Shown: positions 1 to 62,129, counted from the whole stretch's first letter. The stretch is DNA of 62,129 nt, filler included, from 9 parts of 9 records of this genome joined end to end with filler, not necessarily neighbours in it; one strand, 5' to 3'. Notes: generated by a model from the sequence alone, not told the origin. Translations and numbers: made by a program.

Positions 1-1248
1 ATGAGGTCCAACTGGGCGCCTTCTCCGTGCTACGCAGCCTCCGCGGCCTCGTGCGAGGCCCGCTGCCACTGGCAGCTGGACGCAGCGGACGACCCGATCG
101 ACGCGATCAACGCCGCGCTGGATCGGCTGGAGCACACCCGGCCACTCAAGCCGGGGCCGGCGGTCACGATCATGGACGGGAGCATGGGCCGGGAGCTCAC
201 CCTGCAAGGAATGCCGACTGACGAATTATTCTACCAGATATGGAGCGCCCGGGCGATCAGGGACCCGGAGCTCCACCCGATGGTGGTCGAGGCCCATCGG
301 GCGTACATCAAGGCCGGCGCCCAGGCCATCTGCACCAACTCGTACGGGATACAGCCCGGCTACTACAGCCGGCTTGAGCCGGAGCCAGCGCCCGATGCGG
401 CACAGTCGGCGGTCAGCCTGAGCGCATCCCGGAAGCGCTCGCAGGCCCGGATCGCCCGGCCGAGGCTAGGGCAGCTCGACTGGTACGCGCTGATGATTGC
501 GGACGCCCAAACCTCCGCGGAGCTCGCGGTGCAGGCCCGGGAGGAGAGCGGGGCTGCTGGGGCCGGTGTGGAAGTGTGGGGCTGCCTGGGGCCGATCTGC
601 GAGAGCCATCGGCCCGATTTGTTCCGGCGGTTTGTTGAGGCCGAGGGCGAGGCGCATGTCGTGGACTGCTACCGGGAGCTGGCCGTGTCACTTGTCCGGG
701 GCGGGGCTGAGGTGCTGCTGCTAGAGAACCTCAATTGCTGGGAGGAAGCCGAGCTGGCGCTCAAGGCGGTTGAGACGCTGGAGTTGCCAGTTGTGCTCAT
801 GATGGAGGGCGCGATGCGGGAGGATAATCTCACGCCAAAGCCAAATAAGGCTGCGGCAACTGCGCGGAAGGCGATCCGGGCCAAGCAGGCGGGGGCACGG
901 ATCAGGGCTTTCGGCTTTGGGTGCAGTGAGCCGGAGAATATATTGGGCTGTCTTGAATCAATTGAAGCCGCGCAGGGGCTGAGCAAGGAGCTGTCGGGTA
1001 ATAGCATACGGCTGGCGTGCCATTCAAATATCAACGACAGAAAGGAAGTGCACAATAAAGGATTTGACGCAAGCAATACGAAGGACCCAAGCTTGATAAA
1101 GAAGCGGGAGGATCTGGCAGGTGATGACTATGCAGGATACTTAGAATTCTGCAAACAGTTTGTCCAACATGGCGCCACGTATGTTGGTGGATGCTGCGGT
1201 TGTGGACCAGGTGGGATAGAGCGTCTTGTGAATGAGCTCAGCCACTGA
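1..1248 (+). CDS. Homocysteine S-methyltransferase family protein (probably 5'-truncated by the window edge)
   Basis: MDGSMGREL, WSA, H-x2-Y-x2-AGA-x4-TNSY, FGFGC and terminal GGCCG Zn-ligand motifs. Possible in-frame GT-AG intron 412-474. Confidence 0.85.
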   Translation: MRSNWAPSPCYAASAASCEARCHWQLDAADDPIDAINAALDRLEHTRPLKPGPAVTIMDGSMGRELTLQGMPTDELFYQIWSARAIRDPELHPMVVEAHRAYIKAGAQAICTNSYGIQPGYYSRLEPEPAPDAAQSAVSLSASRKRSQARIARPRLGQLDWYALMIADAQTSAELAVQAREESGAAGAGVEVWGCLGPICESHRPDLFRRFVEAEGEAHVVDCYRELAVSLVRGGAEVLLLENLNCWEEAELALKAVETLELPVVLMMEGAMREDNLTPKPNKAAATARKAIRAKQAGARIRAFGFGCSEPENILGCLESIEAAQGLSKELSGNSIRLACHSNINDRKEVHNKGFDASNTKDPSLIKKREDLAGDDYAGYLEFCKQFVQHGATYVGGCCGCGPGGIERLVNELSH

Positions 1249-1582
1249 AGTTATGGTTTCTCTCGTTCCCAAACCTCCTGCAAACATCCCTATAGTACAT
1301 GTATGTACATGTATTGATTTGTGTCTCAATACAAACCTGCTACATACAAACTCCTACAAAATTAATACCAGTATCAACTATTTCGTTCTTGTGGAACTAA
1401 AGCATAGAATGTGTTCCACATTTAAGCGCATAAATTCATTTGAGGCACATTTGTACACTAGTTGTACACTGGACACGTTGAATATACTAGATAGCTATGT
1501 TATCGATAAAACCATGCATGTGCGCTTTGTCATTGCAAAATATCATTATGCAATTGATCTGACTCCCTGGATCGTATCTTGC

Positions 1583-4500
1583 CTACATCATGTCGTATTC
1601 ATACGGGTTTTGAGTTCCCGGCGGGTCAACATGGGTCATCAGCTCTCCACCATCCCAACCTGTGCGGTTGGCCGACTTGTTCCACCAACGCTCCCAGTTA
1701 GCAAAGTCAAGCTCCTCGTTGCCTCCAGTGATCTTGAGCCAGGTCTGCTGTACTTTCTTCTTGAAGTACACGTTGACAGTATGGAGCTCCCACGGCCGTT
1801 GCTCCTTCCAGACCTCAGCCAGGTACTTCCGGAAATCCTTGAAGGAGCACGTGTCATTCAGGTCAGCATATCTCTGCATGATTGCGTAATGGTATCGGAC
1901 TGGAAGAGTCTCTCGCTGGGCCCGCTCCGTTGGAGTGAGCTCGACTTTGTCGGCCTTTTTGCTCTCTGTCTTCTTGATGGGCACCATTGTCTTTAGGGCG
2001 ATCTCCTCTTGGTCGAGCACTTCTTTCTCACCGAGGCGCCTTCGGATTTTGTTTGTCAGCGTCTCCTTGTGCATCACGACAAGCGCCACCTCTCGGCCTG
2101 GTGGGCAGCCAGGCATTTTGGTAGCATCCCAGGTGGTTTGCATCACGCGACGAGTGTTCCTCATCATATTGATTCTAAGGACCCTGCTGTCACCCACCTG
2201 CCAGATTACACTCACTTCAACTGCCACCAAGGTTTGGCAGCTCACCTCAAAGTCTTCATCATAGAGGATCTCACTGAGGGCGTCGAGTGCCTCCACATTC
2301 GAGTCCTGATCGACAAACTTGATGAGTGCCTTTCCGATGAGGTCATTCCGCGAGTATCCCAGGGCTCGGGCTGCAGCTGGGGTGCAGTCAAGTACGTACC
2401 CGTCATTGTCCATAGAGAAAGCAGCCAGGAAGCCGCTAAGCCCAACGATGGTTCCCTTCGGATTAGCTCGATCGTCGTACCTGCCACAATGCATACACTC
2501 AGCATCCCAACCAGATGTGCTTCCGCACCATGGGGCAATCGACAATTTGACCATACTGGACACTTGACCCGCATTTCGTATCTTGGCGTCGAAGATCATG
2601 GGCTGGCAAGTCTCAAACACCTCCTTGTTGAATTTCAGGAATTCGCCGCGGCAGGTTGCGTCTAGTAGCTCCACAAAGTTTGCTTCCTAAGCAAGCACAC
2701 TCTGCTCAATACTTGAAGGGGCTCAGTCACACCTGGACATCGGCGTAGTTCAATTCCAATTGGTGTAGCACTGCATCGGTCGCTTCTTGAATAGTGCTCA
2801 GGGTGTCTAGACCAAAGACAGGACCATGAAGGTTACGAAGTTTCTTACACCCATATTCGTCCATTTCTTCGAAGAGTTGGTCCTCTTCCGCATCGTATAG
2901 TTCGTTGAAAGAGCTGTCGTCGTATTCCAGAGGCTGGCCCAAGTGCGAGAAGACATGCTGAGCAGTGTCAGCCTCAAGCTTCTGAAGTGACACTTCCACA
3001 GCCTCAAACACGACTCCAGCAGTATCGCCATTCTTGTCGTAGTGAGCATACATCTGGAGCTTCACGAGAAGATCGTAAGACGCGCCTTCCAATTCAAAGT
3101 CGAAATCAGTCGAGCACAATGTGATCTGCTTGTCCAATGTCTTGGGGTTGCCAGTCTTGATGATAGACTCGAACTTGCTGACAATCTCATTACGATCGTG
3201 CCAATCGACATAGCGCTACACACACAACCGTCAAGGGCTCTCGCGCCACAAATTAGGCAAACCGTGTAGTGCCGCCCTGCGTGATCGTAGGCCACATTTG
3301 AGTCATCTTGGTCAAACCCATCGGAGGTGAGCTTATCGCATGCCTCGCAGTTCATATCAATGATCCGTCCCTTCAAATCAGTGGCAAAGATGATCGACCC
3401 CGATGCATCAATCAGAACACCTGACTTCATTGGATTTTCTTCACCAGCAGCATACAGGAGCATGTTGTAGTAGCCTGGTTCGGTATTGCTCATGCCCTGG
3501 TACAACGAAGAGAGGCTGGCGTGGTATTCGCGCTCGCCACCTCCCAAGGTTACGTCGTGCATGATTCGGGTCTCCTCACCCGTGTAAAGGTTTTTCAGAT
3601 GCGCCCTGAGTTGAGCTTCGCTTGACTCTGGCTCAGCACTCTTGAAACCAAAGCAGTTTCGGGCCCTCTCGGCAACGCGTTGATCTTGTGACTCGTCAGC
3701 TGCATCTAGGAATAAAGAACCATAGGTGATTTGGCATATGTCAGCTGCCTTAGTGTTGGCATATTTGACTTGATCAGGCTCTAGCCACCTGCAATACACA
3801 ACGCTTAGATTCAGACAGCTGGGCCTAGCTATAGGGTCTTACTCGATGAAGTCCAGGCTGCCTCTGACCAGCTTCGGGGTCCTCCGCGTCACCAGCACTG
3901 GGCCATTCTTCACGAGCTCCCAGATCGGTCTGGCAACCAGCGTGCACACTAGCACAGGCATAGGTTTGCCATTGTACATCTGCTCTGGATCAATCTTTAT
4001 CTGCACAAGCACACGCAGATCGCGCCCATCCCTTGACTTCATCTCCATAGGGAATGGATCCATTGTTAGCTCTTGACCCGTATCACGTGACTCCCTGGCC
4101 AAATCAGCTGCATATGCAATTCTGTCCGTGAATAAGGGATCCGTGTCGTATAGGAAGTCCTCAAATGGTTGGCCTACCACCCCCCGGAACTTGTTGTGGC
4201 CAAGCGTCCCCACAGCATTGATGTTTGCATCAATTACTGTAAAGGCATCATACGGCTGTCCAGCAGCTGTTTCCTCCTGGATATCTGGGCAGAGCTGGAA
4301 TATCATGGTCTTGTTGTTGGCATCTATGATGTAGCTGTCCTGAATCTGCGCTACCACCTGCATCTCTTCGTCTACTCGGAATACTGGCGTGATGCCTACG
4401 ACCATGTGTTCGCGGTTTGTGTCGTCTGCAAGCTGGATTTCGAAGAGTTGCATCGTGTCAATCAGCCCGCTCCTGAGCACTCGTTCCACTTCACACTTAA

Positions 4501-7500
4501 ATTCGTCAGTCGAGTCGAAGGCCTCTCCTTGGAGCAGCTTCATCACGTCATTGACCCGTGTCCTTCGCGCTCTCCGTTTTCCAGCTTTGATCGGGCCAGA
4601 AATGTCATCTCCCTCCAAGACCACACCGTCAACGTCTTCAATCCACTCAGGGTACTCGATTTTACCGTCTTTCAAATTCTTCTCGATTGCAATCATGACT
4701 CTGTTTCTGGAATCTACTGTTAATGGCTCCAGTAGTGTCGGAAAGTCCTGGAGATCGCAAGTGTTGAGATTGATTTCATTGCCAAGTGTCTTTGCCATCT
4801 CCAGGTCAAACGGGTCAACATTCAGTATCGCAGAGCGGATCCTCCGGTCAAGCTCATATGCACCAGGTTGCGCCATCATGTCTCTAGATTCGCACACAAT
4901 GAAGTCGTTCACCACGTTCCTGCGCCTCGGCTTTCCCCTGCTCCGACCCGCCTTATCCAAGCCTGATTCATCATCGCCCGACCGTTCAATATTGTTTTTT
5001 GTATCTTCAGGCAACGCATTCAGTGCACCATCAAAATCTCCCTGCTCGTTGAGATTGCTGATCACATTGTGCACAGTCTCCAGTGATTCGGGAGTAAGCA
5101 TACACGCAAGGTCTGAAAGTGGAATATCGTTGTTGAAGAATTCCTTGCTGCTTCTTACCTTGCTATCAGCGCGCTCTACCTCATAAGCCTTGACCTCGAA
5201 CGGAGGCAAGCTCATCAACACCGTGCGAACATTCCTGTCAAGCTCATGAGCACCAGGTTGCTCCATGACATTTTTTGCATCGAGAACAAGGAGATCGTTT
5301 ACGACATTCCTGTGCCTCGGCTTTCCCCTGCTCCGCCCTGCCTTGTCCAAGCCATCCACATCGTCGGCCAGCCGTTCAATGTTGTTTTTTGTATCTTCAG
5401 GCACAGCGTCCAGCATACCATCAAAGTCACCTTTCTCGTTAAGGTTGTTGACTACATTGTGAACAGTCTCGAGAGTTTTTGGCGTGAGCATTACCATCAT
5501 ATCTGATAGCGGGACATCTTTATCAAAGAACTCATTGCTTGGCTTGCTCCTCTTCTTCCGAGGCCTGCGGCTCCGGCCAACACGACTAGTTGTGTCGTCA
5601 TCCCCTGCAATAATTTCATCGTTTGTCTTGAAAGCAAGGTTCAGATCAGGGATAACTTCACCCCTGTCAGCTTTATTGAGAGCATCATCCAAAAGTTTGC
5701 GGCTCTCTGGGGTAAGTTGGTCCTTGAGTCTATCAAAAGGTGCGTCCTGTCGATATTTGTCGCTGCAGGGCTGCGACATGTCAACAAGTCTGTCGTCAGC
5801 AACCTGCCAAGTGTCGAAAGGAGAGAACATGACAACGCTATGAGCTTTGCCAGCAATGAAATTGTCGCCGTTCCACTTCTCGAGGTCCATTTCTACCTCC
5901 GGAAGCTCTTTGAGGATCTCGTCGTCTTCTTCCTTCTCTTCAGGCGGCGGGAGAAGTGTATGAGGGAAGATGATGGGGGCAGTGCCCTGGAGAAGTGTCG
6001 AGGCGCCGTGCGTCGATGCAACAACGCCAGAACTTAATCCAGTTCCGGCACCCGCTGCGGAGGCGGCAGTTGTGTTTGTGTCTGCACTGTCGTGCACAAC
6101 AACAGCAGTTGCGTCTGTAAGGTCGAGCGTTTGCTCTGTCCTAGCTTGATACATCCTCCTGCGACAGCCGAGGACATCGAGGTCAATCCTCGTCCCCTCG
6201 GGACTTGCACTGCAGAGCGAACATTGGCAGCCAAAGCATTGGCAGTATGTGTTGCCACAAGGAAAGCCCGCCTCCTCTGGGAGTATCGCATTCCAATAGA
6301 AGTACTTCTCACTAAGGCCGTTTCCTGCAGGATCGTATTCAGGCAGGTCTGCATTCCAGCAGGTCCATCGATCTCTATTGAATGTTCGGAAGAGCTTAGG
6401 TGACATACACCAGATCAATAGCAAGAACCACAAGAAGACCAAAAAATCGAACAGAACCACACCGGTATCATACAGCACGATCCACTCAAGGTTGTCACGC
6501 TGCTCTCGGAACATAGACTCAGGATCGCCTTCAGTGCATTGGCCTGTGATGACATCATCGTAGTAGTTGTACTCGTCGGTAGCTTTACCCCAAATCAAAA
6601 AGGAGTAGAACGTCAGGAATCCTGCCACAAGGATGCATGCCATGCGAGTGACGTGCACCACTGGCGGCGAGTAGCATAACGAGCCACCCAGCTTATAGTA
6701 TTGGTAGATTTCCAGCATGATACCTCCACAGAGCAATACAGACAAGACAAACACATGGATGATAACTGATTCCTCCTGGCTTGCAGGTTCTTCTCTTGCA
6801 TCTTTGTTGCGGCGTTCGTATACTGTGTTCTTGTTTCCTGCCGGACAGTCTGGCGTCCATTTGGCTTCCCTTTCATATAGGAGGTAGTAGACTCCATTAG
6901 CTTCTCCCGCATAAGATTCAGCGACATCACATGAAGTCTGTGCAGCACTAGCGCATAAGCTGTCACCTGTGGCACATGCTGCTGAGCCCGGGTCAACTGT
7001 AGGAGCATGTGTTGTAGGCGCGCTGGTCGGGTAGGCAGATGGTCCTGTGGTCGGAGGTGGAGTGGTGGGAACAGCAGTAGGTGCCCATGTTGGTGAATCT
7101 GTTGGAGGGACAACTGTTGGAGCATCGGACGGTGCATGCGACACCACTGTGGGCGCAAAGCTGGTTGGCACCAGGGTCGGTACACCAGTAGGTGTTGTTG
7201 TCGGAGCCCAGGTTGGCCCCTGGGTAGGTGGCGGAGTGGTAGGTGTCCCTGTGGGATATTCTGATGGTGTAGCCGTAGGCGAAAACGACGTCGGTACATT
7301 AGTAGGATGGGCCGAAGTGGGGCGCCAAGTTGGCAGGGCTGTCGGCATGTTTGTTGGCCATGGTCCGATACAAGCAGTTTGAAATGTGTAATTGAATGCC
7401 AATCCACCATATGAGTTGCCAGCTGTGTCGCGGACCGCATCTGCAGCTAGGAACATGGTGTACGACGTGCATGGAGTCACGCAAGGCGTGTCCGGACCCC

Positions 7501-10500
7501 CTGCTGGCGTTGGAGCAGTGGACCCACCCCCGGAATTGGGTTGCGAGCACGTCGGCACTTGAATAGTCATGACCTTGCCGGAATAACCCACCTCGGCAGC
7601 ATTGGTGGTATCGCGAAAGAATGACTTGAGCAGTGGCATGGCCGTATACCCAGCAACACCTGTGAATCCGTCGTCGTTGGCATTACCCGGATCCACTCTA
7701 TATGTAACACCGTTTACATAGTTGACAACAGAATTGTCCTGCTGGGGGTCGTACATTGTTATACTCGTGTCCGTAGTGTCGGCTGGAGCTGTTGCAGTCC
7801 CAGGATTGGTGGTAGCTGAAAACCCAGGACCAGTACCCGAATAGACTGCACCTGTGTTGATATTTCCCGTGCACCCAGATTGGCTGAAGCTGATTGGCTC
7901 GTTTAACTGAAAGTTCGGCTCAGAGTCAACGGTGTTGAGGGTAGTCGGGCCATTGCTCCTCCCATCAAGTATGCCGGTGCCCACTAAAGTCGTCGGCTGT
8001 ACTCCGATGGTGGCTCCTCGCAAGATTGTAAACTTGGCGCCAGAAACTTGCCCGATGATAATGTCTCGTAATACAGGATTACAGCCTCCGTTGGTTGTAT
8101 ATTGGATTGTCTTCAGGTTCCCAGCAATCTGGGTTCCAGTTAACAGGAGGTCCGCGCCGGTGACTGTCATGGTACAATAGTCGATCACCCCGTTGCTGTT
8201 CACTGCTGGGTAGGACATAATTGTGGCCGACACACCCGTTGGATAATTCGCTTGAGCGTTGTTGGTAGTGGTTATCCTCATGCCGGCATACCACATGTTT
8301 GTTGTTGGTGCAGTGGCCGAGCAGGCACCGCCGTCAGGGTTCTCTGACAGTGCGATCGTCTGCACTGTCTGTGACAATGTTAGGCAAGGAGCCACGGTTG
8401 TGCTGTCGGTTGTGCACGACCCAGCAATCACATCCTCGTTGAAAGTGAGCTGGATTTGATCCAAAGCCTCGTAGTTCACCACGGCGTTCCCGTTCAAGGG
8501 TGAATATCTCGTGATCCATGGTGCTTGCTCGTCTGCCATCGTGAAATAGTAGTTGTTCTCTGACAGTCCGGCGAATCTGTTGTCATTCAAATCCTTTACC
8601 ACGTCTGTGAGCGCAATGCTATAGGTCTTCAAGGATTGCAGCACGGTCTCAAACTGAATGAACACTTCGTATTGGATCGGATTCCCATTCTCGGGATTCG
8701 CGGGATTCACGCAGGTTGAAATCACAAGGCCGTTCTCGTCTGGATTGGTACAACTGCGGGCACCGATTGACGTGTACCCTGAGACGCGGCTGCTCTCAAG
8801 AGTGGTGCTCTCCAGGAAAGCCCAGGTGTAGCCCCCGCCAGTGGCTGCTGTACCCAGGTACAAGGATACTTGTGAGCCCGCAACCAAAGACATCACATTC
8901 TGATCATAGAATGTGATTTTCGAGGTGTATGGTCTCTCTATGGCTACGCCAGTTGCTTGGTGGGCTGGGTCCTTTGCGATGATCACTGGTGGGTTCCCAT
9001 CAATCACATTGAAGTAGTACGATCCACTGCAGAAGTGGCCAGAGTGGACTCCCTCGAACAGGTCGTTGCCAGAGTTGTCGACTACAGCATCTGCAGGGAA
9101 GTTCAAAGAATATCGATTGCCCCCCTTTAGAGGCCCTCCCAAGTCATCGTTTGTAAGAACCAGAGTGAGGGAATCTGAAGCCATTCTACTGTGCAGCTGC
9201 ACAGGTCTGTTGCCGTTGTTGTCAGACGTGTCAAGAATGCAATTGCCGCCGTGACACAGGTATGAATAGAAAACGACCCACTTGCCGACTACTGCACTGA
9301 TAGGCTCGTTGAAAGTCAAGGTGCACCCGCTGTTGGTGGGCACAAGCGCCCTCTTCAGCGGATCATATGCAGTGATATAAGGAGCAGCGTCATCCTTGGT
9401 AGTGAACTGGTAGGTCGGCCCTGCATCCGTCCCAGAGATAGTTGCCATCAGAGCAGAGGGTTGACTCGAGCATTCCGCCGAGCCGCACCACTTGTTACCA
9501 AACGCCTCTGCCTCCACCAGCACCGTGTATTGGGTCTTGACAATTGTGGCAAAATCTGTGTCCAGGTCGAACGTGACACTGGTTTCATCGGGGTTGATGG
9601 TTGTAGTGCACCCAGGAGGGGATGGTGTTCCACTTGGATAGCAGTTGATGACTGTTTGACCCTGTGACGTGTCTGTTGGGGTGAAGCTGACGAGCTTGCC
9701 AGTCGTTCCCATTTGAATCTCCGTGTTGAAGTACAGGGTGACTGTGTCATCCGCGAGCACACCCACAGCATCTTGAATAGGGTCATACTCAATGACGTAC
9801 GGTTGAACATAAGAGAGCACGCTGAAAGTATATGTTGTACCAGACAAGCCAGCGAATGTATTCGATGCCAGGTCTTGAACACAGTCGACTGGTATTTCCA
9901 CCTTGTACTCGGTACCAGCAGTAAGCCACTGAGATGTAGTGGTCGGGGGGCTGAGAGTGACCGTCCGGCCGTCGGTACTCGAATATGTGACCTGAGTCGA
10001 TTGCACATCCCTGGTGTCCGGGAGGTATACGCTTGCTCCAGCACCTGCAGTCACAGAAGTGATGGACCAAATGCACTCTGCTCCTGCAGCAGAGTTCTTC
10101 TGAACAGCCTCATTGAACGTCATGATAATCGATGCGTCTTGCTGCACGCCTACAGCGCCTTGACTTGGATTGTAGGTTGTGATGACGGGGGGTGTGATGT
10201 CGTCAGATTGGAACACTGTGAAATTCGTGCAACACTCGAGGCATGTAACTTTCACCCACTGGACGCAGTTTTGATTCGCAGTGCATGACGGTGTCCATGT
10301 GTGTGTACCAGTGAATGTATTAGTGAAAGTTGTTGGTTGCTGCAGATTGGTCGATTGCGCACTAATGCCCCCAGTGTTAGCGGAATTGTCAAAGAAGGAC
10401 GTCACAGAGCCAGAAGTTGTAGACACAGTAATTGTGCGTGACCCGGTGCCAGAGACGGCAGTGAACATGTAGGCGGCACCGCCATCCACGGCACAACATT

Positions 10501-12387
10501 CGGTCGATACATCTGAATTGTCTTGTACCGGAGCCGAAACTTCACAAACCGAATCAGTGAGACTCGTCACAAAGGTATTGGCTATAAGTGCACTGAATTG
10601 ACCAGAGGTAAATGCATACGTGGAGTCGGGGTCTGAGGCCAGACCATTGATTTGGCTTGCATCATAACCTGAGATTCCAAGAGCATACACCAGAGTTCCA
10701 GCTTGTTTGGCTACGGTGGCATAAGTGCTTGTTGCGGCCTCAGTTCCACAATAAGAGGTCGACGATGGCACGTTCCAATTTTGAAAGTCAGTCGCATAGC
10801 CATCGGTGAGAAGGATGATGACCTTTGAGACTCCGCTGGCAGGATCACGTGCAGAGCTTCCAGAAGAGAAATCGAAGAGATCTTCGTATGCAAGGCGCAT
10901 TGCCTCGCCTGTGTACGTCAAGGATGATGGAAAGTGTGAAGATTGGATGGCTTGATTCATAGTTGTTGCATCTGTGTAGTCTCCCATGTGAAACTGCCAG
11001 TACGTCTCATAAGGCCGGTTTGAGTTGGCGTATCCATTGTTTCTTCGACGAATTCCCCTGCGCCGCCGCCTGCTCCCGTATTGTAGCGTATAGGAGAAGA
11101 CCAGGAAGCCAACCTGCAGGGTCCCAAACATATTAGAGTTGCAGCAAACAGTGATATGGCAGTCACCTGGATGTTGTCTGGTCCAATAGTAGGAAACTGA
11201 CCCACACACAGGGTCGCAAAGTCCAAGCAAGTTTGGAAGTTTCTTGCCCTCACAGATCCGGATCCATCAATTACAAACAAGAGGTCGATTTTGGCTATGC
11301 ACGTATCTCCGCAGCTGGTGCTCGCACCGCACTCTTCACAGCACCGCTGGCACCGCAGCCGCAGTGGATTATTACCGCCTTCATTCAAACACCGCGGGCA
11401 AAAGGAGTCGGCACAATTGCCATTGGTCTTGCAGTTGCTCCACTCGCTCTCACAATCACCCGAGTTAGAGTTGCCGCAGGTGAGCGCAGAAGTTGATAGG
11501 AGCTTTCGTTGGACAAAACTCGCCGCCGTGAAGGTTTCATTGCCAAGACGTGCAATTGGCTCTTTCACCAGTGAGACCACGCCACTGCGCGAACTGTAAC
11601 TCGGCCGCAAATGTGGTGGCAAGGTATCATCTACATGGTCTGGAGCAGGTGGTGTCACTTGGCAGACTGTGCCATCCGCATCAGTTTTCCACGCGCTATA
11701 CTTGGGCTTCTTGATCACACCTCCAGTGTCAAGGTCTTCGACGCTTCCATCTATGCATTCAGCCATGTCAACCCAATCGTCTGGGGGCGCGTCATCATCG
11801 TCAAGTTCGTTCTCGATAGATTCAAGCCGCCTTGATGCGTCTGAGCGACGCCCTGTCAGGGTTGTAGTTTGAGAGCCACACGCATCAGACTGATTAACCG
11901 CGTTACTCAATGCTGTACTCTCTTCAACTCCACCTAGAGTAAACCATTCGGTTGACGCAGTGCACGAAGTTGTTGTGTAGGAAATTGTGGGAACCCCTGC
12001 AGTTGAGACATAGCTCGATCCAGCATACTCCACCATGTTTTGTCCGTCTGTGCACTTTCCACCCAAGGCCAGCGAGAGGGCCCCTGCTGGTCGAGCTAGA
12101 GCTACATCAGCTTCCTCCGGTTGATTGTATGCCAAGATGATCTGGTCATTTGCATCCACAGTAGCCGAACTGACTGCCGTTTCTTTGGGATACTGTGTCT
12201 GGTAGTTTTGCGAGTAGTTGCCCATACCTACAACGAAGAGCATCTGGCGAACTGGGCAGGCCGCGTTGTCTGCCTGGCACATGGCGTTGTCGTTGTAGCT
12301 TCCAATGCCGCATCTCTTGTATCCTGACGGGCAATTATCCGATGTGGTTGTCAGCATTGGACGCTCAGTATAACCACCCTCGTGCCA
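1583..12387 (-). CDS. Giant 3-TM surface receptor (5'-partial, ~3500 aa): Cys-rich/ShK-like, vWA, five Big_5-like Ig repeats, PT stalk, 3 TM, multiple PAS domains, EF-hand-like C-terminus
   Basis: Five ORFs join in frame through GT-AG introns 11114-11166, 3789-3842, 3216-3262 and 2687-2732. vWA MIDAS (IDGSGS...TGEA...LLTDG) is split by the first intron. D-x-x-P-x-I-x3-P...TFNE Ig-like repeats. PAS signatures such as MDNDGYVLDCTPAAARALGYSRNDLIGK. Frame is open to the contig edge. Confidence 0.85.
7000..7370 (-). repeat. Coding (A/S)PT-xx mucin-like tandem repeat forming the receptor stalk
   Basis: PTNMPTALPTWRPTSAHPTNVPTSFSPTATP... repeated 4-5 aa units just before the TM region. Confidence 0.85.
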
Positions 12388-12487
12388 NNNNNNNNNNNNN
12401 NNNNNNNNNNNNNNNNNNNNNNNNNNNNNNNTTAATTAATTAANNNNNNNNNNNNNNNNNNNNNNNNNNNNNNNNNNNNNNNNNNNN
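12388..12487. other. Artificial contig linker
   Basis: 44 N + TTAATTAATTAA (stops in all six frames) + 44 N. Confidence 0.97.
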
Positions 12488-12863
12488 CTTTTCCCCGACT
12501 GGCGACACAGCCTCTAGAGCAACAGTGTTCTATGCCATAAGGGCAGGCTGTATCCCAGTGGTCTTTTCGTCCTGTGGCGAGAGCCTCCTATTGGATGGTT
12601 ACCCTGGATTCCTGCCGGACCCTGGGCCCCGTGGATTCGGTGTTCGGGCAGGATACCAAGTCCTCGCGAATCAGACTGCAGTAATGACTGACGATAGATA
12701 TCTGGTAAGATTGCTTGCTTCGATTGGACCAAAGGAGCGTATTTCGATGCGGGAGAAGTTGCATGAATTGAGGCATCGCGTCTCCTGGGCTGCCGCTACA
12801 CGTCATTCATACGAAGGCTCCCAAACAGCCGCTGATGTGCTCGTAAATTTGATGGTAAATTGA
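12488..12863 (+). CDS. Exostosin family (GT47) glycosyltransferase, 3' fragment
   Basis: FSPTGDTASRATVFYAIRAGCIPVVF matches the exostosin PxGD...AGCIPV motif. Truncated by the linker. Confidence 0.75.
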
Positions 12864-13002
12864 AGTAAATGTCGTGGATGCGCGTAACCAATAATTATAA
12901 AATTTTATACATGTAAAATATGCACACTAGTTAGTACTCTCGAAATGTGGAATGTATTTTATACGTGGTTCATACGCTACCATAGGGATGTGGCGAACCT
13001 TG

Positions 13003-14568
13003 TCATTCGGCTAATTGCTTCTTCTTTTCTTGCGAGCTTAAAGCCTCTAGCACGCTCGGTAGCGGCCTATAGCTCGCACTCGCACTCGCCGACCCAACCC
13101 GCTCCAGCCCTGGCACTCCCACCGCCACAACCTTTGCGCTCCATCCACCCAGTAAGGCGGGGGCCAAGAAGAGTGTGTCCGGCCATTTGGATTGGTCGGC
13201 CCATAGCCTGCCGATGATCTTGGCCCCTTGTGCCCCGAGTGCCCCGATTGCCTTGTCAGCAAGCGCTTGCCTGCCTGGGCTGTCGAGGCGGCTCATCCCA
13301 GCCTGTTCGGCGGAGGTGACCATCATCTGCTGCATCACCGGGGCCTGGCTGGTCTTGCTCTCCAGTTGGAGCGGGCGGGTCTTCTCTATCAGCGCCAGGA
13401 AGAACCCTCCGCTGTCCTGCTCATCTGGGAGCACTCTCGCACACCGCTCCAGCTGGAGCGAGCTGTTGTCCTCGTGCGGCCACATGCTCCCGGGCATATG
13501 ACCAGTCTGGCAGTCCAGCCACTCAAGCGCCGGCTCGCCAGACTCCGGATCCTCCACCTGCCGCGCCACCGGCCAACTCGAGCGCCCAGGCTCCATCGTG
13601 ACCCCAGCCAGCCTGCTGTGCACGTCCAGCAGCCGGAGCGCGCCCTGGCCCCGCCGGAGGAGCGCGGCCACCACCGCCTCGTCCTCGATCGGGTTGAGGC
13701 TGCAGGTGGAATAGACCATCCTGCCGCCCACTGCCAGCAGCCCGGCCGCCCGGCAGCCGATGTTGAGCTGGATCGGATGCAGCTCACTCCCAAGCCCGGG
13801 GCCCCACGCGCCCAGCAGCTCCGGCGCCTTGCGCACCGTCCCGTCCCCCGAGCACGGCACGTCAGCCAGCACCTTGCTGAACCCTTCCGGCCCGGGCAGC
13901 CCGGGGACTTGCTCGCCATAGTGCTGGCTGACCACCAGCGCCGCCCTCTCGCCAGGGTGCGCCTGCTTGTGCCGCCCGACCGTGGCCACAATCCGCTCGG
14001 CCCGCTCCCTGTTGGCGTCGTTGGCGCACACCAGCCCGGTCGGGCCGGCCATCTCGAGCATTTGCATCGTCTTGGAGCCCGGGGCGGCACAGCTGTCCAG
14101 AGCGGTCTCGCCCGGCCGCAGATCGAGCAGCACAGCCGGCAGCATCGAGACCAGCTCCTGCCGGGCCATCAGCCCGTCCTGACAGCCCCGCTGAATCGTC
14201 CGCTGCAGCTCGGCCAGCTGCGGGTCTTTCTTGGCCCCTGCCAGCAGCCCGGCCCGCCCGACCGGCAGCTGGAAAGCCGGCACCGCCTGCAACCAATCCA
14301 CCCGCCGCGCCCCGAGCTGGGTCAGCCGAGCGGCGGCCTCGGGCGGGTGCGCCGGGTGCAGCCGGACAGTGACTGGGAGCGGGGTGCGCAGGCACTTGAG
14401 CAGGCTGGGCCAGCGGGCGGGCGGGACCAGCGCCCTGGTGTAGTAGCGCTCGAACAACTCGGCCCCGAACTGGAGCCCGGGCCTGCCGCCGCCGCCCGAC
14501 AGGTGCTTGGTGAATGGGTTGGGCTTGCACTCGCCCCCCGCCCGCTTCCGCTTCTTCTTCCGGGGCAT
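13003..14568 (-). CDS. RNA cytosine-C5 methyltransferase, NSUN2/Trm4-like (RsmB/NOP2 family)
   Basis: RQELVSMLP, LDSCAAPGSKT, ANDAN, DVPCSGDG (motif IV Cys), YSTCSLNPIEDE (motif VI Cys) and DSGGFF. Confidence 0.92.
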   Translation of the reverse strand: MPRKKKRKRAGGECKPNPFTKHLSGGGGRPGLQFGAELFERYYTRALVPPARWPSLLKCLRTPLPVTVRLHPAHPPEAAARLTQLGARRVDWLQAVPAFQLPVGRAGLLAGAKKDPQLAELQRTIQRGCQDGLMARQELVSMLPAVLLDLRPGETALDSCAAPGSKTMQMLEMAGPTGLVCANDANRERAERIVATVGRHKQAHPGERAALVVSQHYGEQVPGLPGPEGFSKVLADVPCSGDGTVRKAPELLGAWGPGLGSELHPIQLNIGCRAAGLLAVGGRMVYSTCSLNPIEDEAVVAALLRRGQGALRLLDVHSRLAGVTMEPGRSSWPVARQVEDPESGEPALEWLDCQTGHMPGSMWPHEDNSSLQLERCARVLPDEQDSGGFFLALIEKTRPLQLESKTSQAPVMQQMMVTSAEQAGMSRLDSPGRQALADKAIGALGAQGAKIIGRLWADQSKWPDTLFLAPALLGGWSAKVVAVGVPGLERVGSASASASYRPLPSVLEALSSQEKKKQLAE

Positions 14569-14667
14569 AATCTATAGCCTTGTACACAGCGGTCGGCACA
14601 AGCAATAGCCTGCCGACAGGTGCTCACAACCCAAAAGTCCGTTAGCTTGGTCGACACCGACCCGGCT

Positions 14668-15625
14668 ATGGAGCTGTCCGGGCGCGAGCGGGAGCTGCTG
14701 GAGCTTCTGGAGGCGGCCGGCGGCCCGGGGGTGCGGCACTGGAACCAACTTGCGTTCCAGCGCGCGCTCGACCGGGCCGGCCGGCTAGAATTCAGCCCCG
14801 GGCCCGAGTGCGCCCGCCGGCTGCGGAGGTTCGGGCCGGGCCCGGCCGGCCAGCAGCTGCTCCGAGCGCTGGCGCTCAACCCGCACGCCTCGGGTGCCCA
14901 GCTGGAGGGGATGCCCGGCGAGTTCGACCGGCTCGGGCTCGAGCTCGGACCCGAAATCTCGCAGGCGATAGGAGAGGCCGCCTACGCCCAGCAGCTCGCC
15001 GGCAGCCACTTCGAAGCGGCCGAGCGGCGGGCGATGGGCTGCCTGCTCCGGTCGGCGGGGGTGCGGGCGGGGGCTGTGGGCGCGGTGTGGGAGCCGTTCG
15101 GTCGGTGGGCCGAGCAACCGGTAGACTCGGCCGGACTAGAAGTGCTGCTCTGGGCGTTGGAGCCGCCCCGCCCGCCGGCAGACCCTCTCCCGGCCCAGCC
15201 CGAGGCCGCCGTGCTCAGCGCGCTCCAGCGGTCCGCCGCCCGGATGCCCGCACTGAGCCCGGCCCAGGGCCGACCACCGAGCCTGGATGGCGGCTGAACC
15301 GTCGCTGGTGCGGAGGGCGGCGGAGAGCCGGGCGACAGTGGCCGATGCGGTGCTGCGCGCAGCTGGGAGCTGCCTGGCCCGGCTGCAAGCGGCCGACGCG
15401 GCTTTCTTAGCAGGAGACGGGCACGCGGGCAAGCTGAGACTGGAGGGAGAGTACTTGGGCTGTTGTCGGATTGTGACACAACTTGCTCAGTCAGCGGCCC
15501 TGGCCCCAAAGCTGCGGTGCGCCGAGGGGCGGTGCTCGATGACCGGGCGGGCAGGGAAGTGCTGCTGCGAGCCGGTGGGCGCGCGGATAGGTTTGTGCAC
15601 GGGCTGCTGCAAGAGTGTGAGCTGA
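14668..15625 (+). CDS. Hypothetical protein (intron-containing, exon structure uncertain)
   Basis: GC-rich coding-like ORFs 14668-15297 and 15287-15625, divergent from the NSUN gene and followed by an AT-rich 3' region. No recognised domain. Confidence 0.45.
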
Positions 15626-15675
15626 TGGACTGGTTATGACAATGAAGCGCTTACAAGTATTATAAACGGCAGTAC

Positions 15676-16540
15676 TTAATTGACGGTGGTGCTATCGGAT
15701 ATTAACCTAGCAAGGCCGGTCATGGGCTTGTATCTGGGCAGCTTGCTGCTTGCTTGTTGCTCTATGCTCGGACTCACCCAATCCCTCAGCCTCTCTACTG
15801 TCCTGCTCACCAACCCCTCCTCCGGCAGCTCGGCCGTGCGCACAATGTACCGCCCGCCCGCCTTGTTGCTGCACGGCACGAACTCGGCCGGCCCGCTTTG
15901 GATGAACATTATCCCAGTCTCCGGCTCGGTCACGCCCACCCCGACCACCTGCGCACGCTCAGCCCAGACCCACCCGGCCGCGCCTTGTCGCCGCACTCGA
16001 GCCAACGGTCGGACCGCCGGTCGTGAAATCTGGGGCTCCGGCGCAGGTCCACCCCCTCGGGCCAGATCACCACCCATTCCTCCTCCGGCTGCCCCAGGCT
16101 CCCGCAGGCCAGGCCCCCGCGCCCACCGTCTCAGCCGCAGGGATCAGGTCCGCGGTCAGCCTCGGCGCGGGCCGCTGGTCCATCGGAATCGCCGGCTCCG
16201 GGATCTTCTCTAGCGTCCCAGCCGGCTCCCGGGGGGCGGCCGGCGGGTTGGCCGGCGGGGTCTCGGCCAGCGGCGGCTCCAGCCAGTCGATCTCGGTGTC
16301 GGTATCGGTCTCCTCCGAGCGCAGCCGGGCAGCCTCCTCCTCGGCCGCCTTCAGGCTGGCCGCCGCCTGCTCGGCCGCCTGCCGCATCCAGGCCGGCTCC
16401 CGGCTCGGGGGAGCGTCCATTCTGATCTCCGGCCCGGCCTCCCACCCGCTGAAGTCCGGACGGTCCGGGGGCCGGTCCTCGGCCGGGCTGCTCCCCGCAC
16501 ACAGCCGCCCGCCCGCACACCGGCCGTGTGCACACCCCAT
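15676..16540 (-). CDS. Hypothetical protein with N-terminal MGC lipidation-type motif and a possible SH3b-like domain
   Basis: Introns 16089-16126 (GT-AG) and 15949-15983 (GC-AG) give ...EEWVVIWPEGVDLRRSPRFHDRRSDRWLECGDK|VVGVGVTEPETGIMFIQ... Confidence 0.55.
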
Positions 16541-17000
16541 CCGCTCACACCCCCACGACCCTGCGCTAGCCCGACGCCGCGGGCTCGCCGCTCGCCACGA
16601 GTCCCCGTGAGACGTTGCTCGGAGTGCAGGGCGTGTGCATGCTCGGCTGACAATAACCTGACACGCTGATGTCAACATGCATACCGATATCTATCTATTA
16701 TAATAGAGAATGGAATGCAGCATGATGCAAATGAACCTAATTGAGAGTGCAAGTCGTACATTTGAACCATACATTGGGTCTCTCTGCATGATAAGTACCG
16801 TATCGGAATAATTGCCTCAGGCAGCCGTCTAGTTGGCTACGTATCAATACCAGCCGTGGGCGGAGCCTCTTTGGAGCTGTCAACAGAGCCAGTATGTTAG
16901 TAAGTGTACCTCCTTGCTCAGGATATATAGGCGGTACTCGGACTGGTGACAGCTATAGACAATACGTCACAGTCGACACGGTTGACAATCATTAACCAGA

Positions 17001-17453
17001 CTAGAGCTCTCTCCCGGCCGCGGTGCACTCTCCCCGGCTCATTTTGAGCGACACCGAGCCGATCAGTGGTAGCCCGCCCACGGAGACCTGCCCCCGCGGC
17101 TGAGCCCCGCCCAGCGGCCAGTGGACCAGCACGGCGTCGGGCGACTCTAATGCGACCTTCACCGACGAGAGCGGTATGCTGTATTGGTCCAGCAGCCGGC
17201 GCAGGCACTTTGCCGGCTTTGTCACCCGGAGCTGCTCGGCTGTGGCCTCGAACCGGGAGCCGGCGCAGTAGGGCACGGTCAGCTGGTCGCCCTCTAGCGC
17301 AAAGCTGAGCTGATCGCCGTCGAGCCGGAGCCGGGCCCGGACCTGCAGGTCGAGGATGATCAGCGACAGCCGTTTCCTCCCGCAGAACTCCCCGGTCGGG
17401 CTGCCCGCGCACAGCCAAACGAGCGAGAGCCCGAGCACGGCGAGGAGCCGCAT
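17001..17453 (-). CDS. Small secreted four-cysteine protein
   Basis: Signal peptide MRLLAVLGLSLVWLCAG followed by PTGEFCG. Probable in-frame 39-nt intron near the 3' end. Confidence 0.65.
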   Translation of the reverse strand: MRLLAVLGLSLVWLCAGSPTGEFCGRKRLSLIILDLQVRARLRLDGDQLSFALEGDQLTVPYCAGSRFEATAEQLRVTKPAKCLRRLLDQYSIPLSSVKVALESPDAVLVHWPLGGAQPRGQVSVGGLPLIGSVSLKMSRGECTAAGREL

Positions 17454-17519
17454 GGTCCGACGAGTAACGGAAATCCTCCAGCACCGCAACCCGAGTCACC
17501 GACGAGTCACCGCAACCCG

Positions 17520-19052
17520 ATGTGGATCGAGTCCCTGACGCTGCTGGGGCTGCTTTGCCGTGCTTCGGGTGCCCTTGAGTTCCACCACGCGCACCCCGGA
17601 CTGCTCGACCCACAGGCCTTCCCCGACCCGAGCCACCGCAAGCACGCCCGCCGACTGCTGGCCGGCGCTGTCCGGGACTGGGCGCCCCCGCCGACCACCG
17701 TCTTCTTGCCGGCCGTCTACGGTGGGGACCCGACCGGCAAGTTGGACTCCACTGGGGCGCTGGCCGCCACGATCAGCGCCATGACTGCCGGGCCGCACCC
17801 GCGCGACTTCCAGGGTCGCACCGACTTGGGAGGGGCGGTGCTCGAGCTCGGAGGCGGGGTGTATTCGATCTCCGGTCCGGTCAGGTTCCCGGCCAACTTT
17901 GCCAACTTTCGGATCCAGCGCGGGTCGCTAGTGGCCCGGGCGAACTACACGGGCGGCCCGGGGGACTACATGCTCCAAGTCGGGGCGAGCGGGGCGTGCA
18001 ATGCGACCAGCGGCGGCAAGGCCAATAAAAACTGCAACAGCAACGTGGGGGTGCAGCAGCTGACCGTGGACGGCCAAAACCGGGCCTGGGGCGGGCTGCT
18101 GGTGCAGGACACGATGGATCTAAACGTGGGCCCCGCGGTGATGGTCGTGGGCGTCGACGGGGTCGGGATCTCACTATCCGGCAGTGGAGCGGGGTACATC
18201 CACCATGCATGGCTCGGGCAGTTCGGCCCTGGCGCCCCGAACCCGAGGAGTGCGGCCACGGCCACGATGATCCTGCTTTCGGGCTCGCAGCACGATTGCG
18301 ACGTTGAGGACGTGATCATATTCTCCGGACTGGTCGGTGTGAACTCGACCAACGGCGCGAACCGACTGCAGGGCGTGCACACTTGGAATCTATCCGGCAA
18401 TCAAGGCGGCACCGGGATTCGGCTGCACGGCGGGAGCGGCCGGGTCCAGCAGTGCTACTTGGACTATGCCCCACTGGTGATTGCCATCCCTGGCAAGTCG
18501 GGCAGGAGCGCTGGGCTGTCGGCCCTGGCGATGGTACAAGGCAACCTGTTCCTCGGGAGCTCGACCATCGTGCTCGAGGCCAGCGGGCCAGACGCCGAGG
18601 TGCACGGGCTGGTGGTCACAGGCAACGTGCAGCACAGCTGGAATACAGCCAACTCGACCTTCGTAATCGATCAGACAGCAGGAGCAATCGTGGGGGTGGT
18701 TGACACTGTAGTGGAGGCCAACCAGGTTGGGCCAAACGTGCTTAAGCTCGGCGGCAAACTGAGCACGCGGGCCACCATGTCGGGGGCGCTGGAGGCCGGG
18801 GCGGGGCTGGTCACGCTGGACTTTGGTGATTCGTTGCTGTTTGGTCCGGCAGTTGGGATTGATCCAGCTTCGGTCCGCTGCATGCTGGTCGGCTCCGCCA
18901 TCCCGAGGGCGCTCTCCGCCCAAGTCAAGGGCAACACCGTGACTGTGCACGTGGCCGCCGCCAAAGAGGGCGAGGGCGGTCGCACTAGTGATGCTATGCC
19001 GATGGTGTCTTGTTCCGTGGATCAGTCTAAGAGGTCTGCTCCGGCTCACTAG
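17520..19052 (+). CDS. Secreted pectate-lyase-superfamily beta-helix protein, QRT3 polygalacturonase-like
   Basis: Signal peptide, RRLL pro-motif, YGGDPTGKLDSTGAL and LELGGGVYSISGP motifs, plus N-x-L-x-GVHTWN and YLDY, all characteristic of plant QRT3. Confidence 0.78.
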   Translation: MWIESLTLLGLLCRASGALEFHHAHPGLLDPQAFPDPSHRKHARRLLAGAVRDWAPPPTTVFLPAVYGGDPTGKLDSTGALAATISAMTAGPHPRDFQGRTDLGGAVLELGGGVYSISGPVRFPANFANFRIQRGSLVARANYTGGPGDYMLQVGASGACNATSGGKANKNCNSNVGVQQLTVDGQNRAWGGLLVQDTMDLNVGPAVMVVGVDGVGISLSGSGAGYIHHAWLGQFGPGAPNPRSAATATMILLSGSQHDCDVEDVIIFSGLVGVNSTNGANRLQGVHTWNLSGNQGGTGIRLHGGSGRVQQCYLDYAPLVIAIPGKSGRSAGLSALAMVQGNLFLGSSTIVLEASGPDAEVHGLVVTGNVQHSWNTANSTFVIDQTAGAIVGVVDTVVEANQVGPNVLKLGGKLSTRATMSGALEAGAGLVTLDFGDSLLFGPAVGIDPASVRCMLVGSAIPRALSAQVKGNTVTVHVAAAKEGEGGRTSDAMPMVSCSVDQSKRSAPAH

Positions 19053-19106
19053 TACTTAGCTCACTAGTAATGCGTTATTACTTACCCACATGAGTGCTCA
19101 CTCCAT

Positions 19107-19206
19107 NNNNNNNNNNNNNNNNNNNNNNNNNNNNNNNNNNNNNNNNNNNNTTAATTAATTAANNNNNNNNNNNNNNNNNNNNNNNNNNNNNNNNNNNNNN
19201 NNNNNN
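19107..19206. other. Artificial contig linker
   Basis: Same 100-nt N/TTAATTAATTAA/N linker. Confidence 0.97.
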
Positions 19207-19272
19207 GATAGCGCCATGCTTCCGTTGGCCGTCCTCGGCTTCGAACAATTACATTCAACAACCTCAAACACA

Positions 19273-21804
19273 TCATATTGATAATTTTGCGGTTCCATTG
19301 GCGCCTATTGTGATTAGCTTTTGGACCAGCCGCCGGCTCGGCTCGGGTTCAATCAAACTCAGCTCGACCGCCTCCCCCGCCGCTCCGACGATCTCAAGCT
19401 CCAGCCCCGGGCCGTCGAGGGCGTCGCACACCGGCGTCACACTCTTGAACCGTTGCGCCGATACCGAGATGAACTTGCCGAGCTCACCCAAGAGCCGCCA
19501 GCCTCTGCCTGCACAAGTATCGGGCGCGGTGCGCCAAAGCGTGTAATTGACCGCGGCTGCATCAAGCGCCAGGCGAAGAGGCGACGCCTGGTCGAAACGA
19601 ATCCAACTGACTGGCGGCCCAAACGGCTGGCCGGCCCTCCGCTCCCACGCGACCCCTGTCTCCACTAGCTGTCGGTTGGACAGCAGGTCAGCCGACGATA
19701 CCACATATGCACGCGTGAGGTTGCAACCGAGCACGTACCTCCACCGGAGCCCGTCTATTGTTGTGAGTGTGTGCGTCACTTCGCCGACAGGCCCGCCCTC
19801 GCCAAAGGTGCGCTGAAACCAGACGGGATCTATCGCGAGCGCGGGTCTGTCCGGCTTCAGGAGCAGCCCATCCTCACGGCACACCCTCCGGACCAGCGCC
19901 GCGTCGATGCTCCCGATCCCATCGCCCGGCGCTATCGGGCCGGCAGTGAGCGCCGACACGAGCACCTGCAGCTCGGGCAGCCCTTCTTGGAGCCCCCACC
20001 ACTCCGGTTTGGTGTTGGCAGCCCCACTCGACGGCCCGGTGCTCGAAGGCACAAAGCAAGTGGTGTTTTGCCAGGCCTGCGGCCCCGAGAAGAAGGCGTC
20101 TTTGTACGGCCGTATCCCAACAGCCCAAGGATAGAGACTGTTGGCGCCGAGGAGCAGGTTGGCGAGATGTGTCAGCTTGTGGTCCGAAGGCTTGTTCGTG
20201 CACGTGTCTGGCCGCCTCTTGATCCCAGGGATGTAGTCGGCGCTCACTCGCGCGTGGTTAGCGTTGGGGAGCTGGACAGAATGCAGGAACGCACTCGAGA
20301 TATGGCCGCCGTACTGCTTGGCGATGCCGTATCGGTCCGCTGCCGTCGCCATGTTGGTGAGCCATCGCTCAGTCACACCGAGCTGGGTGAGAGTGTAATT
20401 CATGTCCGGCATCTGCGACTGCATGTGATCGAGCTTGTACACGGCGAGCCCCAGATCGGCCATCCATCTAAATAGCGCGTCCCAGAATGCAGGCTCTACA
20501 GAGAGGCTGGCTGCTGGTTCGACCACCCATCCCCAGCTAGCATTCGACGCATACGGTGGCGGCCCTGAACGGGAGCGGCGGCCGACCCATTCACCCATGT
20601 GCATGACCAGCGGCACACCCACAGCTGCTGAGAACGCTTTGAGTCCGTTAGGGAACATATGCGGCGCCCGGGCAACCGTGTCGTCCCATCGGTAGGTGCC
20701 ACCATAGCCGGGCTCTGTGCCGCCATCAGGCAGTGGCGTCTCGCCCTCACCATACCACCACGAATCCACAAGTACGTACGCCAGCTTGAGCCCTTGCTTT
20801 GCGGCCTCACTGAACACCGCCTTCAGGGAGTCCTCCGCATTCTTACCTTTATCGAGGCCGTAGAAGTAGTGCCCCACGGTACTGTAGCCCAGCCGCTCGA
20901 TCTGAATATTGGCGGTTGGGCTTGAACGAAGCTTGCGGTGCTTGCGAAGCAGCAGCTCGCCCCAGCCAAGCATCGTGTCTGTAGGCCCGGCCGCACCAGG
21001 CTCGCCGGCGTGCAGCACCACCTCGGTCTCAAACCCTGCATGCACTCGCTCGACAGTACCTGGCACGCCGCAACGGAGCTCAGGTTCCGACGAGCCGCCA
21101 GCTATTCCAAACACACTGTCAAAGAACGACACAGTCGGTGAGAGCACTGCAGCGGCCCCAGTGGTTTGGTCCAGCAGCATCAGCGGCACGCCGTCCTCTT
21201 CGAGGTCGTATTGCTTGTAGCCTGCTGGAAAGCGGCCTCGGCCTGTATTAGGGACCCCGATTTCACCATAGCTCACGTAGCCCAGGCCATCAACGCTCCC
21301 CAACCGGGCTTTGCCTGATGCATCAAACGCCGGAAATCCGGAACCAGGAACACCCCACAAGCGGCTGGTTGGTGCCAGCCCCGCGGCAGCAGCCAGTGAG
21401 AAGCCCTCCACGTCGGTGTTGAAGCGCTGACTGAAAGTAACGGTGCGACCGCAAGTGTAGGCCGCAAAGGTCGTTGTCCAGTTGAGGGTGGGCTGGCAGT
21501 CGCTCGGTTCAGTGGCTGTCCAATCGATCGCCAGAGCTCGATACCCACCGAGGCTGTCCCACCCTGAGAACTGCCGGCGGTCTGTAGTCCGGAGGCCCTG
21601 GTGGCTTGACAGAAGCCTGCCGTTGCATGTGATGACCAGTGGTGAAGAGACGAGCCATCGGTCGCCATGGACGCTCACCCAGAAATCACCTGTGCTAGGG
21701 TCGACGCCGAGCGCAAGCGGCGTGGTCGAGTTCCCGGCCCGCCAGTCAGTGCTGCCCTGGATCAAATGCCATGAGATGAGGAGCAACAACACCGGATTTC
21801 GCAT
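19273..21804 (-). CDS. Secreted putative glycoside hydrolase (TIM-barrel, GH36/raffinose-synthase-like, unclassified family)
   Basis: Signal peptide MRNPVLLLLISWHLIQGS, YVLVDSWWY, FPNGLKAF, YKLD, RVSADY, LTAGPIAPGDGIG...CREDGLLLKPDRP. Confidence 0.65.
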   Translation of the reverse strand: MRNPVLLLLISWHLIQGSTDWRAGNSTTPLALGVDPSTGDFWVSVHGDRWLVSSPLVITCNGRLLSSHQGLRTTDRRQFSGWDSLGGYRALAIDWTATEPSDCQPTLNWTTTFAAYTCGRTVTFSQRFNTDVEGFSLAAAAGLAPTSRLWGVPGSGFPAFDASGKARLGSVDGLGYVSYGEIGVPNTGRGRFPAGYKQYDLEEDGVPLMLLDQTTGAAAVLSPTVSFFDSVFGIAGGSSEPELRCGVPGTVERVHAGFETEVVLHAGEPGAAGPTDTMLGWGELLLRKHRKLRSSPTANIQIERLGYSTVGHYFYGLDKGKNAEDSLKAVFSEAAKQGLKLAYVLVDSWWYGEGETPLPDGGTEPGYGGTYRWDDTVARAPHMFPNGLKAFSAAVGVPLVMHMGEWVGRRSRSGPPPYASNASWGWVVEPAASLSVEPAFWDALFRWMADLGLAVYKLDHMQSQMPDMNYTLTQLGVTERWLTNMATAADRYGIAKQYGGHISSAFLHSVQLPNANHARVSADYIPGIKRRPDTCTNKPSDHKLTHLANLLLGANSLYPWAVGIRPYKDAFFSGPQAWQNTTCFVPSSTGPSSGAANTKPEWWGLQEGLPELQVLVSALTAGPIAPGDGIGSIDAALVRRVCREDGLLLKPDRPALAIDPVWFQRTFGEGGPVGEVTHTLTTIDGLRWRYVLGCNLTRAYVVSSADLLSNRQLVETGVAWERRAGQPFGPPVSWIRFDQASPLRLALDAAAVNYTLWRTAPDTCAGRGWRLLGELGKFISVSAQRFKSVTPVCDALDGPGLELEIVGAAGEAVELSLIEPEPSRRLVQKLITIGANGTAKLSI

Positions 21805-21955
21805 GCCGGCTTTGGGCATAGGATTCCCTCGCGACCAGGGCAGCTCCGAGGGTTTGCGCTGGTCGACTCCGGGCCGCACTGCCAGATCAAGTCCGTTGCA
21901 ATTCCGTTATCACTGGATCAGCGTGCAGGGCGGTGCTGTATCGGGTAGTCCGAGG

Positions 21956-23632
21956 ATGGCTGGCAGCCCCATAGCGCTCCTGGGGCTGTTGGCACAGCTG
22001 GTCACGGCGGCACAGGTCTCGCTTACTCTGCAGGGCACCGAGCCAGTGTCCAGCACCGACGCCCGGTACCGTTGCTTCAACATCGACACCAGCTCCAACC
22101 GGCAGTTCTTCGAGATCGACTTCGCCCAGCCCCGGCTGCGCTATCTGGCGGCTGCACTCGGGCCCGGCGGCTACCTCCGGGTCGGTGGCACCGGGAATGA
22201 TCACCTTACATACCAATTTGGGGGGACCCCGTGCGACAGATCGGGTGGGGGGGCTTGCGGCAAGCACGCGGTTGGCAACTGCTGCTTAAATCAGAGCCAG
22301 TGGGATGCGCTGTGCGGCCTTGCCGCTGCTGCGGAGGTCCCGATGGTGTTTGGGCTGAACTTGATGCAGCGCCAGAATGCCTCTGGCAGTGATCGTGCCG
22401 GCCACTGGGACCCAGCGAATGCGAGGCAGCTTTTGGAATATTCAATCGAGACCGGCTGCAGGATCTATGGGCTTGAACTGGGTAACGAGGAGCAGGACAA
22501 GCTCGGGAGCACGATAGAGGCCAGCGCCAGGCGGCTTGCACAGGACTATTTGGTGCTACAAGCGCTGCTCGAAGAACTCTATCCAGTGCAATCCAGCAGG
22601 CCACGGCTGTATGGCCCAGATCCGACCAGCCTCGGGAACCCGGGTGGCTGCCAGATCCCGTCATCGACCCATCTCATTGCTTGTGTGGCTTCAGGTTATC
22701 CTGGCGACCCGCTAGACCGCTACGATGCTCCTATCCTGAGCTTCCTCACTCTCTTCACTGCGGCTGCCAAGGAATTGGGGGTAGATTTAGCGGGTATCAC
22801 GTATCACGAGGTGCTGCTAGTCTTGCTCTTATATGTGGGGCTAACTGGACGGCTTCACAGTATATTGAAGCTAATATCTCGACCTCTAGACAGGCCAACA
22901 AGCTGGACACAACAGCAGTCATCGCGAAGAGCGTTGTTGCTGCAGTTCGAGCTGTCGACCCCTCTCTTGATCTCTGGGCTGGAGAGATCGGGCCACACAA
23001 TGGTGGCGACCCGCCATGCTCCAGCGTCAGCGAGCGCTACAGCACTTTTGCTGACGTGTTCTGGTACGCCGATGCGCTCGGTATCGCTCCTGCAACTATG
23101 GCGATCTCATTTTTGCATTGCAGGAGCTAAAGCGCTGCATGGGCATCAAGTCTTCTGTCGGCAAGACTTAGTAGGCGCTGATTATGGCATGCTCGACTGT
23201 GCGACGCATCTGCCCAATCCTGACTACTACATTGGGCTGCTTTGGAGTCGGACCATGGGCAGGAGAATTCTCAACCTAACGTCTTCAGACACTGGCAGGG
23301 TTCGGTCGTATGCAGCGTGTGCAGCTCGAGGGATCACAGTGCTGCTTATCAACTTGCGGCCCGAGTATGCGAGCGTGGAATTGCCGATGCTCCTTCATGC
23401 CTCGCGCCATGAAGATTACGTGCTCACAGGCCATCTAGAGAGTCAAGGAGTCAAACTGAATAACGTCACGTTGTTATTCATGGGAGACAGGCTACCTCCC
23501 ATGCCTCCAGTGGACAGCAAGGCTGGTGCTATGTTCACCCTTCCCGGCGAGTCGGTGGCCTTTGTTTCGTTTCCTGAAGCGCATCTCCCCGGTTGCGCAG
23601 AAAGAGAAGTTGAGTTAACGATTCGGCCCTAA
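21956..23632 (+). CDS. GH79 heparanase-like beta-glucuronidase
   Basis: Signal peptide, LRVGGT, LELGNE (acid/base), LWAGEIG (nucleophile, restored by introns 22811-22860 and 23081-23123), CRQDLVGADYG and PNPDYY. Confidence 0.9.
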   Translation: MAGSPIALLGLLAQLVTAAQVSLTLQGTEPVSSTDARYRCFNIDTSSNRQFFEIDFAQPRLRYLAAALGPGGYLRVGGTGNDHLTYQFGGTPCDRSGGGACGKHAVGNCCLNQSQWDALCGLAAAAEVPMVFGLNLMQRQNASGSDRAGHWDPANARQLLEYSIETGCRIYGLELGNEEQDKLGSTIEASARRLAQDYLVLQALLEELYPVQSSRPRLYGPDPTSLGNPGGCQIPSSTHLIACVASGYPGDPLDRYDAPILSFLTLFTAAAKELGVDLAGITYHEVLLVLLLYVGLTGRLHSILKLISRPLDRPTSWTQQQSSRRALLLQFELSTPLLISGLERSGHTMVATRHAPASASATALLLTCSGTPMRSVSLLQLWRSHFCIAGAKALHGHQVFCRQDLVGADYGMLDCATHLPNPDYYIGLLWSRTMGRRILNLTSSDTGRVRSYAACAARGITVLLINLRPEYASVELPMLLHASRHEDYVLTGHLESQGVKLNNVTLLFMGDRLPPMPPVDSKAGAMFTLPGESVAFVSFPEAHLPGCAEREVELTIRP

Positions 23633-23695
23633 TTTGGCCTATCAGGACTCGCCTAACCATATTCGTATCTATTCATGCAATGAGTGATTTATTAA

Positions 23696-25198
23696 TTACT
23701 GCGTTCGGAATCGTGGTCGCCCTCGGCGCTCTCCTTCGTCGTCTTCCTCGTTGTCGCTGCTACCATCACTATCCATGACATCGTCCTCCTCATCGTCGCT
23801 ACTCTCATCATCGTCGCTGCTCTCGTCATCGTCGCTGCTCGCATCATCGTCCTCTTGAGCCCTATTTGCTGCTCGCCTGGCGCTAACTTGTTGCATCATC
23901 AGCCGCATTATCGCAGCCCGCAGTCTGGAGCCTCCAGCCTGCAACAGTCCTGTGCCCGAGCAGTTGCGCTCGACCAACGCTCGTCTTGAGGCCTGAACGA
24001 ACCAATGAGCTGATCGCTGCCCGCACAGACTTGCCTCTTGGTCGGCTGAGCCTTCCCGGTGTGGCGTCCACAGTTTAACATCGTAATCTATCCCACTCGA
24101 GGCCAGCACCTGCCCCAGTAGGTTAAACACGGCCAGCCGCAGCTGGCACCGGGTCAAGCGGATGCTGCTGGCAGACATTCACCACGTTGGTGTCGCCGTG
24201 GAGGGCCTGCACCACCTGTCCGGAGCAGGCATCCCAGAAAAAAATGTTCCCGTCGTCGCTCCCACTCACCTTGCCAGCAGGCTCAACCACCACACAAGCA
24301 CCGGCCTTCACACCACAAACTGCGACTGCTCACCAAACCAGCCGACCTCCTTCACCGTGCGCATGTTTAAGTGGCCGCGCAGCTCCCGAGCAGCGCCCCC
24401 AGATCCTCTCGCTACGTCGAACAAGCACACGGCGTCGCCCGAGTAGGAGGCCGCCAGCCTAGAACCGTCTCTAGAGAAGGCCACGCCAGTCACATGCCCC
24501 CCACCGGCCCCACCAGTGAAGGATGCCACAGGCTGGCCCGGCTGGCGACGATCGAGCACGAGCACGCGATCCGACCCGCCCGCAACTGCCACATGCTCGG
24601 GCTTGAGCGGATTAACAGAAAGCGAGTTAAGTCCGGCGATCGGGCAGACGGCCAGTACGTGCGCTAATTCACTCTGGTCTGAAAAGCAGGACGAGTCGCG
24701 GATATCAAACTGCCGAAGGGTCGAATCCTCTGAGGCTGAAAGGACCAGGTTGGGGTCAGCCGGCAGCGTGCCCAGCTTTTTGACGCGGTCGGTGTGGCAC
24801 TCTATCGAGCTGGAGCTGCACTGCTCCCAGGCTGTGACGTCCCGCATGTGCACCTGGATCCGGCCGTCCCCGGCGCAGCTCACCACCACCTGGTCGTTGC
24901 TGCAGGGCATGAACCGGGTGCTGAAGATGTTCTGGGTGTGCCCGGTGTGGACTCGGCCCTCAAGCATCCGCCGTTGGTAGCTCCAGATGCAGACGGTCGT
25001 GTCGTCCGAGCCCGAGACAAGCCGGTCGCCGTTCTCGCTCCAGGTGACCGTGTTGACGCACCCGTCGTGTGCCTCCAGCGTTCCCGCCAGTCCGAGCCGC
25101 TGCACGGCCGCCCGGCTGCCTCCAAACACCCGGCGCCGGCGGTGGGGCTGATCCAGCGAACGGAGCAGCTCAGCCGCCCCCCCCTGTCCCCGACCCAT
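23696..25198 (-). CDS. DCAF8: WD40 protein, DDB1- and CUL4-associated factor 8-like
   Basis: HDGCVNTVTW...SGSDDT, TGHTQNIFSTRFMP, GHLNMRTVKEV, SGSDDGNIFFWD, VNV..HP..P|VLASSGIDYDVKLW. Three short introns and an acidic tail. Confidence 0.8.
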
Positions 25199-25276
25199 GT
25201 CCCCAGGGTGCGCAGGTGCCCGCAGCTGCAGCTGCTGCCGTTCGGTTGAGAGGGCCGGCCTGCTGCTGCTGACTCT

Positions 25277-25959
25277 ATGGCCGGGCTGAACGAAGCCGTG
25301 TTCGGTGTGGTGGTGCAATGCCTCGCGGTGGGCAGCGGGCTCGTCTGCGGGACGCCCCCTGCCTTGTACTCACCAGTGCCCTCCCGGTACCTCGGCCGGT
25401 TCACATTCCTTACGTGAGTTCGCCGGGCCGGGGCGGCCGCCGACTGGGCAGGTGCAGCTTCCAGTCCAATCTGATCCTGCTCGTGTACTTTGCGCTCTGC
25501 GCCCTGCAGGGTGGGCAGGTGACCGGCAGGCTGGCCCGGAGTTTCCCCCTGGTGCTCGCCACCGGCAGCTTCCTTACGCTGTGCTACTATGCGCTGGATC
25601 ACTTTAACCCCGAGAACGTCAAGAAGCGCAAGGAATTCGGGCGGAAAGGCTACCCGTACATCCTATACGCAGCCCACCTGGAGCACGGCATGGCGCTCCC
25701 GGTGGTCTGGTTCTTCAAATACACCGCGGCGGCGGCGATCCAGCCGAGTCTGACCGTGGCCGACGTGTGCTGGTGGGTTGGAGGGTATATTGGATTCTAT
25801 GTCCTTCTGGTGCACGTGAATAAGCTCGCCACCGGGGCATGGGTGTACCCGATCATCGATGACGTGACCAAAGCCGCCGGCGCGCTGGGCCGGGGGGTTT
25901 TCTTCCTTGTGCTCTCCGGTGTGTTTGTGCTGCTTGGAATGTTGGCGCTCGTAGTCTAG
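25277..25959 (+). CDS. FAR-17a/AIG1-like multipass membrane protein
   Basis: Intron 25414-25457 joins YLGRFTFLT|FQSNL (family Thr motif). HLEH and GAWVYPI are present, with about six hydrophobic segments. Confidence 0.75.
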
Positions 25960-26025
25960 TTAGCTTGAGATTTATACCAAGTACTATGAAATATAATACC
26001 GTACAACTCGGGTTTAATTAGATAA

Positions 26026-26125
26026 NNNNNNNNNNNNNNNNNNNNNNNNNNNNNNNNNNNNNNNNNNNNTTAATTAATTAANNNNNNNNNNNNNNNNNNN
26101 NNNNNNNNNNNNNNNNNNNNNNNNN
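26026..26125. other. Artificial contig linker
   Basis: Same 100-nt linker. Confidence 0.97.
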
Positions 26126-26436
26126 ATCCGCGCCGCCCCGGCGCTTCAGCTGCCAGTCTAGCTGCGGGACTGGCCCACGGAGCGCCGGCGCTTCCGGATC
26201 CGGGCTGCTCGAGGATCGCGCTCTTGACATCCCCCGAACGCGTCTCTCGAACACGAGTGCCTCCGAGCGAGGCTTCGTAAAAATCCAAATGAAATCCTCG
26301 CGCCGCGCCCTAACGGTAACGACCGGTCAACCCTTGCTTGTCAGCCCTGTACTGTATTGCACGGATTTTATCGACTTATTAGAGTCGTATAGAGTGCACG
26401 CACTCGATATCGATTTATTCTTTATTTAATTTGTGA

Positions 26437-29209
26437 TCAGTCGTCCTCGATAGGCCGGGATGCGGCAAGCCCAACATCCACAAAGGTGGTGGCCAGTTTG
26501 GTCCCTCCAAAGATACTCACCGCGACAGCCCGGACAGCCCGAGCTTGGCAGTCGGCCATATACTGCACCGGGAGCACCACTGATGCTTCGAGAAAAATCA
26601 TATCGAATTCGAAGGAATCAAACAACTGTGCTCCCTCGGGTGGCGCACTCCATATTGCGTGCTCTAACTGATCGCGGTTCTTGCCTATTTTGTCTACCAG
26701 ATCGCCGCTGACGAAGGCCAGGATCAGCCAGTCCTCGTCACAGTCGTCGCGGTGCCGGTGCAAGCTGTACTCGGGATCTAAGTCAAACGACAATGTGTAC
26801 AATCGTAGCTCGGTGGTTGCATACGGCAGTCTGCCCATCGCCGGTGCTAGGACCTTGCTTCTCAGGCTTAGCAACGTCCAGAGCCCCGTCCGAAACAGCA
26901 TTGCCGTCTCCCCGACGGACAGATCGCAGAGTCTCTCCCAGAGACCTTGCAAAAGACCCTGGTTCGGACCGGTTGCTATCGCACACAGCAGTTGCACCCA
27001 CGCAGCTGTGTTTTGGGCTGGCAAGACCCGGCCGGCCTGAAGCCCGTGAAAGCTCCCGTTGGCCCATACGCCCCTGAACTCGCTATGTATATGCGCCAGA
27101 TATCCGACCAGGCCGGTCTGCACCTCACAGGCGGAACTGCAGTGGGCCCAGGCTCCTAGCTGGTCCGAGGCTGAAGTCGTTGTCCAATCCACTGATAAAG
27201 CCCCGTTACTACCGTTCTGGGGCTCCTGCATCGAGAGCCCTAGCAAGCCGGTCAGCTGTCTTGCTGTAAAGTGCCCGCCGGTGCAGCGCTCAAGCTGCTC
27301 AGAAGGGGTCTTGGCTGTACCCAAGATCTTCTCAGCCCGATGAAACGCGTCACTGTCACGCATTAAAGGCAGGAAGCATACTGCTGTGCTCAGAAACCCC
27401 GTGTAGTCGCTCACGTTAGACGTGTGCATAACGTCCATACGCTCAGCGCTATCTGCAGCGAGCATCGTCCTTGGGAGCGCCATGCAGTCCCCAAGCCAAA
27501 TGTGAACCATCCCAGCACACGGCAGCTGAACCGTCGCCACGAATAGCCGCGTGAATGAGTCAATAAAGCTTGCGTTCAAGGCCATCAGGCTCCCTAGCAC
27601 AGAGTCTGCTAGCAACGGCCCCCTGGGTAGCGCTAGAAACGGCCCCTCGCAGTGCAAGATTGACCGTTCCAACGGATCGAGCAATGTTGGGTTGACACTT
27701 GCCCTTTGTTGCATGTCTTCAGGGATCCACACACCGCACTGAGACTCAGCCGCCGCAAGCTCACACGCAAGCGCCGCGGTCTGTTTGAGCATGCCATGCT
27801 TGTAATAAAACTCCTCCTCCTCGCGATCATCTCGCTCAGTCCTAATGAATCTATATTTGCCCGCTGCGTACTCCCCGGCGGCTGCGAGAGTGGGTTGCAC
27901 CAGCGAATGATCCCTAGGGCAGCCCCTCCACCGCAGCCAGATGCTCCTCAACCGGGTCAGAACCTGCAGCCGCTCTTCATCGGAATCGCCATTGGATGCA
28001 TGGAGTCTCGCCCACCGCACACGCTGCTCAAACTCGTCCAGAGATTCCGAAGCCTCAATTAACTCGTCCAACACAGAGTCGAGCGAAGACCGTTGGGCGC
28101 TACTAATGCACATGCAAGACCACACGCCCGTAAACAGCGCTGACAGCCACTTTCCCCGACTGAACGCCTCTTGGTGGCTCTTACTAAGCGACCCGCCGCC
28201 ATCCGCCCAGCGAGCGGCGATGGAAAGCAACACGAAGCACCGAGCTACCACCACCGGCGAAGTGTCGTTTAGATGCAGATGGACCGTTGGGGTCGCCTTA
28301 GCCGGGAGTGCTTTCAGGCGACGATCCAAGTGTGCCAGAGTGCAGAGCGCGGTCCGCATGTCCCCGGCACCACAGAATAACATATTAAAAGAGCTCGCCC
28401 ACTCTCGATTTGGACGCAATTGACTGCCGCTCAACACGCTGCTAATGCTCGTATTGCCCACAAGGTGGCGATCCCACGAGAACAGATCCAGCCTCGGCAC
28501 GTGACATTGAACAGCCCCTCTGGCGGCCCCAGCCAGTGGCAGCGAGGCACGAACCACCCGCGCGGCCTGCAACCCCTCCGAGCGCTGCCCACTAGGCGTG
28601 GCTAGCAGGAAGCCCCGGACGGCCTCCATGCCGAGAGCCCGCGCCGTCCCCGCTGGGGTCTGACCTCGACCGCTGAGCGCCGCTACTGATTTGGCTAGCC
28701 GCAGCTGCGCCTTCGCCTGCATAGGAAGGCTGGCCCCGCCGATACCACAAAGCGCCAGGCAGCTGACCATTTCCGGCAGGTTCCGATCCAAGTCACAACC
28801 GAGCGCCAGCCGGGCCGCACACCGGTTGGAGAGCAGCTCGGCCACCAGCCGTTGGCCCTCCGGGTCGGCGATCAACAGACTCGGGCACTCTACCGAGAGG
28901 GCGCTGTCATACATCTCGAGTGCCCTTGCCGACTTGCCTTGCTTAAATAGCCGATTGGCATCCTCCTGTCGGGACGTCACCCGGCGCGCAGGCCGGCCGC
29001 ACCTTGCACCGACGGGCCCGCTCGACCGCCGGAGCCTCGGACTGGCCGCGGGCAGTGGCCTGCAGCAGCTGGCCAACAGTCATCTGGTCCACCCGCAGGC
29101 CGGGCGGAAGCGCAGCCAGCGGCCGGGGCCGGTGTCTGGACGCGGCCGGCTCGGCCTCGTAGTCGGCCGCTGCTGGGTGGCGGCGGGAGCTGTTGAGCAC
29201 TAGCGGCAT
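26437..29209 (-). CDS. TPR + DUF4470 domain protein
   Basis: 37-nt intron 28966-29002. TPR (KEDANRLFKQGK...LLSNRCAARL), DUF4470 (VGNTS...MLFCGAGDMR...HLNDTSPVVVAR) and DVMHTSNVSDY. Confidence 0.8.
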
Positions 29210-29457
29210 CGTCCGACTGTTACCCACCCCGGCGCGCCTCGGGTCACCGATAGTTCCGTTGTAGACCTAAAGGTTACATGTATATTATATGACGGCAAAA
29301 TCGCCTGCGGCGATTTTGCCGACCAAAATAGGGCGTCATAGAAACCCGAAGCGTCATACGAATGGAACGAACCCAGGCGTGGAACCGCGCATTGGCCACC
29401 GACTGTCCCCGCGTGCTACGTGGCCAGCCCACCTCCCTTGGCGCCTAGAGCATCATT

Positions 29458-29557
29458 NNNNNNNNNNNNNNNNNNNNNNNNNNNNNNNNNNNNNNNNNNN
29501 NTTAATTAATTAANNNNNNNNNNNNNNNNNNNNNNNNNNNNNNNNNNNNNNNNNNNN
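29458..29557. other. Artificial contig linker
   Basis: Same 100-nt linker. Confidence 0.97.
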
Positions 29558-30704
29558 GCAGTCCCAGCCTCTGGCATCACACTCACCACCTGCACCTCTC
29601 TCAGCATCGGGCGGCCAGCTCAACCCCACCACCCCGGGCCGCCCCTGCCTCCCAGTCCTCCCCGCCCTGTGCAAGTAACTCGCTGCGCTGAGCGGGAAAT
29701 CGAAATTGAGCACGCTGCCCACTTTGTCCAGGTCGAGACCCCGGGCGGCCAAGTCTGTGCACACAAGCAGCTCCAACCGGTCGGCTCTGCCAGCAAGCTC
29801 AGCTCAGGCACACGCTGGCAGTGCCTGTCGACCAGCCTTTTGAGCAGGATTGGCCTCTGCTCTCTTGCCACCAGTCGCGAGTACGGCTCAACCTCAGTCT
29901 GCAGCAGCGGCTGGAGCTTTTCAGCCAGTTCGTGCGCGCGTGCAGCATCCCTGGTGAACGCCAGTCGCGGCCCCGGGCACTTGTCCACTAGCTCGGCCAG
30001 CTGGCTGCACCGCTGCGCCCAGCCAGCGCCTGTCCTCTCCACGAAGCTATGCTCTGTGCCCTCGAGTACCACATGCGCCCCCACAGAGTCGGGATCGGCG
30101 TACTGGGCTGCCGGAAAGGCCCGCTTGAGCCATTGACCGACGCTACGGGTGCTGTTGCGCGGGATGGTGGCGGCTACCAGCACCAATCTCACCCCGCGTC
30201 GGTCGAGCCGCTGCAGCAGCTGCCGAAGCCCAGCGCTGCCCGCCAGCAGCGCGTCCGCTTCGTCCAGCACCAGCGTGTGCATCTCCTCCCACAGCTCGGG
30301 CCGCGTGCCGTCCGCCCGCAGAAGCGCCTGCGGTGTGGTTACCCAGAGCCCCGGGCCGGACTCGAGCTCAGTGGCCTGCCCGGAGTTAGCTGGCGGCCGC
30401 CTCCAGCCGCACCGCCTCCAGCCGCACCGCCGGCCACGCAGAGCAGCTGGGCCTGCAGGTCCGGCCCGGGCACTGCCACGGTCGCCCCGGGCTGCCGGCC
30501 AAGCAGCGGGGCCAGGTAGGCGACCGTCTTTCCAGCGCCGGGCGGCGCGTGCAGGACCACCGGTGCGCCCGGAGCGACCCGGAGCAGCCCGGCTGCCGCC
30601 CGCTGGATCGGGGTGGGACTGGCCAGCCCGGCGGCTTCCAGACGGGCCGCCGCACACTCGGCAAGCCCGAGCGACCGCCACCGGAGCGCTCCGCGCCACC
30701 ACAT
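29558..30704 (-). CDS. DEAD-box RNA helicase (divergent, 3' end at or near the contig edge)
   Basis: [32 protein letters not shown] and [12 protein letters not shown] are spread over three ORFs separated by short introns. Confidence 0.85.
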
Positions 30705-30827
30705 GTCCACGAGCTGTCGGGGAAGCGACAGGTGTAGCACGTTCTGCCCGCCGAGGTGCTGTCTTGAGCTCAATGAGCTGTCTTGAGCTGGCGGGCAGTC
30801 CCGCGGGAACTGCTCGGGGGGGGGGGA

Positions 30828-33695
30828 ATGGTGATGCGATGTGTCCTACTCGCCCTCGTATGGCTGGCGCTCATATCTGGCTCGGCTGGCACAACCGCTG
30901 AAGGACTCTCCAGGATACTGGCTGATCTTAGCGTGGCTGAGAAGGCCCGGCAGCTCGACATCTTCCGGGCAGCTGATATGCTCACGAACGGCCAGGTGAA
31001 TATGAGCAAGGCTGCGTTAAGCTGGGGCAATCTGAGCCTTGGGGTCGGGATACTGCATGACGTGTACCCATACCCGTCGCTATCGAATCAGATCATGCAG
31101 GCGCTCACACAGGCGAGCAGATCCAAGATACCGCCTCTGATAGGTGGCGAGGCCACCCACGGGCTCCAGATGGACGATCATACTATCTTCCCATCGCCCA
31201 TATCGCTCGCGGCTACATGGGACGTGGAGCTGATGAGAGCCTACGGTGGTGTGGTGGGGTCGGAGGCCCGTGCATGCGGCACACACGTCACATGGGCTCC
31301 AGTGCTCGGCTTGTGTCGTGAGCCGCGATGGGGACGGTGCGAGGAAATGATGGGTGAAGACCCGCACCTAGCCGCAGAGCTAGGCCGTGCAGCGATTAAC
31401 GGACTCACTAACGACCAGAATTTCAGCTCGCCGGCTGCAGTTGCACCGCTGATGAAGCACTATGCTGCATACTCGGTGCCGGAGGGAGGCCATAACACAG
31501 CGCCGGCCCACATCGGCAGGAGGGAGCTGCTCTCCACGTTCGTGCCGCCGTTTGCCGCCGGGATGGACGCTGGTGCGCAGGCGATGATGGTGAGTTACAA
31601 TGAAATCGACGGGGTGCCCAACTCGCACTCAAGCTACCTGCTCTCGACTCTGCCGAGGGGGGGCGCTGAGCAACGGGGCTCTGGGCCTGTCGAGCCTTGG
31701 GACGGGTTCATTTCGTCCGACTTCGGCGCGATTCACAACCTTCTGTCAGCCCACAATGTGGCCCAGTCAGCAGCGGATGCGATCGTGCAGTATCTCGAAG
31801 CGGGTGGCTCAGTCCAGGGTTTCGATTTTGACCATGTGACCTGGCAAGAGAGCATTATCAACTCAGTTGCGAATGGTACGCTCTCCGAAGCCGCGCTGGA
31901 CAAGGCTGTGATGAGGGTACTCACAGTCAAACAGAGGCTTGGGCTGCTCGAGCAGCCATACATACAAGACCCGTCGCGATACCACCAGCTGATCACATCC
32001 GCTGATCATGAGCAGGTAGCTCTGACCGCGGCCCGCAAGGCGATGGTGTTGCTGCAGAATGAACCCGACAAGGCGTTGGGCTCTGACTCTGCAGTGCTGC
32101 CACTCGACCCGACCAAGATCAGATCGATCGGACTGATAGGACCGAATGCAGATCAGCCGCAGTGTGGAGACTACGCTGCTGGTGGTTCGTGGGGTGCGGA
32201 TAAGTGCGGAGGCGGACCTATCAATAATCAGCGTACGTCGAGTGTGATTGGAGCTATTAAGCAGCTGTTCCCGAAGCTTGAGCTCACATACGCACCGGGT
32301 GCACCGATCGCTGATTATAACGCGTCGGCGCCGTATTACACAACCATCCAGAGCCACTCGTATAGCACTGCTGCTGGCGATCAAGGAATCATTGGCACAT
32401 ATTTTGAGGGCGCCAATATGAGTAGCTCAGCTGCTGTACTGCGCAGGAACGACTTTCTGATCTCGTTCCACTTGCTCAATTATGGACCAGGGCAGAGTGA
32501 GCCGAATCCTGCAGTGCTGCCTACCAGTGGGTTCTCGGCCTACTGGGAAGGGTTTATTACTCCGGATGCCACTGTGAACGCCACTTTCCAGGTCGTATCA
32601 CGAGGTGCAAGCCAAACAATGAAGCTGTGGCTCGATGGTGTACCCATCACTCTGGCCAACAGCAACCGCCAGCAGCCGGGTGTGGTTCAGTTGCACAGGG
32701 GCGTCAAGATTTCGATTAGGTTCGAGTACTCACAGCCTGATAACACCGGGCAGCATCCAGGTTTCGCTTTACAGTGGAATCTGCAGGGAAGCTCGCCTGT
32801 GCAGGATGCAGTGGGGGCCGTCAAGAATACGGATGCTACAGTGGTAGTGGTAGGAGGTGGCACTAGCACAACTAGCGGCGAGGGTATCGACAGGGCCTCG
32901 TTGGAACTTCCGGGCACACAGCTTGCATTGCTGCAGCAAGTGCGAGCAATTGCAGTGGCGGCTAAGAAGCCGATGGCAGTGGTGGTGGTCCAGGGCAAGC
33001 CATTCGGGGAGCAATGGATGAAGCAGTCACTGCCTGCAATCATTGAGGCATGGCAGAGCGGTCAGGCTCAAGGCAAGGCGATTGCTGAGACACTCTTTGG
33101 CATCAACAACCCTGCAGGCAGAACCCCAATCAGCTTTGCCGTGTCGGCTGACCATCTGCCTGTCTTCTATAATCACAAACCGACTGCATCACGCGGAGGC
33201 TATAATCACCCCCCACTTATACCTGGAGGCCTTTATCCCCCGACTGCACCTTCGTCTGCCTCGCTCCTGTGGGCGTTTGGGCACGGTCTCTCCTATGGCG
33301 CCAGATTCGAATACCATTCGTTGAAAATGGATGGCGGAACTAATGTGACCAAGACCACGCTCAACGGCAAAATAGCGGTGACGTTTGAGGTTACGAATGT
33401 AGGGAGTTCCGGAGCCGAGGAGGTGGTGCAGCTGTACGTCCGAGATGAACTTGCATCGGTCACCACACCAGTAATGCAGCTCCGTGACTTTCGGCGGTTG
33501 CCAATGATCGCATCTGGTGCTAGCGTCAGTGTTGCGCTCGAAATAGATGTGGTGCAGGATTTGTGGCTTATTGATCAGAGCTACACGAAGCGTGTTGAGC
33601 CGGGCAATTTCAATGTGATGATTGGAGGTGCAAGTGATAAGATTCAATTGACAGGCCTAGTTGAAGTGGTGGACAGCCACAAAGAAGAGCTTTGA
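30828..33695 (+). CDS. Secreted GH3 beta-glucosidase/xylosidase with PA14 insert and FnIII-like C-terminus
   Basis: Signal peptide, EATHG, FPSPISLAATWD, REPRWGRCEE..GEDP, MKHY, ISSDF nucleophile, PA14 (FSAYWEGFI), SGEGIDR, AFGHGLSY and EEVVQLYVRD. Confidence 0.93.
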   Translation: MVMRCVLLALVWLALISGSAGTTAEGLSRILADLSVAEKARQLDIFRAADMLTNGQVNMSKAALSWGNLSLGVGILHDVYPYPSLSNQIMQALTQASRSKIPPLIGGEATHGLQMDDHTIFPSPISLAATWDVELMRAYGGVVGSEARACGTHVTWAPVLGLCREPRWGRCEEMMGEDPHLAAELGRAAINGLTNDQNFSSPAAVAPLMKHYAAYSVPEGGHNTAPAHIGRRELLSTFVPPFAAGMDAGAQAMMVSYNEIDGVPNSHSSYLLSTLPRGGAEQRGSGPVEPWDGFISSDFGAIHNLLSAHNVAQSAADAIVQYLEAGGSVQGFDFDHVTWQESIINSVANGTLSEAALDKAVMRVLTVKQRLGLLEQPYIQDPSRYHQLITSADHEQVALTAARKAMVLLQNEPDKALGSDSAVLPLDPTKIRSIGLIGPNADQPQCGDYAAGGSWGADKCGGGPINNQRTSSVIGAIKQLFPKLELTYAPGAPIADYNASAPYYTTIQSHSYSTAAGDQGIIGTYFEGANMSSSAAVLRRNDFLISFHLLNYGPGQSEPNPAVLPTSGFSAYWEGFITPDATVNATFQVVSRGASQTMKLWLDGVPITLANSNRQQPGVVQLHRGVKISIRFEYSQPDNTGQHPGFALQWNLQGSSPVQDAVGAVKNTDATVVVVGGGTSTTSGEGIDRASLELPGTQLALLQQVRAIAVAAKKPMAVVVVQGKPFGEQWMKQSLPAIIEAWQSGQAQGKAIAETLFGINNPAGRTPISFAVSADHLPVFYNHKPTASRGGYNHPPLIPGGLYPPTAPSSASLLWAFGHGLSYGARFEYHSLKMDGGTNVTKTTLNGKIAVTFEVTNVGSSGAEEVVQLYVRDELASVTTPVMQLRDFRRLPMIASGASVSVALEIDVVQDLWLIDQSYTKRVEPGNFNVMIGGASDKIQLTGLVEVVDSHKEEL

Positions 33696-34031
33696 TTACG
33701 TCAGTAACGTATTTAAGCTTACTAAGTATAAACGTGTACGATACGTGTACGATAAGTGCGACAACTAGGTAACAAGCACTATATTTTAACACCCTAATTG
33801 ATAAACCGCAACACAGTCACCCTTGCTCGCGCAATGATCAATAAGTACGACGTAGCAGGATGTTGGACTCCATGCTTGACTATGCTACTCTCTAGAAACC
33901 CTCTCTACAATTGCAAGGTAATAGTTTCTACAAACCAGTCTTGTTGCACGTGTGCGCTGTAATGTAATCCACACGAGTACGTACGTATTTGATAACCGGA
34001 AAGCACCTATAAGATACATCATAGATCTACA

Positions 34032-35364
34032 TCATTGCTCGCTTCCAGCTGCAGCTTCTGCACTCTCAACGGGCTGCTGTGCTAGCTCGCCTGCCTCAAT
34101 AGACAGTGGGGTGCGCTGCATCAACGACATCTCTATCATATGCGGCCTCAGCTTCTCCTCTCGTTTAAACTTGGAGTGCAGCTGCCGCCGGGTTCTCTGC
34201 AACCATCTCAGCAGCCGAACAGCGAGCTACGCACATTCGGAAAGAAGGAGCCCATCAGCGAGAAGTCTGTACCGCATTGAGCAAGTGCCTGGAAGAATCG
34301 CGCAGTCTCATCTTCGCTCCACCGCTCGGAGGTTTTGAGCCCTGAGTACGACCAGGCCGACGTGGCCCTGCCCGAGCCACTCTCCACAGTGCTGCCAGAC
34401 AGCTCAACCCCGGGCGCCAGGCAGTGCGCACCGTGCGCCAGTGAAGTTGTTGGCGGTATACACCACACTCTCCTGCTCTACCACAATCTGACCGTCTATA
34501 ATCCGCACCTGGCCACCACTCAGCCGCGCCGGCCTCTGGGCCAGCCTGCGGGGCCAGTACACGATTCTTGAGGTGTTCGGTTTTCTCAGCCTCAGAGGCA
34601 GGATCATGCTGGAAGCTGCTCCTGCAGTCAGCCGAGGCGCCCGGAGCGCGCACCCGTAGACTGCCGCCCGAGTTGACCGGCGCTGTTCGGCTAGCTGGTC
34701 TCTGGTGATGCTCTGGCGCATTCCAGGCCCTTCAACCTGCTAGCAACTCTGGCCGCAACCAACCGAGCGCTTACCGCATAATGTACTAAATCCTTCAATG
34801 GCATCTGGGATATCTCCAGCGGTGTCGCCGCCTGCCGCGTCGCTCTGGCCCGGTCTGCGCCAGGCCGCACCGTGAGTCCCCTGCTCCGCTTGGGCTCCCT
34901 GCCCCGCGCCAGCTCCCTCGCGCGCTTGGGCCGGCTCTCAGCCGCAGCTTCAGACTCTTCTAGCCTGTCCGGCGCGTCAGTAGCAATGCGTGCGGGTGCA
35001 GCTACCTTGCAGCCGGGTCGGCCTCTGTGGGCGGTGGTATGTAGCTGGCTAGCCGCGGAGTCACCGGTCGCTCAGTGTGCTGCGCCGCTGAACGCGCAGT
35101 AATCTTAGCCGCGGCCGTCCTGCGGGCCAATGGCTGAGGCCAGACGAGGGCACGGTGCAACCTGGGACCATCCTGGCGGCCTGCGTCCTCCTTCGGCGCC
35201 GGGGCGGCTGGCTCGGGCGCGGCTGGCTCAGCTGCCTGTGGCTTGGGTGGCGGTGCGCGGGAGGGCGCCCCGCGGCCCCGTCCGGCGATGTTGCGCATAA
35301 TCGACCGCATGTCTGAGGCCCCGCGCCCCCGTCCCCTTCCGCCCTTCATCCCTGAGCCCTTCAT
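34032..35364 (-). CDS. BDP1: TFIIIB B'' subunit (Bdp1), Myb/SANT domain
   Basis: QVRIIDGQIVV and RWSEDETARFFQALAQCGTDFSLMGSFFPN|RTRRQLHSKFKREEK (38-nt intron). 5' exon structure is approximate. Confidence 0.88.
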
Positions 35365-35435
35365 CGTGTTGCCTCCGGCCAGCTAGCTCCAGCTAGCTGC
35401 AGCGCATCGCTCTCTCGAATAAAAAAAATCGGCCC

Positions 35436-36440
35436 ATGTCTTCGCCAATGAAGCCCTGGAACCGGCCCCGATCCGAAAAGCCTGGTTCGGCCTCGCGACC
35501 AGCCCCCTCGGGCGGGAATCAGGCCCGATTCAATGCCGTCCCTGAGTTCCAGAGGGCGGCCGCTCGCCGGCCGGTCCAGGGGCGACCGCCGCCGCGCCAG
35601 CCCGAACCACCACTCCAGCTGCCCCCTGCGCTCGCTGCAGCCGCGGACTGGCTCCGTGCGCTCCCGCTCTCGGCGCGGCTGACGCTGGGTGGTGCTGTGC
35701 TCGCGGCGGCAGGGTTCAGCCAGTGCGAGCCACCCGAGGCGCGAGGGTGGGCAGCGGCGGTGACCCTGAGCTCGCACCTGTCGGTCCTGGCCACGCTGGT
35801 CCGGATGCTGCGAGGACCGGCCCCGGCGCACAAGCTGTTCCACATAGCGGCCGGGCTGGGCTGCCTTGCCACTGCCACCAGCTGCTACCGCACCGCCCGC
35901 CGCGAGCTGGGCACGGCGGGGCTCAGCTGGCAACAGTGGTGGGCGACACTCAAGGACCGGTGGGCGGTCTGGGCGTTGCGGCTGGCCGAGCCAGTACTGC
36001 ACGCGGTCCAACTCACCTTGCATCTGGCGATGCTGCTTAAGGCGAGCGCGGCAGGAGCAGGCGAGCCCAGACTGCCCCTGCCCAGATGGGCTCGTGCGCT
36101 GGTGGCGGTGGCGCACATCGGGATGGGCTCTGTGGCGCTGACTGGTCTGACTGCGTCGGCGCGGGAGGCAGTACAGAGAGCAGACAGCGAAGCCCACCTG
36201 GCGCTGGTGGGCTCGCTGTTGGTCGGGACCGGACTGTGGGGGGCGGCGCTTCGGACCACCGGATCTCCTCAGGCGGCCATAGGACTACCACAGGACTGCG
36301 CGAGCCTTGGGGCGGCCATATTGCTCGGGGGGACGCCTTCGCTGATGGTGGCGCACGATTGTCCCACAGCTCGGAGCATGCTGGTCACAACTTTGTGCAA
36401 CGGTTGGTCTGCATTTATGATGGCTGTTTTACAATCATGA
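35436..36440 (+). CDS. Hypothetical multipass membrane protein
   Basis: 334-aa ORF with a low-complexity N-terminus and several hydrophobic segments, ending before an AT-rich intergenic region. Confidence 0.55.
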   Translation: MSSPMKPWNRPRSEKPGSASRPAPSGGNQARFNAVPEFQRAAARRPVQGRPPPRQPEPPLQLPPALAAAADWLRALPLSARLTLGGAVLAAAGFSQCEPPEARGWAAAVTLSSHLSVLATLVRMLRGPAPAHKLFHIAAGLGCLATATSCYRTARRELGTAGLSWQQWWATLKDRWAVWALRLAEPVLHAVQLTLHLAMLLKASAAGAGEPRLPLPRWARALVAVAHIGMGSVALTGLTASAREAVQRADSEAHLALVGSLLVGTGLWGAALRTTGSPQAAIGLPQDCASLGAAILLGGTPSLMVAHDCPTARSMLVTTLCNGWSAFMMAVLQS

Positions 36441-36561
36441 ACATGATTGTATGCATGTACGCGCACGCATCACGCAAGGGAATCTAGTTGTCACCTAGCT
36501 AAATAGTGTCACCTCGGGTAAACTTTGTAATTAATATACATGCACACGAGATTACGCAACA

Positions 36562-37660
36562 CTAGCCGGCCAAGTCTGCTCCCCCGGGCTCTCTTGGACT
36601 CTTCTTCTTGAGCTTGGATGCAAGCTCAGTTAGAAGAGACGGCCCGTCGGCTATATCGTGTAACAACGTGGTCGCTCTAAGCAGCTCTTGGTCGGTTTTG
36701 TCCCCCTGCCACGCCGAGATTGGCACCCCATTCCTCGGCTGCTTGGAGTACGACTCGGGCCGGTCGTCTAGAATCAACGTATGCGCCAGATCCCGCCCGA
36801 GCCGGGAGAGGTCCTTTACAAACCCGCCCGTCTCGGTCCTGTCGCAGTGCCGACGGTACAGCCGGTGCTGTATGAGTCTTTGTGGGTCTAATCTATTGAT
36901 GATCGGATCGCAGTGCTGCTTGACCGAGGCCGTGAACACCACCAACTCGTAACAGCTGGCGAGGGTGCGGATCAGCTCGCGCGACCCGGGCCGGATGGCC
37001 ACATAGGTTGGGTAGGCCATGCCCTTGTAGTTTGCTGTGAAAAAGAAGTCTGGCTTATACGGTGCATTCATCTCAAAATGCTTCCGATTCTACCCACCAG
37101 GCTCAGCGCTCGAGAAGGCCAGTGGCACGCACCTCGCAGACGGTGGAGCATATAAGGGTCTGGTCCAGATCAATCACTAGGCAGTTGGCGGCCGGGTCCA
37201 ACGGCGGCGGCAGCAGCGCCTCGCCTGGCTCGGGCTTTGATCCGCCTCCAAAGCCTCCAAAGCATCCCCCGAAGCAACTCGGTGACGCTTTGACTGCCTG
37301 CGCCGGCCGGGGTGCTGACTCGTTGGAAGCGCACGGCTGATCCTCGTGAGGCTTGGGCCCGGTCTGCTCCTCCTTCGGCGCCAGCACTGGACTGAAGCTG
37401 CAGCCAGCCATTTCGGCCGCCTCCTCCGAGAGCGGCATCAGTTGCGGCGTAGTCACCGGCGTGTACTCGTCGTCCGATCCCAGGTCCGAGAAATCGGCAC
37501 ACGATATGCCGCAACGGGTCAACCCGCCGTCATCACCGCGCTCCAAGCTGTGGAGCGCGGTGATGTTCTCCAGACTGCCCGTTCGCGAGAGCCCACCCGC
37601 CGGGGAGGCTTCCCCTTCCGGGATCGACTCCATGCTGTCCACGCTCCAGGAGCGCGGCAT
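36562..37660 (-). CDS. CTD small phosphatase-like (NIF/FCP1 HAD family)
   Basis: CLVIDLDQTL (DxDxT), intron 37090-37132, VAIRPG, VVFTAS, KDLSRLGRDL and LILDD. May be 5'-truncated. Confidence 0.88.
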
Positions 37661-37674
37661 CGGCGATTGCCTCG

Positions 37675-37774
37675 NNNNNNNNNNNNNNNNNNNNNNNNNN
37701 NNNNNNNNNNNNNNNNNNTTAATTAATTAANNNNNNNNNNNNNNNNNNNNNNNNNNNNNNNNNNNNNNNNNNNN
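37675..37774. other. Artificial contig linker
   Basis: Same 100-nt linker. Confidence 0.97.
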
Positions 37775-39635
37775 GGGCGGTGGCCTGGTCATCCGCCTGA
37801 TGGACGCGACCTGATGGAGGCCCGGCGGTGGCTGGACGCGCTCGACGCGCTCGGCACGCTGCCCCCGCTCGGTGCTGCGCCCACCGGCCCGGGCCGACCG
37901 TTGTGCGTCAGGGCCGGTCAGCTCGGCGGCCGCACTCTGTCACATCGGGCTCCGGTCGGAAGTGCTGTGCTCGGACATGGCGCAGGGCGGGGGTCCGTGC
38001 AACCTGCCGAGGGACCTGGTCCACTGGCACGGCCGGACACTCCAGGGCCGCTACATCCTGCAGGCAGTTGCCCGCCCTGGCCGGGCCCGAGCCTGGGCCA
38101 CCAGGTGAGCGAGCTGATTGATATCAGCCAGCCAGTCGCGAAGAGGCGAGCCAGTCGCCGGGCCAGGGGTTGAGCGGGGCGCAGATACAAGTCGGAGTCG
38201 GCCGGCAAGAAGCGGTGTTTCAAGATGCATTTGACCGATGGGGCTGCCTCGCTGATTGGAATCGAGCATGAGCCGTGCCCAGCCCTGGACAAGCTTGCGC
38301 CCGGCGGCAAGGCACTGACCCGCCCCCCGGCCCCGGACAAGCCCGGACAGGTGGTTTTAACGGACGTGATGATCCGGCGGGGGGCGGCGCTGGTGTGCCC
38401 CGGCAACATCACGGTACGGGCAGCCAGTGGTTCGAATGAGCCTGGGGTCCGCAGCTGCTCGGGGGCTCCGTGGCGGAGCTGGTGACGGCGCGGGAAGAGA
38501 CCAAGCGGAGGATAAACGATTCGCTGTGAGCAGGCTGGGCTGGCGGGTCTGACCCGGAGGCAGGACTCACACGGCGCGGCTGCCGGGGGGGAATGGGCCG
38601 GCAGGGTCCAGCGGGGTGGGGCAGCCAGCGGCGATGAATGGTAGCCATCAGGCAGCACGGCAGCCGAGCGAGGCCGGCTCGAGGGCACGGGTGGACTTGG
38701 AGAGCCGCCAGCGCCGGGAGGAGGAGGAGGCGAGGAGAAAGCAGGAGGAGGAAACGCGGCAACAGGAGCTGCGCGAGCAACGGCGGCGGGAGCAGCGGCT
38801 AAGAGTGCAGCAGGAGCAGCAGCGCAGGCAGCTAGAGCAGCGGCAGCAGCGACAACGCGAGCAGCGGGAGCGTTCGCCGCAAGCTGGCCGACCGCTGCAG
38901 CCAACGATAGGCAATCCAGCGATTGGCAATCCTTTACGGAGCTCACGCCCTGCGGCACCGCAGCAAGCCGTTCCTGCGGGCGGGCAAGTCTCGATTGTGG
39001 AGCTGAGCAGCTTGGGCTCCAAGCGCGTTGGCGACTGCTTTGTAGTGAAGGTGACCGGGTCCCGTGCTGGCGTGATGCGGGATGCAGGCGATCGTTGCCG
39101 AGATTCGGCCTCTCGAAGGCAAATTTGGCGGGCTCAAAGCAATGCGGCAGATCCAAGCCAGACTCGAGGTAGCCGCTGGGCGAGCCAACGGCCGGACCGC
39201 GGGGGGGCAGGATGGGACTGGCTCGCATGACGCCTGGCTTGCGCCAGAGGTCTCCTGGGCCAGGGGCTCGCTAAGCAGGGGTGCAGTTTCTGTGCAGCTG
39301 TGCCGGAACTACAGTGGAGGCGTGGCGGCAGGCCGGGGCACGGAAGGACAAGGATTGGATCCAGCAGCACTACGCCGGGTCGGTCTGATCACTGCGAGCG
39401 CCTTCTGACTTTGGAGGCAGGATGCAGGCTGGCCTGACTTGCTGTGAGGGCGCCTTCAGGGTCAAGCTGGCTACTGAGCCGTGGGGCCCCAGGACGCTCG
39501 TTGTGACCGAGGTGGCTCGGCTGAGTGCTGGGTGCTCAGCGGGCGTGGCAGCGAGTGCCGGATGAGCAGTGGGTGCAAGCACATATGAGCAAGTTGCTGG
39601 CTGAGCAGGGCGGGCTCATCTGTTTCAAGGCCTAG
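37775..39635 (+). CDS. RMI1: RecQ-mediated genome instability protein 1 (multi-exon, 5'-partial)
   Basis: Spliced LQGRYILQ|VSELIDISQPVAKR|YK...KRCFKMHLTDG...GIEHEPC...PGGK|VVLTDVMIRRG...|LLGGSV matches the RMI1 N-terminal OB fold. C-terminal OB has DGTG...MQAGLTCCEGAFRV. Confidence 0.8.
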
Positions 39636-40153
39636 GACGGGCTACTACTCACAGGAGCGGCTCCTACTACGAGCGCCACAATGATAAAACAATTATAGGA
39701 TTCATAGAAAGCTGTGGCATCAATGACGAGACACTTGCCTCTCAAGACTTGAGACCATGTAGCTGATTAAAGCTGAGATGAACGCTAGGGGAGTTCTAAC
39801 TAAGTTAGAATTCAATTAAACGACTTGAACGATGCACGTTTAATTAAGTCAAATCTAGATGAAGCTGAGATGAACGCCCTTGATCTCATTTTTGCGATGC
39901 ATATGGCACTTCAACGTAAAATTCTAGTAAAATTCTTCAACGTTTATATTCCACGTTTATTCCGGTGTCATACAGGCGGCGAGAGACCAAGATCAAGTTC
40001 AACACCTGATTGACTATTGCAAGTCTCATCCTCCTCTGCTTGATAAAAAGAATAGTCACCAGGTCCGTGTTGTGTTGAGTGAATTTTACTATTACTTTGC
40101 GGCACAAAGTCTGGTGGGTCCAACCAACGGTATTGATACCGTTCTGGTACCTG

Positions 40154-43100
40154 TCACAGACATGAAATCTTGCAACAAGCGTTGCTACTTACAGGAATCA
40201 ACATGTTAAGCACACAGACAGAGAAAGCCAGACCAGCCACCATGAAGGGTATGTACGACGGCCAATGTGAAGTGGAATCAATAGTATATACCCATGAAGA
40301 GCGGGCAGCTGCAGGTATAGCTCTGATGACAGCAGCTTCAACATTTGAGCTCACGACGTCATAGCAATTATTCCTCCAGAGGATGGCAGAGGTCAATGAT
40401 AGAACCATCGCCACCGCGGCTAGCGGCATAGAGGCATTTTTTATGGAGCGTGAATCGTTGTGCGGGGATATACGTTTGAAACTCAGGTAGACGAGCGGCA
40501 CCTGTATGGCGCAGCTGAGAGCTAATGTAACATACAGCTGCACTCCCGCCTGCTCGCAGTCGTTACCTGCAAAAATACACACCAGTATCACGCATCACAA
40601 GGCAGGGGCAGCTCACATGTGCCAGCTTCCAGACCTTTGGTGCACCAGCCATCCACAAATCTCCACTTGCCCGACTCGTATCCAATGTCCGCACACTCGC
40701 TGTAACTGTAGGTGCAGCCAGGGCGGTTCACATCAGGAATCGCAACCTCGTATTGATATTCAGCTATCGACACACAGTCCAGTTTCACACCCCAGCCATC
40801 GGCATATGTCCCAACGGAGTACGCACCTGGTGCGACCTCTGAGAGTGGTGTCACCACTGGTCCTTCAAAAAGGGCTGTACCAGAGCAATCGACAGAATCC
40901 ATAACTTCAACCTGGGCTAAAATTGCCGAAATACACGTGATCACTTTGCAGCCAGGTGACTCTAGAGGTGCACCAACGACACCGAAGTTGTAGGTGCCTG
41001 TGCCCCAGTCTTGATACATGCCACTGCCATTCTCGATCTCGAGAAGCTTTTCAGCCACATCGGGATCTACACTGGTCAGTGTGATCTTCGGAATATGTGT
41101 CGTCGGACTTGCACTCGGCGTGTAACTGCATTGTTGCCCTACTATCAAGCCAATGGTGTAGGTAGTACCGTCTACAGTAATTTCGGCCACCTCACAAGCT
41201 GGATCACCTGGTAATGGTTCAGACAGGTACTGGACGGTGTTGTCATCGGTGCAGGCCCCCTCCCCATCCGGAGCCGTGAACTTAACCTTCGGTACAAAAT
41301 TGCTCACGCTCGCGGCTTGATACTTGCTGTTCTCCTCGTCACACAGGATGTTGAGGCAGTAGCTCAGTTTACCGTCAGAAGGACTTGATTCGAGTAAAAT
41401 GTTATACCAGATGCTTGCTCCTTCTTGTGTACTCGCCAGCAGTGTGTAATTCTGTGACAGGCTACTGCACACCGTATCCTCCTCAAAGATTTGTATATTT
41501 GTAGCCCACGAACCAGAGTAAGTCACTTCAGGAGGTTCACCGCTGTAGGCATACGTCAACACACCAAGTTCCACCCCGATGCCATCCACAATCTGGGATG
41601 TTGACTCTCCTGGTATGATGGTACTCCCCTCAAAGTCTACGCTCGCCTTGATGTTGCCCCAAGAAAACTGTTTGATAAATCCATAGTCTCGGGAGGCTCC
41701 GTAGACCAGCACAAAGATAGATGCTATGATGCTCACAGACGCCAGGATCGCAATGATGTAGCTAAACCGCATCCGGTAGACATTCAGGTTGCGGAAACCA
41801 AATTTGGCCAAAACGCCACATACGAAGTTGTAAGCACAATTGGCCCTGGCAGCGCTTCCATGCTTGGCTGCCTCCTGCTGATCGTTGAGTAATTGTTCCT
41901 GTATATCCCTCAGGGGGCTGTCATCTAATTTGAGCAAATCCTGCAAAAGCGCCAACATTCTCAGGTGAGATGCCTCAACGAGCGGGGATTTGAGCTAGTT
42001 GCTATGGGATTCTACTGGGAGTTTGCATAACATACAGGGTTCTACTATATTTTGGTTGCCCCGCACCTGGAGAACTGCTAGCATTCTTGGATCTGAGGAT
42101 GCTCCTCTGTGATCGCAGTACCGCAGCTCCACGCACCGGACATTGCAGCGGTGCTTCCAAGTCTCCGGGTGGCGCAAGCTGTGATAGGGGACAGTCCCAT
42201 CACCGGACAGGCTCACCTGTGTGCCATCTTCTTTCCTGATCTGTACACTGTCATCTGTCTCATATGCCACGCCTCCGATCACAATTAGTCCATCAATGTC
42301 GCCCTCGGTGTCAAGTTCAAATCTTGCCTGTAACTCTCCCGTTGTCCCGCCACTATGATGTATTTCTGTGTGCTTGAGGAACAAGGCCTGCACCCCTCCC
42401 CAAATCAGAAGCATGGCCAGGCTTCAAAAGTTACGCGAGGTGTAGCCATGTCCACACCATAAATAGCCGTCACGTCAGCAACCGGCGGTGCCACAGTATC
42501 CTCGACGAAGTCATGGCCAGGCGAGGGCACTTTCCACGCATCCGCTTGCTGCATATAGAGCCCTTCATACTCACAGAGTGCAGCAATGCGTACAGAGCTC
42601 CATTTAGGGCGGTTTCGCCCGGGCAGACACTCTAGGAGTGTTTCCAGACCGCTTCCACAGCCACCGTTATGCATGGCCAGGGGATAATCAGTGGGTGCAG
42701 CTGTATGCAACGCACTGCTGGCGATGACATCAAACTTGACAACTAGAGTGCCTGCATGATAGCTATCGGAACTATCTTCAATTTGAAAAGCCAGCTCCTG
42801 GATCTCATCCTCATGCAGGTGAAGCCCAACTTTGATGCTAGCTGCTGCCGGTGCGTGCAGCCAAGGCGCAGTGAGCTGCATACGCACCGTAGTTGCCTCC
42901 CCTAACTCCGACTCCAGTGCAAATGTGAAACTTTCAAAGAAAGGGCGCGTTTGGCCTGAAAAGAGGGGCTGCTCACAACTGACTGAAAAAGAGCCTTGCT
43001 CAACTTGCAGCTGCGCATTACTGGCTTCAACTGGCGCCTTGCCTGTGCCGTCAGAAAATGCACCAATGGAGACCCGCAGCAAAGTCTGGTCGCGTACTAG

Positions 43101-43515
43101 CACGAATGGCATGTCAAGCCCATCCTGCCAGTTGTCTATTGGCTGTAGATATCGGCCGACGGGTACCGACCTGAAGATCTTTAGCATCTGCCAGGCGCGT
43201 AAGCTCATGCATTCACGCTACGAGGCACCTGGGACTGCGAGAAAAGCAGATCCAGCGGAGGGAACGTACCATCCACCAGCACAGCACGCGTGAGTGCCAC
43301 AGAGCCCAGAAAAGGTCCTCCCAGAGCCACAAAGTGCTGCAGGTGCCGTTTCACCCAGTGGTCGCCCTTCTCGGCGTGGCAAAAGTGCAAAAAGTACTGG
43401 AGCAACCAGGTCAGCCCGTGAGCAGCCACAGCAGCCGCGCACCTTTGCAATCCGGCAGCCCAACGAGAATCCGATGGCCACCGCTGGCCTGTGCTCTGGG
43501 TCGGCAGCCACCATC
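40154..43515 (-). CDS. LCAT/PDAT-like alpha/beta hydrolase fused to a four-TM (claudin/amastin-like) domain with a large extracellular loop (5'-partial)
   Basis: GFSLG nucleophile elbow, FVALGGPFLGS, AIYGVD, GDGTVPYHSL and CDHR triad. Intron 41941-42066 links to TM1 and a Cys-rich loop. Intron 40567-40616 gives TCNDCEQAG followed by three more TMs. Confidence 0.7.
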
Positions 43516-43615
43516 NNNNNNNNNNNNNNNNNNNNNNNNNNNNNNNNNNNNNNNNNNNNTTAATTAATTAANNNNNNNNNNNNNNNNNNNNNNNNNNNNN
43601 NNNNNNNNNNNNNNN
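43516..43615. other. Artificial contig linker
   Basis: Same 100-nt linker. Confidence 0.97.
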
Positions 43616-46600
43616 GCCGCCGGGCCCGGCCTCTGGCGGGTTGGACTTCCGGGCGATGGGCTACGGCAAGCTCAAGCGCTGGCTGCTGGCGCACGGATGC
43701 ACCCGGTCCGACCTCAAGACGCCCGCCGGGTACCCGATCTCGAACCTGGACGACTTGGTCGATCTGGCCGAGCTCCGGGCCGCCGCCGCCGACCCGGAGG
43801 ACGGCCCCACCCACCAGCGGACCGCCGGCTCGTCGGCGCGGGTGGTGAGCGCGCTGCTCAGGGCGAATGCCGAGCGGGAGGCCCCGCTGCACCAGCTGAT
43901 CGAGCTGAGGATGGACGGCGGCGGGACCGCGCTGCATCTGGCGGCGGCGGCCGGGTTGGGCTCGCTCTGCAAGGCGCTGGTGGATGCGGGTGGCTCGAGA
44001 TTGCTCGATATCGAAGATGATGATGGGAGGACTCCGGGGACTGTGGCGGAGCTGTCCGGCCACCCGGCGCTGGCCGCCCAGCTGCAGCCGGCCACCGTGG
44101 ACCCATCGGCAGAGGGCCCCGCCGTCCGGCGCCGGCGCGCACAGCTCGGGGCCGAGCTCAAGGCCTTGGAAAAGGTGCTGCAATGATAATATAAAGTCTA
44201 AAGGCAGTGGGCAGAGTGAGCACCAGGGCCTCGGCAAGCTGCAGCTCGGCCGGCTGATCGGCTGGTGCTCCGGGAGCGAGAAGCGGCCGGTGGCCGAAGT
44301 CGAGAAGGAGCTTTTCAGGATGATCCGACAGGTTGCCCGATTAGGAGCCGCTGTTTAACTGTTACACTAGGAAGCAGTCGAGCGGCGCGAGGCTGTCCGC
44401 CGGGCGCGAGAGGAGGACGGGGCCCGCAGAGTGGACCTGGTGCTCTCGGAGAGTGCGGAGCTCGCCAGCTGGCTGCCGGTGCTGCCCTCAGTCCGGCTAG
44501 TCCAACTGCAGATGGGATGGCCGGACCCGTGCTTTCGCGAACTCCGGCGCTACGCCAAGCTGCGGGTCCGCAACTGCCGGCCGGTTGACTCACCCCATGG
44601 GTAAGGTGCTGCTCAGCGATACGATCGGGCTGCAGCCGGTAGTTGCGGAGATCTGCCGGGGGCTGAGGGATGCAACTGGCCGGGCCACGCTGGCTGAACC
44701 GTGGCACCCTCGGCATGTGCTCCTCTCGGGGCCCTTCGGGTGAGTCGCCTGGGTATCCGGCTGACCGGCGCCAGCTGTGGCAAGACTACCGCTGCGCAGC
44801 TGCTCGCGGCGGCCGGGCTGGTGCTCGGCCAGCTGCAACCGGCCGAGCCTACAGGCCCCAAGCCGGCCGCAGCGCCCGACCGGGTGAGTTGCCGGGCGTT
44901 GGCTGCCAGCGGGGGCAGGTGTGTGTGGAGGATGGGACGCGGATGCGGGCGTGCGACTGGGCGGGCTGGGCGGCCCGGCAGGAGGGGCACAGGAGCTTCT
45001 TCGAGGAGAAGCCTTTGCTGGACGAGATCCCTCTTGTCGAGTGCTCACTCGAAGACCTCAAGAACCCGAGGCGAGTCTAGTCGTCTAAGCCGGCCGACCG
45101 GGCGCAGGGTGGTGGAACAGCAGCCCGGGAGAGCGTTCCTGGTGCGCGTGCACCGGCCGAAGGAGCCCTCGATTCAAGACAGCATGCTGCTTGACAGGCT
45201 GGTCGAGGCTGGCAGCTTTGCGATCATCGCTGGGCCGGCCGAGGCGGTGGACAAGTTCAAGCAGCTGCCTTGCCTGCAGCAGCACGACAGGCTGGTCGAG
45301 CTGAGCCTCCCGGCGCTCGACGTGTGCTGGCTGGGCTGCACGGCTGAGCCGAGCCAGGTGACCGGGCTGGCCAAGATCACCCTCAGGCTGGTCGCTGAGC
45401 GAGGCTACTCGCTACAACCGGACGACCAGGTGGCGCGTGGTTTGTGTGTGCGGCCGACGGGGCGCAGGCGGATGATCGGCTGGATCTGGCTGTGATGGAG
45501 CACATTGTGCACCAGACGTGCCTCACTGGTGCTGCTTGCCTGAGCGGCTAGGGCAGATACGACGACGAAGCAATCGCCGGGGCCAATGGGCATCTGGCTC
45601 AGGACATGCTGCAGCGGGCGATCTCCAAGAAGAATGACCGGATCGAGGCCGATCGCGGGATGGCCAAACCAGGCCGGCTGGTGCTCACGCCGCGCGACTT
45701 TGGCGTCGAAGCGTTTGCTGAGTCTGAGCTGGAGGAGATGAAGCAGCAGGTGGAGCAGCAGGTGCGGGCACACAGTATAGCATACCTGAGTTGGATTGCA
45801 GGTGTCCGAACTGTGGGACCAGCGCCCGGTGTCCGACTCGCAGAAGCTGCTCACCGCCGGGCCGCTCCTGCCCGCCCAGTACTTACTATACTCCTATAGT
45901 TCTAGGCTATGCTACTGTACTAGGGCTCGACTGCTCGGCTGCAGGTACATCTCGCACCTCAAGCTGATGCTCCAGCCCAAGCCGGCCAGCCCCGCCCCGC
46001 GGGACCTGTCACCCCGCCCGCGGAGCCTGATCACGCCAGACATGCTCCAGCAGGCCACCACCCAGCTCAAGCCGAGCGGCTCGCGCGGCAAGGGCCGGCG
46101 GCGGGACAACTGGAACCTGATGGTCACTGGCCCGCACGGGGTGGGCAAGCGCAGGCTGACTTCTCTGGTGTGCAAGTACTTCAGGGCGCACAGGATCGTG
46201 CTCAAGGAGGTGCGCTCACTGGCACTAGCCGGCCGAGTCGGGGGCAGATGGTGCTCGAGCGGGCACTTGAGAAGATGTCGGGCAGTCCGGATGACGAGAT
46301 GAGCAAGCTGCTCGAGTCGCGCGCCGGCGGGGTGCTGCTACTCACAATGGAAGAGGACGCGCTCCCGGTGGCGGCCAACGACTCGGAGAAGCAAGCGGCC
46401 AACCTCAAGTGGCTGCTAGAGCTGGCCAAGGCGCGCGCGCTGGTGGTGGTGCTCTCGACTTCGTGGCCCCGGGCGAGCAAGCTGATCCACGCCGAGCCCG
46501 AGCTGAGCACCGCGCTGCATTGGCACGTCAACATCGGCGAGTTCGGGCCAGAGCGGCTGACCAGGATCGCTATGGACTACGCACAGGATAAGCTGGAGGC

Positions 46601-48971
46601 CGGGCTGTCCGAGGAGGTGCTGGACAAGCTCGAAGAATACTTTGAGCAGATGGCCGACGACGTGAGCGCGGCCGGGAACGCGCACTTTGCGCACGCTGTG
46701 GTGGCAAAGGCGGACCGTCGGCGGGAGGACCGGGTGTTCAGGGAGGTGCGGGGGCGGTGCCGGTCTGGAGCTGAGGGCGTGGGTTGCAGTATGTGCAGGA
46801 AGGGAACCCTAGCCCGGACAGGGAGCTTAAGGTAGCGGACTTCTCGTTTGGCACAAAACTCGAGCAGCGGCACCTGGTGGAGCTGCTCGAGCGGAAGATC
46901 GGGCAGCTGGTCGGGATGGGGGACGCCAAGAGCTGGTTCGGGCAGCTCAAGAAGAAGGTGCACTTTGTGGAGAAGACTGGCGACCGGGCCGCGATCAAGA
47001 TGTGTATGAACCTTGTGATCACCGGCAACCCTGGGACCGGCAAGACCACCTTCGCCAGGCTTTGCTACGAGTTCATGCGCGCCTATGGCATCCTGCCTTC
47101 CGACCATCCCATCTTCGTCGAGAAGAACGGGCTCGAGCTCAAGGGTCAGTTTTTGGGCGACACGGCGCCTAAAATGAAGCGGGCGGTGCGCGAGGCCAAG
47201 GGCGGCTGCCTGTTCATCGACGAGGCTTACGCGCTTGCTGTCTCGGACGAGCCCGGTGGCTCGGGGGACGCGTTTGCTCAGGACGCGATCCGGACGCTGC
47301 TGACCGAAGTCGAGAACAATAGGACCAAGTGAGAGCTGGACAGCTTGTTGTTGACTGACCGGTCGGGCAGCTGCATGGTGGTGCTGGCGGGGTACCAGGG
47401 CAAGATGGCCCGGCTGATGCGGATGGACGAGGGCCTCGACCGCAGGTTTAGTAGTACTAGTACTAGTAGTAGTAGTAGTAGTATAATAGTAGTAGTAGTA
47501 GATGGACGAGGGCCTCGACCGCAGGTTCCCGCAGCGGCTGCACCTGCCCGACTACACGCCGGACGAGCTGGCGCTCATGTGCGAGATCAAGGCCCGGTCA
47601 CTCACTAACTGCGCCGATTGTGGCTGAGAGCGCTCGACAGGTCCAAATTCGAGCGGAGCTTCACTCCGGAGCTGCGGGCTCAACTCGGGACTCACATCCG
47701 CGACTTTCACAGCCGCGACATCGCCAAGCAGAACGCCGGGCTAGCGGTCAATCTGACAGAGCGCGCGGTCGACCGGCAGGTGTCGAGGCTGATCGACGCC
47801 ACAGCCGAGCCTCAGCCGGCGCTCGCCCGGACAACGACTGGCTACCTGCGCGAACAAGGGTCGCTGCTCACGCCAGTGGACTTTGGGATCTCGGAGGCTC
47901 CACAGCTGGGCGACCCAGCCGAGCGGCGGGCGATCCGGGAGGAGGTGGACGCGCTGATCGGGATGGACGGCTCGCAGGTGGTCGGTTGGCCAGTGGGCCG
48001 GTGCTAGGCCGGGCAGGGGAACTTGCCGGGCTGTCTGAACCCGAAGGAGTTCTTCAACGAGATCGATAAGGCGGTGGCGTTCGTGGAGGGCGGCGGCTCG
48101 ATCAAGCTGCTCAAGACCAGTCTGAATATGATCATCACCGGCAACCCGGGTGCCGGCTGGCTGCTCCGCCGCTCACGCCCGGCAGGGACGGGCAAGACCA
48201 CCATCGCCCGGATGATCAGCCGGTACCTGCACGCGTTCGGGGTACTCCCCAACGACCGGTTCGTCGAGAAGAACGGGCTCGAGCTCAAAGGTGCAGCGCA
48301 GGATAGAGTTTCGGCTCAGCTATTGGTGCAGGCAAATTTGTGGGCCACACCACACATACCGTGAAAGAGGCGTTTCAGGACGCAATGGGCGGGACGCTCT
48401 TCCTGGACGAGGCGTACAGTCTGGCCGACTCTCAAGACGACTTCTCCGGGGAAGCGGTGCGCACCATGCTGACAGAGCTCGAGAACAACCGATCGAACAT
48501 CCTGGTGGTGCTCGCGGGGTACGAGGACAAGATGTGCTCCAACCCGGACAGCCTGATGGCCTCCGACCCGGGGCTGCCAAGACGGTTCCAGACTCGGATC
48601 CACTTGAACGACTACAGCCCGCGCGAGATCGGTCGGATCTGCCAGCTGGTGGCCAGCAGCCGATTCGAGCTCAGCTTCAGCCCAGGGCTGCTCGACGCGC
48701 TCACCGAGCACATCGCCCAGCACCACGCCGCCGACATTCCGATCCACAACGCCGGTCTGGCCGTCAACCTGACTGAGCATGCGTTCAGGCGGCTGGCGAT
48801 CCGAATCGTCGACTCGGGCGCTCGAGGCGGGGCTCGGACTCTCGTCCCGGCCGATTACCAGATTGGCGTTGCTCGGCCGGATCAGCCGGTCGTCAAGCCT
48901 GCGCCCGAGCCGGCTGCACTGCCGGCGCTGGCTGGACTGCTGGCCGAGCTCGGGCTTTCCAAGTACGAGGC
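43616..48971 (+). CDS. Ankyrin + four tandem SpoVK/CbbX-type AAA+ modules + start of a SAM domain (partial at both ends)
   Basis: GGTALHLAAAAG...DDDGRTP ankyrin. Walker A motifs GPFG|CGKT, GPHGVGKR, GNPGTGKT and GNPG|TGKT. Walker B LFIDEAY and LFLDEAY. VVLAGY, GL.RRF..DY, NAGLAVNL. Terminal LAGLLAELGLSKYE. Many short introns. Confidence 0.8.
47422..47527 (+). repeat. 27-bp perfect direct repeat (47422-47448, 47501-47527) flanking a (TAG)n-like microsatellite (47449-47500)
   Basis: GATGGACGAGGGCCTCGACCGCAGGTT occurs twice, separated by TAGTAGTACTAGTACTAGTAGTAG... Confidence 0.95.
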
Positions 48972-49071
48972 NNNNNNNNNNNNNNNNNNNNNNNNNNNNN
49001 NNNNNNNNNNNNNNNTTAATTAATTAANNNNNNNNNNNNNNNNNNNNNNNNNNNNNNNNNNNNNNNNNNNN
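48972..49071. other. Artificial contig linker
   Basis: Same 100-nt linker. Confidence 0.97.
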
Positions 49072-52000
49072 TGAGCTGTGGGAGCACTCAGATACGCTGG
49101 AGACGGCGGAGTCTTACGGGCTGGTGGATCACCACTGCAGGTATTCAGATCCATTCTCGTACATTATTGTCGGCAAGGAAGAGTTTTGCTGGTCAACAAC
49201 TGCAACCATCAGCCTCCATCAGCTCGACTATGTGCATGCCCACGATGGAGATTTCTGGCAGAACCACGGTAGCTCGCAGGCCGGGCTCAAGTTGCTTGTG
49301 GTGAGTGCACTGCCTGGTGACGCATACTCGACCAAATGTTACAGTCAGTTCAATCTGATGATGTGCTGTGGGGTGCTCTCAGTCTGCTTCGCCATGTTGC
49401 TGATCTACATTTTCCATCGTGTGATTTTGCACGACAGTTATGTCTTTGGAATCAAGGTCAAGCAGAGGCACTTTCCCACAGTCACGCGGGTATTGTCTGT
49501 CCTACTGGCGTTGACCTTCATTGTCCCCTCGATTTACTGGCTAATCAACATATCAACAGAGCACAGATCAGCAGTGGATGACCTCATGAGTCAGGTGGGT
49601 ACTCAGGTCATGCATGGTGCTGTACGTGAGTTCCAATCTGCCAGCACACTTGCAAGGCAAGCAGCCACCACATGGTACTTTGTGGGAGCCCCAACATCAA
49701 ACCTGAGCAGTATCGACACATGGGCTGCAGATCTACTGCGAAACTTCTACTACACATCCAACGTGTCTACTCTTCGGTTTGGCACTATTTATGGGTTAGA
49801 GCAAAGTTTCAACGGGACAGCTGACGGTGTCCGGGTTCTGAGCCGCACAAGCAACACGACATCGTCCCCTGCATCCTGTTTGAACGCCTACGATTACCAG
49901 TACGCTTCAGGTAACTCAAGTGTGGACGTCTTTTACCCACCGCAATGCGCCTACGATCCACGTTATACCGACTGGTACAAAACTGGTCGCCAATCAATAT
50001 TTTTTGATCTTGCAAGCGAGACATACTCTAATAAGTGGGTGGCTTTCACTTCCAAAGCCACAACTGTTGGCGTTTTCCCGACTCTTGCGCGCGAATATTT
50101 CAAAGAAACACCCACCACAATTGTATCTGGCACCCCAATTGCAACAGTCAATCAAGACGTTACAATCAGCGAGTTGACTGCCTCCGGCTACACTAACAGC
50201 ACAGTGACCAAGTATGAGAAGGCATATGCTTATGCCATTGGCGCATGCAATGGAGTATCGTGTGCCAGCTACCGTGCTGGAGTATCTATAAACTCGTCAG
50301 CGTCAGCACGAAGAGCTGCCACTGTCACATTTACCCTGGTACTGAATGGTACAAGCAGCGTCGCCGCCTACCAGAACGGTTGCGCAGGCTCGCTGTGCAA
50401 CACATCTAGCATGGAAAGGGCCATGGGCAGCACCCGAATCTCAACAGTCACTCAAGACGTATCATTTAGCGAGCTCACTGCTTCCGCCTACACCGGTGAC
50501 ACAGTGACCGAGTATGAGCAGGCGTATGCTTACGGCATTGGTGCATGTGGCGATGAATTTTGCAGATTTTACAGCACTGGAATATCTATCAACTCGTCGA
50601 TTTCGACGCGAAGAGCTGCCACTGTCACATTTACCACAACCCTGTTGGAGAGCACGAGCAATATCGCCGCGTACCAGAATGGCTGTGCAGGCCAGATGTC
50701 GATTGCGCTGCCGGGAGGAGGTCTTGCTCCGTGCAATACAACTAATTTGGGAACAGCCATTCTGGAGTTTACAACGGACCCAACAGCGAATGCATCAACC
50801 ACAACAGTGAATGCATCAGCTTTTGTGACTAGCATCAGCGCCGCCACGCTGTCTGTTGACAAAACCCTCACTGTCACGAGCATCAGCAACGCCACGAGCT
50901 CGGTTACTGGTTTCACTTCCACCACGTACAGTGGCAATTTCAGTGGAGTGTGGGCCAGCGAGTTGGCGATCACGAGCTTGGTCAACATGCTTGAATCTCT
51001 CAAACTCGGTCTGGAAGGCAGCCTGGCAATTGTGGGGACAAATGGCCAAGTTTTGATCACATCATCAGGAGTTGCGCTCGAGCCCGCAGTGAGCTGTGAA
51101 GATCCGTACATTCAGCGAGCAGCAACCCAGGTTGCAAGTGACAATGATTACGACTGGAGCGAAGCTAGTGGCACCACGCTCAGCACCGATGTGATTGGGG
51201 CGATGCAATACGTGACCCAGCTTCACGAGAATTATGCAGAGACGGTGATGGCATCCTTATTTTCTCTGGCCTCATTTGGCCGCGACCAGCTTTATGAGAA
51301 GTACAATCATGCGATTTCGTCCAGCTTTGCGCTTGTATTGATCCTGACACTTGTAATTGGAGTACTCGTGCAGACAACAATGCAGAAGTGTCGAGTTCTT
51401 CCGCGAAGACAAGAACAACAAGACAAGGAAGTGCAGAAAGAAGTGGCAGCGGCTAAGAAGCATCCTTATCTGGTTGATATGGACACTCGGCTCACTGGCT
51501 ACATCTTTGGACTGGAGGCCAAGCTGGAAGAGGCACCTCTGATTCGGCGAGATTTGCATCAGCTCGAGGGCACGAGGTACGAGAAGCAAGCAACGACCCA
51601 AGATAGGCTGCATCTGACACAGAGCGAAGACGGTCGTATCACTGCGAGCAACAGCATGGATGAAGCCGTGTGCACTGATGAGGCTTTCCTCCGGATTGCT
51701 GTCTCACTGCTGCAGGACACATTCCAAGGCCGAGATGTGGAGGAGCACCTTGTACTACTTCTGTGCACGAGATACTCTCGACTCGGTCTAATGCGACTTT
51801 TTGTGATCTTGAACAGCGCATACTACATGATAGCGATCAACGGGACGCTAGTGGCGTTGATATATCTTGGTTACAGTGAGCAGAAGGACCTGGCTGCCAA
51901 TCTGTCGCTTGTCTTGCTGCTGGTGCTGGACATGGCTGCCCGTCAGGTGTTTAGTGTACTGTCGGCTCAGAGCTACGACTTTGCGCTGCCAGGTCATGCT

Positions 52001-55000
52001 CCGGTGCACACTGAAAGCAGGTTCAGCAAACGGCTGGTGCCGTTAGTCTTCTACCCGATTCTGCTGGTGTTTGTCTTGGTAAGTGTCGTCATGCAGGGCA
52101 ACGACGACTCAGTTCACGATACATCAAACTACATCCTTCCAGTGCTGATCATCATGCGCAATGAGGAGATGTGGCCTGCACTCTTTGTACTGGTCAATTC
52201 TCTTCTGGTAGCGGGCCCAATTGCATATCTGCTGCTCTGCCTTTTGATTGTGTTCACCGGGATGGCCACAATTCTCCTGCACGGCCAGCTGGATACTGGA
52301 GACTTCTACACCGATAATCAGTACACCAATTTCTTCCAGAGCTTTACAACCATGTTCATATACATGTCGAATGGCGAGAACTTTGTCGAGGCAGTGGAAC
52401 CTCCAGTCGTGGCACATGGTGCCTACGCTCTCTTCTTCGTGATCTGCTCCCTGCTGGGACTCTTTTTCATCTCGTCGCTCCTCATCCAGACCTTTGCAGA
52501 CGCTTACTTTAAAGGCAAGAAGGACAGCCTGACCCAAGAGAGATGCCGCCAGTGGGCTGCACTGACCTCTACTTTCCTTCTTTGGACACGCGCCAGCGAC
52601 GTGTGCGAGGCTGGCGTATCAATGAGCCCTCTTGGTTTTGAGCGGCTGATGCTGCAGCAGTCGCGTGGCGGCCAGTCAGGTACGGACTCCACGGCCTGGC
52701 TCAACGGTGTGCGGGAGCTGGTCGAGAAGATTTTCAAGACGTTGGGCGAAATGAAAGATGTTGACATTTCTACTAGATACGAGAAGGAGGTTGCAACTCT
52801 TGCCACACTGTGCTGCAAGCTGCAGTATGAGAACCTGTATCGTTCACTGCTCCGCAAGAAGTGGTTCAAGGGGAAGGTAGGCAGTGGTGGGTTCGATGTG
52901 CCTTCTTCTTGCTACCGGGGGAGGTGTCAGATGCAGCTAGCAACTACACTAGCAAGACTTGAACTGGCCACTTCCAAAGAAGACCAGTTGGCATTTGTAG
53001 CGTCGGTGCTTGGACTGAAGGATGCCACTGAGCATCAACTCCAGTACAATCTGACAAACACGACCATCCCTCTGGGTGTGTGTGGGAAGGATGCCGAGAG
53101 AATCGTATGCGAAATGCTCCGGGTTAGTCACTGCAGGGACTACCTCCTGGTGGACGACTTGGAGGATGCCTGCAGAGTGCTCGTTACCGTGCCTGGGGTC
53201 CCGGTCAAGGACGCGGCTGCAGACTGGCACAAGTCTGAGATTGCCTGGAGGTTGCATAGGCTGGTGCACCACGTTTACGGGCTGGATAGCTTCTCGAACG
53301 ATCCGTTAACCTGCCAAGTGGTCCAGCTGGCCAGTCTTGTGCAGCTTCATCAGTGGAGACTCCGGATCATGTTCGAGTCGCTAGACATGGATGACAACTT
53401 TAGCCTCACGTGCCCTGAGTTCGATCGGCTCCTCTCTCTGACCAAAATGAGCTCGGGGATGGCCGAGACGGTTCTGCTGCAGCAGGAAGGCGAGTTGATG
53501 TTCCTGCAGAAGAGAATTGACAGCATCGAGCAAGATCTGGCTGGGGTTCTAGACAAGAAGCAGCGTGCTGCAAAGTTGATCGAGCTTGAAGAGAAGAGGG
53601 TAGACCACAGATGGGTGAAGGCTGAGATAAATAGGGCATGCGGTGGCTCCTGGTTACTTGGCGACGTGCGCCTCACATTTCTGCAGCTGGCTGCTTGGGG
53701 CAATCTGATCGTGGTGGCTCTGTACCCGGCTGCTGACTGGTCAGATACGGGACTGGACTGGCTGCTGTGCATCTTCCCTGTCTCATTTGCGGTTGAAGCT
53801 GTGCTTTGGTCGCAATTTGGGAGGCTCTCACCTCATGGCAAGTCATCTGCACAGCAGGTAGCAGAGCGGGCGTCGTACTTCTTTATTCTCATAAGTCTTG
53901 TTGGCGTGTTCCTGAAGATCGCCACCAACTTGGATGACTGCATCACCCAGACCCTGGCCTCTTTCACTATCCTGCTCATCATCACCTCCAATACTTACTG
54001 TGCACAGATGATGTTTGCTCTGACTCGCGCCATAGTCACCTGCGCCTACGTTGTGGTGGTTCTGTTCATGTTTATTATCCTTTACGCGCTTGCATCTCGA
54101 GATATCTACGGATCGAAGGCCCGAGACGATGACGATGTGCCGTATTTTGACACCTACAGCCGATCGCTCACCACAATGTTCCGTTTGTTCCTGGGCGAAG
54201 GGTGGCACGACATCATGTACTCGGCGTCAGACTCCACAACCGAAGCTGCGCGATTCTGGTTCATGGCCTACATCCTGATGGTCACCCTGATCTGCAGTTC
54301 GCTATTTGTTGGCGTGATCATCGCCCTATACGACCAGGTGCAGCAGGTTGCCAGCATATGGGTCTTTCCTGTGTTAGAGCCGTTGTTCAAAGACTTCGAG
54401 CAAGAGGTGCGACCCTATAGCTTAACACCTTCCTGGTCGGGTAATTCCTGTGGCTTAACACATTCCTATTCAGGGAGAGGCGCCAGTCTAGCTTGGCACG
54501 CATTAACCCTGGGTGTGCAGGAGCGCGACATTCTGATAAGCGACTTCCTCGAGCTTCACCATCGGATACGGCTATTCAACCAGGCCTTCACCGCTCTAGA
54601 GACCCAAGCAGATGTGGCAGAGCAGCAAGACACATCCAGTGGCGCTTTGCTGTTTACACCAAAGCTGGAGTCTCGGCAAACGAAAGCATGCTCAGTTGTG
54701 GCGATCGAGCTCAATAGTAGCTGCAGCAATGGCGCTGCAGGGAAGCACCAGAGCGCGCCAGTCTCCGAGCAGAATGGCGCCACGACCGCGGAGCAATCAA
54801 AGCCAGACCCTGCAGAGGGCGGCTCGCTGCGTGATGCGCTGGCTCCTCATTGTAACATGCTGTTCAAGGATGCTGCGCAGCTCTTTGACGCTGTGCTTGA
54901 AGCCATCCAGGACATGGCAGCGTCTAAAATCTCGCAAGACGATTCAGACGACATGTGTAGCGCGGGGCGAAGCACGCCCCAGTCGCACGCCACGAGGGAA

Positions 55001-56729
55001 ACTGCTACTGAGCAGATTGCTGCAGCCAAAGCTAACGTAGCCAAAGCCGAGAGAGCAAGGGGCATGGCTAGCAAAGTGCATGCTGACGCGTCGAGTAGGG
55101 CTGCTGAGATGAAAAAGTCCGAGGAGGTGGCGGCTGCAGCAGAGTTTGATGATGAGATGGCCGTTGTCAAGACGCTCCAAGTGAAAGCTGCTAGAAAGGC
55201 AGCAGCGGAAGCTGCGTCAGCTGCCGAAAGCGCGATTCAGGAGCTTCTGGTTACCGAAAAGGAGATGGCGCGGGCTGTCTTACACCTGACTACGCTGCAG
55301 TCGAATGAGGAAGCCTCGAGGTTGCAGCTGGCTGAGGCGAAGATGGCAAGTGCCAAGGGCGCCGAACTGCAGGCGGCGCGGACAGTGGCGGCCGAGGCTG
55401 AGGCTTTGGAGGTGCGGCATCTGAGCTTACAGTGCCTGATTGGTTGGTTTTGCAGGCACAGCCGCACTTTGAGGAGGTTTTGCCAGTGTTAAGTTCGTTG
55501 CTTAGAGTGGAGCTGCTGGTGCTATCTCAGACATACCAGCCAGCAGCCGGAGACACGCCGGGCTCGACCCAGCACGAGAGTCTAGTCTGCTCCTGGCTGG
55601 TGGCTCTCGTGGGGGCCATCTGCTGCGAGATGGTCAATCAGTGCTTCTTGCTGCTCCCCTTCAAGAGCCAATCGCTTGCGGATAGCTGCAGGGCCCAACT
55701 AGCTGCACGGTTTGGCTTCTTTGGCACCCGGCAGTCCGACAGCCAGCTGGGCTCACTCGGCCAATCCGAGTGGGCCGAAGCGGAGGCATCGTGTGCGTCG
55801 CTTTGCTCGATTTTGTTTGATGAGTCGCACAATACACGCTGGCTCCATCCGTCGGATGCGGGTGACTCGTTCGACTGTTTGGCCCAGCTGGAAAGTGTGC
55901 TCGGGCTGGATGAGGCGAGCACCTAACCTATGCCGCTCCATGACCGGTTGTGTGCACAGCTCATTCGCCAAGGCGAAGCGGTTTACGTTCGAGCTAACAG
56001 CTGGGCGCTGAGCTTTAGGCGACATCGTGGCGACCAGGCCGAGACAGCTGGCACCTCGAGGTGAATACTTGTTGAATAAGCCTAACTAACCCTCCCGCGT
56101 GGTGCAGGGACACCCGGTGGTTGACTGCCTGGAACCGACCGTTCTTCTGGGGGATGCGCATGCAGTCGGTGATGCGGGCAGTGATGGCAGCCAACCCGTC
56201 TGTTGACAACGTGGTCCAAATGTCCAACCCTCTCGCCAACTGCGACGACTCGTCCAAGCCGGACCAGATCCCAGAATACACGCTAGACAGCCCCAAGCCT
56301 GGGGCTGCGTTTGAGATGAGTGTGCTCAGTCCCGACGGCCTGTTCAAAGAGGAGAGCCCTCTACTCTCGGCCCAGCCAAGTCCGATCACCAGCCCTCGCA
56401 GTCCTCTGAGCAGCCGGAGCGGGATTCGGACGCCGCGGAGCCCTCGAGTGCTCGTGGCTGGGATGAGCCCAGGCAGCACGCCCCAACCAAAGCCGTCTGG
56501 TTTTTATGTGGACCAAGCCGTAGTAATGGAGGCGAGAAGCGCTCAGACGGATCCAACTGGGCCGGTGGCCACCAAGGAGGACGATAGGCCAGGCGAGGAG
56601 CCACGGCGGAACTCTTCAGAGAATCCGTTGTTTAGAGAACCAGCCCCGCGGAGCATACTGGCTGACAACAAGTACTTACTGCGGCGGGCAACCCAGGGAC
56701 AGGAGAGTGAAGAGACGATTTCGCTTTGA
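49072..56729 (+). CDS. Two-pore-channel-like cation channel (two ion-transport domains, linker EF-hand) fused to N-terminal TM-Cache-TM sensor modules (5'-partial, ~2450 aa seen)
   Basis: Cache motif YDPRYTDWY (49952-49978). Pore 1 FFQSFTTMFIYMSNGENF, EF-hand DMDDNFSLTCPEF, pore 2 YFDTYSRSLTTMFRLFLGEGWHDIM. Introns 54407-54520, 55412-55455, 55915-55959 and 56061-56107 keep frame to TGA at 56729. Confidence 0.82.
50141..50691 (+). repeat. Intragenic duplication (offset 300 nt) of an SEA-like extracellular module
   Basis: TVNQDVTISELTASGY...YEKAYAYAIGAC...SINSSASARRAATVTF...AAYQNGCAG versus TVTQDVSFSELTASAY...YEQAYAYGIGAC...SINSSISTRRAATVTF...AAYQNGCAG. Confidence 0.9.
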
Positions 56730-56975
56730 TAATCAATCGCAGCAACCCTGACACTGTTGACAAAAATTGTTTGCCGTACGGTATGTAATTGATACTAGTG
56801 TATAATTATACTAATGATAAAAACCTGAGGTACGGCTGTAGTTTAATTATTCTGAGGTCCCTACGAGGCCGCTCGTGACAGATATGATAATTATGAGGAA
56901 CATAAGAATGCTCATGGAAAGATTGATCTCATGCGAGCATTGTAGGCCCTATTGAAATTTGCAAGGTATCTCATT

Positions 56976-57075
56976 NNNNNNNNNNNNNNNNNNNNNNNNN
57001 NNNNNNNNNNNNNNNNNNNTTAATTAATTAANNNNNNNNNNNNNNNNNNNNNNNNNNNNNNNNNNNNNNNNNNNN
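56976..57075. other. Artificial contig linker
   Basis: Same 100-nt linker. Confidence 0.97.
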
Positions 57076-57252
57076 CTCTGTCCACACCGGCCGGCTCCAT
57101 GGCCAGTAGAAAGAATCAACGTGCTTTTAAGTACTATATACGCGTTGACTAAAGACAGATCTTAACTCGCCTTCAACATAATAATCCATGCAAAGCACAG
57201 CACCTCATCAATTGAATTGATATCAGAGCGACCATTACACTCGTGGGCGTCA

Positions 57253-59538
57253 TCAATCAGCCTTCTTGGCCGCACCAGTGGGTGCCACAATCGGCGCGCT
57301 CTGGATCGTCTCAAATCCAAACAGCACGTGCTTGAACGTGCGCCAGCCCTCGAGCTGCGAACTGGCCCGCTCCTCGCCAGCCGCCAGGTCTTCAGGGAAC
57401 GGATGCACCAGCCCGAGCGAGTGACACAGCCCGCGCGGCCGGTGGCTGGAGAACCAGTTGCGTATGGCCGACCTGCCCAGGTCGATGACATAGTCGTCGC
57501 AGCCGCGCGTGGAGATGATCTGCGGGTCTGTGTAAGCGTTGCCAACGCCCTGGATATCGCACACAAGCAGCTCCCCACCGCTGGCCTGGTAGGTGAAGTG
57601 TGAAAAGGCGGCCGGGGTCTCCGGGTGAGCGTCAGACATGAGCAGTTGGTAAGAGGGCATGTTGCCGTTGTACTTGGTGTACTGGCCCTCAAGGAATGGC
57701 TCAACGAGATAAAACGGCTTGGTGACTTGCTGGACCCGCTGGATCACCACAGCTGGACACATCGACACGCGCTTGGGTGGATTCATCGCATTAAACCGGC
57801 GGCACCAGTCGGCCGCGTCAAGCTGCATCCGAGCGTCTTGGAAGTAGACCTCGTCTGCCAGCCCCTGGAGCAGGTGGCTGCCTCGGGCCTCGAGCGAGTA
57901 CTGCTTGGCCACACAGAACTGCGACCCAAGCCCAAGCATCCGGTGCTGGTCGAGCACGCGGAATAGCACTCGCTGGGCACCGGGCGTGGCTAGCTTCATC
58001 TCTTTGATCTCCACCTTGAGTACCGCAGTCGAATAGATGTACTTGCCGCTGATGGTCTTGCCGTTCACACTCACTGAGATCCCGTTGGGATCGTGCTCGC
58101 TTGTGGGCAGCCAGACCCGCACCCGCTCGGCCTTGATCTTGGGCATCTGCCACTTGGAGAGCACCGACCGGTTTTTGAGCATTTGTCTGGCATTCGAGAG
58201 CAGCACGCTAATCCCCTGCACGCCAGCCTCCAGCCTGAGCAGCCCAAACATGGGCAACCCTTGCCAGTAGAGCACCGCCAGCCAGAACCCCAGCTCGCCC
58301 AGGCCCGCGAGTGGCAACAGCAGCCGCTCAAACCACTGGTTCCGCGGGAGCAGCCCACTGGCAGCCTTGAGCAGCCCAGCCAGAGTGGCGAGCACCGATG
58401 CCCAGCGCCAGACTGGCAGGCTATCCTGCTGGTACAGCGCCACCAGCCACCAGAGCCAGTGCGAGGAAGGCTCGCTGCGGTCGGGTCAGTCCGGCGTTGC
58501 GGTTGGGGTATCTCACCGGATCAGCGCGTGCGGCCACCAGATGACTTGTCTGCTGAGCACCTAGAACAGCTCAGCCCGCGCTGATGAAAGAGGAAGCCAC
58601 ACCTGGCCCGCCTGGACCGCAAACTCGCCCGCAGCCACCGCCCCGGCGAACACGAACAAATCGAGCTTTCTGACTGCGGTTAGGCCCATCTCGGGGAGAG
58701 AGAGCCCCTTCTGGTTGGGGTCGAGCCCGACGTAGTAGGCTAGCAGGAGGACCAGCGCGGCCAGCCAGTGCGCCACGCGAAGCGCGCCGGGCCAGGGCTT
58801 CCAGGAGGCCACCAGGCTGAGCAGCCCAAGCATAATCAGCTGCCCGGCCGCTAGTGCGAACATCAGGCTGTGCACGCCCAGAGGAGCCGTCCCGAGCCAG
58901 TCCGGAGGGAGTCTGTCAGGCTTTGGGCAAACTGGGAGCGCCAGGAGGAGCACAAACAGCTGAGAGGAGGGCGCAAGCATCGCACGGACCGCCAGCAGGA
59001 ACACCACCATCCCCTCCGGCCGCTGACTCACCGCCATCCCGACCGCGGCCAGCCCGCACCACACCAACCGCATCTCCTCTTCACAGAGCCACCGCCAGCC
59101 AGCCAACCCCTTCGGGCTGCTTTTACTCGGCAATGGCTCGGCCATCAGGGCGTCCATCGCCGCGTGCCACTGCTTCACAACTCCGGCCTCCTTGGTGTCG
59201 GTTACTGCGCTGTCTGCCACCAGCGGCCTGGCGAAGGCCTCGAGCAGCTCGGCGAAGGAGACCTGGCCGTCGTCGGCCCCAAGCTCGAGCATCTGGGTCG
59301 TATCCAGAACTAGCCCGCCCCCCTTGAGCGCATCGGCCAGTTCGGGCAGGTTTATCCGGCCGTCGCCGTCGAAGTCGATCCGGTCGAAGAACCGCTTCAG
59401 GTGCGTCCGCTGCTCCTCGGTCCAGGCGGTGCCCGAGGCCGAGCGGGTGAGCGTCCGCCGTAGCTGGCCTTTACCCTCCGGGACAACGGTCGAGGCCCGT
59501 CGGGAGAGCACGCGCATCAACGATCGGCTCGACTCCAT
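57253..59538 (-). CDS. EF-hand, multipass-membrane alpha-kinase (eEF2K/MHCK family)
   Basis: EF-hands DFDGDGRINLPEL and DDGQVSFAEL, then a hydrophobic region. Introns 58561-58602 and 58475-58516. Kinase motifs VAKQY, MQ..A....FN, EPFLEGQYTKYN, AFSHFTY...LLVCDIQG..YTDPQI. Confidence 0.88.
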
Positions 59539-59629
59539 GCCGCACACCCGTCCGGTCGACCACACGCCGGGCGGGTTGGTGATCAAGAAAAAAAAATAAA
59601 AGAGCAAAACTCAATGGGGGTGATGATCG

Positions 59630-60616
59630 ATGAGCAGTGAAGGGCCGGACCTGGAGGGGTGCGCTTGCGGGGGCTGGCAGGGGCCCACCGGCGCGGGCAG
59701 CGAGCTACAGGCAGCGCGGCTGCAGCTCAAACAGACCGAGCGCCGGGCGGCAGCCGCTAGAAAGACGCTGCAGGCCGAGCGGGCGGCCCACGCCGAGTAC
59801 CGGGCCGAGGCGGCCAAGACCATCCGGGAGCTGTGCGGCGAGCAACGGATCGTGTCCAAAGCTAACCGATATGGGGGCAGGACAGCTGCTGGCCGGCGCG
59901 GGTGAGGATCAGGAGGACCGGCTGGTGCTCGTCCCCGAGATGCGGCAGATGGTGCCCACCGGCTGCCGATTCATTCCTCAAGATTGATTCAGGTGGCCCA
60001 GCACAGCCAGCTATTGGACAAGCTCGACCGGGTGAGCCCAATGAAGCAGCAGGTGCTCTTTTAAAATCGGTGGCCCCCGGCCGAGCTGGCCGTCAGTTGG
60101 AGGCGGCGCAGCGGGCGATCGGCGAGGCCGAGCAGCTGGAGGCCGAGCTGGCTGACGCCCGGTGCGGCGGGAGAGGGGGGGGGGTCGGGGAGCGGGGGGG
60201 CAGTAAGGAGGAGGCGAGGCTGGAGCGACGGGTGAGTGAGGCACGGGCTGAGCTGGAACGGAAGCGCAAAGGAGTGTTGAGTGGGCCAGAGAGCGAGCAG
60301 GAGCGGGTGCTGCGGGTGCTGCACGGTCGGGCAACATAAAGTAACGGACAGGCCGAGTTGGAGCGGACCGAGCAACAGATCGCGGCCACACAAGCTAAGC
60401 TGCAGGAGGCCAAGGCGTTTGTGCAGATCAGGTCGCGTGCTGTGCAGTGACTGTAGCTCAACTCGGATCGCAGGTCCAAGTTCGACGCCCTTGAGAAACC
60501 AGAGCTGCGGCCATCGGCGTACCAGGCATATCTCGATACTGACTTTTGATTTGAAGGATCTGGATATGCAAAGCATGGTAAAAAGACTACTGCGTAGGCA
60601 TCTTTTCGTAAAATGA
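59630..60616 (+). CDS. Hypothetical coiled-coil protein (multi-exon)
   Basis: Charged heptad-like ORF fragments (ELQAARLQLKQTERR; EEARLERRVSEARAELERKR) separated by intron-like segments, with an AT-rich region after the stop. Confidence 0.5.
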
Positions 60617-60766
60617 TTGAACAGTAATATAATTCAACGCACTGCGATAAAATCCTCGAAATCCAACTTTTGATGGTTCTTGGAAAACGTCAATGAGCGA
60701 TGGTGGCGATACCGCCCGACCTGAAGAGAAGCAGAAAGCTGCAGCTTGAGCAGGAAACAAAGCGCT

Positions 60767-60787
60767 AGTCCGTTATCTAGGTAACGG
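60767..60787. promoter_or_regulatory. Candidate promoter element: inverted pair of Myb-like TAACGG sites
   Basis: CCGTTA-TCTAGG-TAACGG about 20 nt upstream of ATG 60807. The same core recurs upstream of other gene starts. Confidence 0.4.
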
Positions 60788-60806
60788 CTGGGGCTCGGGA
60801 TCAGCG

Positions 60807-62129
60807 ATGTGGAGGACAGCCACGGAACGCAGAGTAGCGGCCGAGGCAGCCGAGGCGGCCACCGCACTGGCCACTGCCCGGGCGGCGCTCCCTCCGGATC
60901 TCGCCGAGCGGGCGCTCGAAGTCGGCCGGCGACTGGCGGACACCTGAGCGGGGGGCGCAGGTGTACAGACTGGCGGACCCGGACGGATATCGCGAGGGCA
61001 GGCGGCTGCGGCCGGTCGATCTGGCGGTGGTCACCGGACTGGGGCGAGGGGTCGATGGCCTGCACCTCCCCTCCGCAGACCCGAACGGCGAGGCAAGCCG
61101 GCAGCAGCGCCCGGGGCCTGAGCCCGTCGCAGGTCTCCGAGGCCGCCTGGCTGGGCTGGGTGGTCGCGCTGGCTGGTGCGGCGTTTGCCGAGCCTGTTGG
61201 TTGATATGTGGTGGGTCAGGGGCGGGGAGAAAGACCGCACTCCCACGGGCGCGCCAGGCTGTCGAAACGTTGCACGAAGCAGCAACCCGGACGGCTAACG
61301 CGGCCAAAGGCGACAGGGCGCTGCTGCCGGAGCAAGCGATTGAGCTGGAGCAGCTGACTGCCAAGATCCAGGCCGGGCTGGGTGCCATCGAGCGCGCTAG
61401 CTGTGTCCCGCCTGACCAGCAGACCGACGGGATGGATCAATTGGCCGTGCTGGCGCTGCTCGGTGGGCAGTGCCACCGGATCCTGCAGCTGCAGCCAGCA
61501 GCAGTTGGGCTGGTGTCGCAGCTCGAGTGGAGTGCCAGCTTCGGGCTGGTCCGCGAGGCGCGAGGCGGCGAGTATCTAGACTCGCTGTTCCGTCATCTCT
61601 CGTTCCAGGCGACCTGCCAGCAGCCTCTGACCAACTGGGTTGCTGCAGGTGGACGCTGCCAGCGCTGCGATCCAGGCGGCCAGCGACAGTCTGGCTAAGG
61701 CGGCTCCGACCGCTGCGGCCGCCGAGCTTTGGGCCCGTATATGTCCAACGGTCCGACCCCCACCCAGTGTGTCGGCCCAGCCTGCGGGGTCAGGGCGAGC
61801 GCATTGCCCGGAGCAGCCTGGAGGCGCTTGTGGCGCCGGAGTCGGCCACCGCGCTCGCCCGGCTCGAGATCGACACCGCCGGGCAGGTCGGGCTTGTGCA
61901 GTGGGACAGCTGGGTGCGGCAGCTGGTGAGCCGGATGGGGGCGCCATACGCTGGTGGGCTGCTCGACCTTATTCGGCTGAGGGTCGACCAGAACGGTCAA
62001 TCCGGCTCGTCTGTGTGCTGCTTACCCCGGGGGCAGTGGCGCCGGCGCCTGGTCTGGAGCAGGAGATAATCGCAGTGTTTGATTTGCTCAGTGAGGCCCC
62101 GAGGCTCGGAATCCCTGACAAGGCTCCGG
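60807..62129 (+). CDS. Hypothetical protein (multi-exon, probably 3'-partial)
   Basis: GC-rich coding-like ORFs with intron-like breaks. The ATG follows an inverted TAACGG pair. No domain recognised. Confidence 0.4.

Follow-up and report, generated by a model that had tools for sequence, protein, structure and literature searches.

Gene structure and expression

The window, that is, the whole stretch of 62,129 nucleotides analysed here, comprises nine contigs with artificial linkers between them. Open reading frames (ORFs), spliced RNA and colinearity with a homologue together identify one gene on the minus strand of positions 1583-12387, the strand on which all features described below lie. 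The gene is incomplete: its 5′ end is lost at position 12387, the end of the contig, and an N-run follows from 12388 in the form of an artificial linker (N44-TTAATTAATTAA-N44). A preliminary description of this DNA had joined five minus-strand ORFs across four introns, and these ORFs are all present where it placed them. Taking out the four GT..AG introns (53, 54, 47 and 46 nt) does yield a single open frame of 3534 aa, but the true count is six introns of 46-54 nt, two of them in-frame, stop-free and previously overlooked; with all six removed the product within the window is 3502 aa. The only full-length relative is P0001, a 4056-aa environmental homologue that is colinear over its residues 531-4053. 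Compared with P0001, ~530 residues including one more transmembrane helix are missing, and this first part of the protein is known from P0001 alone (36-47% identity across the aligned segments).

We compared the gene with RNA contigs from four marine metatranscriptome runs (X1, X2, X4 and X5). Spliced joints were found in all four runs and for five of the six junctions, while P0001 and the homologue P0003 are continuous across all six intron sites. Exon 1 (11167..12387), an ORF 5′-truncated at the contig end, is colinear with P0001 residues 531-891 and is followed by intron 1 (11114..11166; 53 nt, GT..AG, phase 0), which lies within the VWA domain; its joint was seen in one of the four runs (X4), and P0001 is unbroken there. 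The exon 2 ORF (3843..11113; 7271 nt) runs from the remainder of the VWA domain through the Big_5 rod, the Pro/Thr (PT) stalk and the three transmembrane helices, and on to the helical repeats, PAS A and the beginning of PAS B. No splice joints occur within the parts of exon 2 covered by RNA contigs, nor does comparison with P0001 reveal any intron-like insertion in it. Intron 2 (3789..3842; 54 nt, phase 2) interrupts PAS B close to its beginning and contains the stop codon (3839-3841) that ends the long ORF. The preliminary description had considered that transcripts might end at 3839; RNA splices across this position, as seen in one of the four runs (X1, with a shorter side of 47 letters).

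Intron 3 (3216..3262; 47 nt, phase 0), within PAS C, has a joint in none of the four runs and no listed RNA contig bridges the site, where both P0001 and P0003 read unbroken from GRHYT to RY. For intron 4 (2687..2732; 46 nt, phase 0), within PAS D, the joint in one of the four runs (X2) is weak, with a shorter side of 28 letters, and the homologues are continuous. The two in-frame, stop-free introns are intron 5 (2481..2528; 48 nt, phase 2), spliced in three of the four runs (X1, X4 and X5) and absent from P0001 and P0003, and intron 6 (2198..2245; 48 nt, phase 0), which lies within PAS E, is spliced in two of the four (X1 and X5) and is absent from the homologues. A loose contig end in X4 is compatible with the spliced form of intron 6.

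The reading frame closes at the stop codon 1583..1585, and the 3′ UTR extends to at least ~1470, with RNA contigs reaching 1470 in X5, a polyA library, and 1520 in X1. Among the 25 coding differences between the RNA contigs and the gene, 13 are synonymous and 12 non-synonymous, an enrichment of synonymous changes that fits purifying selection, although several differences lie near contig ends. Part of the stretch is contained in 20 of the 24 runs listed (19 of these 20 RNA; 11 studies). The shorter homologues keep the same order of parts as P0001, and the only other match of the whole-length search was P0002, a Big_5 repeat protein of 1424 aa. All relatives with a recorded source are ENA or JGI environmental proteins, and none was found among 185,579 prokaryote genomes. 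The gene is real and expressed, and it is a nuclear gene of a marine eukaryote (protist) encoding a giant multi-pass surface glycoprotein. An open frame after splicing, RNA joints and a colinear P0001 all bear out the earlier view of a single gene, so that the original observation is confirmed with corrections to its introns, its 5′ truncation and its degenerate PAS units.

An adhesin-type extracellular part

The extracellular part exceeds 1850 aa. Exon 1 encodes a Cys-containing region (21 Cys per 364 aa) and then the first part of a VWA domain with the DGSGS motif of a metal ion-dependent adhesion site (MIDAS). The whole domain occupies 10565..11295, and its two halves, split by intron 1, each match Pfam VWA (PF00092) above the cut-off of 23.8 bits (E = 2.6e-7, 31.4 bits and E = 2.8e-15, 57.4 bits), the exon 1 half corresponding to profile positions 1-43. 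The VWA of P0001 matches with E = 1.3e-28 and 100.8 bits. A MIDAS is made up of a DxSxS motif together with Thr and Asp residues, and the site is complete here, with DGSGS in exon 1 and with TYTG and LTDG aligning with the integrin alpha-E positions. The domain also bears a conserved poly-Arg insertion (RRRRRGIRRR), and its sequence matches in the PDB are collagen VI, PTMP1, integrin alpha-X and MIC2.

Five Ig-like units of the Big_5 family (PF13205) follow at 7355..10204, the Pfam profile matching five of the eight ectodomain segments scanned (E = 1.2e-14 to 5.2e-4). Segments 1, 3 and 4 (55.4, 36.7 and 24.5 bits) lie above the cut-off of 23.6 bits and segments 2 and 5 (23.4 and 21.1 bits) slightly below it; internal comparison found the segments similar to one another, and the fifth unit appears to be interrupted by an unassigned insert of ~250 aa. 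Between rod and membrane is a Pro/Thr-rich, mucin-like stalk (6965..7354), recognised by its composition (52% Pro+Thr over 130 aa). The vWA domain with intact MIDAS, the five Big_5-like repeats and the PT stalk of the preliminary description were all recovered. This domain content supports an ectodomain of predicted adhesin type, with a MIDAS VWA head, an Ig-like rod and a mucin-like stalk.

Membrane helices and cytoplasmic repeats

Hydropathy places three transmembrane helices at 6406..6769 (peaks of 2.48, 1.92 and 2.64), in agreement with the three reported earlier at ~6410-6770. Acidic residues are conserved in two of them, a Glu in the first and an Asp in the third. The earlier topology holds for the three helices in the window but not for the full-length homologue, which has four and a cytoplasmic N-terminal region: P0001 possesses these three helices and a further N-terminal one. 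By analogy with P0001, the complete protein would start with a cytoplasmic N-terminal region followed by a first transmembrane helix, both outside the window.

The cytoplasmic part, ~1500 aa long, consists in order of a Cys-rich juxtamembrane region, an acidic low-complexity linker, helical repeats, PAS folds and an EF-derived C-terminal domain. The juxtamembrane region (6155..6403; 8 Cys per 83 aa) is conserved in P0001 and matches no Pfam family. Three to four repeats of ~125 aa occupy 4412..5839, with 64% identity between R1 and R2 and 27% between R3 and either of these. Each contains a polybasic cluster (RSRRPRKKR, RSRGKPRHRN, RSRGKPRRRN and KRR). The repeats have neither a Pfam family nor an Atlas match, and AlphaFold2 predicts only helices for this region, at low confidence. 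The "about four degenerate" PAS units of the preliminary description, which had not been placed, were not borne out; their sole candidate region is formed by these repeats, with their low-confidence helical prediction. Both the repeats and the juxtamembrane region are modelled poorly (pLDDT 43.5), so a cryptic domain may lie there.

PAS array and C-terminal tail

A unit was taken as PAS if it either matched a profile or showed an antiparallel sheet of five strands flanked by helices. PAS A (3911..4372) has PAS topology in the model (pLDDT 67-80) and no Pfam match; Foldseek pairs it best with single PAS/LOV domains (E ~1e-4), and hhalign aligns it with PAS E at a probability of 82%. PAS B (3437..3910, including intron 2) is a probable unit and the weakest of the five, matching Pfam PAS_4 with E = 5.7e-4 and 20.5 bits, below the cut-off of 23.1 bits, and showing no profile similarity to the other PAS units (hhalign at most 0.5%). 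The remaining three units were assessed by way of P0003, a homologue with 50% identity, whose AlphaFold2 model, built from an alignment of 21 sequences, contains three PAS folds (pLDDT 74.3, pTM 0.72) and is matched best in Foldseek by PpsR (E = 1e-14), itself a protein of three PAS units, and by ARNT/HIF/PER. PAS C (2964..3436, including intron 3) is equivalent to P0003 residues 1-120, which adopt a PAS fold in the model (VIA Z 13.0, rmsd 1.9, 100 residues aligned). PAS D (2447..2906, including introns 4 and 5) corresponds to residues 180-277, likewise a PAS fold (VIA Z 11.4, rmsd 2.0, 98 residues aligned), and its hhalign probabilities are 95% against PAS C and 93% against PAS E. PAS E (2042..2446, including intron 6), equivalent to residues 283-394 (VIA Z 14.8, rmsd 2.5, 103 residues aligned), is the best-conserved unit and matches Pfam PAS above the cut-off of 22.6 bits (E = 9.5e-7, 29.3 bits). 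At least five recognisable PAS/PAC units had been claimed; four (A, C, D and E) are well supported and the fifth (B) is probable.

LOV photosensors conserve a flavin-binding Cys in an NCRFLQ-type motif. There is no Cys at the place of this motif in PAS A (GQPFEDFL) or PAS E (GKALIKFV), which rejects a LOV photosensor, and the LOV structure matches show the fold only.

The conserved C-terminal domain (1586..1939) derives from an EF-hand pair. It aligns over the canonical EF-hands of the related PAS proteins P0046 and P0042 (hhalign 87.6% for P0042) and is helical in the model (pLDDT 72-93), and EF-hand clusters came up as weak leads in the Atlas (score 0.84). The loop of a canonical EF-hand has 12 residues, of which those at positions 1, 3, 5 and 12 are acidic ligands; relative to the canonical loop of P0046 that of the tail is short by four residues, and these ligands are missing from it. 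No Pfam or PDB sequence match was found for the tail, and Pfam EF-hand was found in none of 12 tail sequences, which together with the four-residue loop gap rules out a canonical Ca-binding EF-hand. The "EF-hand-like tail" of the preliminary description therefore stands as a domain derived from an EF-hand pair, but one with a shortened, non-canonical loop. The tail has conserved motifs (RPWxLH, WxxWW, WDGG and PPG) and also closes other architectures (ankyrin repeats, Ion_trans in P0025, and PAS-PAS), which fits a protein-interaction or regulatory module.

A known enzyme at the C-terminus would have contradicted the earlier reading; the tail has no enzyme match in Pfam or the PDB. More broadly, Pfam and NCBIfam report no catalytic domain in the window ORFs or in P0001, HisKA, HATPase, GGDEF, EAL, cyclase and protein kinase domains included, and no enzyme fold is seen in the low-confidence model of residues 1978-2650, all in line with the claim of no catalytic output. 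No bHLH or other DNA-binding family was above threshold in Pfam, the sole hints being HeH/SAP-like matches (E = 0.009-0.095).

Possible functions

Judged from domain content, there is about an even chance that the protein is a receptor for adhesion or contact, with its PAS/EF-like module serving as a non-catalytic scaffold. The VWA head would bind a ligand, a surface or another cell via its metal site, and the three-helix membrane bundle would pass on binding, load or clustering. The PAS array and tail could then act as a non-catalytic scaffold that dimerises or recruits partners, as PER/ARNT-type PAS domains do, and that may bind small intracellular ligands. Adhesion would in this way be coupled to cell state, in either direction. 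From the preliminary interpretation, one gene, an adhesin-type ectodomain and PAS units without an enzyme are retained, whereas integrin/TRAP likeness in the sense of family membership, the degenerate PAS units and the topology are not; the suggested prey sensing is speculative.

The typical adhesin parts (MIDAS VWA, Ig-like rod and mucin-like stalk), the VWA matches to MIC2, collagen VI and the mussel thread protein PTMP1, and the lack of an enzyme output would also suit a mainly mechanical adhesin or surface anchor, acting in the manner of TRAP/MIC2 in substrate or particle attachment, in gliding or in keeping a cell covering in place. Its PAS array would relay no outside signal and would rather regulate adhesiveness from inside or link to the cytoskeleton. 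We consider this unlikely, though deserving of serious attention: domain content does not separate it from a contact receptor, but with 1500 aa and five PAS folds the cytoplasmic region far exceeds known adhesin tails and no cytoskeleton-binding family was found by Pfam. A Notch-type membrane-tethered regulator, in which ligand or load would trigger cleavage, the fragment would enter the nucleus via the polybasic clusters and the PAS units would pair with transcription factors, is less probable still. Its appeal lies in the three long and one short (KRR) polybasic clusters, one per helical repeat and conserved in P0001, in the best PAS structure matches being transcription regulators (PpsR, ARNT/HIF/NPAS, PER and CLOCK) and in P0005 and P0006, which have the repeats, PAS and tail and no transmembrane helix. 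However, neither a DNA-binding domain nor a cleavage motif was detected, membrane-adjacent polybasic runs could equally bind acidic lipids, and the PAS structure matches are uninformative on function; further, P0006 starts inside a repeat, which makes it probable that both it and P0005 are fragments and not soluble paralogues.

Conservation of the transmembrane Glu and Asp between the window and P0001, and the presence of the same tail at the end of P0025, an Ion_trans protein, could point to a protein that serves an ion-conducting complex as subunit or regulator, with ion flux as output. Such a role seems very improbable, as the membrane part matches no channel family in Pfam, a channel needs more than three or four helices that lack a pore signature, and ankyrin and PAS proteins finish in this tail too. 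It is scarcely credible that several adjoining genes, or a chimeric contig, have been read through by chance. The gene does have a GC content of ~51% against 63% (GC3 0.75) in the neighbouring ORF 1-1245, for which the same RNA runs give next to no coverage, but spliced RNA connects every part tested and passes over the stop at 3839, and the 4056-aa homologue and shorter ones share the order of parts. GC3 is also variable on the other contigs of the window, where the ORFs measured span 0.53 to 0.85 and the longest are among the lowest.

Returning to the contact receptor, we raise as a bolder and rather doubtful proposal, placed between the mechanical and the Notch-type alternatives in likelihood, that it may represent an undescribed class in eukaryotes, with an integrin-like MIDAS/Ig ectodomain wired directly to a membrane-tethered PAS array that would either provide a PER-like, non-enzymatic scaffold output or be cleaved and taken to the nucleus by means of the recurring polybasic clusters. 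If true, the cleavage case would constitute a Notch-like route based on PAS domains that arose independently in an uncultured marine protist lineage.

Comparison with known systems

The combination of an adhesin ectodomain with a PAS array lacking an enzyme was absent from the literature searched. Like the apicomplexan TRAP/MIC2 adhesins and the integrin I-domains, the protein carries an extracellular VWA with a complete MIDAS on a membrane-anchored stalk; it differs in having three to four transmembrane helices where they have one, and a cytoplasmic region of ~1500 aa where they have a short tail. Integrin subunits are recognised by a beta-propeller or by hybrid/PSI/EGF domains, together with one membrane crossing and a short tail, and Pfam found no propeller or integrin family beyond the VWA in this protein of three to four helices. 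In TRAP/MIC2 adhesins thrombospondin type-1 repeats (TSR) follow the VWA, the chain crosses the membrane once and the tail is short and acidic; here no TSR was found by Pfam, and the membrane and cytoplasmic parts differ. With no integrin propeller, TSR or other family of theirs in the Pfam scans, "integrin/TRAP-like" was not upheld as a statement of family membership.

On the cytoplasmic side, the top structure matches, PER, ARNT/HIF (bHLH-PAS) and PpsR, likewise have tandem PAS folds without an attached enzyme, although sequence identity to these structures is 8-17%. The PAS domains of PER, ARNT/HIF and PpsR work via protein-protein pairing. Here, there are five units, membrane-tethered behind a giant ectodomain, with no bHLH/HTH detected, and the lack of a bHLH N-terminal to the PAS units (Pfam) excludes a bHLH-PAS transcription factor. 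Bacterial multi-PAS sensor kinases, matched through PAS E, share the long PAS arrays, as in P0008, where 32 PAS units accompany HisKA, HATPase and receiver domains, but theirs end in a histidine kinase and this one does not. A PAS-input sensor kinase, cyclase or phosphodiesterase was rejected, as no catalytic output domain was found (Pfam and NCBIfam; residues 1978-2650 modelled at low confidence). EF-hand pairs, including Ca-insensitive ones, resemble the tail in its alignment over the EF-hands of P0046/P0042 and its modelled helices, whereas the tail lacks a Pfam EF-hand match and has a shorter loop and motifs of its own. Finally, the rod of five Big_5 units recalls bacterial Big_5 surface proteins, but the gene is eukaryotic with spliceosomal introns, and its Big_5 units are joined to a VWA domain, a membrane bundle and PAS units.

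Gene structure and transcripts

The preliminary description had joined five minus-strand ORFs (10957-12387, 3839-11266, 3062-3838, 2727-3215 and 1583-2686) across four short introns, and our data agree that they form one gene, as judged from an open frame of 3502 aa, spliced joints in environmental RNA and the colinear homologue P0001, an environmental protein of 4056 aa. The four proposed introns, at 11114-11166, 3789-3842, 3216-3262 and 2687-2732 on the minus strand (53, 54, 47 and 46 nt), all have GT..AG borders, and excising them yields a single open frame of 3534 aa that closes with a stop codon at 1583-1585. The count of four was nevertheless too low. The last ORF contains two 16-residue stretches without a counterpart in P0001, each bounded by GT..AG, and comparison with P0001 together with RNA identified these as introns 5 and 6 (2481-2528 and 2198-2245, minus strand), which when excised as well bring the total to six introns and the product to 3502 aa. 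Both are 48 nt long, stop-free and in-frame, so that they lie hidden within an open frame and are revealed only by RNA or homologues – a lesson for annotation. The earlier observation that splicing restores PAS units can also be extended, every one of introns 2 to 6 interrupting one of the PAS units B to E.

A search of public sequencing runs listed 24 runs, 20 of which contain part of the stretch (shares 0.14-0.32), and 19 of these 20 are RNA, namely marine or seawater metatranscriptomes from 11 studies. The presence of transcripts in seawater samples of about 11 studies indicates that the organism carrying the giant gene is widespread. For splicing we compared the RNA contigs of four runs from four studies (X1, X2, X4 and X5). 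Spliced joints were found for intron 1 in X4, for intron 2 in X1 (47 letters on the shorter side), for intron 5 in X1, X4 and X5, and for intron 6 in X1 and X5; X4 additionally has a loose end compatible with the spliced form of intron 6. The joint for intron 4, in X2, is weak, with just 28 letters on its shorter side, and for intron 3 no bridging contig was listed, so that its assignment is based on its GT..AG borders and on the uninterrupted sequences of P0001 and of a shorter homologue, P0003. The X1 junction across 3789-3842 rules out the alternative raised in the preliminary description, that transcripts end at 3839. No splice joint was seen in the RNA-covered parts of the long second exon in the four runs, and a non-exhaustive comparison of this exon with P0001 revealed no further GT..AG-bounded insertions.

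RNA cover was patchy, with bins 7848-8260 in the giant gene and 414-1239 in the neighbouring ORF lacking a contig in all four runs, gaps that carry no weight as evidence. The RNA contigs differ from the window by 25 coding differences, 13 synonymous and 12 non-synonymous; this synonymous enrichment fits purifying selection, but several of the differences are close to the ends of contigs and could be errors. X2 also carries an in-frame 9-nt insertion at 9935, in the Big_5 region, which points to strain-level length variation of the ectodomain.

The nine contigs of the window are connected by eight artificial linkers of the form N44-TTAATTAATTAA-N44 (12388-12487, 19107-19206, 26026-26125, 29458-29557, 37675-37774, 43516-43615, 48972-49071 and 56976-57075), and gene neighbourhood across these points is meaningless. 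The linkers introduce stops in all six frames. The giant gene sits on the first contig, 1-12387, and position 12387 is a mere contig end. Since a start codon is absent and the frame stays open up to that end, the gene is 5'-truncated. By tblastn, P0001 residues 531-4053 are colinear with the window from 12387 down to 1592, so about 530 N-terminal residues are missing here. Scans for tandem repeats and for promoters and terminators found nothing, nor does the window hold a paralogue of the cytoplasmic part elsewhere.

Ectodomain and membrane topology

There are 21 Cys in residues 1-364 of the spliced model, about 15 of them within residues 300-362, and this cluster largely overlaps two insertions, one of 12 and one of 45 residues, missing from P0001. 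Intron 1 interrupts the VWA domain; the first ORF covers Pfam profile positions 1-43 and the second covers 51-168. The sequence itself and an alignment with integrin alpha-E substantiate the intact MIDAS reported earlier: DGSGS lies in exon 1, and the Thr of TYTG and the Asp of LTDG match the integrin alpha-E positions. The solved VWA domains nearest by sequence are those of collagen VI, mussel PTMP1, integrin alpha-X and Toxoplasma MIC2. A poly-Arg insertion, RRRRRGIRRR, lies inside the extracellular VWA at about 11030-11070 (minus strand) and is conserved in P0001 as RRRRVMRRR. The insertion may serve as a binding patch or as a cleavage site of the convertase type.

When eight segments were scanned singly, Big_5 was found in five (E = 1.2e-14, 1e-4, 7.6e-9, 4.8e-5 and 5.2e-4); segments 1, 3 and 4 passed the curated cut-off and segments 2 and 5 fell slightly below it. 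In the fifth unit the match covers just the first half of the profile, and a stretch resembling the end of unit 1 occurs about 250 residues on, so this unit seems to bear an insert. Pro and Thr together make up 52% of the 130-residue stalk. Between its Big_5 units P0001 carries an additional 300 residues (1436-1736) without a window counterpart, and its 530 N-terminal residues match no Pfam family.

Three hydrophobic helices (residues 1856-1874, 1898-1916 and 1959-1977; window 6769-6406, minus strand) were found where the preliminary description had placed three transmembrane segments. P0001 shares these three and has an additional transmembrane helix at 395-413. Judging from the helices of this homologue and from the Cys- and Pro/Thr-rich character of the VWA/Big_5 part, the complete protein would make four passes, with both ends cytoplasmic and the VWA/Big_5 part forming an extracellular loop.

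Cytoplasmic repeats and PAS domains

The juxtamembrane stretch is Cys-rich (8 Cys in 83 residues) and is followed by an acidic low-complexity linker and then by repeats of ~125 residues, each of which terminates in a polybasic cluster. R1 shares 64% identity with R2, R3 shares about 27% with both, and a weaker copy, R0, lies upstream. The repeats belong to no family in Pfam and an Atlas search gave no usable match; an AlphaFold2 model of 3842-6403, built from four sequences, was poor (pLDDT 43.5) and showed the repeats as helices only. The about four degenerate PAS units, suggested without positions, found no support: the sole unexplained cytoplasmic region able to contain them, that of the repeats, gave no sign of PAS.

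PAS E clears its Pfam cut-off (29.3 versus 22.6 bits), and PAS C, D and E are visible in a model of P0003 (50% identical; 21-sequence alignment; pLDDT 74.3, pTM 0.72). The best Foldseek match of this model was PpsR, a three-PAS protein (E = 1e-14), followed by ARNT, HIF, PER and CLOCK. VIA gave Z 14.8 for PAS E (rmsd 2.5, 103 residues aligned), 13.0 for PAS C (rmsd 1.9, 100 aligned) and 11.4 for PAS D (rmsd 2.0, 98 aligned). PAS A has PAS topology at pLDDT 67-80 within an otherwise poor model, matches single PAS/LOV domains in Foldseek at E of about 1e-4, and scores 82% probability against PAS E in profile comparison. PAS B is a probable PAS unit, with a sub-threshold PAS_4 score of 20.5 bits and no profile similarity to the other units. 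On reading the sequences, we found no LOV cysteine in PAS A or PAS E. No family of kinases, cyclases, phosphodiesterases or DNA-binding proteins was identified by Pfam or NCBIfam in the gene's ORFs in the window or in P0001, residues 1978-2650 being a part without a confident model.

An EF-hand-derived tail

A conserved domain with the motifs PVxYH, RPWxLH, WxxWW, WDGG and PPG (tail alignment A5) makes up the final ~120 residues. This domain also terminates the database proteins P0017 (ankyrin repeats), P0025 (Ion_trans), P0029, P0042 and P0046 (PAS-PAS). In P0046 and P0042, the stretch aligned to the tail contains a canonical EF-hand by Pfam, and the window tail aligns across it (P0046, BLASTP E = 0.006; P0042, hhalign 87.6%, E = 3.5e-6). 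The tail had been called EF-hand-like, and these alignments support an EF-hand origin but not a canonical loop: the loop is four residues shorter than that of P0046 and has none of the usual acidic ligands, and Pfam EF-hand models matched none of 12 tail sequences. Canonical calcium binding by the tail is unlikely. A tail profile had no match among PDB sequences at E up to 10, and an Atlas search returned leads below 0.9 only. In the P0003 model the tail comprises four main helices (pLDDT 72-93).

A second very long ORF, at 49073-55492 (plus strand, 2139 aa), has an Ion_trans domain, and between 53954 and 54415 it shares 43% identity with the start of P0025, the environmental protein that ends in this same tail. 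The tail was not found downstream of the Ion_trans ORF within the window.

Relatives and source organism

When 5.8 billion proteins were searched with the whole length, two of 7999 scored candidates were matches: P0001, an ENA protein carrying VWA, Big_5 and PAS (37% identical across 63% of the query), and P0002, a Big_5 repeat protein. A near-length search with the last ORF also gave two matches, P0003 and P0004, among 2735 candidates, both of them JGI fragments. An exhaustive phmmer search with P0003 against 1.84 billion representatives, a library without source information, found 58 proteins at E <=1e-3, 24 of them at 1e-10 or better and 13 at 1e-30 or better (query counted throughout). About twenty of the 58 are family members, mostly fragments, and the remainder are bacterial-type multi-PAS kinases matched via one PAS. 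P0021 is 98% identical to the window protein. All matches with a recorded source are ENA or JGI proteins. Scans of JGI metagenome contigs with exon 1 and with alignment A6 yielded no confirmed relative, nor did scans of viral and prokaryote genome contigs with A6.

Convergent with the giant gene is a 5'-open ORF at 1-1245 (plus strand) encoding a homocysteine S-methyltransferase (PF02574, E = 2.2e-33), almost without RNA cover in the four runs. Its relatives are at most 54% identical, those named being from Cymbomonas (41%), Amoebophrya (40%) and Polarella (32%), so the database searched holds no close sequenced relative of the organism. The GC content of this ORF is 63% (GC3 0.75) versus 52% (GC3 0.55) in the giant gene. 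We considered a Mamiellales-type outlier chromosome, with low GC and tiny introns, and dropped it because the neighbour's relatives are distant and GC3 is continuous across the window. Among the ORFs measured, GC3 spans 0.53 to 0.85. The giant gene and the Ion_trans ORF, the longest of them, lie towards the bottom of this range, an unassigned 469-aa ORF at 40588-41994 is likewise low (0.55), and the highest values belong to several short ORFs (RsmB/F-type methyltransferase, EF-hand ORF, alpha-kinase). Composition therefore differs from gene to gene in this organism. At 57253-59610 (minus strand) the alpha-kinase ORF (PF02816, E = 1.9e-40) directly adjoins an EF-hand ORF, and the two may be exons of a single gene. 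Other plus-strand ORFs encode a GH3 glycosidase with PA14 and Fn3-like domains (30777-33695) and a GH79-type glycosidase (21461-23632).

Possible functions

In the ocean, the surface receptors of marine protists control attachment, cell-cell recognition, feeding and infection, and to our knowledge almost none are known. From the demonstrated anatomy of the giant protein we infer its function, and a receptor for adhesion or contact, with a MIDAS head, three-helix coupling and a non-catalytic scaffold of PAS domains and tail, is a reading to which we give about an even chance. The MIDAS head would bind a ligand or surface, the three-helix bundle would link the outer and inner sides, and the PAS array together with the tail would provide a scaffold, itself non-catalytic, to which partners or small ligands could bind. 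Signals could pass outward or inward. The prey-sensing role suggested in the preliminary description would be a speculative extension of this reading.

The protein might instead be chiefly a mechanical adhesin controlled inside-out, which we regard as rather unlikely. Less probable still is a Notch-like regulator whose PAS part is released and travels to the nucleus. Such a role would suit the polybasic clusters, which recur, and the resemblance of the PAS matches to transcription factors, but a DNA-binding signature and a cleavage signature are both lacking, which counts against it. We hold a channel-associated role to be very improbable, and an artefact is nearly excluded. Compared with these alternatives, the contact receptor remains our preferred reading, and the giant gene is a solid, widely expressed oddity.

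Comparison with known systems

Full-text literature searches, judged from their search results alone, did not find the VWA + Big_5 + PAS architecture. The receptor design that we did not find in print combines an adhesin-type ectodomain with five PAS domains (PAS B probable) and no enzyme. We rate the protein as a new combination of known domains with two unnamed modules, in a family known from environmental sequences only. These uncharacterised modules, defined here, are the ~125-aa helical repeat with its polybasic cluster and the EF-hand-derived C-terminal domain. Although tests of family membership failed in both cases, the outside part of the giant protein is like integrins and TRAP-type adhesins, and its inside part is like the PER/ARNT-type PAS scaffolds.
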